64,000 nt of DNA, taken from NCBI GenBank assembly GCA_040954595.2, contig CM082578.2:1098831-1162830 (forward strand), written 5' to 3'. The DNA is from Balanoglossus misakiensis (taxonomy: Eukaryota > Animalia > Hemichordata). Positions 1-64,000 of this stretch are shown piece after piece. How positions within the stretch are numbered: the first letter of the stretch is position 1; each line of letters begins with the position of its first letter. The position numbers and the translations under genes were made by a program. The notes beneath the pieces were generated by a model, which made no database searches, was not told the DNA's origin, and saw only the letters and a list, made by a program, of their open reading frames with translations.

Positions 1-1187
1 GGACGGACTTGGCCAGGCCTGACACCATCTCCATAAGGACCTGGGACTACGGAACAGAAGAACGATTTGCTGTCCCACTATGCTGGCCTGGTGTAACATT
101 CACAGAGTCATTAGCACTCATGTCTGCAGAACTATCTTCGACAACGGCTGCAAGCAAGTCAGTCATGGTTCTGCAAGAACACAGAAGCATGCCTACACTA
201 AAACGTATTAGACAAAAATAGCAAGAAAAAATTCTCAACATTTCACCACACATGTGCTCCACAAATCCAAAATGGTTGACACATGTGTATGAAAACTGAC
301 AAAGGAAAAAAAATACATCCATCAAAAAGCTGAACAGGAAAATATACAACGTCCAAGGCAAAAATTGGGATAACATATCGGTCTAAAAATGAAATACAAA
401 CACCTACCTGTGTTTAAAACACTCACCAACGCTCCCAGAAAAACCCAGGAGCTTCAGGAACTGTGCTACTCACTTGAAGTCGAGAGGAAAAGATGGTGGC
501 TCGTCCGTAAGGCAGGTGTATATGGGATATTATTTAAATATTCATGTCATAGGTTATAAGTTATTTCTTTGAAAGGGCTGTGTCCACTCCGAGGTCAAGG
601 GAAGACAGAACAGTATAGAAAACATTTTCCAATTTCCGAAAAACCTCTTTTTTACATAATTACTGCTGAAAAAGTTAGAAATTTATGAAAATATTCCTTA
701 TTCTTTGCCAATTTCTAATGAAAAAATTACATAAAGGTATTCTTAGTCTCTTTCCTGCAGCTGTACAGCAGGAAAAATGCATTTTGTCATATTTTGGCTT
801 TAAACTCAAATTAAAATTTATCTGTGAAAAAACTGAGTCTCCTTCAAAGCCACGTACATGACAGTCCTTTTGATTTTTTTCTAATGAAATTTTGTCTCCA
901 TGTTTATCATGAGTAATACCGCGTACACTTGGGAATAGGTTCGGAATGAAGAGAGGGGGGCGGGATGGCCAATACTTCTTTATAAACAGTGGTTTGAACT
1001 GTGACATTTGGTAACACTGCATAATTCAAGAACAATAGCATTTGGTAGTTGTGAAGTTGTGACTTTGTATACAGAGTAGAAAGAACAATTGTCTCAGATA
1101 AACAATACCAATTCCCAATAAACAACTAGTGTATGGGCTAACTCAGAGGAGTTGGTAGGCGAAGCCTGTCATGAACATTGTGACGCT

Positions 1188-1581
1188 AAGGCTCCTTAGA
1201 CAAACCTGTTGCGTCTGCGGTCCAGATCCGTACCAGAGCTTTTCGCCGAAATTCGATTTTATCGGGAGAATATCCTTTCCCTGTCTACTAACCGGTTATA
1301 ACCGACTCCACGATTGACTTCTTCTAACATCCGAACCGCTCGCTTTCTGAAACTTTTGTGTTTACCCATTGAGATAACCTCACCGTATTCAATATGGCGA
1401 TCTCAACAGGTAAACACAAGAGAAAATCAGAAAGCGAGCGGCTCAGAAGTTAATTACATCATATTTGGAGTCATTTGTGGGTAGACGGGGGGAAGATTCC
1501 CCCCGATAAAATCGAATCTCGGCCGAAAAGCTGCTGTCTGGATCCGGATCTCAGACGAATCAGTTTTGTCCATGGAGCCTT
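1188..1581. mobile_element. Foldback MITE nested in the 609-2152 element
   Basis: Imperfect inverted arms of ~100 bp: AAGGCTCCTTAGACAAA...ATTCGATTTTATCGGG versus CCCGATAAAATCGAAT...TTTGTCCATGGAGCCTT. Confidence 0.7.
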
Positions 1582-1646
1582 GCAGAGATGTGGTGGAAGC
1601 CATATATTAAACGCCGGGAGAACGCAGACCTGTACGGGGGACTACC

Positions 1647-1861
1647 ATGACCCTGTCAGTGCTTGGAGATATCAAGGCTCTCACATTCCCTGAGTGTCTG
1701 GAAATTTCCGACCACTGACCCTTGTCAGTGCTTGGAAATTTCCAGGCTCTCACATTCCCCGAGTGTCTGGAAATTTCCGACCACTGACCCTTGTCAGTGC
1801 TTGGAAATTTCTAAGCTCTCACATTCCCTGAGTGTCTGGAAATTTCCGACCACTGACCCTT
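1647..1861. repeat. 69-bp tandem repeat, about 3 copies
   Basis: Unit GACCCTTGTCAGTGCTTGGAAATTTC...TTTCCGACCACT recurs at ~1717, 1786 and 1855; it explains the repetitive ORF 1663..1899. Confidence 0.9.
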
Positions 1862-2273
1862 CTGGAGTGACTAGCAATTTTTGCAAATTGTACTATTAAT
1901 TGAATTCATAATTTAATAATTAGTTTTTTTCAATGAAATATTCAAATCCATACAACCCAAAGATGGCTCCTTCATTATTTCTATGGAAATTTCACAGTTT
2001 ATTCTTTTCTTTCTGCACACTCGCAAACATCTTGAAAATAATCATAGAAAAATATCGAAATATATTGTACTGTGAACAAAACACTAATTTCCTTGAAAAA
2101 AGTTTAAAAAACGGCTACTTTTCGGAAATTGGAAAATGTTTTCTATACTGTTACAGCTACTTCAATTCGGTTCGTTCCTTCAGGATGTGAGAATAATCGC
2201 CACAGGCACAGTCAACGAGCTTGAACTACTCACAGAAACTTAACCACATGGCGAAGACGAGCTCCCAGACCAC

Positions 2274-3146
2274 TTGAGGGAATTGTCAGAAAAATCAGCA
2301 GCCAATCTGACGGAGAAACAGTCCCATGAAATGAAAGAGCTACTAATCGAGTTCCAGGATGTCTTTGCTGCAAATGAATATGACCTGGGGAACTTCACAG
2401 CCCTTGCGCACAGTATCGATACAGGGGACGCGCGACCAGTGAAGCAGAGGATGCGCCGAACCCCACTACGCTTCGCGGGGGAGGAGGAGGCCCACCTCAA
2501 GAAAATGCTGCGGTCAGGGGTAATCCAACCTTCAACATCAGAATGGGCTTCGGCACCAGTATTGGTAAGGAAGAGGGACGGGACAGTCCGCTGGTGCGTC
2601 GACTATCAGTCGCTGAACAATGTGATCGGAAAAGACGTATTCCCCTTGCCGCTGATAGAGGACTGCATGGACACGCTGGCCGGGAACGAGTGGTTCTCGA
2701 AACTAGATGCCAATTCAGCGTACTGGCAAATACAAGTGGACAAAGAGGACCGCAAGAAGACTGCCTTTACCACAAAGTACGGGCTGTATGAATTCGCCCG
2801 TATGCCCTTCGCCCTGTGCAACACCACTGCCACATACTCGCGAGCCATGAATCTGGTGCTGCGTGGGCTGACATGGGAGGTAGTACTAGCATTTTTAGAC
2901 GACATCATGGTACTTGGGGCGGACTTTGCAAACCATCTCCAGAATCTGCGAGACGTGTTCACCCGGATCCGGGAATACAGGTTGAAACTACGCCCCCGCA
3001 AGTGTGAACTGTTTCAGACAGAGGTGGAGTTCCTGGGGCGGATTGTCCGCAAAGGAACCATAGGACTGGACCCGCGTTCCGTTGACGTGGTACGCAACTG
3101 GCCGACACCAAAAAACACCAAGGAGGTGGAACTTTTCGCAGGGTAA
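2274..3146 (+). pseudogene. pol: Gypsy reverse transcriptase (frameshifted at 3' end)
   Basis: SEWASAPVLVRKRDGTVRWCVDY, FSKLDANSAYWQI, KTAFTTKYGLYEFARMPF, AFLDDI, KCELFQTEVEFLG. Confidence 0.95.
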
Positions 3147-3177
3147 GCCAATTAACACCGCTCGTTTATAAAGGATC

Positions 3178-3783
3178 ATGCCAAGTTGGCCGCCCGCTGT
3201 ACGCAGTTACGGAAAAAAGCCTTTCAAGTGGGGCGGAGAGCAACGGCTGGCCTTCGAGGCGCTAAAAGATTGCTTAACATCGGCGCCGGTACTCACGTTA
3301 CCGAACCCAAAAGACCTGTTCACATTGGACACGGACGCATCGGACATTGCCGTGGGAGCGGAACTTCTCCAGGTGCAGGATGGAGAAGAACGAGTGAGCG
3401 CATACGCCAGCTTCGCATTAACACCCGAACAAACAAGGTACTGCACGACCCGAAAAGAACTCCTAGCAGTAGTACGATTTACCCGGTTATTCCGACACTA
3501 CTTGCTGGGGAACCATTTCATAAAACGGACGGACCACAGCAGTCTGGCCTGGCTGCTGAGGTTTAAAGCGCCCCAAGGACAATTGGCCCGGTGGTTGGAA
3601 GAACTTAGCCAGTACAACATGACGGTTCAGCATAGGCCGGGGAACAAACACCTCAACGCGGATGCCCTATCCAGAATTGAACCGCAGGGACACTACCGCC
3701 ACAGCGTTACGCCGGACGAACTTCCCTGCGGCGGATGTGACTATTGCCAACGAGAAATTGGGGAGACTTCGTCACCGGGGTAG
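3178..3783 (+). pseudogene. pol: Gypsy RT connection/RNase H domain
   Basis: FTLDTDASDIAVGAELLQ, YCTTRKELLAVV, RTDHSSLAWL, QLARWLEEL, HRPGNKHLNADALSR. Confidence 0.95.
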
Positions 3784-4022
3784 ACGAAGTAATACCGTTA
3801 GCCTCACAACCATCCAATGACATTAGGCAAGACGTCTGCACGGTAAACTTAGGCAGCGAAGAAGACGAAGCGAGTGACCACCTCGCAGACCCCCCAGAGG
3901 ACCCAGGAGAAGGATTCGATTTCGACGAAATACTAAAGTCAATCGGAATAGACTCCATGGGAGAGGACACCTCCTTCAGTGAAGGTACACAGGCGGAATA
4001 GGAGGACCCCAAGGTATGCACG

Positions 4023-5513
4023 GTGACCAGGAGCAGCTCGCCAGAGACCGACACGCCGTGGCGAGAAACCTCGGAAACGATACACCGGCAACATCAGGAG
4101 GATGCCGATCTACGGCCGATACTGGAATGGCTGGATACTGGTCAACCCCCCGCGGAAAGCGCATTGGAACTACTCAGCACCGCCGCAAAACATGCCTGGA
4201 TAAACCGCGAGATATATTATGTGGACCCGAAGATGCCAGTACTCCGGAGGAAATCCGAGGACGGGGGCGAAGGAAAACTGGTCATCCCCAGAACAATGAT
4301 ATCGGAAGTAATTGAACTGAACCATGCGATACCCTCAGCGGGACATCAGGGCGTGCAACGGACGCTGGCCAGACTCCAAATGAAGTACCACTGGCATCGG
4401 ATGGCAGATGATGTACGCAGCTACGTAGCCTCGTGCCACGACTGCAACAAGCACAAGAAACCACAGCGACATGCGAGGTGCCCTCTGACCCGATACCACG
4501 TGGGATCACCTATGGAAAGGGTACATCTGGACTTCCTTGGACCACTGCCCCGGACACCCCGAAAAAACGAATATATCCTAGTCATGGTCGACCAATTCAC
4601 CAAGTGGGTAGAGTGCATTCCACTGCCTACCCAAACGGCAGAGGCAACCGCTAAGGCAGCTGTAGGGGAATTCTTTTCTCGATTCGGATGGCCATTCGAG
4701 ATATTCACAGATAGAGGCAGTAATTTCGAAAGTCAGCTGTTCCGCGAACAGCCAGATGGAGCGGCAAAACCGGACCCTCATGGATGCAAACAGAACGAGT
4801 GGGACAAATTCGTACCCCAAATCGCCGGAGCCATTCGGACCTCCGTAAACAGAAATACTGGATTCACACCTAATCGCCTTATGCTGGGGCGGGAAGTGAA
4901 CCAACCGGCCGACCTGGTCTTCGGGAAACCAACGCCAGCCCAAGACCATGAAGAATATGTGAGCAGCCTGGGGAGCGCCATCAAAGAAGCCCATGACCTC
5001 GCTCAGGAAAAACTGCAGGTCACCCAGGAAAGAATGAAGCGGGACTACGACTTGAAGGCCCGACTCCGTTCATATGAAGTCGGAGATCCCGTCTACCTTC
5101 TGGACTCAGTGACGGTGAGATGGAAATGTAAAAAACTGAGCCCCCCATGGAAAGGACCAGGAATAGTGATAGCGAAATTATCGCCATATTTGTACCGAGT
5201 GAAACTTCCGAGACGCATCGCCACCGCGAACCACGACAGAATAAGGTTGTGTAGGGAAGCGCAACTGCCCAGCTGGATAGTTAAATTCAAGAGGTCACTG
5301 CCCCTAAAGGGTGGGGATCCTGATCCGCAGGACAAAAACCGGGAACAGACCTACTGTATCTGCCGTGGGCCGGACACAGAGAAGCTGATGGTCCAGTGTG
5401 ACAGCTGTTACGACTGGTTCCACAGCACATGCGTCAATCTCACCCAAAAGCAGGTCAACTCGACTGATCCCTTCCACTGTCCGAACTGCGAGGGGGAGGG
5501 GATCGACGATTAA
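4023..5513 (+). pseudogene. pol: Gypsy integrase (HHCC, partial DDE core, GPY/F-like region) with C-terminal PHD finger
   Basis: H..AGHQG..CHDC zinc finger, VHLDFLGPLP, FTDRGSNFES, PWKGP. The segment normally carrying the catalytic E appears deleted near FREQ|PDG. C-terminus TYCICRGPDTEKLMVQCDSCYDWFHSTCV...FHCPNC is a C4HC3 PHD. Confidence 0.93.
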
Positions 5514-5577
5514 GGGAACACAGGGAAAAGGGGAAAATGCCATCGGGTAGGGCTATGACTCGTCACAGGCGAGGACC

Positions 5578-5617
5578 CACTAACCGTTAATTTTCTTTTT
5601 TTTCTTTTTGTCCCCAG
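5578..5617 (+). promoter_or_regulatory. Putative splice acceptor upstream of the Gypsy extra ORF
   Basis: CACTAAC branch-point consensus (5578-5584), long polypyrimidine tract, CCCCAG ending at 5617, ATG at 5619. Confidence 0.65.
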
Positions 5618-5618
5618 A

Positions 5619-7063
5619 ATGGATTCCAGACAACTCGAATTAGAGGAGATATGCTATCGCTGCGGCCGAGGGAAACTGTTGGACCCCATCAGTGTCATCC
5701 CCCGACTGAGGCAACTTGGTGTAGACGAGGATACAATGTTCCTGATGCTCCGTGAGAACTGTCAAGTAGCCACGGTTCTAGGCGACATAGGATGGATGTC
5801 CACGGTACGGGAGGAGGCCATACATGTATACGGGAAGGAAAAGACCGAAGCCAACCTGCCCGTACCATCCGACGCAGCCATAAAAACCTGCACACTACCT
5901 CGGGAGTTCAATCCAGGCCGCGTACGTGGGGGATTCGTTGGCCATATCTCCCCGCAAGAGCCCACAAGAACCACCACCGCAGCTGACGACCTGGAGGAAA
6001 CTTTGAGCATCTTCCGGGATCCGCAGCTGGAAAAACAGGTACTCGGTGGCGACAAGGACCAGGCGATGGAGGTGTCGGAAGGGCCAGACCCACCCCGCAC
6101 CCGTGTATCACCCCCAATAGCAGTAGCGAGAGACGGGGGAAACCAACGGCTGCTGCAGGAGCCATCACCCCCACGCCAAGAAACGCTGCCGCTGCAGTCA
6201 CTGATCAACCCATTGGAGCTGGAAGCGACGTTGGAGGCGGGGGAATATCTAATCCCCTGGGAACTTCGACGCCACCCCGGCAGCCCTACTAGGTCCAGAT
6301 CCCCAACCCGGTCGCCGCGAACGGAGCGTTCTCGAGAGGAAAGGCGGGACCGCCCACCTTCCCGTGAACGATTATCCTTTTCACGCTGGGGAGATCTCAG
6401 CCCCAGACGTCGATCACCGATCCGGTATCCGACGCTGGAACCGCCCAAAGAAGACGAACGCCGCTGGAGGAGCGCCAGGCCGGCCCGAAGGAGCCCCCTA
6501 TCCTCTGTTCCACATTACTCATCAGGCCCTTCTCCATGTCCGTTCCCGGGATGCCGGAGGTCCACGCGCAAACTGAAGAAACACGCCTTTCAGTGCCACC
6601 TTCCAGTTATTTTTACTGAGAAGCCGGAAGTATTCCGCGAGCGGGACGCGGTGGAGGAGTTAGAGAAACTCACCTATACTGGCTGTGTGGTCCAGGAAAT
6701 GAAATACCCGACCTGCTAGACTTCTTTATCCGCAGGGGCGGACCTGGACGGATCCCTACGGAATCCTTTTGTTCACCGGAGTCCATGGTGATGATGAAGC
6801 GCCTGTGCGTCTTCCAGGGGTGGGAGGTGCCGAACAGGTTCCGACTGAGCTCCCCCACCACACCAGCGATTCTCATCCACTGGCGTGTCCTTAGCATACT
6901 GCTGAGGTGGGTATCCCAATCACGACAGGAAGAATTCCGGGAAATCCGACCTCACCGGAGAACATCATCAATCCGGACACAGCAACCAGAGAGGACGGGG
7001 GCGGAAGCAGTCGCACAGAATCCATCGACGCAGGGGGAGCGAGGACGCGCCAGGGGTTTTTGA
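5619..7063 (+). pseudogene. Extra ORF of the Gypsy element (RS/P-rich, C2H2-like zinc finger), broken into 5619..6719 and 6785..7063
   Basis: 366-aa ORF with an RSP-rich tract and CPFPGCRRSTRKLKKHAFQCH, continued in another frame by GWEVPNRFRLSSPTTPAILIHWRVL; same GC-rich composition as pol. Confidence 0.7.
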
Positions 7064-9199
7064 TGCATTTTTTATCCCCCAAGCGTGCGCAGAGGAGTGC
7101 CGAGTGGAAGACGCGCCCACCACCATAGATGACCTCACTGACTACGATGTTGGTGTCCCCCCCTCCCCCCCCCGCATGTTTAAAGGTTTCTATAGAAAAG
7201 CATTGTTGAGGTTCACAAAACTTTGAAGAAGCTTTGCAACCCTAACTTTGGCCAAAGATTTGAATGTTAAGGTTTCACAAACGTAGTTACAGCTGAGGTT
7301 CAACTAAGACTAGTATAAGAGGCTTCAGCACGCCAAGTCTTGTAGCAAGCTTCAACACAAAGCTTTGTTGCAACATTGTTCCAAGCATTGTCAAAGGTAC
7401 TGCACAATGTGTAGTGCTATATTGTCAGCTGAATGGTTTGAGCCATTTGTCCCTACAACAACAACTGTTAAAGACACACAGCTTGAAATTGTAAAATGTT
7501 GCAAAATCAAACGATCACATCCTTACACCTATTATTAGAACCAGAAGTTGAGTCAAAATTTTCCTACCTAGAAATTTTCTTTCCTATGAAGTGTTTTGCT
7601 TATTGGCATTCATATGGGAGCCTAGACCTATTCCAGCTGAGTTGCCAAAATGGCAATGATGGACAATTCTTCTAATATGCATGATCAAAAATGGCCGCCA
7701 AATACCTTCTCTAAAATAAAACTTGGCCCTTTTTTCTCAAAATTATGTGTAATATCTAAAATTTCAGGATTTGCATCCATATTGGTTATGTATTGCAAGT
7801 ATGGCAGTGTTTGGCAACTTTTCTATTTTGCATAATCAAAAATGGCCGCCAATCACCACTAAAAGTGAAATTTTGCCATGTTTCCCAAAATGATGTGCAA
7901 TATCGTATTTTCAGGATTAGCACATTCATATGGGTACCTTTAACAATACAACTGTGTTGCAAATTTGGCAGTGTTACCGTACTAATCATGAAGCAAGGAA
8001 GTGCAACCTCTGTATCCCAAATATATGTCTATCCCCACTGATAGGAGTCACAAAGAGCCAGCCCCTCTGCATCATCCTGTTCCTCAATCTCACGATGGGA
8101 ATCCTTTTCAGAATTCCAACCTCAAAACATCCAGGGATTCACCATCATTCACCACACCCTCGTCAGTATCCACCATGTTTAGATCCAATGCCTGAACATG
8201 TTGTCTCTTTATCTATGGATTGCGTTAAAGGACAGTGGGAGTTTCATCTCCTTTTTTTGCAATTTTGACCATTTTTATCTGGTGCATAATGCTAGAGTAC
8301 ATATCATCCATACAGGATGATGCATGTACAGTGATGGGAAATGTATCAATCCACTCCTGCACTAGATTTGCATACAGTGCCATACCTTTTAGGGCTATTT
8401 TCTTGACCCTTTTGATAGTCTGCTGGCCAAAAGTGGCTGGCCAAAGTGGCCAGCAGAGACATTCTTCCAATACCCTTCATAGTGCCAACAGACAAGGCTT
8501 GGATATACAACCTGTGTTGCTTGTAAGGCACACATCTCCAATTGGTACATTGGGCCAATTATACTGTACATGTACAGCTAGGAAAAAAATATACTTCATC
8601 ATAGTTTGCATGGTCAGCAGCTTCAATAACTTGTTGCCTTTTCTTACTGAACATTTAGACTTATAAAGAAGTATAACAAGAATAAAGTTGTCCAATTAGT
8701 GTTGGCAGGGGGGTGGGGGATGTGTTCTCCCATACAAAGGTGTATAGGTATGTAGTCTTTAAGTAAAACTTGGGGTAAATGACCAGAAAATTTGACTTAT
8801 AATACAAATAGGTCGGATTTTGGGCATTTACACGTGTTGATGTTATCGACTGGGGCGACAGACTACCATCCGAAAAATTTTGAAGTACCCCCACCCCCCC
8901 TCGGGTGCCGGCCAGTGGGATGGAGGTGATAGAAACTGTTGCAGATACAATAGAGGCCTACAACCTGAAAACCTTCTGGCTTTAACCGAAGACTTGCCAT
9001 TAAAGATACCTATAGGCCCCTATATGCTGCTCCCACATACACTCCCAGTCCTAAACCTTGCATCTGATTTGTGGTGCAGATGAAGAATTAAGATTGGCTT
9101 GACAATTAGCACACTTAATTGCCTGTTATGAGATATAATACATACAATCATGGGACAAGAATGGCAAAAATAAAAGTTAAATTATCCAGCAGGTGTTTG

Positions 9200-9430
9200 A
9201 ATTATGCAAATTAGAGCAGTTGTCTAATATTGCCATGTCAACCATGTTGAAATTGTTTTAGGTACCCATGTTAATGGAAACCCTGCAAATTCGATATTAC
9301 ACACCATTTAAGACAAATATGGGAAATTAACATGTTAGAGAAATTTTGCGGCCATTTTGGATTATGCAAATTAGAACAGTTGTCTAATATTGCCATGTCA
9401 ACCATGTTGAAATTGTTTTAGGTACCCAGG
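9200..9430. repeat. 160-bp tandem repeat, ~1.5 copies (left-arm counterpart of 39830-40480)
   Basis: ATTATGCAAATTAGA.CAGTTGTCTAATATTGCCATG at ~9201 and 9361. Confidence 0.8.
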
Positions 9431-9957
9431 AGAGTTGAATGAAAATGCCATTTGCAATGCAGTTGTCTTGTTTTGGGTGCCCATATTAAGGCATTCTTGA
9501 AAACGAAACATTATTCATCATTTTGACGCAAACAGAAAAGGTGTTCAAATGCAAATTAGAAGAGTTGCCCAACCCTGCCATATTTGCAATACAGTTGTAG
9601 TGACTGTCAACTCGACTACAGACAGTCTCGATGAACACAAGACATGATCTCAATTTGCAAGCTGAGTTGAAACTGACTGCTGCAGTAACTTAGCTGTGGG
9701 AATGTCTTGTGTGATTTAAAACAATGATGACCAAATTTAACACAGTTTCTCTGAGGTAACCATTTAGCTTTCGTGACTAAGTTTGTTTAAGAATCCTTTA
9801 TTCTACCCAAGGAACAAATTTCCTTAGAATTTCACAACTGAGACACAGTTTACAGATATACAAAAAGTGCGTACTACAAACATAAGAAATTGTTTGCATT
9901 TTTTTTTTCTGATGGCAATGCATTTGACTGTAAACAGACATTGACGTCCTTTAGTAA

Positions 9958-10760
9958 GGGACTGTTCAGTTTTGGTGGAGGGGGGGGGGCAAAAGTTTGT
10001 GTCATTGGTTTCAAAATCAGGCCGACACCCCCTTCAACCAGGACCAAAAAAATGATGACCCCCCCCCCCTTTGACAGGACCAAAATATGATGACCCTCCT
10101 CCCACCCCGAAAACATTCGCCATCCTTATCTTATGTACACTAGGTAAAGGGTCTCCTCACACCTCAATTCTAAATTTCTTAAAGAAATTTATAATTTGAA
10201 GTGTATAATAGTATAGCGTTGCAATAAAGAAGTCTATGGATAAATTAAAAGGACACGTCAATACAATAGTTGGTACAATTGGTAAAACAAGAAAAGTGGA
10301 AGGGGTGGGTGTACGTAGGACAATTTTGTAAAATACAATTAATGCATTTTAATGAACTCAAAGGCAAATTAACTTAATGTTGGGGAGGACAAATTTGACT
10401 TTTGCCACTCAAAGTTAACATCAGTGGGGGTGGGATGGCAAGTATTCTGCCCTGGTACACTATATGTGGCAAAGTAAGGGGATGGGTGTGGGAGGGCTTG
10501 TCCCCCTTCCACATAAGAAAACTTTGTAAAATATGTAGCTCAAAGTTGCATTTTAATGAAGTCAAAAGCAAATTATCTCAATGTTTGAAAGGACCAATTT
10601 TACTGTTGCCACTCCACTCAAAGTTAGCATCGGTGGGTACATGTATATGACCTCCCCCCTAAACGTTTGAAAAAAAGATGACTCCCTCTTTTGGATTTCA
10701 AAATTTAAGTGACCCCCTGGATTTTGCCAGCCTCCCCCACCGTAAAAACTGAATGGTCCC
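9958..10760. mobile_element. Harbinger-type MITE
   Basis: TIR GGGACTGTTCAGTTTT / AAAACTGAATGGTCCC with TAA TSD; paralogous copies (e.g. ~33340-33360) show the empty site. Confidence 0.85.
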
Positions 10761-13129
10761 TAAGCGCTATTTTGTCAGTGAAATGGCTCCATTATTATCC
10801 CTCCAACCATAGTTGAAACGGAGTTAAATATGTACAGCTTGAAATCATAAAATGTTGCAAAATTGAACCAAGAGTTTGGTCAATGATCAAGTTCTTACAG
10901 CTATTACTAGAACCATACAGTCTCAGCGAACAAGAGACATTGGTCCGATTTGCAAGCCGAGTTGGAACTGACTTTGCCTGCACACAGATGTGCCAATTTC
11001 AGCGAATCTTATCGTATTTAAAAATGAATATGGAGAATTGTTATCTGTGTTCCTATTGCTAGCCTACATACATGTAGCTGTTGTCATTCTAGTGTTTTTT
11101 TCTGTATACCAAAATTGTCTGGACGATGAGCATGTAGAATTTTTCTGATGCTTCTTACTGGCAGAAGGACCACCAGTTGCAGATTTTCATTTCTACGGCA
11201 CAAGGGAATTTTATACTTTGCGTGCAAATATAAATCCTGTTAAATTCTATATATTCTTTATTGGGGATTCAAAAGCATAATAATTGATAGTGTTAGTACC
11301 TCTATTCCAAAAAAGAATGCTGTGAGTGTGCGTGTGATTGTGATCAATATCGTAGTTTCAAAATTTGCAGTGTGCCAGTTCAATGGTAAAGCACATGTGT
11401 GAATTTCGTGAAATTGGGGAGTGTATCTTACACGGCCATGGCTATCACATTTGCACATGATGGCTTACATTAAAATGTGTTGTCTATCACGGTTATTTAA
11501 ATAACATAAAACATCTGATATCTACAGAAACAGTACTATTATAGTGGAAAACATGACAAAAATATTCAAGTAGTATATCACTCACATTTTGTGTTATGAA
11601 GACATGGCCACACTGTTTGGGATACTTTTATCAAATGTTATGTGATACTATATCAGCCTGTTTTGGGGATCTTGACAATGACATATATTAGACTTTTCAT
11701 ACACAGCATGAGGTAGAATTTCAGAAACGATTAGGTAATAAGACTGCATATCTCATAGGAAATAATCACTTTAGAAGTATTACGATAAAAAAAATCATTT
11801 CACTCTTATTGGGAGCATACATTTGTAAAACATACATACAGACATGAATACAGACATAGAGAGATCAAGGTGTATACGATTTTCAGTGGGGGAGGGGTCC
11901 TCCTTAATTGCAAACAACTATGTAATGGTAATTTCCCTTTTATAATAAGAATTTTTGAGGTATAAGGAAAAAATATCTAACAAAATAAACAAAAAAACTA
12001 ATTCAGCTATGATTTGATTCAATTATCATTCTAAAGAAGCACATATCATTAACTCACAACTAAACTTTTAAAGTGATCAACCATGCACTTTCTGAGAATT
12101 TTTTTTATGCCCCCAAAATACAATTTTTTCATTTTCAGAACATTTATGATATACCACATTAAAAAAATCCCCTGGAAACTGCAAAACAAAAAATTGCAAA
12201 GCAATCAAACAAAAATGGCAAAAATTGTCCACAAAAACTATATTGACACTTCCATCATAGGATTTGTTAAAATGTCGTGATAACACACCTAGGAACCTGC
12301 AAACCAAATTTCAAAGAACTGTGAGTAGAGGTTTTTGAGTATTTGACCAAAATCACCCCAAAAATATACTTCAAAAAATGAAAAAAAAATCCATGAGGTC
12401 TCAAAATGAATACACACCAATTTCTAAAGCAATTTGACCAGTTTCCACCAATTTCACATTGGTCCCAGTGGTAGATAGACATATACGAAATGGGAACCAA
12501 AGAATAAAACACATTTCAAAGATTTAACACATCTTTTTCCTCAAGAGTGTTTTTCAAATCTTCTCCACATCCTTCAAAATCGCCACCATAAAGCCATATT
12601 ACTTGTAGTGCTTATGTTTGTCATATCTAGGTGATGCATACCACTATAGATGTGTACCCTTTGTATAGAGGCAGATTAAACAGGTGTGGTACCTGTTAAA
12701 TATCTGACTTCTTTAAATTACAGCCACAATCGTCTGTCAACAAGGTGTTCATGTAGATGTATACCTAGCAGTAAGCTTATTTAGATTGACAAATCTTAGA
12801 TGAAAATAATGAAAAAGTGGCACAACCCTTAGGGCTTTAACTAGCAGCTATATGCCAGATGAGTTTGAGTCTAACGATGTAATGTTGACATTAAGGTTTC
12901 ATTGAAATAACTTGGGAACCTCTCTACTATTTGAAGCACCAAAGCTGTGAAAAACTTCCTTCTTTCCCTGATTTTTTATGAATATGTTCTAATCTGGGAC
13001 AAAAATTTGTTGCCAAGTGTCTTGACCCCTTTACCAAATGTCAGGGACCGGATTTTTTTCAGCAAAATTTCAAATAACCTTGGCTGATTTTTTACCTACT
13101 TTAACATATTGGGTAGCATGAAACAAAGT

Positions 13130-14340
13130 ATGGCTTCCAGAAGGGTTATAGATACAGTGTTTTGTAATAACAAGAATTAACATGAAACTATAATTTCATG
13201 GTTAATTTAGGACCGCCTTAATCTATGGTAACGTCATTAAATATTTGCATATCTAATTGTAGGCTATCCAGTGGAGAGAGAAACCTAAACATGGACAACA
13301 TTGGGGTCAAAATTGTTTGACAAAACTTTGGGTGACTTTGGGTAAACCTTGACCAACATTACTATATCTTGGCATCCAGAGCAGATGCAACCTTGACACT
13401 TGGAGTGATGGAAATGCATAATGGAGTATTATGTCTCAGCTAGTCACAGTGCTTTTGCTGTGTTTTATGTCTTTTATTTAGCCACATGAGATGTTTTTTA
13501 TTACACATTGGCTGTGTTTGCCAGTACTTTTTAGCTGGTCACACTGCCTTAAGACAATGTATTCTCAAAATACCATGCAATCATTATGAAGCATATACAG
13601 CAGACAAAGTTATGGTATGACTGAACTTGCCCTTCTTTGTGACTAAAGCATGACCGGCCTGTCTTAGGTGGCCCCTACCTAGGGGCTTTACCCGTCATTG
13701 GCTCACAGTCTGAGAAATCAGCTTTGCAGGGAAGTTAACGATGTAACCCACCATTTAAAGCTTGGATTTCCGCTTTTTGTATCTGATGCCTGGCTGAGGC
13801 CTTCTTGGGATCTACCCAACGCTGAGTAGGCTATCCCGTCATTGGCACACAGTCTCAGGGAGGGAGTCAAAAGTTCAGTATACCAGCAAAGCCTTTATAT
13901 TGTCCATTCTTTTTAAGAGAAGGCTGGCTGCTGTAGAAAAATGTTGATCTCAAATTTATCATGTCCAAAAAAAGGCAGACTTCCAGCCCTATTGGTTAGG
14001 CTGGCATTATGTATGTACATAATTAATGAGGCAAGACATAATATTCCATTACATAGTTCCATCACTCCAAGTGTCAAGGATGTATCTGTGCCGGATGCCA
14101 AGATAGGAATGTAGGTCAAAGTTTACCCAAGATCACCCAAAAGTTTGTCAAAAGATTTTGACCCCGAAGTTGTCCATGTCCAGGTTACCACATCCACTAG
14201 AATAAGATATGCACATATTTAATGAGGTTACCATAGCTCAAGGGGGTCTTTAATTAACCATCAACATTTAGTTTCATATTAATGCATGTTAATATAATAC
14301 ACTGTATCTATAACCCTACTGGTAAGCCTAGAATTAGGTA
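13130..14340. repeat. Inner inverted repeat (~300-bp arms) around a ~600-bp core, left arm
   Basis: 13140-13440 is the reverse complement of 14035-14335. Confidence 0.88.
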
Positions 14341-17300
14341 CATGCGAAAGTTTTTGACAAGATAGATAAGTTGTAAAATATGTACATGAACCTGACAATT
14401 GACTTAAAATAACATAAGGCAGACTTGATACTTATCGGAGATAGATACTAATAACAACAGTGATGTTAATTACACCGGGAATGTTTGTCTTATTATAGCT
14501 ACATGTAAAAGACTGCTTGAGGTAATGTAATGAAAGTGACCACTTGCGATTCACCTTCAAAGTGCTATGCAAGTCTATGATACATTGTTTTTCCAATGAT
14601 TGGACAAAGGATATTCATAATGTGTAATTAAGGCTGGATAGCATTTTCAATGTAATAAGCCCTGCCTTCACTATAATCTTACGCCAAATCAACATTGTTC
14701 AGTTTATGTTAATAACTTCACTAAGGGACACTTGTTACATCAAATTTCCCAGCAAGGGGTGTCAGATTATTGGGCAAGTGGCATGCATGACACTAGACGA
14801 TACTTTTGGAAGCAAAGCGGACAGAACATGGCTGGATATAGACTAGGTAATTCTGAATGTGACCATGAACTGTACCACAAACTCTGTATTGTATGTTTCT
14901 GAAGAATCCCATTTAACCCAGACATCAACATACTTCAACCTTGTAAGAAGTAGAACATACATGATTTACTAGTAAATATTTGCTAGGTTATTAGACACTT
15001 TGGATTACACAAAAATAGGTGTGTACACCGCTGTGACATTGCCAAGCAGATATGACCTACCAGGTAACCTAATACAATTTCACAGGAATCGGAGTATTTT
15101 CAGTGAAAACAACATTTCTTCAACAATGACAAAAACTGCCTCAACCACAAAAATTCAGATATCAACAAATCCAACAATATCTCACTTCAATCACCACAAG
15201 GAACATGCCTACCAAAATTGAAAGCAATCTGACATGCGGTTTCAAAGAATACAAATTGCAAAAATTGCCTCAAGACCACAAATATGCAAATTTCACCAAA
15301 ATGATATACAACATTACTTGGGTTACCTCATGGAACAAGCAAACCAAAATTTAAATGCAACCTGACCTGACATGGAGTTTCAGAGAAAATGATTTTAGAC
15401 TAAAAATGATAAAATTATATTTCCCAAAAATTACAAATTTTGCCACAATTTAAACAATACTAACAAATATTACCTATAGGAAATAGCATACTAAATTCTA
15501 GATACAATTCACGATATTAGCTGAAAGTATATCAGGCGTGACATAAGCTACATGCATACAAATGTTCAAAGCAATCTGACCAGTTGTTGAGTTTCTGAGT
15601 TTTGATCAATTTCTCATTGCTCCAGGTAATTAGCATATTTCATTTGAACAGGCGTGCCTGCATCTAAAAACCCAATATCAATACTTACCACACAGACTCT
15701 GTATTGTATGTTTCTGGAGTAATCAAATAAAACCAATCATGAAAATACTTCAACCTTCTTAATATGAACAAAATCCTATTTACAGGCTGGCCTGCATCTA
15801 CACACCAAATATCAAGGGGATACGCGAAGGGGTTTTCAAGTTTTTGATGTGGACAGACATACATACATCCATACATACTACATACACACATACAGAGGCA
15901 ACTGACTGGTCAGAAGGCATGAGCAAAAATGCAGGAAATCAATGTTGTGACACTGGTAGTAGGCCTTAATGTGTACAATATCAAGACAGTTTATTTAACA
16001 TGAAGTTTGATATGTTGATAATCATTCAGAGCTAAGCATATTTTGAAATTGTAAAATTAATATCAATCACATGAAAACTGACAGCATGCTTTCATTTGGA
16101 AATTTAGGTATTGTAATTAACACTAACAGTCATGAAACTATTGAATCGTCAATAAAATCATACAGTAGAAATTAATGGGTTTTCTATTTATATGCGATAT
16201 GAAAATGCAACTTGTGGTCCTTCGGCCAGTAAGAGGCATCAGATAATATTGTAAGACCCAGTTGCCCAATTGATTAGACCTACATGTATGCGCTGTGTGA
16301 AGCGCAAGTTATGGCAACTGAATTCACAGGACACTGAAGAAAGTGGAATCACTCAAGGTACATATGTATACATGTAGGCTAACAATTGAATCACAACACA
16401 GAGAATAGTTCTCCATATTCATTTTTAATACGATAAGATTCACTGAATTGGCGCATCCATGGGCAGGCAAGGTTAGTTCCAACTCAGTTTGCAAATCAGG
16501 CCCATGTATCTTGTTCCCTGAGACTGTCTGCTTCTAATAATAGCTGTAAGAACATAATCGTTGACCGAACGGTTGGTTCAATTTTGCAACATTTTATGAT
16601 TTCAAGCTGTGCAATATTTGCAACTCAGTTTCAACTTTGGTTGGAGGGATGATGATGAAGCAATTTCACTGACAAAATAGCACTACTAACTGACGTCAAT
16701 ATTTGTTCAAAGTTAAATGCATTGCCATCAGAAAAATGTATACGAAAAGTTTCGTATGTGAATAATAACACTTTTTCGCATAACTGCAAACCCTGTCACA
16801 GTTGTGAAATTCTAAGAAAATTCATTCATTAGGTAGAATTCGTGCTTTATGAATCCTTAAACAAACTTAGTCATGAAACCTAAATGGTTACCTTACACAT
16901 GTGGAGGCTCGACTTCTGTGATATGATAGTCTTCAATTAATGTGTATGTGATTCCATACAAATCCATATGATTACCTGAACGTACAAAATAAATAAAAAA
17001 TAAATACATAAGTTAAAAATAAATAAGTATCTCATACATATGCATAAGTGCTTGCGAGAAATATATCATATATCTAAATAAACCTGTCATTTATTGACCT
17101 CATTTTCCCAGTAAACCAAAGGACTAAATTGCACTTTAATATTACAGCTTCATTTCAATGCAACAGGTACACTACATCATAAGGGAACAAATATGCCAGC
17201 TCAACATTTATATAAACAGTGTCAAAATTTAAGTGGCTACAAAAGCTTGTGTCCCTTCAATCCATCCTCCCACTCAGGTCAAACGTGTTACATATTAAAA

Positions 17301-18346
17301 TTGCAATGTGCATACAATACAATTAGTCTTTTGTAAATTCAGACTGAGAAAATATGACTGATAAACATTATCTGGCACATGTTGGTGAATGGCTGGCGTT
17401 GATGTTGTGGGTTGAAATCCGAACTATGATTATCGCGGGTACAAATCACATTTATTTTCTCAGAGACAACACGTTTGCAACTTCGGGACAGAAAGGTGAA
17501 AACGAACATCATTAGTTCTTGGGAAAAAACTCTGAAATCAATTTCGGTGAGGTCAAATGTGTTCCAAAGGCAAACCGTTTCTGGTAAACAAATCAATGGC
17601 AAATAGTTACTTCGGCGACTTACCATTCAATCAACATGGCTGCCAAATCGTTGGATATCCCGGTTTCATCTCGCGATCATTCTATCTTCCGATATGGCGT
17701 TGCTTGGTTAAATTCGTCTCTTCTTTGCCGACATAGTCGGGCGACAGCGGTCCAGAAGCATATACAGCGACGCCATCTTGTTTACAATGTGAAGTATCAA
17801 CTGCGCATGCTCAATGGTTGTTGATTGGAAAGTGGGCAGAGCCTGCAAGATCCAGGGTTCGCTTGACCGGCCAAACACGGTTATTCTCCCTGGACCAAAT
17901 CATTTAAGCGTCAGGCGTAATACATCACATAATTGACTGGAAAACTAAACAGTCTTCCACCTATATATCAACACAGTTTATTAAACTAGCACCCGCGCAA
18001 ATATTTACAAGTATATGATTAAAATTGATCAAATCATTAATCGCACGGTTACAGCTGTCATAGTTTCTAATAATATTATTCACTGGTAGCGCTGACATAC
18101 CATGTTGAAACTTGTCGCGGAAAACAAGATAATTGATCTTACGGTGTCATTTGTTTTTAAAAAGTGCTTAATAACTATTGATCCCATTGATATATTTTTC
18201 CATATTTATATATTTTTCGCAAATTTTGACTGCTTGGGCTACTAATAGCATGGTGATCACAATGGATTTACCACCTCCCAGCTGCGTTATAAAAGAATGC
18301 CTATTCTGTGGACACTAGCCTCATCGAAGACCGAACGTGTTCATCG

Positions 18347-20534
18347 ATGTTTCCATTCATGACGAACTCCAATGCAGGCGTCGCAGTCATTCTGGCTTTC
18401 ACGCTGTGGGCACCTCTGGTGACAGCAATTCCCAACAAGTTGCGGGTAAGTAATCACACAACCTATATGAGTGAAAGTTTCTTGTCATTTTCGCAACGTC
18501 AAGGTTGATATTCTCTTCTTGGATCGAAAATGTGTGACACAACAAATGAATCTGCGTGGCAGGGTCGGCTGTGTCTTTTGCTTCGAGGCATAGTCGTCAG
18601 ACACACATCCCTAACACGCGAAGCCAGCTTATCCTTTGATCAAATGGCAGCGCTATTCTAAATATTTTACAGCATGCCGTAAAGGACAAACACGTGCCGC
18701 TGGAAGAGGCCAACACTCAGCAGAGACGGCAAGATGTTAACGGAGGTGAGCCCCAACAATAAATTAATATTGTTCCTTTTATTTAGAAAACGCCGCATAA
18801 TTAGCCAACCAATCATGGTTATGAGAAACCTCCAAAATACAATGTATCGATATTTACTGCATCTTTTCATACTTCGCCCGCGCTTTAAAAACCCTATAGC
18901 TGCTAAAATTGGCATATTTTTTTCCAGAGTAAAATACTTCATATGTATATTCCCTATTCCCTAAAATCTTCACCCGTGACCATTAAGCCATATTACTTGC
19001 ATTTGCATTGGTTTGTCATCACTTGGCGTCGCATTTCACGATAGCTGCTTAGCTGCTATTGTTTGTATGAAGGCTGATTAAATCGGTGAGGCACCGTTTT
19101 AATACATAGCATGTTCCAATTGCAACATGCAGTCACAATCGGGCATCGATAAGATGTTTATGTATACCTATCAGTAAGCTTATTTTGATGAACCAATTTA
19201 AGTTGGAAAATAAAATCATGAAAATAATGCAAAAAGTGGCAGCTTTGGAGGCTTTAAACTACAGTTCTCCCAAATTGTCTTGACTAAATGACATACATGT
19301 GGTCAAAAGTTCTGACTGCAGAAGAGGTTGCAGCTGTGGCGGGGGACTGTTCAATTGGAGGAAATATATTTACATGGAATACAGACAATATTGAAATGGC
19401 AGCAGAAATAGTTCCTACTGAAAAGAATGCTATCTGCAGTGAGTATCACGACTTTAAAATGAAAGATTTTGCAAATTAAAAAAAAATATTGAGTGTTTTG
19501 ACATGCGTCAGTGGTCAGTAACACACAAGCTGCATGATAAGAGGGTCACGAGAAATTGTAAGCCGCAATGTATAATGGATTAACTCCATGACCTATGCGA
19601 CCTACGAACTGTGACGTACAGAATTTATTTCTACGTGTAATGCGGTCTGCGGCAGTGAGCCACAGACCGCATTGCGAGAGCAGTGAGAATTCACCACAAT
19701 GCAAACTTTCTGAACGTAGGTTGATCTTCGAATGAAATATTACCTTGTCACCAGTTTTCCACATGGCTACAGTGTAAAATTGGGTGACGTGTTCGTTCAC
19801 AAGTGGAATAATTGTGAGTAGTAAAGCACGCGAAGTTAAGCAACGAGCACGTTTTGAAATGCGCGCAGATGATCCCAGTTTCAGGCCATTGCGTGCATGC
19901 AAAAAAAATAATACTGTACCGGGGGTGAGCCTACTTTCTTTCCATACAGATACACGTATATGTTGGTTAAGGTATGTGACAAACAGTTTTCATGTAACAG
20001 CCAGTGATGCTGACCATAAAACCAGCGCAGCTGATGCTTTCATCTACAATTTGCAACATGGACGTTTGTGTCTCTGCATGTGTCGTGCATGTTACTGCTG
20101 AACAAAAAAGATATGCGGGCACCACAGGCTGGCGAAAGCGGTGCTCACGTGCTCTGCAAGCTGATGTTGTCACTAAATTGGCAAAGTATTGTACACATGG
20201 AGGAGTTTCTTGAGCTGTATGTTGTATAAATGTCGGTTGTGAGTACATTATTTTTTATTTTTTTTAATAATTTTCAAAGCCTCTGTGATTGAAGCATATT
20301 ATTACGACTCATCCGTTCATCATTCATTCATTCATTCATTCATTCATTCATTCATTCATTCATTCATTCATTCATTCATTCATTCATCCATTCAGTCAGT
20401 CAGTCAGTCACTGTACCAATTGAAGACGCCCTTGTATAGGAGAATTTAGCTATGTACTGACTGTCTTTTCATTTTTTCTTCATCCTATAGAATCTACCGA
20501 CCTGGTCGCTGTCAATAACAATTCAACTCCTTAA
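18347..20534 (+). pseudogene. Remnant of a secreted pentraxin-domain gene
   Basis: TATAAAAG at ~18288; signal-peptide exon MTNSNAGVAVILAFTLWAPLVTAIPNKLR|GTAAGT (to 18445); pentraxin C-terminal motif YMWSKVLTAEEVAAVAGDCSIGGNIFTWN (~19288-19438, donor GTGAGT); short terminal exon 20491-20534; AATAAA at ~20804. Most of the pentraxin domain is missing. Confidence 0.6.
20316..20410. repeat. (TTCA)n/(GTCA)n microsatellite
   Basis: Direct reading. Confidence 0.95.
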
Positions 20535-22325
20535 ACATCCTGTGAGTGTGAAGTCTATGAACACTGGCCATGCATTTCAATTCAAGGACAAAATGAATGC
20601 GCAATATTTCGTTTTATCGAGAGTAATGTGCAGTGATTAAATTTGCTAGGGCTCTCTTAGCAGATTTGGAGTTAGTCATTTTGGTAGAAACTTTTCGAGA
20701 TGGGAAATCTTTGGTCATCTAACCAAGTTATTTGTATTTTTGTTATATAAGACAGAGTCATTTCTATATCATAGATGCAAGTTTAATTTATAACATGAAT
20801 TTGAATAAAATATTTTTTTTAAATATCACCACATGAATTTGAATAAAATATTTTTTTTAAATATCACCAGATTGAAATCTTTGGAAGTCTGCACTTAGAG
20901 GGATGGCATGGCAGTTTTCCACTGTTCATATTACAAAGAATTTGGCGTCACGTGTTGATTTCATGAGTGTTCGAGTGTTGCTCTTCCCAGCCTCGTACCC
21001 ACAATCCTCTGATACTTACACTTACGTCAGTTCTATAGCCGCCGACCCACTAGATTCTCCTTATGAATTGCCCAAATTATTTTTTGGTGTAGTTTTGATA
21101 GTTGGTGCACGGAAACTTTTGATCGATTCACGAAATTCAAAATATGTTACATCACAAACCTCATAAAATGGAGGCTAGAGTAGCCTGTTTGTTTTCAGGT
21201 AATTTTACAATTACCTCAATTACCTTTTTTCGAGGGAGGGGGTTAAGAAAACATACAGATTGAAATAACAAGGAAGTGGTATATCAAACCGAAACCTTAT
21301 CTCAATCGTGATTCTAGAGTGTTTCCATGTCATGTGACATCCACAAAAATGTGGTATAATCTTGAAAAGAGTCCCGATTTCCCAAACTGGTTTTGCGAAT
21401 GTACTTCACTTTGGAGCAATGCATGAGTACATTCGTAGAAAGATATTGCTCCACTATTTACTGACACTCCTCTTGTACTGCAAATATTACTGCATTCTGT
21501 CAGGGCAAGACAAAAGACACAGCAGAACTGCCAGAATTAAAACAGACAACTGGCAATTTCAATAAAACATGTAATAACAAATATATGTAACATTGAATGA
21601 GGTGTCCATACAGCTTGGTCATTTAAAGACCTCCAGTCATTGTGACAATGCATAAATATTTATGTACACCCACAAGCGTTTTAGCCATAGCGGCAGGCCC
21701 TACTTAGTTGGAGGAAATAAATAACAAAGCAACAGCCATTTTCTTCACGTTCCATTGCGTGATATGGCGAGACTTTGCAAGATCAACATGTGCGCGCCCA
21801 TGCGAATGCATGGCCATCGGTGAAAAACATCACTGAATATAGCCGTTTCCGATATTTTTGCGAGTTCGTACTCGAGAAATATGCTTTTTTATCGCATAAA
21901 CTGTAATTTTTTGGAGTTTATATGGATCTTGCCGCGTGATTTGGAAGACATTTGGATCATGACGCAGGTACGTTTGCAATCGACATGTAAACAATGGCGA
22001 GTGAACAGCATCGAATCCCGTTTTTGTGAACTGTAATTTACAGCTAAGATAACATCGAAAATCGAATTATATTTTAATCAAACCGATTTTTATGTGTTCG
22101 TTGTCGAATATTTTGTGTTTTGAGTGTGATGATTTTGTCGGGGTGTTTTTTCCTTGCTTTGGGTTTTTTTTTTTTTGAACGGCATATGTTGTGTGGTTCG
22201 ATGCTTCGATGACCCCTTAAGCTGACCGTGCCCATGGTTACTGTATTGTTTACGTGTACACTGGCGCCAAATTTGATCGAACTACGTTGTCGTCTGCACA
22301 TTTGTCGGGTGCTGCAGCCAGTACG

Positions 22326-25300
22326 ATGACCGGGCGGAAATCTCTCGAGTTCCACAATAACATATTGCTGAATAGATGTCGGATTTGCAGCCGTAAATTT
22401 GCAGAGAAGCCATTTCTGTGCGCAAATATTGGAGACGCTTTAGGTGAATGTTTTGGAATAGATATTTCAACGGATGACCCTGGCATTCACCCAACCCATT
22501 TCTGTAGTAACTGCAAGCGGCTTATAACATCTATTACAAAGGCAAAAGAAACAGGTAAACAGTACAATCATGGGGTACAGTTAACTGGTTGGAAAAAAAC
22601 ATCCGAGAATTGGTGAATGCAGTGTGTGTACTCTTTGCAAAAGTGAACGAAAGCGGAAAGCAGCAAAAAACCGGGGAAGACCTCCAATGACACAAACCAA
22701 AAAACTTGATGGAGACCAAGGACATATACAATCAGAAAACAGTATCCTTGCTGTACAGCAGAAAGCTGGCAAGAAGCTAAGGTCTGCATTAAACTTGTCA
22801 AGGTCACGCTTTTCCTCTGCGAGTCAAGATTTTGAATGTCCAGTTTGCCGAGATGTTGTTGACGAGCCAGTTCAACTTCTGTGTAGTGGGCCCCATGTTT
22901 TTTGTTCTACTTGTTTATGTAAGTGGTTTGAAGAATCAACCACATGCCCCATCTGTCGCCTACGTATTATGCCAGGTGATATTGTCATTGTCCCATTAGT
23001 ATTGTCAAATATGCTGTCGTCTCTAAATATTGTGTGTGACATTGCAAATGCTGGTTGTTCAGAAGTTGTGCCACTACAAGACCTTTGCTCTCACACAAAT
23101 CAATGTGCCTTCAAAACTATCGCCAAGGAACATAATTATGCCTCACCATGCCCCTTCAACATGCGTGTCAACAAGGGACAGGTCAGTATTGATAATCCCA
23201 GTCCCCAACAATCACAAATAAATGAAGAGATTGGCAAACCTGAAGTAACCCCTGTTCAAGCCGCTAAAACGTTACTGCAGACATCAGCCGATATCCACAC
23301 TCTGCCAATGTTTGAACAACTCGCCACAACTATTGTCAAGAAGAAGCTGGAATTTGAATCAAGTGGTTTAATTAAATTCAAAACAGGTGGTCAAGTGAGT
23401 ATACTTCTTCCTTTATTCTTGTCTTAAAAATAATTCACCCTTGAGTATTTACTTTTGATTTGACTAGGGGGAACAATTATTGATTTTGTTAGTTATAACC
23501 GTACTGCTACATCAGTGTAATATAACTTAAATTGATGCGTAGACGATACTTGTAGAAACTTAAGATATTTTTTGTACTTGCAGCCAATTATGCTGTCCAA
23601 AATTCGGAAGCCAAGAAAGGAAAGTTCTGAGTGTTCAAAGCAAACTCTGGTCTTAAGATCAAAATGCTTATCTGAAGTGAGGCACCAAGTAAGCGGTGGT
23701 GGTAAATCAGCACACATTCAGACAGGAAATGAAATCCAAAGGATGAAGAAGGAGGAAAAAGAATCCCTGCTATCTTCTCTCGGCCTCAGTCCAGATATTC
23801 CACCTGGTGCTGGACTTCTCTTAAAGAGTGATGTTGGGGTCACCTGGTCAACCATGCGGAAAATAAGAAGGTAAGTTGTTAGGGCCCAAGCGCACACGTC
23901 CTTGTTATGTCATGAGATAATACACCCGATAGAAAATTCTGTTTCTTCTCATTCATACTGTGCATATATAATTCGAGATCAGCGCTTGGGCCCGACAATG
24001 CTGCTTGCAGCTTTAATTTCTATCTGTTCTTTATGCAATAATTGTCATGTTTTATTGATGTTTTAACAACAATATGATATATACCTATTAGCAATTACAA
24101 TAGCTGTCTGAGATATTCTGCATGATTAACTAAAAATTATCACATTTTATTATAATCTCTATGCTTAAAGAATGAGGTTTTATGTTGTTAAATTTCAAAC
24201 TTCTTAAACTGTCACCTAGCTGTGCTACATTAATCACTTAGGTCACTGATTGTAGGTTTCATCAAATATGAAGTTTCATTTCAAATGCGGATGGCTAAGA
24301 ATGTGGAATATTCGACTTGAAGGAGAAAACAAAGACCGTGAGAGAATGAAGTCACTTGAGATTCAGCTCCAAATGAAGAACCTACCCTTCACATTTACAG
24401 TAAATGGTACGGGTAGTGGTAAACTTAGTGAAATACGGCTGGCACCATGTGTAGCTGTATCTAATCTTGTTGAAACAGTAATAGGTAGACTTGATACCCT
24501 AGACAGGTAAGATTTGTTTTGTTTTACTGCTATTGACTTTATAGATAGTTGATTGTGTGTTTCATAACTGGCTGGCTTTGTACAATAGCAGCTTGCCTTT
24601 TAAGACTTGTATTTCTATCTCCTTATCACTGTGGTGAGTTTTCACAAATTTTTCTTGTTGAATAGGAAAACATGCATTAGCACACCTTAATTTTTTTTTT
24701 CATTGTAATATGTAAGGTCACATGTATCGCCTGGAGGTACATCCTTGGTAAAGCTGCATGGTTTTGATTTAAGGGTTGAGCCAGTTTTTCTCTCTTTAGA
24801 CTACAGAAACTGACCTGGCATGATGGTCTTATTCCATCTTCTGAAGTCTGGGTAAAGGTTGGAGGTGACCATGGTGGTGGTTCCATGAAATGGGCATTTG
24901 AGATAATGAATGTGGATCACCTCAACAGCATCAACAACACTGTGTGTTGGAGTGTTTTTGAAGCTCCGGATAAATTGACCAACCTAAACACTGCCATGAA
25001 GTTAAACAGTGGGCAAGTTGACTCACTAAATGGTCTAAGGTGGAAGTAAGCATTAATCATAGTACATGTATCTCTGTTAGCAAAAAGAGAGAGACTGACA
25101 CAACAGACAAATGGAACTGAAGGAAGACAGACACAAAGAGACTGAAATTAAAATAGAACACAATTGGATACACTGACAAACAGATCAAAGTGAAACAAAG
25201 AGACGGGGGCAGAAAGAAAAGCCTGGGATGTAAAATGAGGGGACAGACAGATAGAAAATAAGGTAGAAAGGTAACATTGATACTCATTTGTTTTTATGTA

Positions 25301-27754
25301 TTTATTTTTTGTCCACAGAGATGCACAAGTTCTTGTTTGGCTTGCAGGTGACTATGAATTTCTGGTGAAGATGTATGGATTGTCTGGTCCAAGTGGTATG
25401 TGCTGCATGCTGATTCTTTTGATTGTAACATGTTTCTAAATATTTGCATGTCATTTTTTTTAATAGAATGTGTCGGCAGTCTTTTTTCCTTGTTTCATCA
25501 ACAGGACGATACTTTGCCTGTGGTGTCTGACCACAAAAGAGCAAGCAAAGCTACCACCAGAAGAGCGGCCGGATATTCCACCAAGAACACTAGAGTCAAT
25601 CAGAGATGCACACAATAATTTTGTCAGTGCAGGGAAGGTCCTTACTCAAGCTAAAGAGTATTACAATTGCGTCAGGGATCAAATGTTTAGAATTCCACTG
25701 TGTAGGGTATGTTCTTCATAGATGTATCAATTTAATTTTTCTCTATCTTCATTTCAGATAAAAACAAGAAGTCATAATTAATGTGTTATGCTTAATTTCT
25801 CTCATAGGTTTCGATTCCAGTTTTGCACATCTCCCTGGGCATATTTCAGAGGCTCTTTCGTCTCCTGCAGAATTCTTGTCATCTACTTGATGCCGAAATC
25901 TTCACTCGTTTAGTGGGGGCGGGGGAGGAAATAGATGTGCCAGTCATGAAACCTGCCCACTTTGATGAATATGTCAGTCACATTTCGAAGATATCTCACC
26001 TCAATTCAGAGATTAATGAAATACATGTTGAGTATGATTTACTGACATCCCACATTGAAGCTGCCTTCACTGATACTAGTGATGATGATAGTGATGATGA
26101 GGACTGGCCACCAACACTTGGACAAGTAAAACATATGGAACGTAAAAGAAAGAAACTCTCTGATATTGCAGACAAAAAGGTGAATGCATTATCATATTTG
26201 GTACTGATTTATAAAAAAAAATGTGATTTGTCTTCTTTTCAGGTATAACATGACTAATTTTTCATTTGAATGTAATCATTGGGTGTGTTTAACTTTTAGG
26301 CTGCAGAAATTGTAATATTGCAGAAAAAGCTTCCCCATCAAGCTGGATACTTGCATAGGGGACTTGAAGTAGCACTTGCTTCTATCAATGTCTATTTGCA
26401 AGCCTACCATAGTCAGTCATTCATAGGCAATCATGTAAACCGATGCTGCAAGGTCTGTGTAAGAATAATTGTTATGGTTACTTAATTGCCATGCATGAAG
26501 TTGTTGAAGTTTGTTTGCCCTAATTGTGTAATAAATTGTACTGAAAGTTTATATATAGCCAAGTTCCCTTGGACATTTTATCTTTATTTTTCATTTTTCT
26601 GTTAGTTTTTTTTTATTTTTAGGTTGGATGTTTAACAATATTTTTCTAGTTGGTGAGTAACCGAAGGTTGAATTAATAAATACATTAATCAAATTTTAAT
26701 TCACAGAACATTTATAACATTCTTTGATTTTAGTTAAATGTAAGTGTTTAGTATTTGATATAGTTAATCAGTTACAGTCTTGAAATACAGGCTTAATTCA
26801 TAGTGAAAAAAACAAACATTATACTTGCCCTGTAAATGAAAAGATTAATGATTGGACTGCCTATTTTTCAGCCACAAAATGTGAATCTACTATGCAACAG
26901 TGTTGTAAATGTGACTGAGCAGGTATGCCCAGAGTTGCTCCCAAAAGCCCGGAAAATAGTACACAAACACCAACCACTGTTCACGGAGTTTGCAAACTGC
27001 CACAACAAGTATTCCCACAGCAGAAAATTGACACACATTGAAATTGAAGAATTGGGTAAGTACAGCATGCATGCAGGCACCCCCACCCCCTCTTCCACTT
27101 GCACACAGCAAGCAGGGAATAAGTCAGTCACCAAACTTGAGCCCACTGTCAAGTGTGAATCTCCCGGTATCAGGTGTGAACAAAAGTCAAGGTTCACCAA
27201 CATGTATATATAGCTTGCGTAAAGTTACAATAAATCAGACTTGAATTTGGTATCAACACCACGCGCATCTCATCTCACTTCCCGGCCATTCGCCCCTCTC
27301 CACCACCCATACCTTTCCCAAAGTGTATGCCGTACAATACATAATGCTTATCATTTATGGCACATCACTATTGTAACATTGAATAACTAAATTATAACTT
27401 TGAAGTAAAAAATATTGACATTTCCAAATATAATTTATTTCAGATACTGCCGTATCCAGGTTCATGAACCTGTATAGGACACATTTTCCAGAGGAAAGTG
27501 TGTTTCCAAAATTGCACATGCTTGAGTGTCACATAATGGAGAAGATCAGATTATTTAAACGAGGGCTAGGGTTCTTCGGCGAGCAGGGGATAGAGTCAAT
27601 CCACCACGCCTTTAACCAGGCTTCAGTGAGCTATGCGTGTATGCCTGGTGACCGCCTGAACAAACTTGAGCAACTAGTGAAAGACCACCATATTAGGACT
27701 AGCCCGACACATACAAAACCTGAAATCAAGTCAAGAGGCCCCTATAAAAAGTAA
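22326..27754 (+). pseudogene. RAG1-like/Chapaev transposase, 10 exons, three apparent lesions
   Basis: Exons: 22326-23394, 23584-23870, 24291-24506, 24800-25045, 25319-25395, 25505-25706, 25808-26179, 26300-26452, 26872-27055, 27444-27754. Motifs: H-x7-CRIC...D-x4-H-x4-CxxC...W..H..CxxC; RING CPVC..C..HVFCSTC..CPIC; ZFA-like C..C..H...C; TGGQP..RKPRK; KVGGDHGGGSMK; LAGDYEFLVKMYGLSG; CLWC; LHISLG; QAYHSQSFIGNH; PKLHML; GFFGEQGIESIH. Confidence 0.92.
23876..23998. repeat. Small inverted-repeat element in transposase intron 2
   Basis: TTGTTAGGGCCCAAGCGC ... GCGCTTGGGCCCGACAA. Confidence 0.7.
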
Positions 27755-29344
27755 ATGTAAATGCGAATGTAAATAGATCACAATGCAAGATTTAAAGTAT
27801 TTTTGTGATTGTTACCATGCCAATTTTGTACATATATATTTGATGTGTAAAATGTTAATAATAAAAACTCTTTAACCTGCATATTGCCTCTTGTGTGAAT
27901 AATTGTGTGACTTTCAGATAATGTACCAAGTACTTGAAAATTTAGCGAGTAACTAGACTGAATGTACATGTTCCCCTCACTACTAGCCAACCTGTACCCG
28001 CCTTTACAACCAGAACAATGGTGTGTTAAGTTTGTGAACATAATAAAAGCAAACATTCAGGCCAGGTACGTGGTGATTGTAAATGATTGGCTTCAAATGG
28101 TCATTTTTATTCACTGTAAGATCAAAATAGAAATACAAATAATATAGTGTTCGATTACAGTGAAATTCATCGGTAGTCTATACATGAAAGTGCATTTTAA
28201 GTGATGTTTAAATCATGCAAACAAGGCGCATATAATGCCCTCCCCATTACAGGGAATGCGCACAAAGATAGTTGTTGAGGGCGCACTTACATAAATGGCG
28301 GCCATTTTGAATCTAACTAAGTTACTATGGGGCAAACGCTTGTGCACCATGTTAAAAATTAGTTCAGGCATACCTTATACATGTATGTTTTTGACTGACC
28401 ATATCCTCAGCACGCCCTTTTTTTTCAAAAAGACTATCATTATTCTCTGCCAGGTAGAGAGTTGCCGCTTTCTTGTTAACAATAATATACTATTATAACA
28501 TTGCATAGATTCCAGTTGGTTTCTGTCCATATCTCACAAACTGTGGTGTGCATACTGTTGAAATGACCTCAAGAAGAAAATGCCAAATGGAAAAATATTT
28601 GACATACTAACCTATATGATAATGTTATACAGTACATTATATTTAACGGTTCCAATCCAATGTTGAGAACTAAGAAAACAATTTGAGCAGAATTCATTTA
28701 AAATTAATTGCAGTTCCGTTTCACCGCATTTCATAGGATGCTGGCTAAAATTCATAGTATGGTGGATTACCTGTTATGCATTTCTTTCCCTATTTCGTCT
28801 GGCAGATTTGAGTTTGACAAGCTGTCATTTTCCTTTCAGCTCCGCAAAATTGATGGATTTACTTTGACAGCACACAGACTGTCCATTTGTCATCGGAGAT
28901 ACAAGCAGCATCAGGTGCTGAACAGCTTGCAGCAGTGTTGGAAAAGAGTACACCACACTAACTTGCAAGAGTGCTTTGGCCCTTTCTTCACACTGTCCGA
29001 AACTTGTTGTGTTACATCATTGCTTAATGAATAAGAAATACACAGGTATTTAGCGTTCCATTCAATACCTACAATAGATAAAAGGGTGTCGGTCTGTATG
29101 CGACAATCTTCAATGTTCTTATGAGCACAAGGCTTTATTCAGGGAACGTTTTACAGTAAGAATTATATGATATAAACTGAATAAGTTTGTTGTCTGTCAA
29201 CTCTTCTGTCTTTGTCTTACCGATACGGTTCTAACCGCGAACACTGAGGCTTCTCTGCTCGTACACAGTATAAATCAATGGATGATAAAATGCGCCCTCT
29301 TTTGGTGAACTCTTCCTACCGCCCGACTTTCTACCTTACATTAA

Positions 29345-30139
29345 GATGGGTCCCTAGGATCTTTTTGCTCGTTGCTATGGGCCTTTATAGGACACTACAC
29401 TCAATTTTGATCGAAACCGTTATGAACGTCCGACAAGGGGCTTGTAACTAGTTAAAAATACGCACGATTGTGTGCACACCCCCTGTCCGAGTATGGTTAC
29501 GGCAGCTACCGCCCGGCCATAGGCCGCCACGCTAATACGGCAAAGCAGCGGTCAGCGATAGCGTGCGCGTCCTGTAACCACAGTAACTGGATCGAACGCT
29601 AAAAATCCAATGTTTTGTACACAGAGATTTTGTACTGTTCACGAAAATCCCTAAGGCTTTTTTCATAGGCCACGTACGCCAGCCAAATTTGACCTGCTTG
29701 TTGAGAACGCACTTCCGCATAGTGTGACGGATCGTTTTTTCGGTTTTCGTCGTGCTAAGAAGCGATACCGGTGGAAGAGTGCGTCCAAAAAAACCCAAAA
29801 TCGATGACTTTTTCAGGTGTGGTACGGGTATGCTGAAATCGTAGGATACAACGATAATATTTGAAAACAAAATCCGTCACGATCTTCCCTGGTTCAAGCA
29901 ACTAATGAATACGCATCAAGTTCGTTTTTGAGGTCACGGAATAAAAAGCCTTAGGCTTTTGAAATTTGACCTAGCTAATTTGCATATCAATGGCGTCAGG
30001 GGGCGCGCGCTCACAATCGTGCAGATTTTCAACTAGTTACCAGCCCCTTGTTAGACTCTGAAAACGGCTTAGTCCAAATCGGGGTGTAATGTCCTATAAA
30101 GGCCCATAGCAACGGGCAAAAAGATCCCAGGGACCCATC
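29345..30139. mobile_element. TTAA-specific non-autonomous DNA transposon (Kolobok-like)
   Basis: ~130-bp imperfect TIRs starting GATGGGTCCCT; TTAA at 29341-29344 and 30140-30143. Confidence 0.85.
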
Positions 30140-30384
30140 TTAAGGCATGTAGGGCGGTCAGGTAGATGGCAGTGTATTGCAAGCGTCTCTTGCATATTTT
30201 TTTCCGCCAGGAATGGCATACATTCGTTTTTGGCGACACCACAACTGCTGGAACTTCTCGAAAAATTGAGAGCCGGATTTCATAAATGCTCATGTTTTCC
30301 GAAGGGCTGAAAGAAGATCCAGAGTGGAATATTTAAATTTGCCTGTGGCAGACATCATAGTGGCTGCCAGTTATTATATTTCTT

Positions 30385-30540
30385 GTGCAAGAGATAGTAT
30401 CTTGTTCCAGCGAGATGTTTTCTCGTGTGCACGAGAAACATGCTATCTCGTGCATATCTCGTGCGCACGAGAAAATTGCGAGCGCACTCGTGTTCACGAG
30501 AAAATATCACATGCACACGTAAGTCGTGCGCACGAGATAA
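30385..30540. repeat. Cluster of TCTCGTGCGCACGAGA-type short palindromes
   Basis: Several degenerate CTCGTG.GCACGAG units in tandem. Confidence 0.7.
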
Positions 30541-31476
30541 AAAAATGTGCCCTGTAGTCTTTCTTAGGACATGATAGCGTGACGTCGCATTGTAATTAAC
30601 GGACGATCTTGGAAATTCGGCTATTAATGGTGAATGGACTTTCGCCTCCTTCGAACAACAACAGAGACTGACGTCGCAACAATGACAGAAAAGTGAAGCA
30701 AATGGCCGACAAAACGAAGAGAATCTGAAAACGGGCAGGATCCTCGGCACAGACATCTGGGAATAATACCACCACATCAAATAGAACGACGAGTAGTGCA
30801 GGACAAACCGCCACCAGTGACTATGACAACAAGTCTGAAGGCGATGCTGGCGAACCCTTGCACAATAGAACTACAGTCCTACAGAGAAATGCAGCCCAGC
30901 GCCACTCAAGATTTTCCATTCCTGGTCTGGCAGCAGCCAAAATATGTTGTTGTTTTTTCTCTTAGAAGCGACCTCAGTCTGAGCTGCATGAGAATAAACT
31001 GTAGGTTGGGAATACTTGGAATTTAGCGAGCTCAACAAAAAAAACACGCAGTCGCTGAGGTCAACACGTAGCTATTAGTTTCGGTTTTATGTTCGCTACA
31101 GCTCGGAAACCAAAATGTGGTACAACTTCAAGCTACATAAACTGGAAAGCATAGTACGTGCAGAGCAGACCATAGTGACGCAAGCAGGTATTCTCGGTCG
31201 TGATAAAAACACGGCGCTAGAAAAACAGTCATCAAAAGTTGCACGTGTTCCCCGGCCACAAATAATGTAATTGTTGGCGCACAGAAAGTCCAGTCGATAA
31301 ACGTTTACGCTATAGAAACTCACTCTCTCAGCAAAAGTCTGACACCCTCGTCAATGACAAAACGCAAACCGAGCTGGGTATGATCAAGTCAAACATAGGG
31401 CAAATCCCCACTCTGTGTTTTATTATTTTCCACATACGATGGTTCTAAATAAAACTGTACCTATTTGAAATGCTTA

Positions 31477-32286
31477 GGCTGCATTCACAAACACCTCTGG
31501 AGGGGGGGGGGGGGGCGGGAGAATTCAATTTTTTTTACCGTTAATTTTCACATGCCCCCCTACACAACCCGAAATATTTTCAAATACCCCCCTTCCGAAC
31601 TGCTAAAAATTGGAAATCCCCCCCCCCCCATTTTCTTTCACACAGCGAAACACATCACCTATCTATCTAATATCTTGTAAAAAAGAAAAACAGCGCTCCC
31701 ATGAAAATAATTTGAAATTGATGTTTCCTCTCATCAGTGGGTATTAAAACTGAACATTGTTTTTAATTTTTAAGAATGTGTATTCTGTGTTGGGAGACAT
31801 TGTAAACCGAGAATTGAAGGGGGTGGGTTTGGGAGGGGGTGTCCCCCTCCCACGTAAGAAAATTTTATAAAATACAGAGCTCAAAGCTGCATTTTAATGA
31901 ACCCGGCAAAAGCAAATTAACTCAACGACCAGTATGTTAGGGAGGACAAATTTAACCGTCGGGGCTCAAAGTTATCATGGGGTGGGGGCAAGTCCCCTGA
32001 CCTGGGACACTAGATAAACCAGTCAAAGATTGAAAGGTGTCGATGAATGGAGGGGGTGGGTGTGGGAGGGGGTGTCCCCCTCCCACATTAGAAAATTTTG
32101 TAAAATAAAGGGCGCGAAACTGCATTTTTGTGGACTCAAAATAAATATTTAGTCGTCAAAGTTTTCAATTCCCCCCCTTTCAGTCCCTAAATTATTTCAA
32201 ATCCCCCCCTTACATACCCTCAATTTTTTCAAATCCCCCCCCTCAATTCTCCTGCCCCCCCTCCAGAGGTGTTTGTGAATGTAGCC
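31477..32286. mobile_element. Harbinger-type MITE
   Basis: TIR GGCTGCATTCACAAACACCTCTGGAGGGG / CCCCTCCAGAGGTGTTTGTGAATGTAGCC with TTA TSD; internal GGGTGTGGGAGGG..TCCCCCTCCCAC repeats shared with the 9958-10760 MITE. Confidence 0.88.
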
Positions 32287-34084
32287 TTACCGAGGTAAGA
32301 TCATTGAAAGTTTTCAAACGTTGATGACAAATGTATAACTGATTTTTTACAAATGAATAATCGCGCACTTGCATGTTATTTTCTCTATACCAGACACCGC
32401 GCGCGCGCCGTTGGCAAAAAAAAAAACGCGGAAAATTATTGAGCATGCGCAGTCGATACTTCACATTGTAAACAAGATGGCGTCGCTGCCTATGCTTCTG
32501 GACCGCTGTCGCCCGACTATGTCGGCAAAGAAGAGACGAATTAAACCATTCAACGCCATATCGGAAGATAGAATGATCGCGAGATGAAACCGGGCTATCC
32601 AACGATTAGGCAGCCATGTTGACTGATTGGTATGTCGCCGAAGTAATTATTTGCCATTGATTTGTTTACCAGAAACGGTTTGCCGTTGGAACACATTTGG
32701 CCTCACCGAAATTGATTTCAGAGGTTTTTTCCCAAAAACTAATGACGTTCGTTTTCACCTGAGTGCGAGGATGGATTGAAGGGACACAAGCTTTTGTAGC
32801 CACCAATATTTTGACACTCTTTATATCAATGTTGAGCTGGCATATTTGCTCCAATATGATGTAGTGTACCTGTTGCATTGAAATGAAGCTGTAATAATAT
32901 TACAGTGCAATCTAGTCCTTTGGGTTAATAGGAAAACGAGGTCAATAAATGACAGGTTTATTTAAATACAGGATATATTTATCACAAGCACTTATGCATA
33001 TGTATGAGATACTTATTTATTTTTAATTTATTTTTTATTTTTAATTGATTTTGTACGTTCAGGTAATCATATGGATTTGTATGGAATCACATACACATTA
33101 ATTGAAGACTATCATATCACAGAAGTCGAGCCGCCAGATGTGTAAGGTAACCATTTAGGTTTCATGACTAAGTTTGTTTAAGAATTCATAAAGCTACCCA
33201 ATGAATGAATTTCCTTAAAATGTCACAAATGTGACAGAGTTTGCAGTTGTGCAAGAAAGTGTGTATTATTCACATAAGAATTTTTTCGTATGCATTTTTC
33301 TGATGGCAATGCATTTGACTGTAAACAAATATGGATGTCAGTTAGTAGTGCTATTTTGTCAGTGAAATGGCTTCATCATCATCCCTCCAACCAAAGTTGA
33401 AACAGAGTTGCAAATATTGCACAGCTTGAAATCATAAAATGTTGCAAAATTGAACCAACCGTTTGGTCAACGATTATGTTCTTACAGCTATTATTAGAAC
33501 CAGACAGTCTCAGGGAACAAGAGACATGGGCCTGATTTGCAAGTTGAGTTAGAACTGCCTTTGCCTGCCCACGGACGCCCCAATTTCAGCAAAAATTATT
33601 GCATTAAAATATGAGTATGGAGAACTATGCTCTGTGTTTCTTTTGTTAGCTTACATAGCTGTTGTCATTCTAGTTTTTCCTCCGTCCTGTGAGCAGAGTT
33701 TCAGTTGCGAAAACCGACAGTTCTCAAAGTACAAAAGTACACCTAAATTGCCTCGGTGATGAGCATGCAGAATTTATCTGATGCTTCTTACTGGCAGAAG
33801 GACCCCACCAGTTGCAGATTGTGAATTCCATGGCACAAGGGAATTTACGCTTTGCGTTCAAATATAAATAATTAAATCCTGTAAAATTATTCTATATGTT
33901 ATTTATTGATGGTTCAAAAGTGTTATGACTGATTGTGTTAGAGTACCTGTATTCCATATAAGCATGCTGTCAGTGCACATCCGATTGATAACAATTTCAC
34001 ATTTTTAAAAATTTGCTTCTCTGAATAATTATGAATACATAAAACTTCATATGATATAAATTGTCCTGATATCGTAAACATTAA

Positions 34085-34524
34085 ACCCCGATGCGTGGTA
34101 TAAAAGACCCCCCAAATCAGTGGCGAATCTTAATGCCATTTGACTGACAACAGACAACACCAACGATCTTGGCTCTATGAAAATCAGCCCAAACAGATCC
34201 AAGCATAAAGAATTACACCACACAACGACAGTGGTTGGCTTTATAAACACACACAACATAAAGTTATCGATGAAAAAGTACACGAGCTTTTGAAACAACG
34301 ATGATTTTGGGAGAAATCTGGTTTCAGTGCTTTTCAGAAGCATCCCTGGGAAACAATAACCACGCCATTCAAACAGCTGTCAATCGCATAGAGGTGTAAA
34401 GTGTTCAATTATTTTCTATGTACATGAGATCAATTACACAGTTATTATGCACGACAACCACTCCCAAATAAACAACTGTACAAACACACGTTAATCCGAA
34501 CCCCAGTACTTTCCGCACCGGGGT
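34085..34524. mobile_element. TTAA-specific MITE
   Basis: TIR ACCCCGATGCG / CGCACCGGGGT; TTAA on both sides; empty TTAA site in the left arm at ~15966. Confidence 0.85.
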
Positions 34525-36149
34525 TTAAGGCCTAATGCTAGTGTCACAACATTGATTACCAGACCGTTTCCCTCTGTATGTATGTATGTATGTATGTATG
34601 TATGTATGCATGTATGCATGTGTTTGTGTGTGTGTGTACATGTGTGTATGCATGTTACATGTATATATGGATGTATGTCTGCCCTGATCCAAAACATGAA
34701 ACCACTTCGCGTATCACCTTGATATTTGGTGTGTAGATGGGATTTTGCTTAAATGAAGTTGTCATTGCAAAAATACGCAAATAACCTGTGAAATATGTGG
34801 AATTGATCAAAACTCAACAACTGGTTAGACTGCTTTGAACATTTGTATGCATGTAGGTAATGTCCTTATACCTGATATACTTTGAGTTTATATCGTGAAT
34901 TGTCTATTTTTTATGCAATTATTTTGTCTTGTTTTACCATTTGAAAAAAAATCTTTTCCTCTTAAAGAGATTGGCTGATTTCTTTAGAATTTAGTATGAC
35001 ACTTCCGGTAGGTGATCTTAGTTGGTTTTGTTTAAATTGTCGCAGAATTTGTAATCTGTCATTTTTGGTCAAAATTCATTTTCTGAGAAACTCCTTAGAT
35101 TGCTTTTAAATTTTGGTATGCTTGTTCCAAGAGGTAACCCAAGTAATGTTGTATATCATTTTGGTGAAATTTACATATTGTGGTCTTGGGGCAATTTTTG
35201 CAATTTATATTCTTTGAAACTACTAGTCAGATTGCTTTCAACTTTGGTAGGCGTGGTGATTGAAATAGATATTATACAATTTGTTGATAGTTGGATAGAT
35301 GTGGTTTGAGGCAGTTTTTGTCATTGTTGAATGTTGTTTTCCCTAAAATACTTGTCTGGTTCCTTTGAAATGTTCTTACAGTAGGTCATATCTGCTTGCC
35401 AATGTCACATGATTTTTCCCATGAACACAGACATACCTAATTTTGTGTAATCCCCAAATGGGACCACAGTGTGTAATAACCTGACCAACAGTGACTAGTA
35501 TATCCTGTGTGTTATACAGTACTTCTCACAAGGTTGAAGTACATGTAGACTGTTGATGATTTTTTGCGATTCTTCAGAAACTTACAATACAGAGTCTAAT
35601 GTGGTAATGTCCATGGTCACATTCAGAACTACCTAGTCTATGCCCGGCAGTGTTCTGTCCGCTTTGCTTCCAAAACTAATGTCTGGCCTCACTCATGCCA
35701 CTTGCCCAATAAACTAATACCCCTTGCTGGGAATTATGATGTAACTAGCGTCGCTTTGAATCCTATCACATTACTGAACAGTGTTGATTTGGTGTAAGAT
35801 TATAGTGAAGGCAGGGCTTATTACATTGAAAATGCTACCCAACCTTAATTACACGTATGTATATCCTTTGTCTAATCATTGGAAAAACAATGTACATGTA
35901 CCAAAGACTAAGTAGCTATTTGAAGGTGAATCGCAAGTGGGCACGTTCATTACTTAACCTCAAGCAGTCGGTTAGCTACCGTATACTAAGACAAACATTC
36001 CTGGTGTAATTAACATCACTGTCATTAGTAATATCTATCTCCAATCAGTATCAGTTCTGCCTTTATGTTATTTTAAGTCAATTGTCAAGGTTCATGTACA
36101 TATATTACAGCTTAACTGTCTTGTCAAAAACTTACGCATGAACATGTAC

Positions 36150-37370
36150 CTAATTCTAGGCTTACCTGTAGGGTTAGAGATACAGTATTTTATATTAATA
36201 TGCATTAATATGAAACTAAAATTTGATGGTTAATTTAAGACCCCCCTGAGCAATGGTAACCTCGTTAAATATGTGCATATCTAATTCTAGGCTATTCAGC
36301 TGAAGTAGAAACCTGGACATGGACAACTTCGGGGTCAAAATCTTTTGACAAACATTTGTGTGATCTTGGGTAAACTTTGACCTACATTCCTATATTTTAG
36401 CATCCGGAGCAGATACAACCTTGACACTTGGAGTGATGGAACTATTTGATTGAGTATTATGTCTTGCCTCATTAATTATGTACTTACCTAATGCCAGCCT
36501 AACCAATAGGGCTGGAAGTCTGGCTTTTTGGACATGATAAATTTGAGATCAACATTTTTCTACAGCAGCCAGCCTTCTCCTAAAAAGAATGGACAATATA
36601 AAGGCTTTGATGGTATACTGAACTTTTGACTCCCTCCCTGAGACTGTGTGCCAATGACGGGATAGCCTACTCAGCGTTGGGTAGATCCTAAGAAGGCCTC
36701 AGCCAGGCATCAAATACAAAAAGCGGAAATCCAAGCTTTAATGGTGGGTTACATCGTTAACTTCCCTGCAGAGCTGATTTCTCAGACTGTGAGCCAATGA
36801 CAGGTAAAGCCTCTAGGTAGGGGCCACCTAAGACAGGCCGGTCATGCTTTAATCACAAAGAAGGGCAAGTTCAGTCTTACCACAACTTTGTCTGCTGTAT
36901 ATGCTTCATAAAGATTGCAGAGTATTTTGAGAATACATTGTGTTAAGGCAGTGTGACCAGCTAAAATGTACTGGCAAACACAGCCAATGTGTAATGAAAA
37001 ACATCTAATTTGGCTGAATAAAAGACACAGCAAAAGCACTGTGACTAGCTGAGACATAATACTCCATTATGCAGTTCCATCACTCCAAGTGTCAAGAATG
37101 TATCTGTGCCGGATGCCAAGATATAGGAATGTAGGTCAAAGTTTACCCAAGATCACCCAACATTTTGTCAAAAGATTTTGACCCCAAAGTTGTCCATGTC
37201 CAGGTTTCTACTGTAACTGGATAGCCTAGAATTAGATATGTACATATTTAATGAGGTTACCATGGATCAAGGCAGTCCTAAGTAAACCATCAAATTTTTA
37301 GTTTCATGTTAATTCATGTTAATATAAAACGCTGTATCTCTAACCCACTGGTATGCCATTCTGTGTTTCA
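36150..37370. repeat. Inner inverted repeat around the conserved core, right arm
   Basis: 36150-36465 is the reverse complement of 37055-37360. Confidence 0.88.
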
Positions 37371-39829
37371 TGCTACCCAATATGGGTAAGTAGGTAAAAA
37401 GTCACCCTAGGCCATTTGAAATTTTGCTGAAAAAATCTCGTCTCTTACATATGTACATTTGGTAAAAGGGAAATTTTAATCACGGAGTAGAACATATTCA
37501 TAAAAAATATTTGAGGGAAAGAAGGAAGTTTTTCATAGCTTTGGTGCTTCAAATAGTAGAGAGGTTCCCTTGTTATCCTTAGACTCAAACTCAGAGTTTC
37601 CAATCTTACAGTATTTTCATGATATTACTTTCCATCTTAGATTTGTTCATCTAAACAAACTGACTGATAGGTATACATGAACATTTTATTGACTAATGAA
37701 TGTGCCTGTATGTTGCAATTTAAAGAAGTCAGATATTAAACGAGCGCCACACCTGTTTTAATCAGCCTCCATATGGAGGGTACACATCGCAGAGAGATGA
37801 CAAACCCCATGCAAATTCAAGTAATATGGCTCAATGGTGCTGATTTTAAAGGATAGGTGGATGATTTGAAAAATGTTATTGTGGAAAAAGATGTGTAAAA
37901 TTTGGCAGCTTGTGAGGCTTTAATTGTAAAATCTTTGAAATGTGTTTGACTCTTTAGGTCCAATTTTGTATATGTCAATATACCATTGGGACCAATGTGA
38001 AATTGTTCTAAACTCAGAAACTCAAGAAGGTACTGGTCAGATTGCTTTAGAAATTGGTGTGTATTTATGTTATTGAGACTTTATACAGATTTTGTTTTTC
38101 ATTTTTGAAGTATATTTTTGGGGTGATTTTGGTCGTCATATACTCAGAAACCTCTACCCACATTTTTTTTAAAATTTGGTTTGCATGTTCTTAGGTGTGA
38201 TTTTATGACAATTTAACAAACCCAGTGGTGGAAGTGACAATATTGTTTTTTTGTTGTTGGCAATTTCTGCCATTTTTGTCTGATTGCTTTGCAATTTAGT
38301 TAGCAGTTTCTAGGGAATTCTTACTGTGGTGCACAAAATTCACAAAGGTGATTTACTATCCTCATGCGCTTTGTTGAACTGGCTCCCTGTTGCAAAACAG
38401 ACATTACAACACTCTTTGAATTGAATTCATAGCTACCAATTTATCGGGGGTGTAGCACCTTTTTTATGCCTAAAACTTTGATCGAGAACTTCAAATTAAA
38501 TGCAACCCTCCAAATATTTGCAATATTTCAGGTAAAATGATATAATTTTAAAGCATAAATTTTGATGTATTCATAATCATTAAGAGAAACACATTTTGAA
38601 AATAGAATATTAATCACACTAGCAGTCATAATACTTTTGAATCATCACTAAAGAACATATAGAAAAATTAAACAGGTTTTAATTATTTATATTTGAATGC
38701 AAAGCGTAAATTCCCTTGTGCCATGGAATTGACAATCTGCAACTGGTGGGGTCCTTCTGCCAGTAAAAAGCATCAGATAAATTCTGCATGCTCATCACCG
38801 AGGCAATTTAGGTGTACTTTTGTACTTTGAGAACTGTCGGTTTTCGCAACTGAAACTCTGTTCACAGGACAGAGGAAAAACTAGAATGACAACAGCTATG
38901 TAAGCTAACAAAAGGAACACAGAGCATAGTTCTCCATACTCACATTTTAATGCAATAATTTTTGCTGAAACTGGGGCGTCCGTGGGCAGGCAAAGGCAGT
39001 TCTAACTCGACTTGCAAATAAGGCCCATGTCTCTTGTTCGCTGAGATTGTCTGGTTCTAATAATAGCTGTAAGAACTTGATCATTGACCGAACTGTTGGT
39101 TCAATTTTGCAACATTTTATGATTTCAAGCCATGCAATATTTGCAACTCAGTTTCAACTTTGGTTGGAGGGATGATGATGAAGCCATTTCACTGACAAAA
39201 TAGCGCTACTGACTGATGTCAATGTTTGTTTACAGTCAAATGCATTGCCCTTATAAAAATACATGTGAGAAATTTCTTATGTGTATGATACACACTTTTG
39301 TGCATGACTGCAAACTCTGTTACAGTTGTGAAATTCTAAGGGTTGAATTCATTGGGTAGAATTCATGTTTTTTGGATTCTTAAACAACCAGTCACGAAAG
39401 CTAAGTGGTTACCTCAGAGAAACTGTGTTAAATTTGGTCATCAATTGCTTTAAATCATACAAGACATTCCCAGAGCTAAAGTTACTGCAGCAGTCAGTTT
39501 CAACTCAGCTTGCAAATTGGGATCATGTCTTGTGTTCATCGAGACTGTCTGTAGTCCAGTTGACAGTCCTATGGGGTCAATGATGAACCTACAAATGTTC
39601 TTTCCAATGAAATTGTTATAAATCTAATATTCAGGATTTGCATTCATACCTTAAACAATATAACTGTATTGCAAATATGGCAACTCTTCTAAGTTACATT
39701 GGAACACCTTCTCGCCACTGTTTGTGCCAAAATGGTGAATAAGCTTTCATTTTCAAGCCTTAACATAGGCACCCAAAACAAGACAACAGCATTGCAAATA
39801 TGGCATTTTTTGTTCAACTCTTCTCATTT

Positions 39830-40480
39830 GCATAGTCCAAAATGGCCGCCAAACTCCTCTAACATGTAAATTTCCTATGGTCGTCTTAAATAGCGTGTAG
39901 TATCGCATTTGAAGGGTTTTCATCAATATGGGTACCTAAAACAATTTCAACGTGGTTGACATTGCAATGTTAGACAGCTGTTCTAATTTGCATAATCTAG
40001 AATGGCCGACAAACTTCTCTAACATGTAAATTTACTATGGTTGTCTTTAATAGTGTGTAATATCGCATTTGCAGGGTTTTCATCAATATGGGTACCTAAA
40101 ACAATTTCAACGTCGTTGACATGGCAATATTAGACAGCTGTTCTAATTTGCATAATCCAAAATGGCCACCAAACTCTTCTTAAATGTAAATTTCCCTGTT
40201 TTGTCTTATATGGTGCCTAAAATCGCATTTGCAGGGTTTTCATCAATATGGGTAACTAAAACAATTTCAGCGTGGTTGACATGGCAATATTAGACAACTG
40301 TTCTAATTTGCATAATCCAAAATGGCCGACAAACTTCTCTAACATGTAAATTTCCCTGGTTTGTCTTATATGGTGTGTAATATCGCATTTTCACGGTTTT
40401 AATTAATATGGGTACCTAAAACAATTTCAACGTGGTTGACATGGCAATATTAGACAACTGTTCTAATTTGCATAATTCGA
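39830..40480. repeat. 160-bp tandem repeat, about 4 copies
   Basis: AATGGCC..CAAACT at 39841, 40001, 40161 and 40321. Confidence 0.92.
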
Positions 40481-40842
40481 ACACCTGCTGGATAATTTAA
40501 TTTTTGCCCTTCTTGTCCCATGATTATATGTGTAATATCTCATTTTCAATGTGTTTACATGTATATATGCAGAATCCATTTCAAACTAAGTGGGCATATT
40601 GTAGCGCCAATCTTATTTCTTAATCCGCACCACAGAACTGATGCAAGGTTTAGGACTGGAAATGTATGTGGCCACTGGCCGACACCCCGGGCGAGAGGTC
40701 TCCAATTATTTTCAGCACGTAGTGTGCTTCCCGGTTGATAACATCAATATGTGTAAATGCCAAAAACCCGACCTATTGTAATACCAGTCAAATTTTCTTT
40801 GTCATTTACCATTTTTCTCTTGCATATGAAGGTTTTTCTTAA

Positions 40843-41418
40843 AGGTCACGTGCCATGCCCTATACAACCACGCGTAAAATCACTATTTGGGTCTTGAAGT
40901 TAACGTATGTTACTATCTTGCAATGCGTTTTGTCCCTTGTGCTTAGATAACAAGCAAGTAAAAGTGGCGGGTGGGCGTGTACCCCTAACCCAACTCAGTC
41001 GAGTTTTTTCGGCTTTTCGAAGTTCAGTCGAAGACTTATCTTGATGTGGACAAATAGTCTTTCACACCTTCGTAAATCCTCTGCCTGTAATGTGAGGCAA
41101 GGGCTTCATTTGCTTTGAACACTGTTTATATAGCTTGTCTTTGTCTGTGGACTTAATTACTCATGGACTGCTAATTACACTTTACTGTTAGCAGAATGGT
41201 ACACTAGGACGTAGTGTACTTGTTTGTCCATATGCAAATACCTTCGCCTGGCTCGAGTGCGAAGTGGCTCCCTGATCACAGGCATGAAAAAAGGTGGCAA
41301 ATTCCGGCATTCGTGCACATTTTTCAGAACCGACACATTAGGCAATGCATAGACAGGTACCCTAGGTGAGCTTTTGACGTGGAAAAATGAAAACTTTCCA
41401 AAGCATGACATGTGACCT
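40843..41418. mobile_element. TTAA-specific MITE (Kolobok-like)
   Basis: TIR AGGTCACGTGCCATGC / GCATGACATGTGACCT; TTAA on both sides; single TTAA at the left-arm paralogous site (~8759). Confidence 0.87.
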
Positions 41419-41665
41419 TTAAAGAGTACATACCCATATACATTTGTATGCGAGCACACATCCCCACCCCCTGCCAACAATAATTGGACAACTTTATTCT
41501 ACTTATACTTCTTTTTAGTCTAAACATTCATATAGAGAAGGCAACATGTTCTTGAAGCTGCTGACCATGGAAATATGATGAAGTACATTTTCCTAGTTGT
41601 ACATGTACAGTATGATAGGCCCAATGTACCAATTGGAGATGTGTGCCTTACAGGCAACATACATG

Positions 41666-44600
41666 TAGCTCTGCATGGCCTGGTTAATCAATGTTGACGC
41701 AAAGGTTGACCCCACCAAACACTCAAAATTGATGGGCACGACACTGGCCACTAGCTCTGCATGGCCTGGTTAATCGATGTTGACGCAAAGGTTGACCCCA
41801 CCAAACACTCAAAATTGATGGGCACGACACTGGCCACTAGCTCTGCATGGCCTGGTTAATCGATGTTGACGCAAAGGTTGACCCCACCAAACACTCAAAA
41901 TTGATGGGCACGACACTGGCCACTAGCTCTGCATGGCCTGGTTAATCGATGTTGACGCAAAGGTTGACCCCACCAAACACTCAAAATTGATGGGCACGAC
42001 ACTGGCCACTAGCTCTGCATGGCCTGGTTAATCGATGTTGACGCAAAGGTTGACCCCACCAAACACTCAAAATTGATGGGCACGACACTGGCCACTAGCT
42101 CTGCATGGCCTGGTTAATCGATGTTGACGCAAAGGTTGACCCCACCAAACACTCAAAATTGATGGGCACGACACTGGCCACTAGCTCTGCATGGCCTGGT
42201 TAATCGATGTTGACGCAAAGGTTGACCCCACCAAACACTCAAAATTGATGAGCACGACACTGGCCACTAGCTCTGCATGGCCTGGTTAATCAATGTCTAC
42301 GCAAAGGCTGACCCCACCAAACACTCAAAATTGATGGGCACGACACTGGCCACTAGCTCTGCATGGCCTGGTTAATCAATGTCTACGCAAAGGCTGACCC
42401 CACCAAACACTCAAAATTGATGGGCACGACACTGGCCACTAGCTCTGCATGGCCTGGTTAATCAATGTCGACGCAAAGGCTGACCCCACCAAACACTCAA
42501 AATTGATGGGCACGACACTGGCCACTAGCTCTGCATGGCCTGGTTAATCAATGTCGACGCAAAGGCTGACCCCACCAAACACTCAAAATTGATGGGCACG
42601 ACACTGGCCACTAGCTCTGCATGGCCTGGTTAATCGATGTTGACGCAAAGGCTGACCCCACCAAACACTCAAAATTGATGGGCACGACACTGGCCACTAG
42701 CTCTGCATGGCCTGGTTAATCGATGTTGACGCAAAGGCTGACCCCACCAAACACTCAAAATTGATGGGCACGACACTGGCCACTAGCTCTGCATGGCCTG
42801 GTTAATCGATGTTGACGCAAAGGCTGACCCCACCAAACACTCAAAATTGATGGGCACGACACTGGCCACTAGCTCTGCATGGCCTGGTTAATCGATGTTG
42901 ACGCAAAGGCTGACCCCACCAAACACTCAAAATTGATGGGCACGACACTGGCCACTAGCTCTGCATGGCCTGGTTAATCAATGTTGACGCAAAGGCTGAC
43001 CCCACCAAACACTCAAAATTGATGGGCACGACACTGGCCACTAGCTCTGCATGGCCTGGTTAATCAATGTTGACGCAAAGGCTGACCCCACCAAACACTC
43101 AAAATTGATGGGCACGACACTGGCCACTAGCTCTGCATGGCCTGGTTAATCAATGTTGACGCAAAGGCTGACCCCACCAAACACTCAAAATTGATGGGCA
43201 CGACACTGGCCACTAGCTCTGCATGGCCTGGTTAATCAATGTTGACGCAAAGGCTGACCCCACCAAACACTCAAAATTGATGGGCACGACACTGGCCACT
43301 AGCTCTGCATGGCCTGGTTAATCAATGTTGACGCAAAGGCTGACCCCACCAAACACTCAAAATTGATGGGCACGACACTGGCCACTAGCTCTGCATGGCC
43401 TGGTTAATCGATGTTGACGCAAAGGCTGACCCCACCAAACACTCAAAATTGATGGGCACGACACTGGCCACTAGCTCTGCATGGCCTGGTTAATCGATGT
43501 TGACGCAAAGGCTGACCCCACCAAACACTCAAAATTGATGGGCACGACACTGGCCACTAGCTCTGCATGGCCTGGTTAATCGATGTTGACGCAAAGGCTG
43601 ACCCCACCAAACACTCAAAATTGATGGGCACGACACTGGCCACTAGCTCTGCATGGCCTGGTTAATCGATGTTGACGCAAAGGCTGACCCCACCAAACAC
43701 TCAAAATTGATGGGCACGACACTGGCCACTAGCTCTGCATGGCCTGGTTAATCAATGTTGACGCAAAGGCTGACCCCACCAAACACTCAAAATTGATGGG
43801 CACGACACTGGCCACTAGCTCTGCATGGCCTGGTTAATCAATGTTGACGCAAAGGCTGACCCCACCAAACACTCAAAATTGATGGGCACGACACTGGCCA
43901 CTAGCTCTGCATGGCCTGGTTAATCAATGTTGACGCAAAGGCTGACCCCACCAAACACTCAAAATTGATGGGCACGACACTGGCCACTAGCTCTGCATGG
44001 CCTGGTTAATCAATGTTGACGCAAAGGCTGACCCCACCAAACACTCAAAATTGATGGGCACGACACTGGCCACTAGCTCTGCATGGCCTGGTTAATCAAT
44101 GTTGACGCAAAGGCTGACCCCACCAAACACTCAAAATTGATGGGCACGACACTGGCCACTAGCTCTGCATGGCCTGGTTAATCAATGTTGACGCAAAGGC
44201 TGACCCCACCAAACACTCAAAATTGATGGGCACGACACTGGCCACTAGCTCTGCATGGCCTGGTTAATCGATGTTGACGCAAAGGCTGACCCCACCAAAC
44301 ACTCAAAATTGATGGGCACGACACTGGCCACTAGCTCTGCATGGCCTGGTTAATCGATGTTGACGCAAAGGCTGACCCCACCAAACACTCAAAATTGATG
44401 GGCACGACACTGGCCACTAGCTCTGCATGGCCTGGTTAATCGATGTTGACGCAAAGGCTGACCCCACCAAACACTCAAAATTGATGGGCACGACACTGGC
44501 CACTAGCTCTGCATGGCCTGGTTAATCAATGTTGACGCAAAGGCTGACCCCACCAAACACTCAAAATTGATGGGCACGACACTGGCCACTAGCTCTGCAT

Positions 44601-47600
44601 GGCCTGGTTAATCAATGTTGACGCAAAGGCTGACCCCACCAAACACTCAAAATTGATGGGCACGACACTGGCCACTAGCTCTGCATGGCCTGGTTAATCG
44701 ATGTTGACGCAAAGGCTGACCCCACCAAACACTCAAAATTGATGGGCACGACACTGGCCACTAGCTCTGCATGGCCTGGTTAATCGATGTTGACGCAAAG
44801 GCTGACCCCACCAAACACTCAAAATTGATGGGCACGACACTGGCCACTAGCTCTGCATGGCCTGGTTAATCGATGTTGACGCAAAGGCTGACCCCACCAA
44901 ACACTCAAAATTGATGGGCACGACACTGGCCACTAGCTCTGCATGGCCTGGTTAATCGATGTTGACGCAAAGGCTGACCCCACCAAACACTCAAAATTGA
45001 TGGGCACGACACTGGCCACTAGCTCTGCATGGCCTGGTTAATCGATGTTGACGCAAAGGCTGACCCCACCAAACACTCAAAATTGATGGGCACGACACTG
45101 GCCACTAGCTCTGCATGGCCTGGTTAATCGATGTTGACGCAAAGGCTGACCCCACCAAACACTCAAAATTGATGGGCACGACACTGGCCACTAGCTCTGC
45201 ATGGCCTGGTTAATCGATGTTGACGCAAAGGCTGACCCCACCAAACACTCAAAATTGATGGGCACGACACTGGCCACTAGCTCTGCATGGCCTGGTTAAT
45301 CGATGTTGACGCAAAGGCTGACCCCACCAAACACTCAAAATTGATGGGCACGACACTGGCCACTAGCTCTGCATGGCCTGGTTAATCGATGTTGACGCAA
45401 AGGCTGACCCCACCAAACACTCAAAATTGATGGGCACGACACTGGCCACTAGCTCTGCATGGCCTGGTTAATCGATGTTGACGCAAAGGCTGACCCCACC
45501 AAACACTCAAAATTGATGGGCACGACACTGGCCACTAGCTCTTCATGGCCTGGTTAATCGATGTTGACGCAAAGGCTGACCCCACCAAACACTCAAAATT
45601 GATGGGCACGACACTGGCCACTAGCTCTGCATGGCCTGGTTAATCGATGTTGACGCAAAGGCTGACCCCACCAAACACTCAAAATTGATGGGCACGACAC
45701 TGGCCACTAGCTCTGCATGGCCTGGTTAATCGATGTTGACGCAAAGGCTGACCCCACCAAACACTCAAAATTGATGGGCACGACACTGGCCACTAGCTCT
45801 GCATGGCCTGGTTAATCGATGTTGACGCAAAGGCTGACCCCACCAAACACTCAAAATTGATGGGCACGACACTGGCCACTAGCTCTGCATGGCCTGGTTA
45901 ATCGATGTTGACGCAAAGGCTGACCCCACCAAACACTCAAAATTGATGGGCACGACACTGGCCACTAGCTCTGCATGGCCTGGTTAATCGATGTTGACGC
46001 AAAGGCTGACCCCACCAAACACTCAAAATTGATGGGCACGACACTGGCCACTAGCTCTGCATGGCCTGGTTAATCGATGTTGACGCAAAGGCTGACCCCA
46101 CCAAACACTCAAAATTGATGGGCACGACACTGGCCACTAGCTCTGCATGGCCTGGTTAATCGATGTTGACGCAAAGGCTGACCCCACCAAACACTCAAAA
46201 TTGATGGGCACGACACTGGCCACTAGCTCTGCATGGCCTGGTTAATCGATGTTGACGCAAAGGCTGACCCCACCAAACACTCAAAATTGATGGGCACGAC
46301 ACTGGCCACTAGCTCTGCATGGCCTGGTTAATCGATGTTGACGCAAAGGCTGACCCCACCAAACACTCAAAATTGATGGGCACGACACTGGCCACTAGCT
46401 CTGCATGGCCTGGTTAATCGATGTTGACGCAAAGGCTGACCCCACCAAACACTCAAAATTGATGGGCACGACACTGGCCACTAGCTCTGCATGGCCTGGT
46501 TAATCGATGTTGACGCAAAGGCTGACCCCACCAAACACTCAAAATTGATGGGCACGACACTGGCCACTAGCTCTGCATGGCCTGGTTAATCGATGTTGAC
46601 GCAAAGGCTGACCCCACCAAACACTCAAAATTGATGGGCACGACACTGGCCACTAGCTCTGCATGGCCTGGTTAATCGATGTTGACGCAAAGGCTGACCC
46701 CACCAAACACTCAAAATTGATGGGCACGACACTGGCCACTAGCTCTGCATGGCCTGGTTAATCGATGTTGACGCAAAGGCTGACCCCACCAAACACTCAA
46801 AATTGATGGGCACGACACTGGCCACTAGCTCTGCATGGCCTGGTTAATCGATGTTGACGCAAAGGCTGACCCCACCAAACACTCAAAATTGATGGGCACG
46901 ACACTGGCCACTAGCTCTGCATGGCCTGGTTAATCGATGTTGACGCAAAGGCTGACCCCACCAAACACTCAAAATTGATGGGCACGACACTGGCCACTAG
47001 CTCTGCATGGCCTGGTTAATCGATGTTGACGCAAAGGCTGACCCCACCAAACACTCAAAATTGATGGGCACGACACTGGCCACTAGCTCTGCATGGCCTG
47101 GTTAATCGATGTTGACGCAAAGGCTGACCCCACCAAACACTCAAAATTGATGGGCACGACACTGGCCACTAGCTCTGCATGGCCTGGTTAATCAATGTTG
47201 ACGCAAAGGCTGACCCCACCAAACACTCAAAATTGATGGGCACGACACTGGCCACTAGCTCTGCATGGCCTGGTTAATCAATGTTGACGCAAAGGCTGAC
47301 CCCACCAAACACTCAAAATTGATGGGCACGACACTGGCCACTAGCTCTGCATGGCCTGGTTAATCGATGTTGACGCAAAGGCTGACCCCACCAAACACTC
47401 AAAATTGATGGGCACGACACTGGCCACTAGCTCTTCATGGCCTGGTTAATCGATGTTGACGCAAAGGCTGACCCCACCAAACACTCAAAATTGATGGGCA
47501 CGACACTGGCCACTAGCTCTGCATGGCCTGGTTAATCGATGTTGACGCAAAGGCTGACCCCACCAAACACTCAAAATTGATGGGCACGACACTGGCCACT

Positions 47601-49835
47601 AGCTCTGCATGGCCTGGTTAATCGATGTTGACGCAAAGGCTGACCCCACCAAACACTCAAAATTGATGGGCACGACACTGGCCACTAGCTCTGCATGGCC
47701 TGGTTAATCAATGTTGACGCAAAGGCTGACCCCACCAAACACTCAAAATTGATGGGCACGACACTGGCCACTAGCTCTGCATGGCCTGGTTAATCGATGT
47801 TGACGCAAAGGCTGACCCCACCAAACACTCAATATTGATGGGCACGACACTGGCCACTAGCTCTGCATGGCCTGGTTAATCGATGTTGACGCAAAGGCTG
47901 ACCCCACCAAACACTCAAAATTGATGGGCACGACACTGGCCACTAGCTCTGCATGGCCTGGTTAATCGATGTTGACGCAAAGGCTGACCCCACCAAACAC
48001 TCAAAATTGATGGGCACGACACTGGCCACTAGCTCTGCATGGCCTGGTTAATCGATGTTGACGCAAAGGCTGACCCCACCAAACACTCAAAATTGATGGG
48101 CACGACACTGGCCACTAGCTCTGCATGGCCTGGTTAATCGATGTTGACGCAAAGGCTGACCCCACCAAACACTCAAAATTGATGGGCACGACACTGGCCA
48201 CTAGCTCTGCATGGCCTGGTTAATCGATGTTGACGCAAAGGCTGACCCCACCAAACACTCAAAATTGATGGGCACGACACTGGCCACTAGCTCTGCATGG
48301 CCTGGTTAATCGATGTTGACGCAAAGGCTGACCCCACCAAACACTCAAAATTGATGGGCACGACACTGGCCACTAGCTCTGCATGGCCTGGTTAATCGAT
48401 GTTGACGCAAAGGCTGACCCCACCAAACACTCAAAATTGATGGGCACGACACTGGCCACTAGCTCTGCATGGCCTGGTTAATCGATGTTGACGCAAAGGC
48501 TGACCCCACCAAACACTCAAAATTGATGGGCACGACACTGGCCACTAGCTCTGCATGGCCTGGTTAATCGATGTTGACGCAAAGGCTGACCCCACCAAAC
48601 ACTCAAAATTGATGGGCACGACACTGGCCACTAGCTCTGCATGGCCTGGTTAATCGATGTTGACGCAAAGGCTGACCCCACCAAACACTCAAAATTGATG
48701 GGCACGACACTGGCCACTAGCTCTGCATGGCCTGGTTAATCGATGTTGACGCAAAGGCTGACCCCACCAAACACTCAAAATTGATGGGCACGACACTGGC
48801 CACTAGCTCTGCATGGCCTGGTTAATCAATGTTGACGCAAAGGCTGACCCCACCAAACACTCAAAATTGATGGGCACGACACTGGCCACTAGCTCTGCAT
48901 GGCCTGGTTAATCAATGTTGACGCAAAGGCTGACCCCACCAAACACTCAAAATTGATGGGCACGACACTGGCCACTAGCTCTGCATGGCCTGGTTAATCA
49001 ATGTTGACGCAAAGGCTGACCCCACCAAACACTCAAAATTGATGGGCACGACACTGGCCACTAGCTCTGCATGGCCTGGTTTATCAATGTTGACGCAAAG
49101 GCTGACCCCACCAAACACTCAAAATTGATGGGCACGACACTGGCCACTAGCTCTGCATGGCCTGGTTAATCAATGTTGACGCAAAGGCTGACCCCACCAA
49201 ACACTCAAAATTGATGGGCACGACACTGGCCACTAGCTCTGCATGGCCTGGTTAATCAATGTTGACGCAAAGGCTGACCCCACCAAACACTCAAAATTGA
49301 TGGGCACGACACTGGCCACTAGCTCTGCATGGCCTGGTTAATCAATGTTGACGCAAAGGCTGACCCCACCAAACACTCAAAATTGATGGGCACGACACTG
49401 GCCACTAGCTCTGCATGGCCTGGTTAATCAATGTTGACGCAAAGGCTGACCCCACCAAACACTCAAAATTGATGGGCACGACACTGGCCACTAGCTCTGC
49501 ATGGCCTGGTTAATCAATGTTGACGCAAAGGCTGACCCCACCAAACACTCAAAATTGATGGGCACGACACTGGCCACTAGCTCTGCATGGCCTGGTTAAT
49601 CAATGTTGACGCAAAGGCTGACCCCACCAAACACTCAAAATTGATGGGCACGACACTGGCCACTAGCTCTGCATGGCCTGGTTAATCAATGTTGACGCAA
49701 AGGCTGACCCCACCAAACACTCAAAATTGATGGGCACGACGCTGGCCACTAGCTCTGCATGGCCTGGTTAATCAATGTTGACGCAAAGGCTGACCCCACC
49801 AAACACTCAAAATTGATGGGCACGACGCTGGCCAC
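41666..49835. repeat. 86-bp satellite array, 95 copies
   Basis: Unit TAGCTCTGCATGGCCTGGTTAATCRATGTTGACGCAAAGGYTGACCCCACCAAACACTCAAAATTGATGGGCACGACACTGGCCAC; period 86 (41751, 41837, 41923); span 8170 = 95 x 86. Confidence 0.98.
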
Positions 49836-50953
49836 GACACTGTACTATAATAATTCCGGACAATAAATTAACGTAAATCAGATCCGTGTCTCCGTGGATC
49901 ACGGTTCCCGTCAGAGCCCGTTACCTCATCGCTACAGATTCCCCTATGCATGAACAATCATGAGAAACCAGCGGTAATACAAGTGTCACGATTGAGTTTT
50001 AACGATCATAGATCTTGTTTATGATTACGTAAAAAGTCATTCACTTATATGGTTTTAGTCCAGTATTGACATAGGTACTTGACCCAGAGTAAACAAGATT
50101 GTGTAATTGATACATGTCAGAACGAGATAGAGATATCACGCGCTAAGTTCATGTTTAAGAAATATTAAGATGACGTGTTCCTTTTATGACTTAATACTTG
50201 ACTAACGTATTAATAAGGTGTGGTGAAATTTGAGATCACACGTTTATCACCGGAGATCCGTGATGGGAGTCAACGAGCATTGATCGAGTCGTGTAATTCT
50301 TATGTGTGACCAGTAATAAACCAGAACTTTGTGTTACTCGGAAAACTTGTTGTAAGTCTCTGTCTACGAAAGGTTTACGATCTGACGGGTACCTCTCTCG
50401 GACTCTGTGAATATGTTGGGGGGAGAAGGAGATGGAGAGAATGTACGCCGACAGCCTTCGGACGTGGCTGATTCCCCACAGAAGCTGATGAGGTAAACGT
50501 CCGGGGGACGACCGGCCGTAACAAGATGGTGTTAGAATCCGGGTAGGCAGAGATGTTGCCACTGATTCCTGAACCGAGAAAGAAGTAAGAAGAAAAAAAG
50601 CTGGCGAAACGGACGATCCAATGGTCTGCTTCAGAAGGAAACGAGAACAGAAAAAAGGTTGGTGCTGACTGTTGACTGCGTGGAATGCGTGGACGGGTTT
50701 TCAACGATGGATCTGTTGTTTGATCAGAGGGGCGTCGAATCCAGAAGCATGTAGTTGAAGCAGTTCTGGCGACGAAGAAAAGAGGTCTCGTGGAATGAAG
50801 AAGGGAAGACTCTTGAATCGTCTGCTATCGCAAAAGAACTGTGATAGAATGACATTGAACTGAATAATCAGCCTTTTTAATCTATAGTTTGAGAGATTTG
50901 ATCATTGAAATATTGCGTGATCGTATTTTCTTTGTCTACTCTGATGACGTGAG

Positions 50954-53860
50954 TTCAATTAAATTCAATTTCAATTCAATTTATTACCCTTGTTGAAAAG
51001 TTGAAAAGTATTTACATAACTCATGAGTGAGACAGGTTGAATGAAAAGGTAATTGGGAACAGAAAATAGCAGGTGCTAGTCAAGTCTGTTCCCATTCCTC
51101 TGTACATTGCGGTATAAAAAATAGTTACATTTCTTATTGAGGGCAGTGTATTTCCTAGAGAGAAGCAATATTAGGCATGTACACTGTAAAGGCAATTATG
51201 TACATAGACAGTAGCTAAAATTGAATGAAATAAATACATTGAATTAATAAATAAACTACTATATATAAAGATGTATATATTTATAGTTAATTTTCTAAAT
51301 ACATCTGTTTGAGCGAGTACCGGAAAGTTTTTTGGGATTTTTTGTTTTTTATTTGTTCTGGTAATGAATTCCATAAGAGAGGGCCATTATAAGATATTGC
51401 AAATTTGCCCATTGTTGTATTTACACTTGGAATATGGAGATTACCTTGGTTTTTGTGGCGTGTACTGTAATCATGGAGAGGTAATTGACAGTAGGTTGTC
51501 AGCCTTTGTGGAAGATTATTGTGTACAAGATCATACATGAAGGAGCATACCTGGAGCTTATGTAATTTGAAAATATCAGGGATTTTCAATTTATGGAATA
51601 AAGGAGTTGAATGAGCTGTGAAAACACTGAAGGTTATTGCTCTTACTGCCATTTTTTGTAATAACTTAATACGGTTGAGATATGAAGGATATGTTGACCC
51701 CCATACTTCGAGGCCGTATGTTATATGTGGTTGGATAAGTGATTTGTAGAGTAAGGTAAGTATAGGGGTAGGTACAAAATGTCTGAGTTTAAAGAGAATG
51801 CCAACTTTCTTTCTGATGATTGTGTTTAGCATCTGGATATGTTTTGACAAGGTAAGATGCCTGTCAATGAGAATGCCAACAAATGATGCAGCTTCTACCT
51901 CATTTATGACCATATTATTTATGTGGAGAAAACCAACATCTATCTTTTAAATAATCTGTAAACCATTGTAGAGGACGTCCACGTATACCATAGTGAGAGA
52001 GTTTAGATAGTAATATTGTATGATCAATGGTATCAAAGGCTTTTGAAAAGTCAAGGAAAATGCCAAGTGTAATTCTGCCAGCATCAAGTTGCTTAATGAG
52101 ATAATTGACAAGATTGATCAGAGAGAGTTTGGTACTATATTTTTGTCGAAAGGCATACGGATGTTCATATAGAATATTAAATTGTTCTACAAAGTTGGTA
52201 AGATGGCAGTTGACTATTTTTTCTAAGACTTTGCTTATAAGAGGTAAAATTGATATTGGTCTGTAATTTCCTGGATCATCAGTGGTTCCTTTCTTGAAAC
52301 TTGGTATAACTTTTGCTGATTTTAGGGCTTTCAGAAATATTCCTTATTGAAAGGAGAGGTTGAATATGTATTCTAATGGTTTAGATATTACAGCATCTCC
52401 ATCTATAAGAAGTCCAGCAGGAATTTGATCTTGGCCACAAGCTTTATAAGGATCTAGGCTACAAATAATTTTTTGTATTTCAAACTGAGTTGTTGGGGCA
52501 AGAAAGATTGAGTTTGAGATGGGTGCCTTGAGGTAATTATTGAAGTTGCAATTGTTAGACTTTATTTTACTAGCAAGGTCTGGACCAATACCAACAAAGT
52601 AGTTATTTAGCTCATTGACAATATCAGTTTTCTTATTTACGGTTCGTACCTTACCATTAGACTTAACACACAGATTATCTGGCAGAGATTGACTGGCATT
52701 ACCTTGGCTTCCAAGTATCTGTCTAATTGTTTTCCATATTGCAGTAGTGTTATTTTCATTTTGTATAAAAATATTGCTATAGTACATCTGTTTGGCTTTC
52801 CTGAGTAAAGCCGATAAAATATTTCGATATTTTTTATAATTATCAACAGCAACAGCATTATTAAATTTTGATTTATATAATTTGTTATATAGCCTATGTT
52901 TGGTGTTAATAGATTTTCTAAGTGATTTGGTGATCCAAGGTTTTTTTATTTTTTTGGTACTATAGGATTTTGTAGAAATAGGTGCATGTTTATCACACAT
53001 TTCATTAAAGACTGAATAAAAATTGTTGTAAGCCTCATTAGCATCAGAGGAATGGTACACAGAATCCCATGTTGTGTTTTCAAGATCGTCGTAAAATTGG
53101 GAGGGACTATAGTTTTTGAAATTCTGAAAATAATTTTCTCTTTTTGTGGCAATTTTAGAGGAATATTTTCTAAAAGAGTATACACAGGGAAATGGTCTGA
53201 AATATCTGTGATTATAGTGCCAGCATGAATAGGACGTTGATTATTTTTTGTGTAGATGTGGTCAATTAAAGTTTCAGATGAACTAGTCACTCTGGTTGGG
53301 ATAGATATCAGCTGTCTTAAGCCTATACATTCCAAGGAGGATAGATATGAATCTATATTGGGGTTGGTCAGTCTTATGTTAGTATCAATATTAAAATCGC
53401 CCATTAAAATACAATTATTTTTGTCACATCTGAACTCATTTAAAACTTGCACGAGACTAATTTGAAATTCTGTTATATCAGTATTAGGTTTTCTGTAGAT
53501 TATTCCCATAATTATCTTCGTATTTTTAACCTGTACCTCCATCCAGAGTGATTCTGAGTGACTGACACTTGCTCGAAGCAGCTTGTAGATTACTGATGAA
53601 TGTATGTAAGCCCCAACCCCACCACCCCTTCCTACTTCACGAGACTTCACTTCTAATGTGTAATCTTGCATATTACAAATACTTAAGTTATTTGGGTCCC
53701 ATACTTCAGAAATTCCAATGATAGCGAATTTGGACTTGATAATATCTTCATATAGTAATTTTAAGGCATCAACGTTTCTGGGAAACACAAAATGAATTAT
53801 AAAGCTGGGGGGAAAAGTGTTCATAAAAATCGCAGGGTGGAAGGGTATGATGACTAACAT
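50954..53860 (-). mobile_element. Degraded CR1/L2-group LINE (APE endonuclease and RT, internally deleted)
   Basis: IIGISEVW, GGGVGAYI, ILMGDFNID, TLIDHIY, SDHFPV; KKPWITKSL; NYRPISILP and FLDFSKAFDTIDH read by eye at ~52020-52270; LYKSLIQPHITYGLEVWG; (ATTGA)n-like tail at ~50954-50980. Confidence 0.93.
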
Positions 53861-54323
53861 TGAAGAGAGGCCCTTTGAGTTTTATTGTAGTCTTACGCAT
53901 CCTTTCACATAAGAAGAGTTAGAAGACGTGAGTTGACTGACCGTTATTAACCGCTTTTGATTTGATATTGTTTTCCACCAAGTTTTTGCGTTGTTTTCGA
54001 CATTGTAAATGTGTATTCTTTTGTTGAAGTGATGCCGTGAAGTGTAGTGACGTTTAATAGGTTTTTGAGGAGTTGTTGAAGTTTTTGTGATGACCGCAAG
54101 AGAGACGGTCTGGTGATGAAGTCGTGATGTTTTAATGACCGCAAGGGAGACGGTCTGGCGTATGAAAATGGCCCTTTGAGTTGGCATGTGAGTTCATACG
54201 AGGGACAAGAGAGAAGTCCCAGAGTGTAGTTGAAGTTGAGCGTGATTTTATTGTAGTCTTACGCATTCTTTCACATAATAATTCGTTTCGTGGTTATTTT
54301 TGAACCTGACAGTATGATGAAGT

Positions 54324-54720
54324 GTATCTGTATCTGTATCTGTATCTGTCTAATACTGCAGAGTAACTCAGAAATTGAGCAGTAATCCTGCAGGTGCGCA
54401 AGGTGAATTTAGTCGTGATGACTAGTTATTCCTGAAAGACCAGCTTTAAATTGCTCTAGGTTTGTGCTAGTTACAATGTTATCTGGTAAGTGGTTCCAGT
54501 CAATAATGGTTCGCGGAATGAAGGAGTGTTTGTAAGTATCTGTTTTGCACATTTGTATGAACAGGGGTCTTGAGTGTGAATTCCTGGATGTACGTGGGTT
54601 GAATTTAATATGACTTTCGGCTGGAGTTGCGATTTGGTTATTTACGATTTTGTACATAAGATGAAGCCGCTGTTCTCTCCTGCGATCAGATAGTGGTATT
54701 AAATTAAGATCTTTTAACAT
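54324..54720 (-). mobile_element. 3' fragment of a second LINE
   Basis: LSDRRREQRLHLMYKIVN...YKHSFIPRTIIDWNHLP, followed by an (AGATAC)n tail. Confidence 0.88.
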
Positions 54721-55729
54721 TCATTAAATTCATTTTTACTGTTTAATACGAGCTTGTATTGCATTATGATCCACTCTGAAATGCTCCGTACTTGGCGGTA
54801 TTATCCGGAACCGTTATTGTGTTCGAGAGCATCTTTGGTATGTGCCTGCTCCGTTAGTACAGCAGTGAAGAGACTGTTTGTACGAAAGAACTATCAGACT
54901 TGATTTTTTTACGCGGTTATTGACTGTTGAATTTTTCACTGGAAAAGAGACACTCTTTGACGAGAAGTCAGAACAGTGAAGTCGTTTTGAATTTTGACAT
55001 TGAAAACGTTTTATGCGATTTTCTTTAATTTGTTTGAACAGGCTGTGATATTATTTAAAGGTGATTATTGAGTTTGATTTTGACGTAGTGTATTTAAAAC
55101 CGATAGCGCAGACCTGGTTTTCGTTTTCATTCTTTCTTTGATCGAACGTGGAAGTTCGATTATTGGAAAAGTGGGAAAGTGTCACGACTGAGTTTTAACG
55201 CTCATAGATCTTTTCTATGATTACGTAAGAAGTCATTCACTTGTATGGTTTTAGTCCAGTATTGACATAGGTACTTGACCCAGAGTAAACAAGATTGTGT
55301 AATTGATACATGTCAGAACGAGATAGAGATATCACGTGCTAAGTTCATGTTTAAGATATATTAAGATGACGTGTTCCTTTTATGACTTAATACTTGACTA
55401 ACGTATTAATAAGGTGTGGTGAAATTTGAGATCACACGTTTATCACCGGAGATCCGTGATGGGAGTCAACGAGCATGGGTCGAGTCGTGTAATTCTTACG
55501 TGTGACCAGTAATAAACCAGAACTTTGTGTTACTCGGAAAACTTGTTGCAAGTCTCTGTCTACGAAAGGTTTACGATCTGCCGGGTACCTCTCTCGGACT
55601 TTATGAATATGTTGGGTGGAGAAGGAGATGGAGAGAATGTACGCCGTCAGCCTTCGGACGTGGCTGATTCCCCACAGAAGCCGATGAGGTAAACGTCCGG
55701 AGGACGACCGGCCGTAACAACAAACTGCA

Positions 55730-56055
55730 TGAATTAAAGTTCAACAATCCTTAGAAGACAGGAACGTCAGAGGTTGAATCTTGATGGGAAAAGGCGAGGT
55801 ATCGCTGGTTATCATCGGCGTACTGATGAAATTGTAGGATGTGGGGACGAATCAGTTTACTATAAAGTGGGGCTATATAAATGGTGAACAAGAGAGGGCC
55901 AGTGGCACCCCGTATACGAGAGGTGACTGTGAACTTGCAGTGTTTTCGATGATTACAGTTTGATATCTATATTGAAGGTAAGATGTAAACCATGTTAGTA
56001 CTGTGTCTGAGATGCCAAGGTTCGATAGTCTACAAAGAAGTATCCCGTGATGCAA
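55730..56055 (-). mobile_element. L2-like RT fragment
   Basis: HGILLCRLSNLGISDTVLTWFTSYL..RYQTV..YGVP, then FHQYADD in a shifted frame at ~55812-55832. Confidence 0.82.
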
Positions 56056-57797
56056 ATGTACAACTGAAGAAAAAAGAAATCACAAATCTTAAAACTAAGA
56101 TGCCGTTAAGAATTAAATTTCGCGAAAAGGAAGTGACGAAATACGTACATTTTCTTTGCTCTACAACAAGTAGTCTCCCTATCATCCCTATTGGAGCATG
56201 CAGCTAAAATTTACCATGACGTCATTGATTCTACGCGAACGTTTTTCTAATGGCGATAAACATATTTTGTATAAATTGTGCTCAAACGCCCGTGAATCTC
56301 ACTCGCAAAAATTCACAAGTGGCGCATACAACACTAGGAAGAAAATTGTTTAGCAGTCTATAGAGTTTGTGACCTGAGATTTGGAAGTAAAAGTTAAACT
56401 TAAAAGTTGAGACAGAAGTGATTGAAGAGTAAAGAAACTTTTGAAGTGTTAAGAAAGTTATCGCATTCCTGATGAAAAGAAAAGAAAATACAATACATTC
56501 ATTGTTTTAAGGAACACAAGGAAGACAAGTACTATGCAATCAGAGTATGCATGGATCATTCATCTAAAAATATATCTCCGCGTCTTTTGGCGGGTAAAAA
56601 TAAAATGCTTGAACGGTCTTTTGGATGGCGGACTATTTGTGTCCTTCTTGTCCTCAGAACGCAAGTGGTCGAGTAGGTTTATTTCATTAAATTCTTATAT
56701 TCTCAGTTGCTACCATAAATACCCAGTGTTCGTGTCGATGTATCTGGACGTCAGCACGATTCCATATAGGTACCTCTCAGTATTAGCCAAGCGAGTTATC
56801 CCCATCGATAGAGTTTAATTCCCCGTTACATTCCCAACACCAATCCTCCCGCGTGACATTGAGGTTGAAGGTATACAAGCCTTAGGAATCATGCAACCAT
56901 CCAGAAAGTGTAATAAATTTTGAAGCTATGATGTGAGTTTTCAGTTCGTTTCTTCTTTTGATTTGTTGATGTAACATTTTGCGTTTTAAATAAAAGATAA
57001 AAAAATGTACAGCAATGACGTCACAAAATTCACTGGTATTGATAAAGCTATATTATATCATATATTATATGTGTTAAATACTACCGTATCTCATTATTGC
57101 AGTATTTCGTGCTTTAACACAAAATACGCGAATAGGGTTTAATACAAAACTAAATGACACAATTTCTGTTTCTTTGCCAAAATTCTTAATCACAAGATCA
57201 ACCCATCCTTACGCCTCTACTCTATTGCTAAGAGAAACCAGCGTCCGTAACATGCATTGTGAAACCCCTCAACAACATGCATGTCAACACTTCATTTTTT
57301 CTCCAGCATTGTCAGTTTGGTACCCTGACAACTCACGGGGCATCATGGGACAATATTAAAGCTGATTCAGTGTTTATGTGCATAAAACACACGGCGGTGG
57401 AAACATTCGTTTTAAATTATTGTGGACGCGCGCACGCCCTTGTCTGTGTACAGGTACTTGATGCTTGTCTACAGTCACGTGAAACGCTGTTGGTAGTACC
57501 CTAGAAGATAGATATCTTTAATCAGAACTTTGGTAAGGAAGGTTTGAGAAGTCCATTATATGTAAAGAAAGTTTAAGAAGTGTGTTACCAAAGGGTGTGG
57601 GGGTGGCTGGGGGTCATCAATATATCACTCTGCATCACGTTCACAGAAAAGGTCGCGACACGCCCACAAATTCACTCACGACTTGCGTCACCGGTTACAG
57701 GAGTTCGTACAAAAGTGTGGTTTATGCACATTTACACTGAATCAGTTTTTTTGGCCCATGATGCCCATGGGCCAATACAGGCCACGATGCCTCCAGA

Positions 57798-58035
57798 ATG
57801 ATGATGGCAATGATGGTGATGATGATGATTGTGGTGGTGGTGGTGGTGATTGAGCTTTAATTTCCCTTTCTTCCTGTCTAACCACTTCCTCTCTCACCTT
57901 CACTTATTCGGTCTCTCCCCTCCCCTTCTGTCAAAGTCCTCCCCTCATTCCCTTTCCATCCTGACATTCTCATTTCCGCCCTCTTGCTTTTCTTCTCCTT
58001 TCTCACATTCCTTTTCTCACCTCTCTCCCCCCTCC
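57798..58035. repeat. (TGA/TGG)n microsatellite followed by a CT-rich low-complexity tract
   Basis: Direct reading. Confidence 0.85.
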
Positions 58036-58671
58036 GTAACATGTTATGTAATATATAAAGTAAAAAAGTCCAAAGCATGATGTTATCACAGATGACATTT
58101 GGAATGTATTATTGTACTATCTGGTTTAATTTCAAACATAGTGGAGTTATTTATTGGCCAGTATTTAAGCATGTTTAAAGAAGTCAAACAGCATAATAGG
58201 CACATTTCATATCAAACAAAATTGACCAAATAAGCTCAAAAGAGGATTTGAACAATTTGTCCCTTTAAGTAATGTTCAATATTGGATTTACACTTGTGAT
58301 TGTATGTCATCTCCCTTTTGTTAGAAACCTCACAGTCATATAATAAACAGGTGACCTGACAATCATTTGAAATACAAAACTTCGGCAGCTATTCCAGTTT
58401 GGTCCAAAAACCTAATTTTAACTGGCACCTCAACTTTAGGACTATTATGGATGTTGCTGAAACTTGAAGTGGGCTGCTTGGGAAGAGGAAGACGTGGAGT
58501 GTCTCTCAGACAACGCTGCGCTCAGTCAGAGATAAAGTCAAAATATGGATTTGACTTGCAACAGTAATTTGTTAGTTAAGTCAAATTCAACTTAAATCTG
58601 TCTCTTTGGGTCAGTCTTAACGGGTGTAGCATGCTGGAAGGGTGTGCTTACCCATTTCCGACACCTAGTAC

Positions 58672-59121
58672 CACAGGGGGCTGCAAACATGAAAGTTATA
58701 AATGGCGAAGTACGTTCCATTCTGCGTTTTCCCAACCTGTCTTATCATTTGCTAATCCAGAATAAAAGTTATCAATTTCCCATTAATCACCTGCTAACGA
58801 CTTAATCTGTGTGCCCCATCCACGGATTAAGTTAATAAAGTAAACATCGGTCAGCGAGTACTGGGTATTCTCTTACCAAGTGAGAACTGACCGATGTTTA
58901 CTTAATCCACTAAATCCGTGGATGGGGCACACAGATTAAGTCGTTAGCAGGTGCTTAATGGGAAATGCAATAGTTTGTATTCTGGATTAGCAACTGCTAA
59001 GACAGGTGGAGGTAACACAGAAAAATAAACAAGCACAAAGACTGTTCATCAATTAATGTTTATTGGGGGAAAATGCAGGAACTCCGCCATTTATAACTTT
59101 CATGTTTGCAGCCCCCCTGTG
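58672..59121. mobile_element. Palindromic (foldback) MITE with CAC...GTG termini
   Basis: CACAGGGGGCTGCAAACATGAAAGTTATAAATGGCG at 58672, reverse complement ending at 59121; inner arms pair to within ~30 bp of the centre. Confidence 0.85.
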
Positions 59122-60760
59122 CGAGTACTACCACTTAGCAGTGGTTCAAGATGATCCTGTTGAAATTGTAAGTTTTTCTCTTATTTCTTTTTTGAACCTG
59201 GACCTGGTAATTAGCTTAGCTTGAGTAATATTGATTATTGGACCTGGTTTGATGTCTTATTATAACAACTACAGAAGAATCTCTGGACACAGTGAAATAC
59301 ACTTCAGGGTTATGGTAATGACTGACAAATTGTCAGTTTAAAAAAGTAGACAAAGAACTCAGTTAAATATTATAATAAAAATATGCTTTTAATATAAGGA
59401 AAAGGTACAATTGATATACTTGTAATTAAAACATAAATATAATGATGAAATTCTTCAACTGTTCTGTAGTTGCACCAGTATTTGTATAAGCTAAAAATGT
59501 TGACTTCTGGCAGGACAACTCAAACAGATATTAAACTTATTTATAGTACTTCCACTTCATGACTTTGTTCAAAAATTTCCCAAACTTATTTCATTGTTGA
59601 TGAGTTGTCACCTCCGAACAACACAAAAAGGAACAGTTTGTATAAAAAAGTAATTTTGCATGAATCTTAAACATACATGCACAAGTTGAGTGAATAACAC
59701 AATATAATCATATTCTACAATGAATTACAATATCAAGATTAAGGGTTTCACATATGACATTACATTGCTACATTTTATATACATGAATTTAATTTGAAAA
59801 ATTTCCATTGATCTATAACACCATGAATAATATAAAAATATGCGAATAAATACTTTGAATTATTATATATACATGTCAGGTCTCAAAGTGAGTAACTATA
59901 TTTCCATTCACCTATGAACTGGTTATTAACCAAATGAAATGATAGGATCTTTTATTTTGAGGATCTTATAATTGTGATCATACACATCCATATTCCAAAA
60001 TTCGCATGCCAAACAAATATCAGATTTATACGGCCAGTTGTAAAGACAGTACAAGGGGCAAAAAAATTAATAGTAGTTCATCATCATCTCCCTTCTTTTA
60101 CAGTCTTGGTGAATGTTGACGGTTGAAGTCAAATTAAAGAAAAATATCAAGAAAAATATCAAAATTTGAAGCACTAATTCAGGAGGATATATATCATCGG
60201 GAGGTAGTCACTGAATATATTGAGAGAAATAATTCATAATCTATGCATTTGGATGAAAAGACCTTCTATCTGATCAAGTTAAGGATAAATGCTGCCTTGT
60301 ATGAATACAGAAGCAAGTCAGCATGCAAAGGGAGAGCTGAATTGGTACACTGTTAAATTTGTCCTCCAAATTCAACAAAAATATGTTGTTGTTTAGGAAT
60401 TCTCGTATTATCATATCTTTTTCATTACACAATACCTTATAATAAGTCATAACAAATTTTTAAGGAAAATTCTTTAAAATATGTAAAATATATAGCCTTA
60501 TAACCAACATACTTTAAAGATGATTATTTATGATCATTTCATTCAGATGTTGCTAAGAGTGTAATAATAAAGATCTGTTTCACTCCAACCAATTTAATGT
60601 GCGCTTATCACAGTACTGTCGTCTGACAAAGCATAACTATTATTGTTATCATTTATGGGATTATACCAAGCTTATCACAGTACTGTGTCAACTCACAAAA
60701 TGAAAACCATTCTAGTTATCATTTGAATTATACCATACATGTACACACAGAGATGGCACA

Positions 60761-63727
60761 TTAGAAGTATCTGTCTCCGTGACTCTCATGAAATAGTTCA
60801 TTTCTACTCTTAAGAGGCCTTGGTCTCCATTCCTCACTTCCACTGGCACTACCACTGTCGCCACTATACATGGGATTGTAGTGATAGATTTCTCTGAAGG
60901 CTTCCTCATCTTCCACACTTTTCCCTGCCTTGCTATCAACATCATCTGTATCATCAAACCAATGGATATCCATAGTTGCCTCTTGTTCTTCCCAGCCTGG
61001 ATGTTTCTTTCCTCCAAGAGCACACCTGAATGTCAAATAGTTGAACATCATCAATGTGGGATTTGTTGTGATGTTGTTACTACTGTAGAATAACGCAGGT
61101 GGTTGTTGGACACTTTGCGGTCTGGTCGCGTGACTTTGCCTTGTTAGCCGCCATGCATGTTGAACGCAAATTATACCATGATGCACTGCAGTTACCCTAT
61201 ACGCTAATAGGTCTATGCATGAACTCTTTGAATAAATTTGCTTCCACGATACAGATGTGATTATTTTTCACGTTGCCTCATGCATGTATGGAAAGATACA
61301 GGTAAATTCCCAGTTTTCTGATGGGCAACATTTCTACAGCTGTCTCGATTCTACTCTGGTAGTACTAAATAACTTACCGTTGGTACATGAGTAACATTAT
61401 TACACCAAGCACTAACACAGCCGCTAAACCTCCCGAAACACCACCAATGATGACAGCTGTGTCAACGGAGGAATCTGTAAGAGTTTAAATATTTATATTT
61501 GTCACGGGGGCGATATGCTACGATAAAAGCAAGAAAACCATTCATTATGATGCTTAACTATTGTAAAATGGTTAGTTGACCAAAAATCTAGTTATACTGC
61601 AGATGTTGCAGTTTCACCATTTTCACAAATATTTTCAAGACAACGTAAACTGTAATCATGTAGATCAAACAAATGTGTAAACTTTAGTGAATATTGTTTT
61701 TCAATCTTGAGTTATTAAAAGACAAAGAAATGTATACACACCTTTAACTTGCATTGGTACTCTCTGGCGGCAAGTTTCACCTTGATATTCATCAGTACAT
61801 TCACAAACAGGATTGCCATCACTGTCCTTGATGCAAACAGCATTGTTTGAGCAGAACTCTTCACATTTATCTAGACACAAGAATAAAATCACATCACATT
61901 ATTCTACCTGACGAACCATTTGTATTAGACAAGAACTAAACCCACTTGCATATTCATTTCTTACAAACGGAATGGAAGTTGTGTGCTGTCGAACGTTGAT
62001 TCACTATATATCCACATGTACCGGGTGAATAACATAAACAGTGTCTTGTATCAAACATAATTAATGGAAAAAGGGCAGCAAGAGAGATACTAAATCAACA
62101 GTAGTGTCTACGTTTTAGCTGTACATATTTCTGTTGACATGTCAGTTGTAGATAGTTACATACCTGTACAAGTTATTCCATCACCAGTGAAACCAGTTTT
62201 GCAAGTGCATTCATATCCTGGTACAAGATTCCTGCAAGTGGCATTTGGGTGACAGTCATCCAGACCAAGACGACATTCATGTGCATCTAGAAAACAAAAA
62301 TTCTTGCAATGTCTTTAACTGACCACCAAATAAAACTATGGGATCTTCATACATATCACCAGTTAAAGGTATACGGTCACCTATGGAAAATTAGCTATAG
62401 TTACCATGGCAAAAGGAGATCTAGCCAATCACGGATTTTCAGTGGGTGGCACATGCAAAAAAGAGCGCCACCATATGTTCTTTAGAACTCTCATATACTC
62501 CATTTCTGCCATATATGGGCGTTTGTAAATTGGAGGTGACTGTATACCTTTAAGTTAGATGACTACCCAGATGCAGTGCATGGTTATCACATTCCATAGC
62601 CTAAGATGTAGAATTCTGAGAAAACAGTATTACAATATTGTTATTTCCGTGAAATTTTCAGAAAAGGTGTTAAAAGAGGAGCATTATTAAATTATATAAA
62701 AATATTGGATCACACAACATATCAAATGATACTCTAAATAAAGAAGAAAATTTCTTATAATGAAGTGTTTGTGTCAGATTGAACAGTTAAGGTTGATCTC
62801 CACAAGCACTTCATGCATGTTATCAGTTCTATGATTATGAAATATTTATTCCTACCATCACATTCTGTTTCATATAAGGCACCCTCTCTGCCTGTAGTGT
62901 AGCCAGTTGGGCATGGTTGACAAGCATCCTGGTTGAATTCAAAGTTATATGTTCCAACAGGGCATTTCTCACATCTATAGGACTCCTGATTCAAGTACCA
63001 ACCAACATTGCAGTAAGCTGTTGATGGAATGGAAAAGAGCATATAATAAAATTGGAGGACTATCATTATTCTGAACAACTGAGGCACAATAATACAACCT
63101 TCAGTTCAGTACAGTTGAGATACAACATGAAAAGTTGTATACATAATACTTACAAACATTACAATCTTCACTTAAGGTTGAACCGACTGTTCTTGTGGTG
63201 AAGCCAAATGGGCACGGCATACAAGATGGCTGAAGTTCAGCATTTGATCGATAGGTTCCCATGGGACACGACTCACAAGACCCATTGACACTAAGTTGGA
63301 CTCCCACTGATTTACATACCTCTGTAATTGAGAAGATTAATTTTTTGATATTCACGATTATCTGCTTTTCACTCACGTGAATTTGTTAAACTGTTGAATA
63401 TGTTACATATCTGGCGGTTCTAAAGTAAAAACCTACTCGGAAAAAAGTTTACTGGATGCCGAAATATTGCTTGCCTGTCACTTACAAATGATAACGCCAT
63501 GGGTACGTCACATGGCCAGATCATGTGATTGATAGTCAAGAATAGCAAATAACACAAGTACCTACCCTGACATTGTGACTCATCAGTAGCTCCTTCAACT
63601 AATGTAAGCATTCCCTTTGGGCAAGTATTACACACAAACTTTCCTTCTTCTGATTGCCAGAATCCAATGGGGCAGCTTTGGCACTGAGAAGTCCCGTTGT
63701 CAAAGTAGTGACCAACATCGCACCTCT
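60761..63727 (-). CDS. 3' part of a type I membrane protein gene: three or more ephrin-receptor-like/GCC2-GCC3 cysteine-rich repeats, Ca-binding EGF, EGF, TM, NPxY tail (5' end beyond the window)
   Basis: GT-AG exons in consistent phase: 63566-63727, 63154-63321, 62856-63017 (CxxCPxGxY/W...CxxCPxG), 62164-62286 (DAHECRLGLDDCHPNATCRNLVPGYECTCKTGFTGDGITC), 61742-61870 (EGF), 61378-61474 (TM AVIIGGVSGGLAAVLVLGVIMLLMY), 60761-61025 (tail with YHYNPMY, stop). Confidence 0.92.
62367..62549. mobile_element. Intronic TTAA-specific MITE (Kolobok-like)
   Basis: TIR AGGTATACGGTCACCT / AGGTGACTGTATACCT with TTAA on both sides. Confidence 0.85.
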
Positions 63728-63839
63728 CTGCAATAGACATCATTGTTGAAAACTTATTTTTTCAACCAAAGAGATGAACATTCCAATTGTCATTCTTTCC
63801 ATATTGGATCACACCACAATAATTTGATATATACGTCAC

Positions 63840-63945
63840 AATTCCCGGCAAGGGGTATGGGGTTTTATCGGGCCAGTGGCATGAGTGAGGCTAGACGCTA
63901 GTTTTGGAAGCAAAGCGGACAAAATACGGCTAGATACTAGGCTAT
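63840..63945 (+). repeat. Dispersed repeat also present in both arms of the inverted duplication
   Basis: CCC.GCAAGGGGT...GTGGCATG...TTTTGGAAGCAAAGCGGACA matches ~14748-14845 and, inverted, ~35630-35735. Confidence 0.75.
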
Positions 63946-64000
63946 GGCTGTGGACGAGGAGGAGATATTGCCTTCTGTTATACATACCAAAACACTGCAA

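What the first reader, a model, noticed from the sequence alone, without database searches (positions are those of the whole stretch)
21671..28344. Complete RAG1-related transposon with RAG1-type N-terminal zinc module, RING and NBD-like region, but no RAG2
Seen: intact CAC...GTG TIRs, a 4-bp CACC TSD, and a 10-exon transposase whose domain order parallels RAG1 (N-terminal zinc module, GRP hook, C3HC4 RING plus ZFA-like finger, GGQP/RKPRK NBD-like stretch, DDE core with CxxC and LH zinc ligands). Only ~590 bp separate the stop codon from the right TIR, so no RAG2L fits. Known: CAC termini, a 4-bp TSD, a RAG1-like N-terminus and short D-D spacing (x69 here, x107 in RAG1) define Chapaev elements rather than Transib/ProtoRAG (5-bp TSD). 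Inference: a well-preserved, intron-rich representative relevant to how RAG1 acquired its non-core N-terminus.
Basis: partly seen in the sequence, partly recalled or inferred. Interest (0 to 1): 0.8.

Follow-up and report, generated by a model that had tools for sequence, protein, structure and literature searches.

The report
Broken Chapaev transposon with unequal ends
This is a recently inserted but broken copy of a known kind of jumping gene related to the antibody-gene recombinase RAG1, and its two ends differ by about one turn of DNA, as do those of some distant relatives, so the short/long end design behind antibody-gene assembly is likely shared with this sister group.

Summary
The element is real: 6,674 bp, CAC…GTG ends, and a 4-bp duplication (CACC) confirmed by empty sites in two studies. 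It is a RING-bearing Chapaev transposon. Its core scores in Pfam DUF1280, the Chapaev transposase family.

It is not intact: it has two frameshifts and a GG in place of a splice-acceptor AG. One frameshift is shared by the main contig in a public run. Its nearest protein among those I fetched is 41% identical.

Both carry an inner ACTTAGT word, at position 32 on the left and 23 on the right. In relatives at most 49% identical in the core, the word sits only at position 22 or 32, one of each in both distinct two-ended relatives that carry it. Read as 7-mer/spacer/9-mer, the spacers are 13-14 and 23, close to the 12/23 signals of V(D)J recombination.

I found no paper describing this for Chapaev. 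The scan noted it before on three other genomes (unreviewed). Whether the enzyme needs one end of each kind is untested.

The parts
21667..21670 (.). Left target-site duplication CACC
   Evidence: sequence; empty site
21671..21690 (+). Left terminal inverted repeat; first 11 bases fit the family pattern CAC-N4-GTTT
21702..21709 (+). Inner end word ACTTAGTT at position 32 of the left end (long end; 7-mer to 9-mer spacer 23)
22326..23394 (+). Exon 1: Chapa/NZD zinc domain (aa 10-101, type I ligand pattern), GRP, RING (about 22837-22956), C-C-H-C finger (about 23035-23106), KTGGQ
22593..22599 (+). A7 run with one extra A: frameshift inside the Chapa domain; the contigs of runs X1 and X2 have one A fewer
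23584..23870 (+). Exon 2: basic helical stretch in the position of the RAG1 nonamer-binding domain, then the start of the core
   Evidence: (fold inconclusive)
24291..24506 (+). Exon 3; its acceptor reads GG (24289-24290) in this copy and AG in runs X1 and X2; an in-frame AG lies at 24298-24299
24800..25045 (+). Exon 4: first catalytic Asp (GGDHG, codon 24867-24869); Pfam DUF1280
25319..25395 (+). Exon 5: second catalytic Asp (GDYEF, codon 25350-25352)
25505..25706 (+). Exon 6: CxxC zinc ligands; the frame is one base short at 25505-25515, also in the X1 contig
25808..26179 (+). Exon 7: LH motif and long helical insertion
26300..26452 (+). Exon 8: YHxxxFIGNH motif
26872..27055 (+). Exon 9
27444..27754 (+). 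Exon 10: H-x4-H zinc ligands, catalytic Glu (GEQGIE, codon 27593-27595), stop; no CCGHC tail
28315..28322 (-). Inner end word ACTTAGTT at position 23 of the right end (short end; spacer 14)
28325..28344 (-). Right terminal inverted repeat
28345..28348 (.). Right target-site duplication CACC

Best explanation
This is a recently inserted, frameshifted copy of a RING-bearing Chapaev cut-and-paste transposon whose two ends carry the same inner word one DNA turn apart, and intact family members likely use a RAG1-like enzyme that reads one short and one long end. Shown: the boundaries, the 4-bp duplication, the three lesions, the domain order, the Chapaev core signature and the two-class position of the inner word. 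Predicted on a relative (P0039): a core with the RAG1/Transib fold. Inferred from that fold: a transposase dimer cuts at the CAC tips with the D-D-E site, probably by the nick-and-hairpin route of RAG and Transib (established for those enzymes, recalled), and inserts with a 4-base stagger. Inferred: the core grips the outer CAC-N4-GTTT, while the basic helical stretch in the NBD position grips the inner ACTTAGT word, which lies on about the same helix face at both spacings. This copy cannot make a full enzyme. Because the core frameshift is also in the main contig of run X1, it may predate the insertion, in which case an intact copy that I did not see moved it in trans.
For: Core: exon 4 scores 43.8 bits in DUF1280 (cut-off 25), as do 5 of 5 long relatives scanned. 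PMC3985635 (passage) equates DUF1280 with Chapaev transposases. D-D spacing is 69 in 49 of 64 fetched relatives where both motifs were found. Duplication: 4 bp here with empty sites, and 4 bp in 2 of 5 two-ended metagenome loci (L019, L030); none showed 5 bp. Fold of P0039 (mean pLDDT 82): RAG1 9jpu Z 27.7, rmsd 3.6, 459 aligned; BbRAG1L 6b40 Z 26.0, rmsd 3.7, 461; HzTransib 6pqx Z 25.1, rmsd 3.4, 407; 13-15% identity. Ends: I noted the word from the window's own two ends before fetching relatives. In 55 gene-flanking arms from 73 loci, exact ACTTAGT occurs 13 times facing inward and 2 times facing outward; 10 of the 13 lie at position 22 or 32 from a CAC. 9 of 27 distinct termini carry it, against a shuffle mean of 0.13 and a maximum of 3 in 2,000 shuffles. 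Without the duplicate L025, the 10 ends fall at 22 (5), 23 (1) and 32 (4). The window, L019 and L024/L025 each have one short and one long end (offsets 9, 10, 10; shuffle fractions 0.006-0.0095). The window has the long end on the left, L019 and L024 on the right.
Against: 18 of 27 termini lack the exact word. A second group has TAATTAAA near positions 28-32 at left ends. Its two two-ended members give no clear offset: L030 shuffle fraction 0.96; L023 offset 11, fraction 0.059. Only three distinct two-ended elements carry the word, and L019 and L024 lie in one clade (support 93), so there are about three independent lineages. Cutting the ends into 7-mer, spacer and 9-mer borrows RSS terms; the conserved tip is really 11 bases and the inner word is not A-rich like the RSS nonamer. 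The RAG1 GGRPR hook (recalled) is not conserved at the aligned place (GGQP here, varied in relatives). Three of five two-ended loci show no duplication, probably because contigs join ends of different copies (inference). I had no named Chapaev, RAG1 or Transib core sequences for a tree.
Confidence: 0.72

Rival explanations
1. Same Chapaev element, and the inner word is a real binding site kept in helical phase, but there is no pairing rule: any two ends would work, as Martin et al. suggest for invertebrate RAGL, which they expect to be relatively insensitive to end asymmetry.
For: Two spacings a turn apart are what simple phasing predicts. PMC7204232 (passage) expects invertebrate RAGL to rely on the outer 15-17 bp. 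Most Transib families have two RSS23-like ends (PMC1131882 passage). Many relatives lack this word.
Against: All three distinct two-ended elements with the word have one end of each class, and the left/right order is swapped between lineages. Three cases are few, however.
Confidence: 0.35
2. The shared word and its offset come from chance or kinship and have no function.
For: Few independent lineages, and weak support on the tree backbone.
Against: The word is kept between elements at most 49% identical in the core while the spacers differ. 13 inward against 2 outward. Five random positions fall into two narrow classes in 0.3% of trials.
Confidence: 0.06
3. It is a RAG2-less RAG1L or Transib lineage close to the ancestor of RAG1, not a Chapaev.
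For: A family profile matches RAG1 residues 101-381 at E 5e-30, and a relative's predicted fold ranks RAG1 first. Duplication length varies inside Transib (bioRxiv 10.64898/2026.08.26.747230 passage), so 4 bp alone does not decide.
Against: A core-only profile of 15 relatives finds no RAG1, RAG1L or Transib chain in the PDB at E up to 10. Structural identity is 13-15% to all three, with similar Z, whereas RAG1L/TransibSU is over 30% identical to the RAG1 core (PMC4411706). The core scores in DUF1280.
Confidence: 0.04

Closest known systems
RING-bearing Chapaev transposons (Chapaev-1/2_BF, -1/2_NV, -4/6/7_HM; PMC4411706 text and suppl. 5; Kapitonov and Jurka 2007 not read)
   Same: CAC…GTG ends, 4-bp duplication, Chapa domain with H…CRxC…HPxxFCxxC…W…H…CxxC, basic GRP linker, RING, further zinc finger, DUF1280 core, single gene.
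   Different: New family: best fetched protein is 41% identical over 900 aa (P0174, Ptychodera flava). It has nine introns and this copy is broken. A bipartite end with a one-turn offset was not found described for Chapaev in my searches.
RAG1 and the 12/23 recombination signal sequences
   Same: Domain order NZD-RING-finger-(NBD position)-core, predicted core fold, CAC tip, two end classes about 10 bp apart (PMC1131882, PMC10462144 passages).
   Different: 13-15% core identity, D-D spacing 69, no RAG2, 4-bp rather than 5-bp duplication, spacers 13-14/23, inner word ACTTAGT rather than the A-rich nonamer, no GGRPR at the aligned place.
RAGL-A of Ptychodera flava (PMC10462144, passages)
   Same: Ends described as heptamer, conserved adjacent block, spacer with a 10-bp asymmetry, nonamer-like word.
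   Different: RAGL-A has RAG2L, a 5-bp duplication, a GRPR/K NBD and a CCGHC tail; none of these is present here.
Transib (Transib5, Transib2_AG and others; HzTransib)
   Same: Single-gene RAG-fold transposase; several families have RSS12-like and RSS23-like ends (PMC1131882 passage).
   Different: Transib lacks the Chapa and RING domains and typically makes 5-bp duplications; its core is not detected by this family's sequence profile.

Membership tests
Chapaev | Termini 5'-CAC…GTG-3' in inverted repeats (PMC4079192) | tested here: met
Chapaev | 3- to 4-bp target-site duplication (PMC4079192; 3-bp TWA marks Chapaev3) | tested here: met
   4 bp with empty sites; 4 bp in L019 and L030
Chapaev | N-terminal Chapa domain; RING in two subgroups (PMC4411706); type I ligand pattern (bioRxiv 10.64898/2026.01.24.700457) | tested here: met
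   compared by eye with suppl. 5
Chapaev | DDE core with C(2)C, LH and H(3-4)H motifs; Pfam DUF1280 | tested here: met
Chapaev | Core groups with named Repbase Chapaev transposases in a tree | not testable with these tools
   No named core sequences obtainable; supplement searches found none. The tree holds unnamed relatives only.
Transib / RAG1L | 5-bp target-site duplication | tested here: not met
   the feature is reported to vary within Transib
Transib / RAG1L | Core recognisably similar in sequence to the RAG1/Transib core | tested here: not met
   No hit with a core profile; 13-15% identity on structural alignment of a relative
RAGL / ProtoRAG | Convergent RAG2L gene inside the ends | tested here: not met
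   590 bp, longest stop-free frame 92 codons
RAG1 | Nonamer-binding domain fold | tested here: inconclusive
   Exon-2 model against RAG1 NBD 3gnb: Z 3.1, rmsd 4.3, 58 of 68 aligned, rank 21, within noise; Foldseek E 4.2
RAG1 | Cleavage requires one short and one long end (12/23 rule) | not testable with these tools
   Needs biochemistry; only the sequence pattern was tested

The most novel reading that the evidence does not exclude
Chapaev transposases obey their own short/long pairing rule without RAG2: a dimeric domain in the NBD position binds the inner word at 13-14 bp on one end and 23 bp on the other. The 12/23 principle would then date from the common ancestor of Chapaev, Transib and RAG, and would have come down together with the Chapa-RING N-terminus, so that Chapaev keeps the full RAG1 ground plan in both protein and DNA ends.
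Probability: 0.3. Interest if true: 0.8.

Novelty: new variant of a known kind. Interest (0 to 1): 0.52.

Why it matters
When and how the 12/23 rule arose is an open question in RAG evolution. Unequal ends are described for some Transib and RAGL elements (PMC1131882, PMC10462144). Finding them in Chapaev, whose core is only 13-15% identical to RAG1, would push the design back to a deeper ancestor or show that this fold arrives at it repeatedly. It also offers single-gene, RAG2-free enzymes with known ends on which a pairing rule can be tested directly.

Tried and rejected
No whole genome is held, so other copies and their duplications could not be collected; no second copy of the ends lies in the window. 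No RNA holder was listed. Read depth over the element was fairly even in X1 and about ten times higher on the flanks; the tool warns that this is no copy number, so I give none. The flank is probably a repeat, which would make the empty sites other copies of that repeat (inference). X1 and X2 are one sample and may be the window's source. I considered an alternative splice that would rescue the frame at exon 6 and rejected it as unlikely. The second Asp to CxxC distance is 19 in 40 of 46 proteins, and 18 of the 20 intron-bearing loci listed allow a phase-1 intron at the same offset, 46, as the window. A weak donor at 25400 would keep the frame but lose the conserved residues. A first protein search with exon 4 found nothing, and a search with exon 1 found only two Ptychodera proteins at 43% and 33%; both are weak evidence on near-identical entries, and Repbase could not be searched. 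The scan of viral contigs found no relative; Rfam found nothing in 20000-30500. The fold of the NBD-like stretch gave no clear match. A dimer prediction for it could not be run because the queue was full. Literature searches: Chapaev+RAG1+transposon, RAG1L+Chapaev, Chapaev+target site duplication, N-RAG-TP, Chapaev+nonamer, RAG+asymmetric TIR terms, Chapaev+subterminal, BacTransib, DUF1280 (83). None of the listings or passages read described unequal Chapaev ends. [quoted passage not shown] 2022 and bioRxiv supplements were not seen and may bear on this.
Full report
Boundaries. The element runs from 21671 to 28344 (6,674 bp). The outer 20 bases match in 17 places, and CACC flanks both sides. 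Laying public contigs showed a joint from 21666 to 28345 with four letters fitting either side in all four runs laid, from two samples in two studies. That is an empty site with a single CACC, so the 4-bp duplication is shown, not guessed. No whole genome is held.

Gene. Ten coding exons give 1,038 residues when read with X at two breaks, with no in-frame stop. There are three lesions. An extra A in the run at 22593-22599 and a GG acceptor at 24289-24290 are absent from the contigs of X1 and X2; they may be private mutations or assembly errors. The third, one base short at 25505-25515, is matched letter for letter by the X1 contig 25481-25716. Relatives fix the frame there: the second Asp to CxxC distance is 19 in 40 of 46 proteins, and 18 of the 20 intron-bearing loci listed allow a phase-1 intron at the window's offset. 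Of nine listed coding differences between the window and X1, six change a residue and three are silent (the list was cut). That fits unselected drift between recent copies.

Protein. The N-terminus scores in Pfam RAG1_imp_bd and RING families, and its best solved match is the RAG1 NZD. The ligand pattern (H10; C18, C21, C60, C63; H92, C98, C101) is that of type I Chapa domains (bioRxiv 10.64898/2026.01.24.700457, passages and section 9) and matches Chapaev-1_BF and -1_NV by eye (PMC4411706 suppl. 5). Exon 4 scores 43.8 bits in DUF1280, which PMC3985635 equates with Chapaev transposases (passage). It retrieves 740 clusters at E up to 0.001. Relatives come from sponges, echinoderms, hemichordates and lancelets, several full-length with the same layout. 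The best of 177 fetched proteins is 41% identical. A full-length family profile matches RAG1 through residues 101-381, and a core-only profile matches no RAG1 or Transib chain. A predicted model of relative P0039 has the RAG fold, with Z 27.7 to RAG1, 26.0 to BbRAG1L and 25.1 to HzTransib at 13-15% identity. The enzyme therefore likely works like RAG1/Transib but is not a member of either group. PMC4411706 (passages, section 5) already describes Chapa + RING + core in two Chapaev subgroups and infers that this layout is ancestral.

Ends. The window's two ends share ACTTAGTT at positions 32 and 23; I noted this before fetching relatives. Among 73 metagenome loci, 55 arms flank a complete gene end. 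In them the exact word occurs 13 times inward and twice outward, and 10 of the 13 sit at position 22 or 32 from a CAC; one more is cut by a contig start and two have no CAC. Dropping L025 as a duplicate of L024 and adding the window leaves 10 ends, at 22 (5), 23 (1) and 32 (4), i.e. spacers of 13-14 or 23 if read as 7-mer, spacer, 9-mer. Of 16 loci with both gene ends, five had paired termini. L019, L024 and L025 have 22 left and 32 right, the reverse of the window. L030 and L023 belong to a group with other inner words and gave no significant offset. L019 and L030 have 4-bp duplications; the other three have none. In a core tree of 69 of 90 rows (those covering at least 120 of 206 columns; no named references), ends with the word fall in three places, and the window is at most 49% identical to any row. 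The pattern is well above chance but rests on about three lineages, and 18 of 27 termini lack the exact word.

Mechanism. Most likely a cut-and-paste transposase dimer cuts at the CAC tips and inserts with a 4-base stagger (inferred from the fold and the duplication). The inner word is likely bound by the basic helical stretch that occupies the NBD position. A model of that stretch is confidently helical, but its match to the RAG1 NBD is within noise. In RAG the NBD dimer pivots to fit unequal ends and enforces the 12/23 rule (PMC10462144 passage). Whether Chapaev enforces such a rule or merely tolerates two phased spacings is untested; I put a true rule at about 0.3.

Novelty. Unequal ends are in print for some Transib families (PMC1131882, passages and section 11) and RAGL-A. 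My searches found no such description for Chapaev, but the Repbase reports and several papers were not readable. Other papers seen as passages only: PMC4079192, PMC12730594, PMC8355894, PMC4455052, PMC7204232, bioRxiv 10.64898/2026.08.26.747230. Three unreviewed notes of this scan report the same feature on other genomes; they are not independent support. Verdict: a real but broken new family member of a known kind, with an apparently undescribed end design. Interest 0.52.

Noticed in passing
window 21300-21666 and 28345-28700: The flanks show about ten times the contig depth of the element in X1 and X2, so the insertion site is probably inside a repeated sequence of unknown kind.
   Followed up: no
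window 23893-24020 and 27147-27310: Two short stretches inside introns 2 and 9 draw very high (intron 2) or raised (intron 9) depth and many loose ends, suggesting small repeats inserted into the element.
   Followed up: no
window 29341-30143: An 803-bp element with 143-bp inverted arms (82.5% alike) beginning TTAAGATGGGTCCC; looks like a non-autonomous DNA transposon, possibly with a TTAA target.
   Followed up: partly
window 41666-49835: Satellite of 95 copies of an 86-bp unit, 99% matches.
   Followed up: no
window 2244-6719: Gypsy-like pol in three frames (RT, RNase H, integrase ending in a PHD-like finger), followed by a further 386-codon frame; motifs judged by eye.
   Followed up: no
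window 51287-53881 (minus strand): Broken LINE-like endonuclease/reverse-transcriptase frames, judged by eye.
   Followed up: no
L030, L026, L033, L043, L045, L037, L039 left ends: A second group of relatives has TAATTAAA-like words near positions 28-32 instead of ACTTAGT; few right ends were available.
   Followed up: partly
L072 right arm: Three tandem copies of a CAC-N4-GTTT terminus spaced 55 bp apart.
   Followed up: no
L024 219 and L025 240 (left flank): The left end abuts CCCTAA-like telomeric repeats.
   Followed up: no
protein P0067: A DUF1280 core followed by C-terminal helix-turn-helix domains of the Tc5/Brinker type; may be a gene-model fusion.
   Followed up: no
same genome, other pieces: Unreviewed scan notes report a separate two-gene RAG1-fold transposon with a 3-bp duplication and a P-type element with a RAG1-like N-terminus.
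   Followed up: no

Follow-up and report, generated by a model that had tools for sequence, protein, structure and literature searches.

At the level of sequence, the ends of the transposon at 21671–28344 of the window, the 64-kb (64,000-nucleotide) stretch of Balanoglossus misakiensis DNA analysed here, are confirmed to be asymmetric by more than chance, since divergent relatives carry the same second motif in the same pair of registers. The element is a 6.7-kb RING-type Chapaev (CMC) cut-and-paste transposon and not a Transib or RAG1-like (RAGL) element.

At the left terminus CACAAGC begins at 21671, and TACTTAGTT starts at end-position 31 (21701–21709, plus strand), the "long" register 23 bp past the heptamer, with GGA closing the unit at 21712. 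At the right terminus, read as the reverse complement from 28344, AACTTAGTT starts at position 22 (28315–28323, minus strand), which gives the "short" register with a 14-bp spacer in the unit 28312–28344. Common to both ends are GTTT at positions 8–11 and CCATAG at positions 15–20, and the left terminal inverted repeat (TIR; 21671–21690, plus strand), made up of the terminal block and CCATAG, is identical to the right TIR (28325–28344, minus strand) at 17 of the first 20 bases. A more distal GCCATTT is found at end-position 65 on the left (21735–21741, plus strand) and at 46 on the right (28293–28299, minus strand, half of a near-palindrome), that is 57 and 38 bp from the heptamer. Both the spacings of the second motif and those of the distal GCCATTT are as a sequence-only reading had given them. 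Its description of the heptamer as RSS-like holds in part: the termini do read CACAAGC, but what is conserved at the termini is the 11-bp block CAC-NNNN-GTTT, and since positions 4–7 differ between families, only the CAC is RSS-heptamer-like. Nor is the second motif an A-tract nonamer. Within the 64 kb, CACAAGCGTTT occurs once per strand and ACTTAGTT three times, at both element ends and at 40591. A 160-bp tandem repeat of about four copies at 39815–40476 contains CAAAATGGCC as at the right end of the element, and inverted copies related to this repeat lie near 9172–9428. Elsewhere in the window are a very homogeneous 86-bp tandem array (41666–49835; 95 copies, 99% matches) and, as judged by eye, long open frames that look like a Gypsy-type retroelement pol region (2244–6716) and minus-strand frames resembling a LINE endonuclease region (52347–53881).

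The boundaries were read from contigs of two studies, X1 and X2 from one sample and X3/X4 from the other, which join 21666 to 28345 with four ambiguous letters. Because these empty-site contigs share four letters at the joint, the element spans 21671–28344 between 4-bp target-site duplications (TSDs) CACC at 21667–21670 and 28345–28348; as the flank belongs to a high-copy repeat, these empty sites could be paralogues. An estimate of copy number from read depth was discarded, the junction contig with the same flank giving 236 against approximately 270–330 inside the element and the flank itself being high-copy; depth is in any case no measure of copy number.

The transposase gene has ten exons, all on the plus strand, encoding about 1,038 amino acids. 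Exon 1 (22326–23394) encodes the Chapa/NZD finger (PF12560, E 1.5e-6), an RGRPP linker, a RING (E 5.8e-8) and a further zinc finger. The AT-hook-like RGRPP, located between the Chapa finger and the RING (window 22600–23394, read-through residues 115–119) and represented by GRP in the profile consensus, is a possible extra DNA contact. Exon 2 (23584–23870) encodes a three-helix region beginning RKPR, which is NBD-like with a weak fold match in isolation, followed by the start of the core, and intron 2 harbours a small MITE-like repeat with 12-bp inverted ends (23882–23993) that has very high depth in X1/X2. Exon 3 lies at 24291–24506. The first catalytic D, in KVGGDHGGG, is in exon 4 (24800–25045; Pfam DUF1280, E 1.7e-10), the second, in AGDYE, in exon 5 (25319–25395), and the CxxC in exon 6 (25505–25706). 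Exons 7–9 (25808–26179, 26300–26452 and 26872–27055) encode the helical insertion domain, and exon 10 (27444–27754) encodes HxxxxH, GEQGIES with its E aligned to RAG1 E962, a short basic tail and the stop; the window transposase has no CCGHC-type tail. The window copy has three defects in all. Two of them are not found in the main X1/X2 contigs: an additional A in the run 22593–22599 of exon 1, seen in the window copy only, and a GG acceptor for exon 3 (24289) where the X1/X2 contigs have AG. The third is a 1-bp frame break in the T run 25513–25515 of exon 6, which does not figure among the 12 listed of 39 indel rows and for which no read support was seen. X1/X2 also hold a diverged, indel-rich second transposase copy of about 90% identity (at 26284–26599 and 25994–26299). 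The element had been claimed to lack RAG2, and this is borne out between the TIRs, where there is neither room nor frame for a RAG2-like gene: approximately 650 and 590 bp lie outside the transposase gene, introns are at most 420 bp and no minus-strand stop-free frame within the element exceeds 121 codons.

The class was set by TSD, termini and domain architecture, the homologue tree containing no named reference. The 4-bp TSD from the empty-site contigs falls within the 3–4 bp of Chapaev, and the termini are of the 5′-CAC...GTG-3′ type by which Chapaev is defined (PMC4079192). Likewise the N-terminal Chapa finger, matching RAG1 NZD 21wb at E 1.7e-12, is followed by a RING as in two Chapaev subgroups (PMC4411706, PMC1131882), and the core motifs GGDHG, AGDYE, CLWC, HMLECH and GEQGIE correspond to the DDE core with C(2)C and H(3-4)H (PMC12730594). 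Among 21 elements the TSD was 4 bp in 15 and absent in six, with none of 3 or 5 bp, in a tally whose elements had been chosen partly on a 4-bp TSD. Exon 4 as query brought 740 relatives, and the closest named ones were uncharacterised proteins from Ptychodera, Branchiostoma, Antedon and Sycon, with 25–40% identity over long alignments. The homologue, profile and structure-cluster searches returned no named Chapaev sequence; the profile search gave four matches, none of them so named, a word-seeded search with exon 10 found no homologue, and none of 12 pattern matches in viral contigs was confirmed.

It is very improbable that the element is instead a RAGL or Transib transposon after loss of RAG2, with ends that are true RSS homologues. 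Such descent would agree with the CAC termini, with the profile of 34 homologues matching mouse RAG1 residues 101–379 at E 4.5e-22, and with RAG1, BbRAG1L and HzTransib as top structural matches. Against it, the same profile scores below 3 bits over the RAG1 core, the core identity to RAG1 is 11–15% by structural alignment of the homologue P0039 where RAGL cores exceed 30%, as does that of TransibSU (PMC4411706), and the exons match DUF1280 with no RAG1 core Pfam match. The TSD is 4 bp and not the 5 bp described for RAG, ProtoRAG and HzTransib; some Transibs are described as deviating from the canonical 5 bp (bioRxiv 2026.08.26.747230). A Chapa finger and RING combined with a distant core is, moreover, the architecture described for Chapaev (PMC4411706, bioRxiv 2026.01.24.700457).

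Conservation of the second motif was examined in relatives from a metagenome scan, in which 80 loci were kept from 128 confirmed stretches. Ten families were delimited by their terminal repeats, eight of them with a 4-bp TSD, which was partly a selection criterion; many TIR candidates met on the way were chance pairs and were discarded. A Gibbs search of the 20 ends of these families, with the window excluded, gave a motif whose core is CAYTTAG and which falls at two registers only, in 18 of the ends, with an information of 9.79 against 5.68–6.50 in 12 shuffles that were run with fewer restarts. On this family matrix the window sites fall exactly on the long register and one base beyond the short one, with weak scores of 1.4 and 1.9 bits. 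A held-out set of 14 further ends was picked by the terminal 12 bp alone, ends with a terminal score below 13 and duplicates of training families being excluded. Their best site was at the two registers in nine of 14, a count that includes the internal site L036_L, and the maximum in 2000 shuffles was six. Several of these ends are relatives of training families; among the seven more distant ones, five match (L018, L043, L044, L050 and L071) and two miss (L025 and L032). Terminal-like control sites far from any transposase match were at the registers in 11 of 65 cases. Five strong control sites resemble ends of further Chapaev copies, two of them bounding another element with transposase and TSD, and with these five real ends set aside the controls were at the registers in 6/60 against 12.5% expected.

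The tally of two-ended elements comprises 14, the window included, of which L005 was picked up by its inner motif; no TSD flanks L001, L005, L029 or L070. A 23–24 bp site is present on exactly one end in 14/14, a 12–14 bp site on the opposite end in 11/14, so that in 11 elements the two bipartite ends differ in spacer length by about one turn, and no element has both ends long or both short. The three exceptions are L016 and L038, with no matching short site, and L070, which is 16/24; offsets between the registers range from 8 to 12 bp. The L042 family is exactly 12/23, six of seven left ends being at 12 (one lacks the motif) and seven of eight right ends at 23 (the eighth at 22). In the X1/X2 sample, two diverged right ends that are flanked by other sequence align gap-free with the window over 28308–28344. 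Neither spacer nor motif thus varied freely among the elements compared, and the claimed offset of nearly one turn between the two ends of a transposon without RAG2 is kept across divergent relatives.

We give almost no credence to coincidence as the source of the second motif, or to its neutral origin through a single 9-bp indel in a TIR that was formerly longer. Taken alone the window ends do align with a single 9-bp gap, and the weak matrix scores of their sites point the same way, but the registers are the same in families whose spacer identity is at background, and the control sites do not exceed expectation. The Gibbs motif, the held-out ends and the two-ended tally already largely refute it.

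Seven of the 14 elements belong to one set of closely related families in one assembly (L057b counted by its end sequences), and since many are related, the independent lineages number about six, five of which have the short and the long site. Core identity among five deep lineages is 31–47%, L005 being a long separate branch. Their long ends are identical at 0.65 over positions 1–11, 0.28 over positions 12–27 and 0.56 over positions 28–37. With the spacer at 28% against 65% in the terminal block and 56% in the motif, it is the length of the spacer and not its sequence that is conserved. The long end is on the left in the window element, L001 and L005 and on the right in the others, a change of polarity between lineages that is expected if only the short/long pair matters; as a weakly supported midpoint root (0.52) puts all three on the same side, one swap may suffice. 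The motif is CAYTTAG and not an A-rich nonamer, and A-rich variants are confined to the short ends of L025, L016 and L038. The left end of the divergent L025 (66–95), whose right end is outside the contig, has ACAAAAAGT exactly 12 bp past the heptamer, which matches the common Ig nonamer as quoted in PMC8355894; the A-rich stretches of L016 and L038 have roughly the same position. Nine left ends (L016, L038, L042, L047, L055, L073, L032, L043 and L050) have TTCCGG at positions 51–56, possibly a promoter element.

A RAG1-like core fold with a helical region collinear with the nonamer-binding domain (NBD) is predicted for the Chapaev transposase. The AlphaFold model of P0039 (pLDDT 83.6) has RAG1 chains, BbRAG1L and HzTransib as best structural matches, and its residues 362–1026 align to mouse RAG1 391–1008 with Z 27.6 and an rmsd of 7.8 over 516 residues, or 3.5–3.9 over about 455 residues when the NBD is left out. 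The collinear alignment places a three-helix region at the position of the RAG1 NBD, and RAG1 401–489 is matched, weakly and in collinear order, by the homologue profile as well. Exon 2 of the window is predicted to fold like this region of P0039, and the K of its RKPR aligns to RAG1 residue 391; RKPR would then be the counterpart of the RAG1 GRPR motif, and it is poorly kept in homologues. The isolated NBD-like exon model matches the RAG1 NBD at Z 3.0, level with unrelated chains, so that the NBD assignment rests on position and collinearity. No significant match to the isolated model was returned by Foldseek (best RAG match E 1.8) or VIA, none to profile A2 in the PDB at 1e-15, and an Atlas structure search gave unnamed clusters and RAG1-type leads only. 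Dimer prediction for the region, in which the alignment was not used, scored 0.03 against a mark of 0.32, which speaks neither for nor against a dimer.

We lean slightly towards a transposase that reads both second motifs through a RAG1-style NBD-like dimer favouring a short/long pair, with no RAG2 involved. Each catalytic core would grip one CAC-NNNN-GTTT block and cut next to CAC, while the NBD-like region would bind the CAYTTAG motif. A single NBD-like dimer could bridge both ends by tilting, so that one short and one long end would fit best, and integration with a 4-bp stagger would yield the TSD. The model is the RAG NBD dimer, described as enforcing 12/23 by pivoting, and the registers of the Chapaev motif match the RSS 12/23 distances. 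A CCGHC tail, which could have offered the TR2 clamp as an alternative, is missing from the transposase. From the layout of its ends we infer a paired-end rule in the window element. Counting against the NBD-like read-out are the weak fold match in isolation, the motif CAYTTAG in place of an A-tract and the poorly kept RKPR; against the pairing count the three of 14 elements lacking a 12–14 bp site, the range of offsets and the relatedness of many elements. Biochemical validation of the Chapa domain is described as lacking (bioRxiv 2026.01.24.700457), and no biochemical test of any Chapaev transposase was found in the literature searched.

The asymmetry may also be real and selected without coupling of the 12/23 type, the motif being read by a host factor or by another part of the transposase, such as its Chapa finger or RGRP linker, and the unequal ends serving ordered assembly, and this is a real possibility even though we would not favour it. 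It would agree with the weak isolated NBD match and with a short site that is less conserved: L016 and L038 have it in degenerate form, whereas none of the 14 elements lacks the long site. RAG1 without RAG2 is described as losing the 12/23 preference (PMC4840297), which speaks for such a lack of coupling and against the NBD-like dimer, and Hermes, described as binding its two ends unequally, has asymmetric ends without a one-of-each rule. Harder to accommodate are the same motif on both ends with an offset near one turn in 11/14 elements, the swaps of polarity between lineages, and the collinearity of the NBD-position region in the full P0039 model. As for the NBD-like dimer, the broader proposal built on it is rather unlikely: that Chapaev transposases impose a genuine paired-end rule of the 12/23 type without RAG2, the one-turn design predating the split of Chapaev from Transib/RAG and being ancestral to the RAG1-type protein alone, with the symmetric Transib and ProtoRAG ends derived.

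Asymmetric Transib families have 12/23-like ends, and a RAG2-less 12/23 layout is therefore already in print for some Transibs (PMC1131882, PMC8355894, PMC9435367), as are asymmetric ends for RAGL-A, AanRAGL and ProtoRAG (the last in PMC8289069). No paper on end asymmetry in Chapaev was found, nor is it mentioned in the accessible text of PMC3014272 and bioRxiv 2026.08.26.747230; it could stand in Repbase reports or supplementary TIR alignments. Chapaev has so far been treated as relevant only for the N-terminal fingers of RAG1. Conserved 12–14/23–24 ends place the short/long design in a clade outside Transib/RAGL, and judged from the ends alone the arrangement of short and long ends known from V(D)J recombination is probably more widespread than described. 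The origin of the 12/23 rule is debated, with RAG2 (PMC4840297), asymmetric Transib ends (PMC8355894) and RAGL-A ends (bioRxiv 2023.08.20.553239) all implicated, and Chapaev offers a system of one protein and no RAG2, with a nearly intact gene, where this origin can be tested directly.

Among known systems, amphioxus ProtoRAG likewise has bipartite asymmetric ends and is described as preferring the heterologous pair (PMC8289069). It differs from the window element in its 27/31 spacers, the TR5 motif GCCATCTTG, RAG2L and a CTT clamp. A ProtoRAG-like distal motif had been proposed for the window, and this comparison fails: TR5 lies at 27/31 bp where the window GCCATTT is offset by 19 bp, and GCCATTT is not conserved in other Chapaev families, GCCAT[CT]TT occurring in 1/36 Chapaev ends and GCCAT in 2/36, both the window's own. 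The window GCCATTT resembles a YY1-type host site. Transib5, Transib2_AG, TransibN1-3_AG and the Subgroup I Transibs are RAG2-less with 12/23-like ends (PMC1131882, PMC9435367), but have no Chapa or RING and an A-tract nonamer, and Chapaev is in a separate clade. Ptychodera PflRAGL-A and Aureococcus AanRAGL likewise combine a heptamer, an adjacent conserved block and an asymmetric spacer, of 10 bp in PflRAGL-A and 4/13 bp in AanRAGL (PMC9435367); unlike the window element, both are described as encoding RAG2L and having 5-bp TSDs, and PflRAG1L-A has GRPR/K and a CCGHC tail. The RING-bearing Chapaev subgroups of CMC/CMCT (PMC4411706, PMC4079192) have the same CAC..GTG termini, 4-bp TSD and single gene, with a RING after the Chapa finger and a DDE core that contains C(2)C and H(3-4)H, although a conserved bipartite short/long end structure like that of the window element is not mentioned in the accessible parts of these descriptions. 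Compared with RAG1/RAG2 and the 12RSS/23RSS, Chapaev lacks RAG2 and, as set out above, differs in TSD length and core identity, and its ends have CAYTTAG in place of the A-tract nonamer and a conserved GTTT at positions 8–11, but they share CAC at the cut end and a second motif at 12–14 and 23–24 bp, and the Chapaev homologue profile and model together are collinear with RAG1 in domain order and predicted fold from the NZD to the C-terminus.
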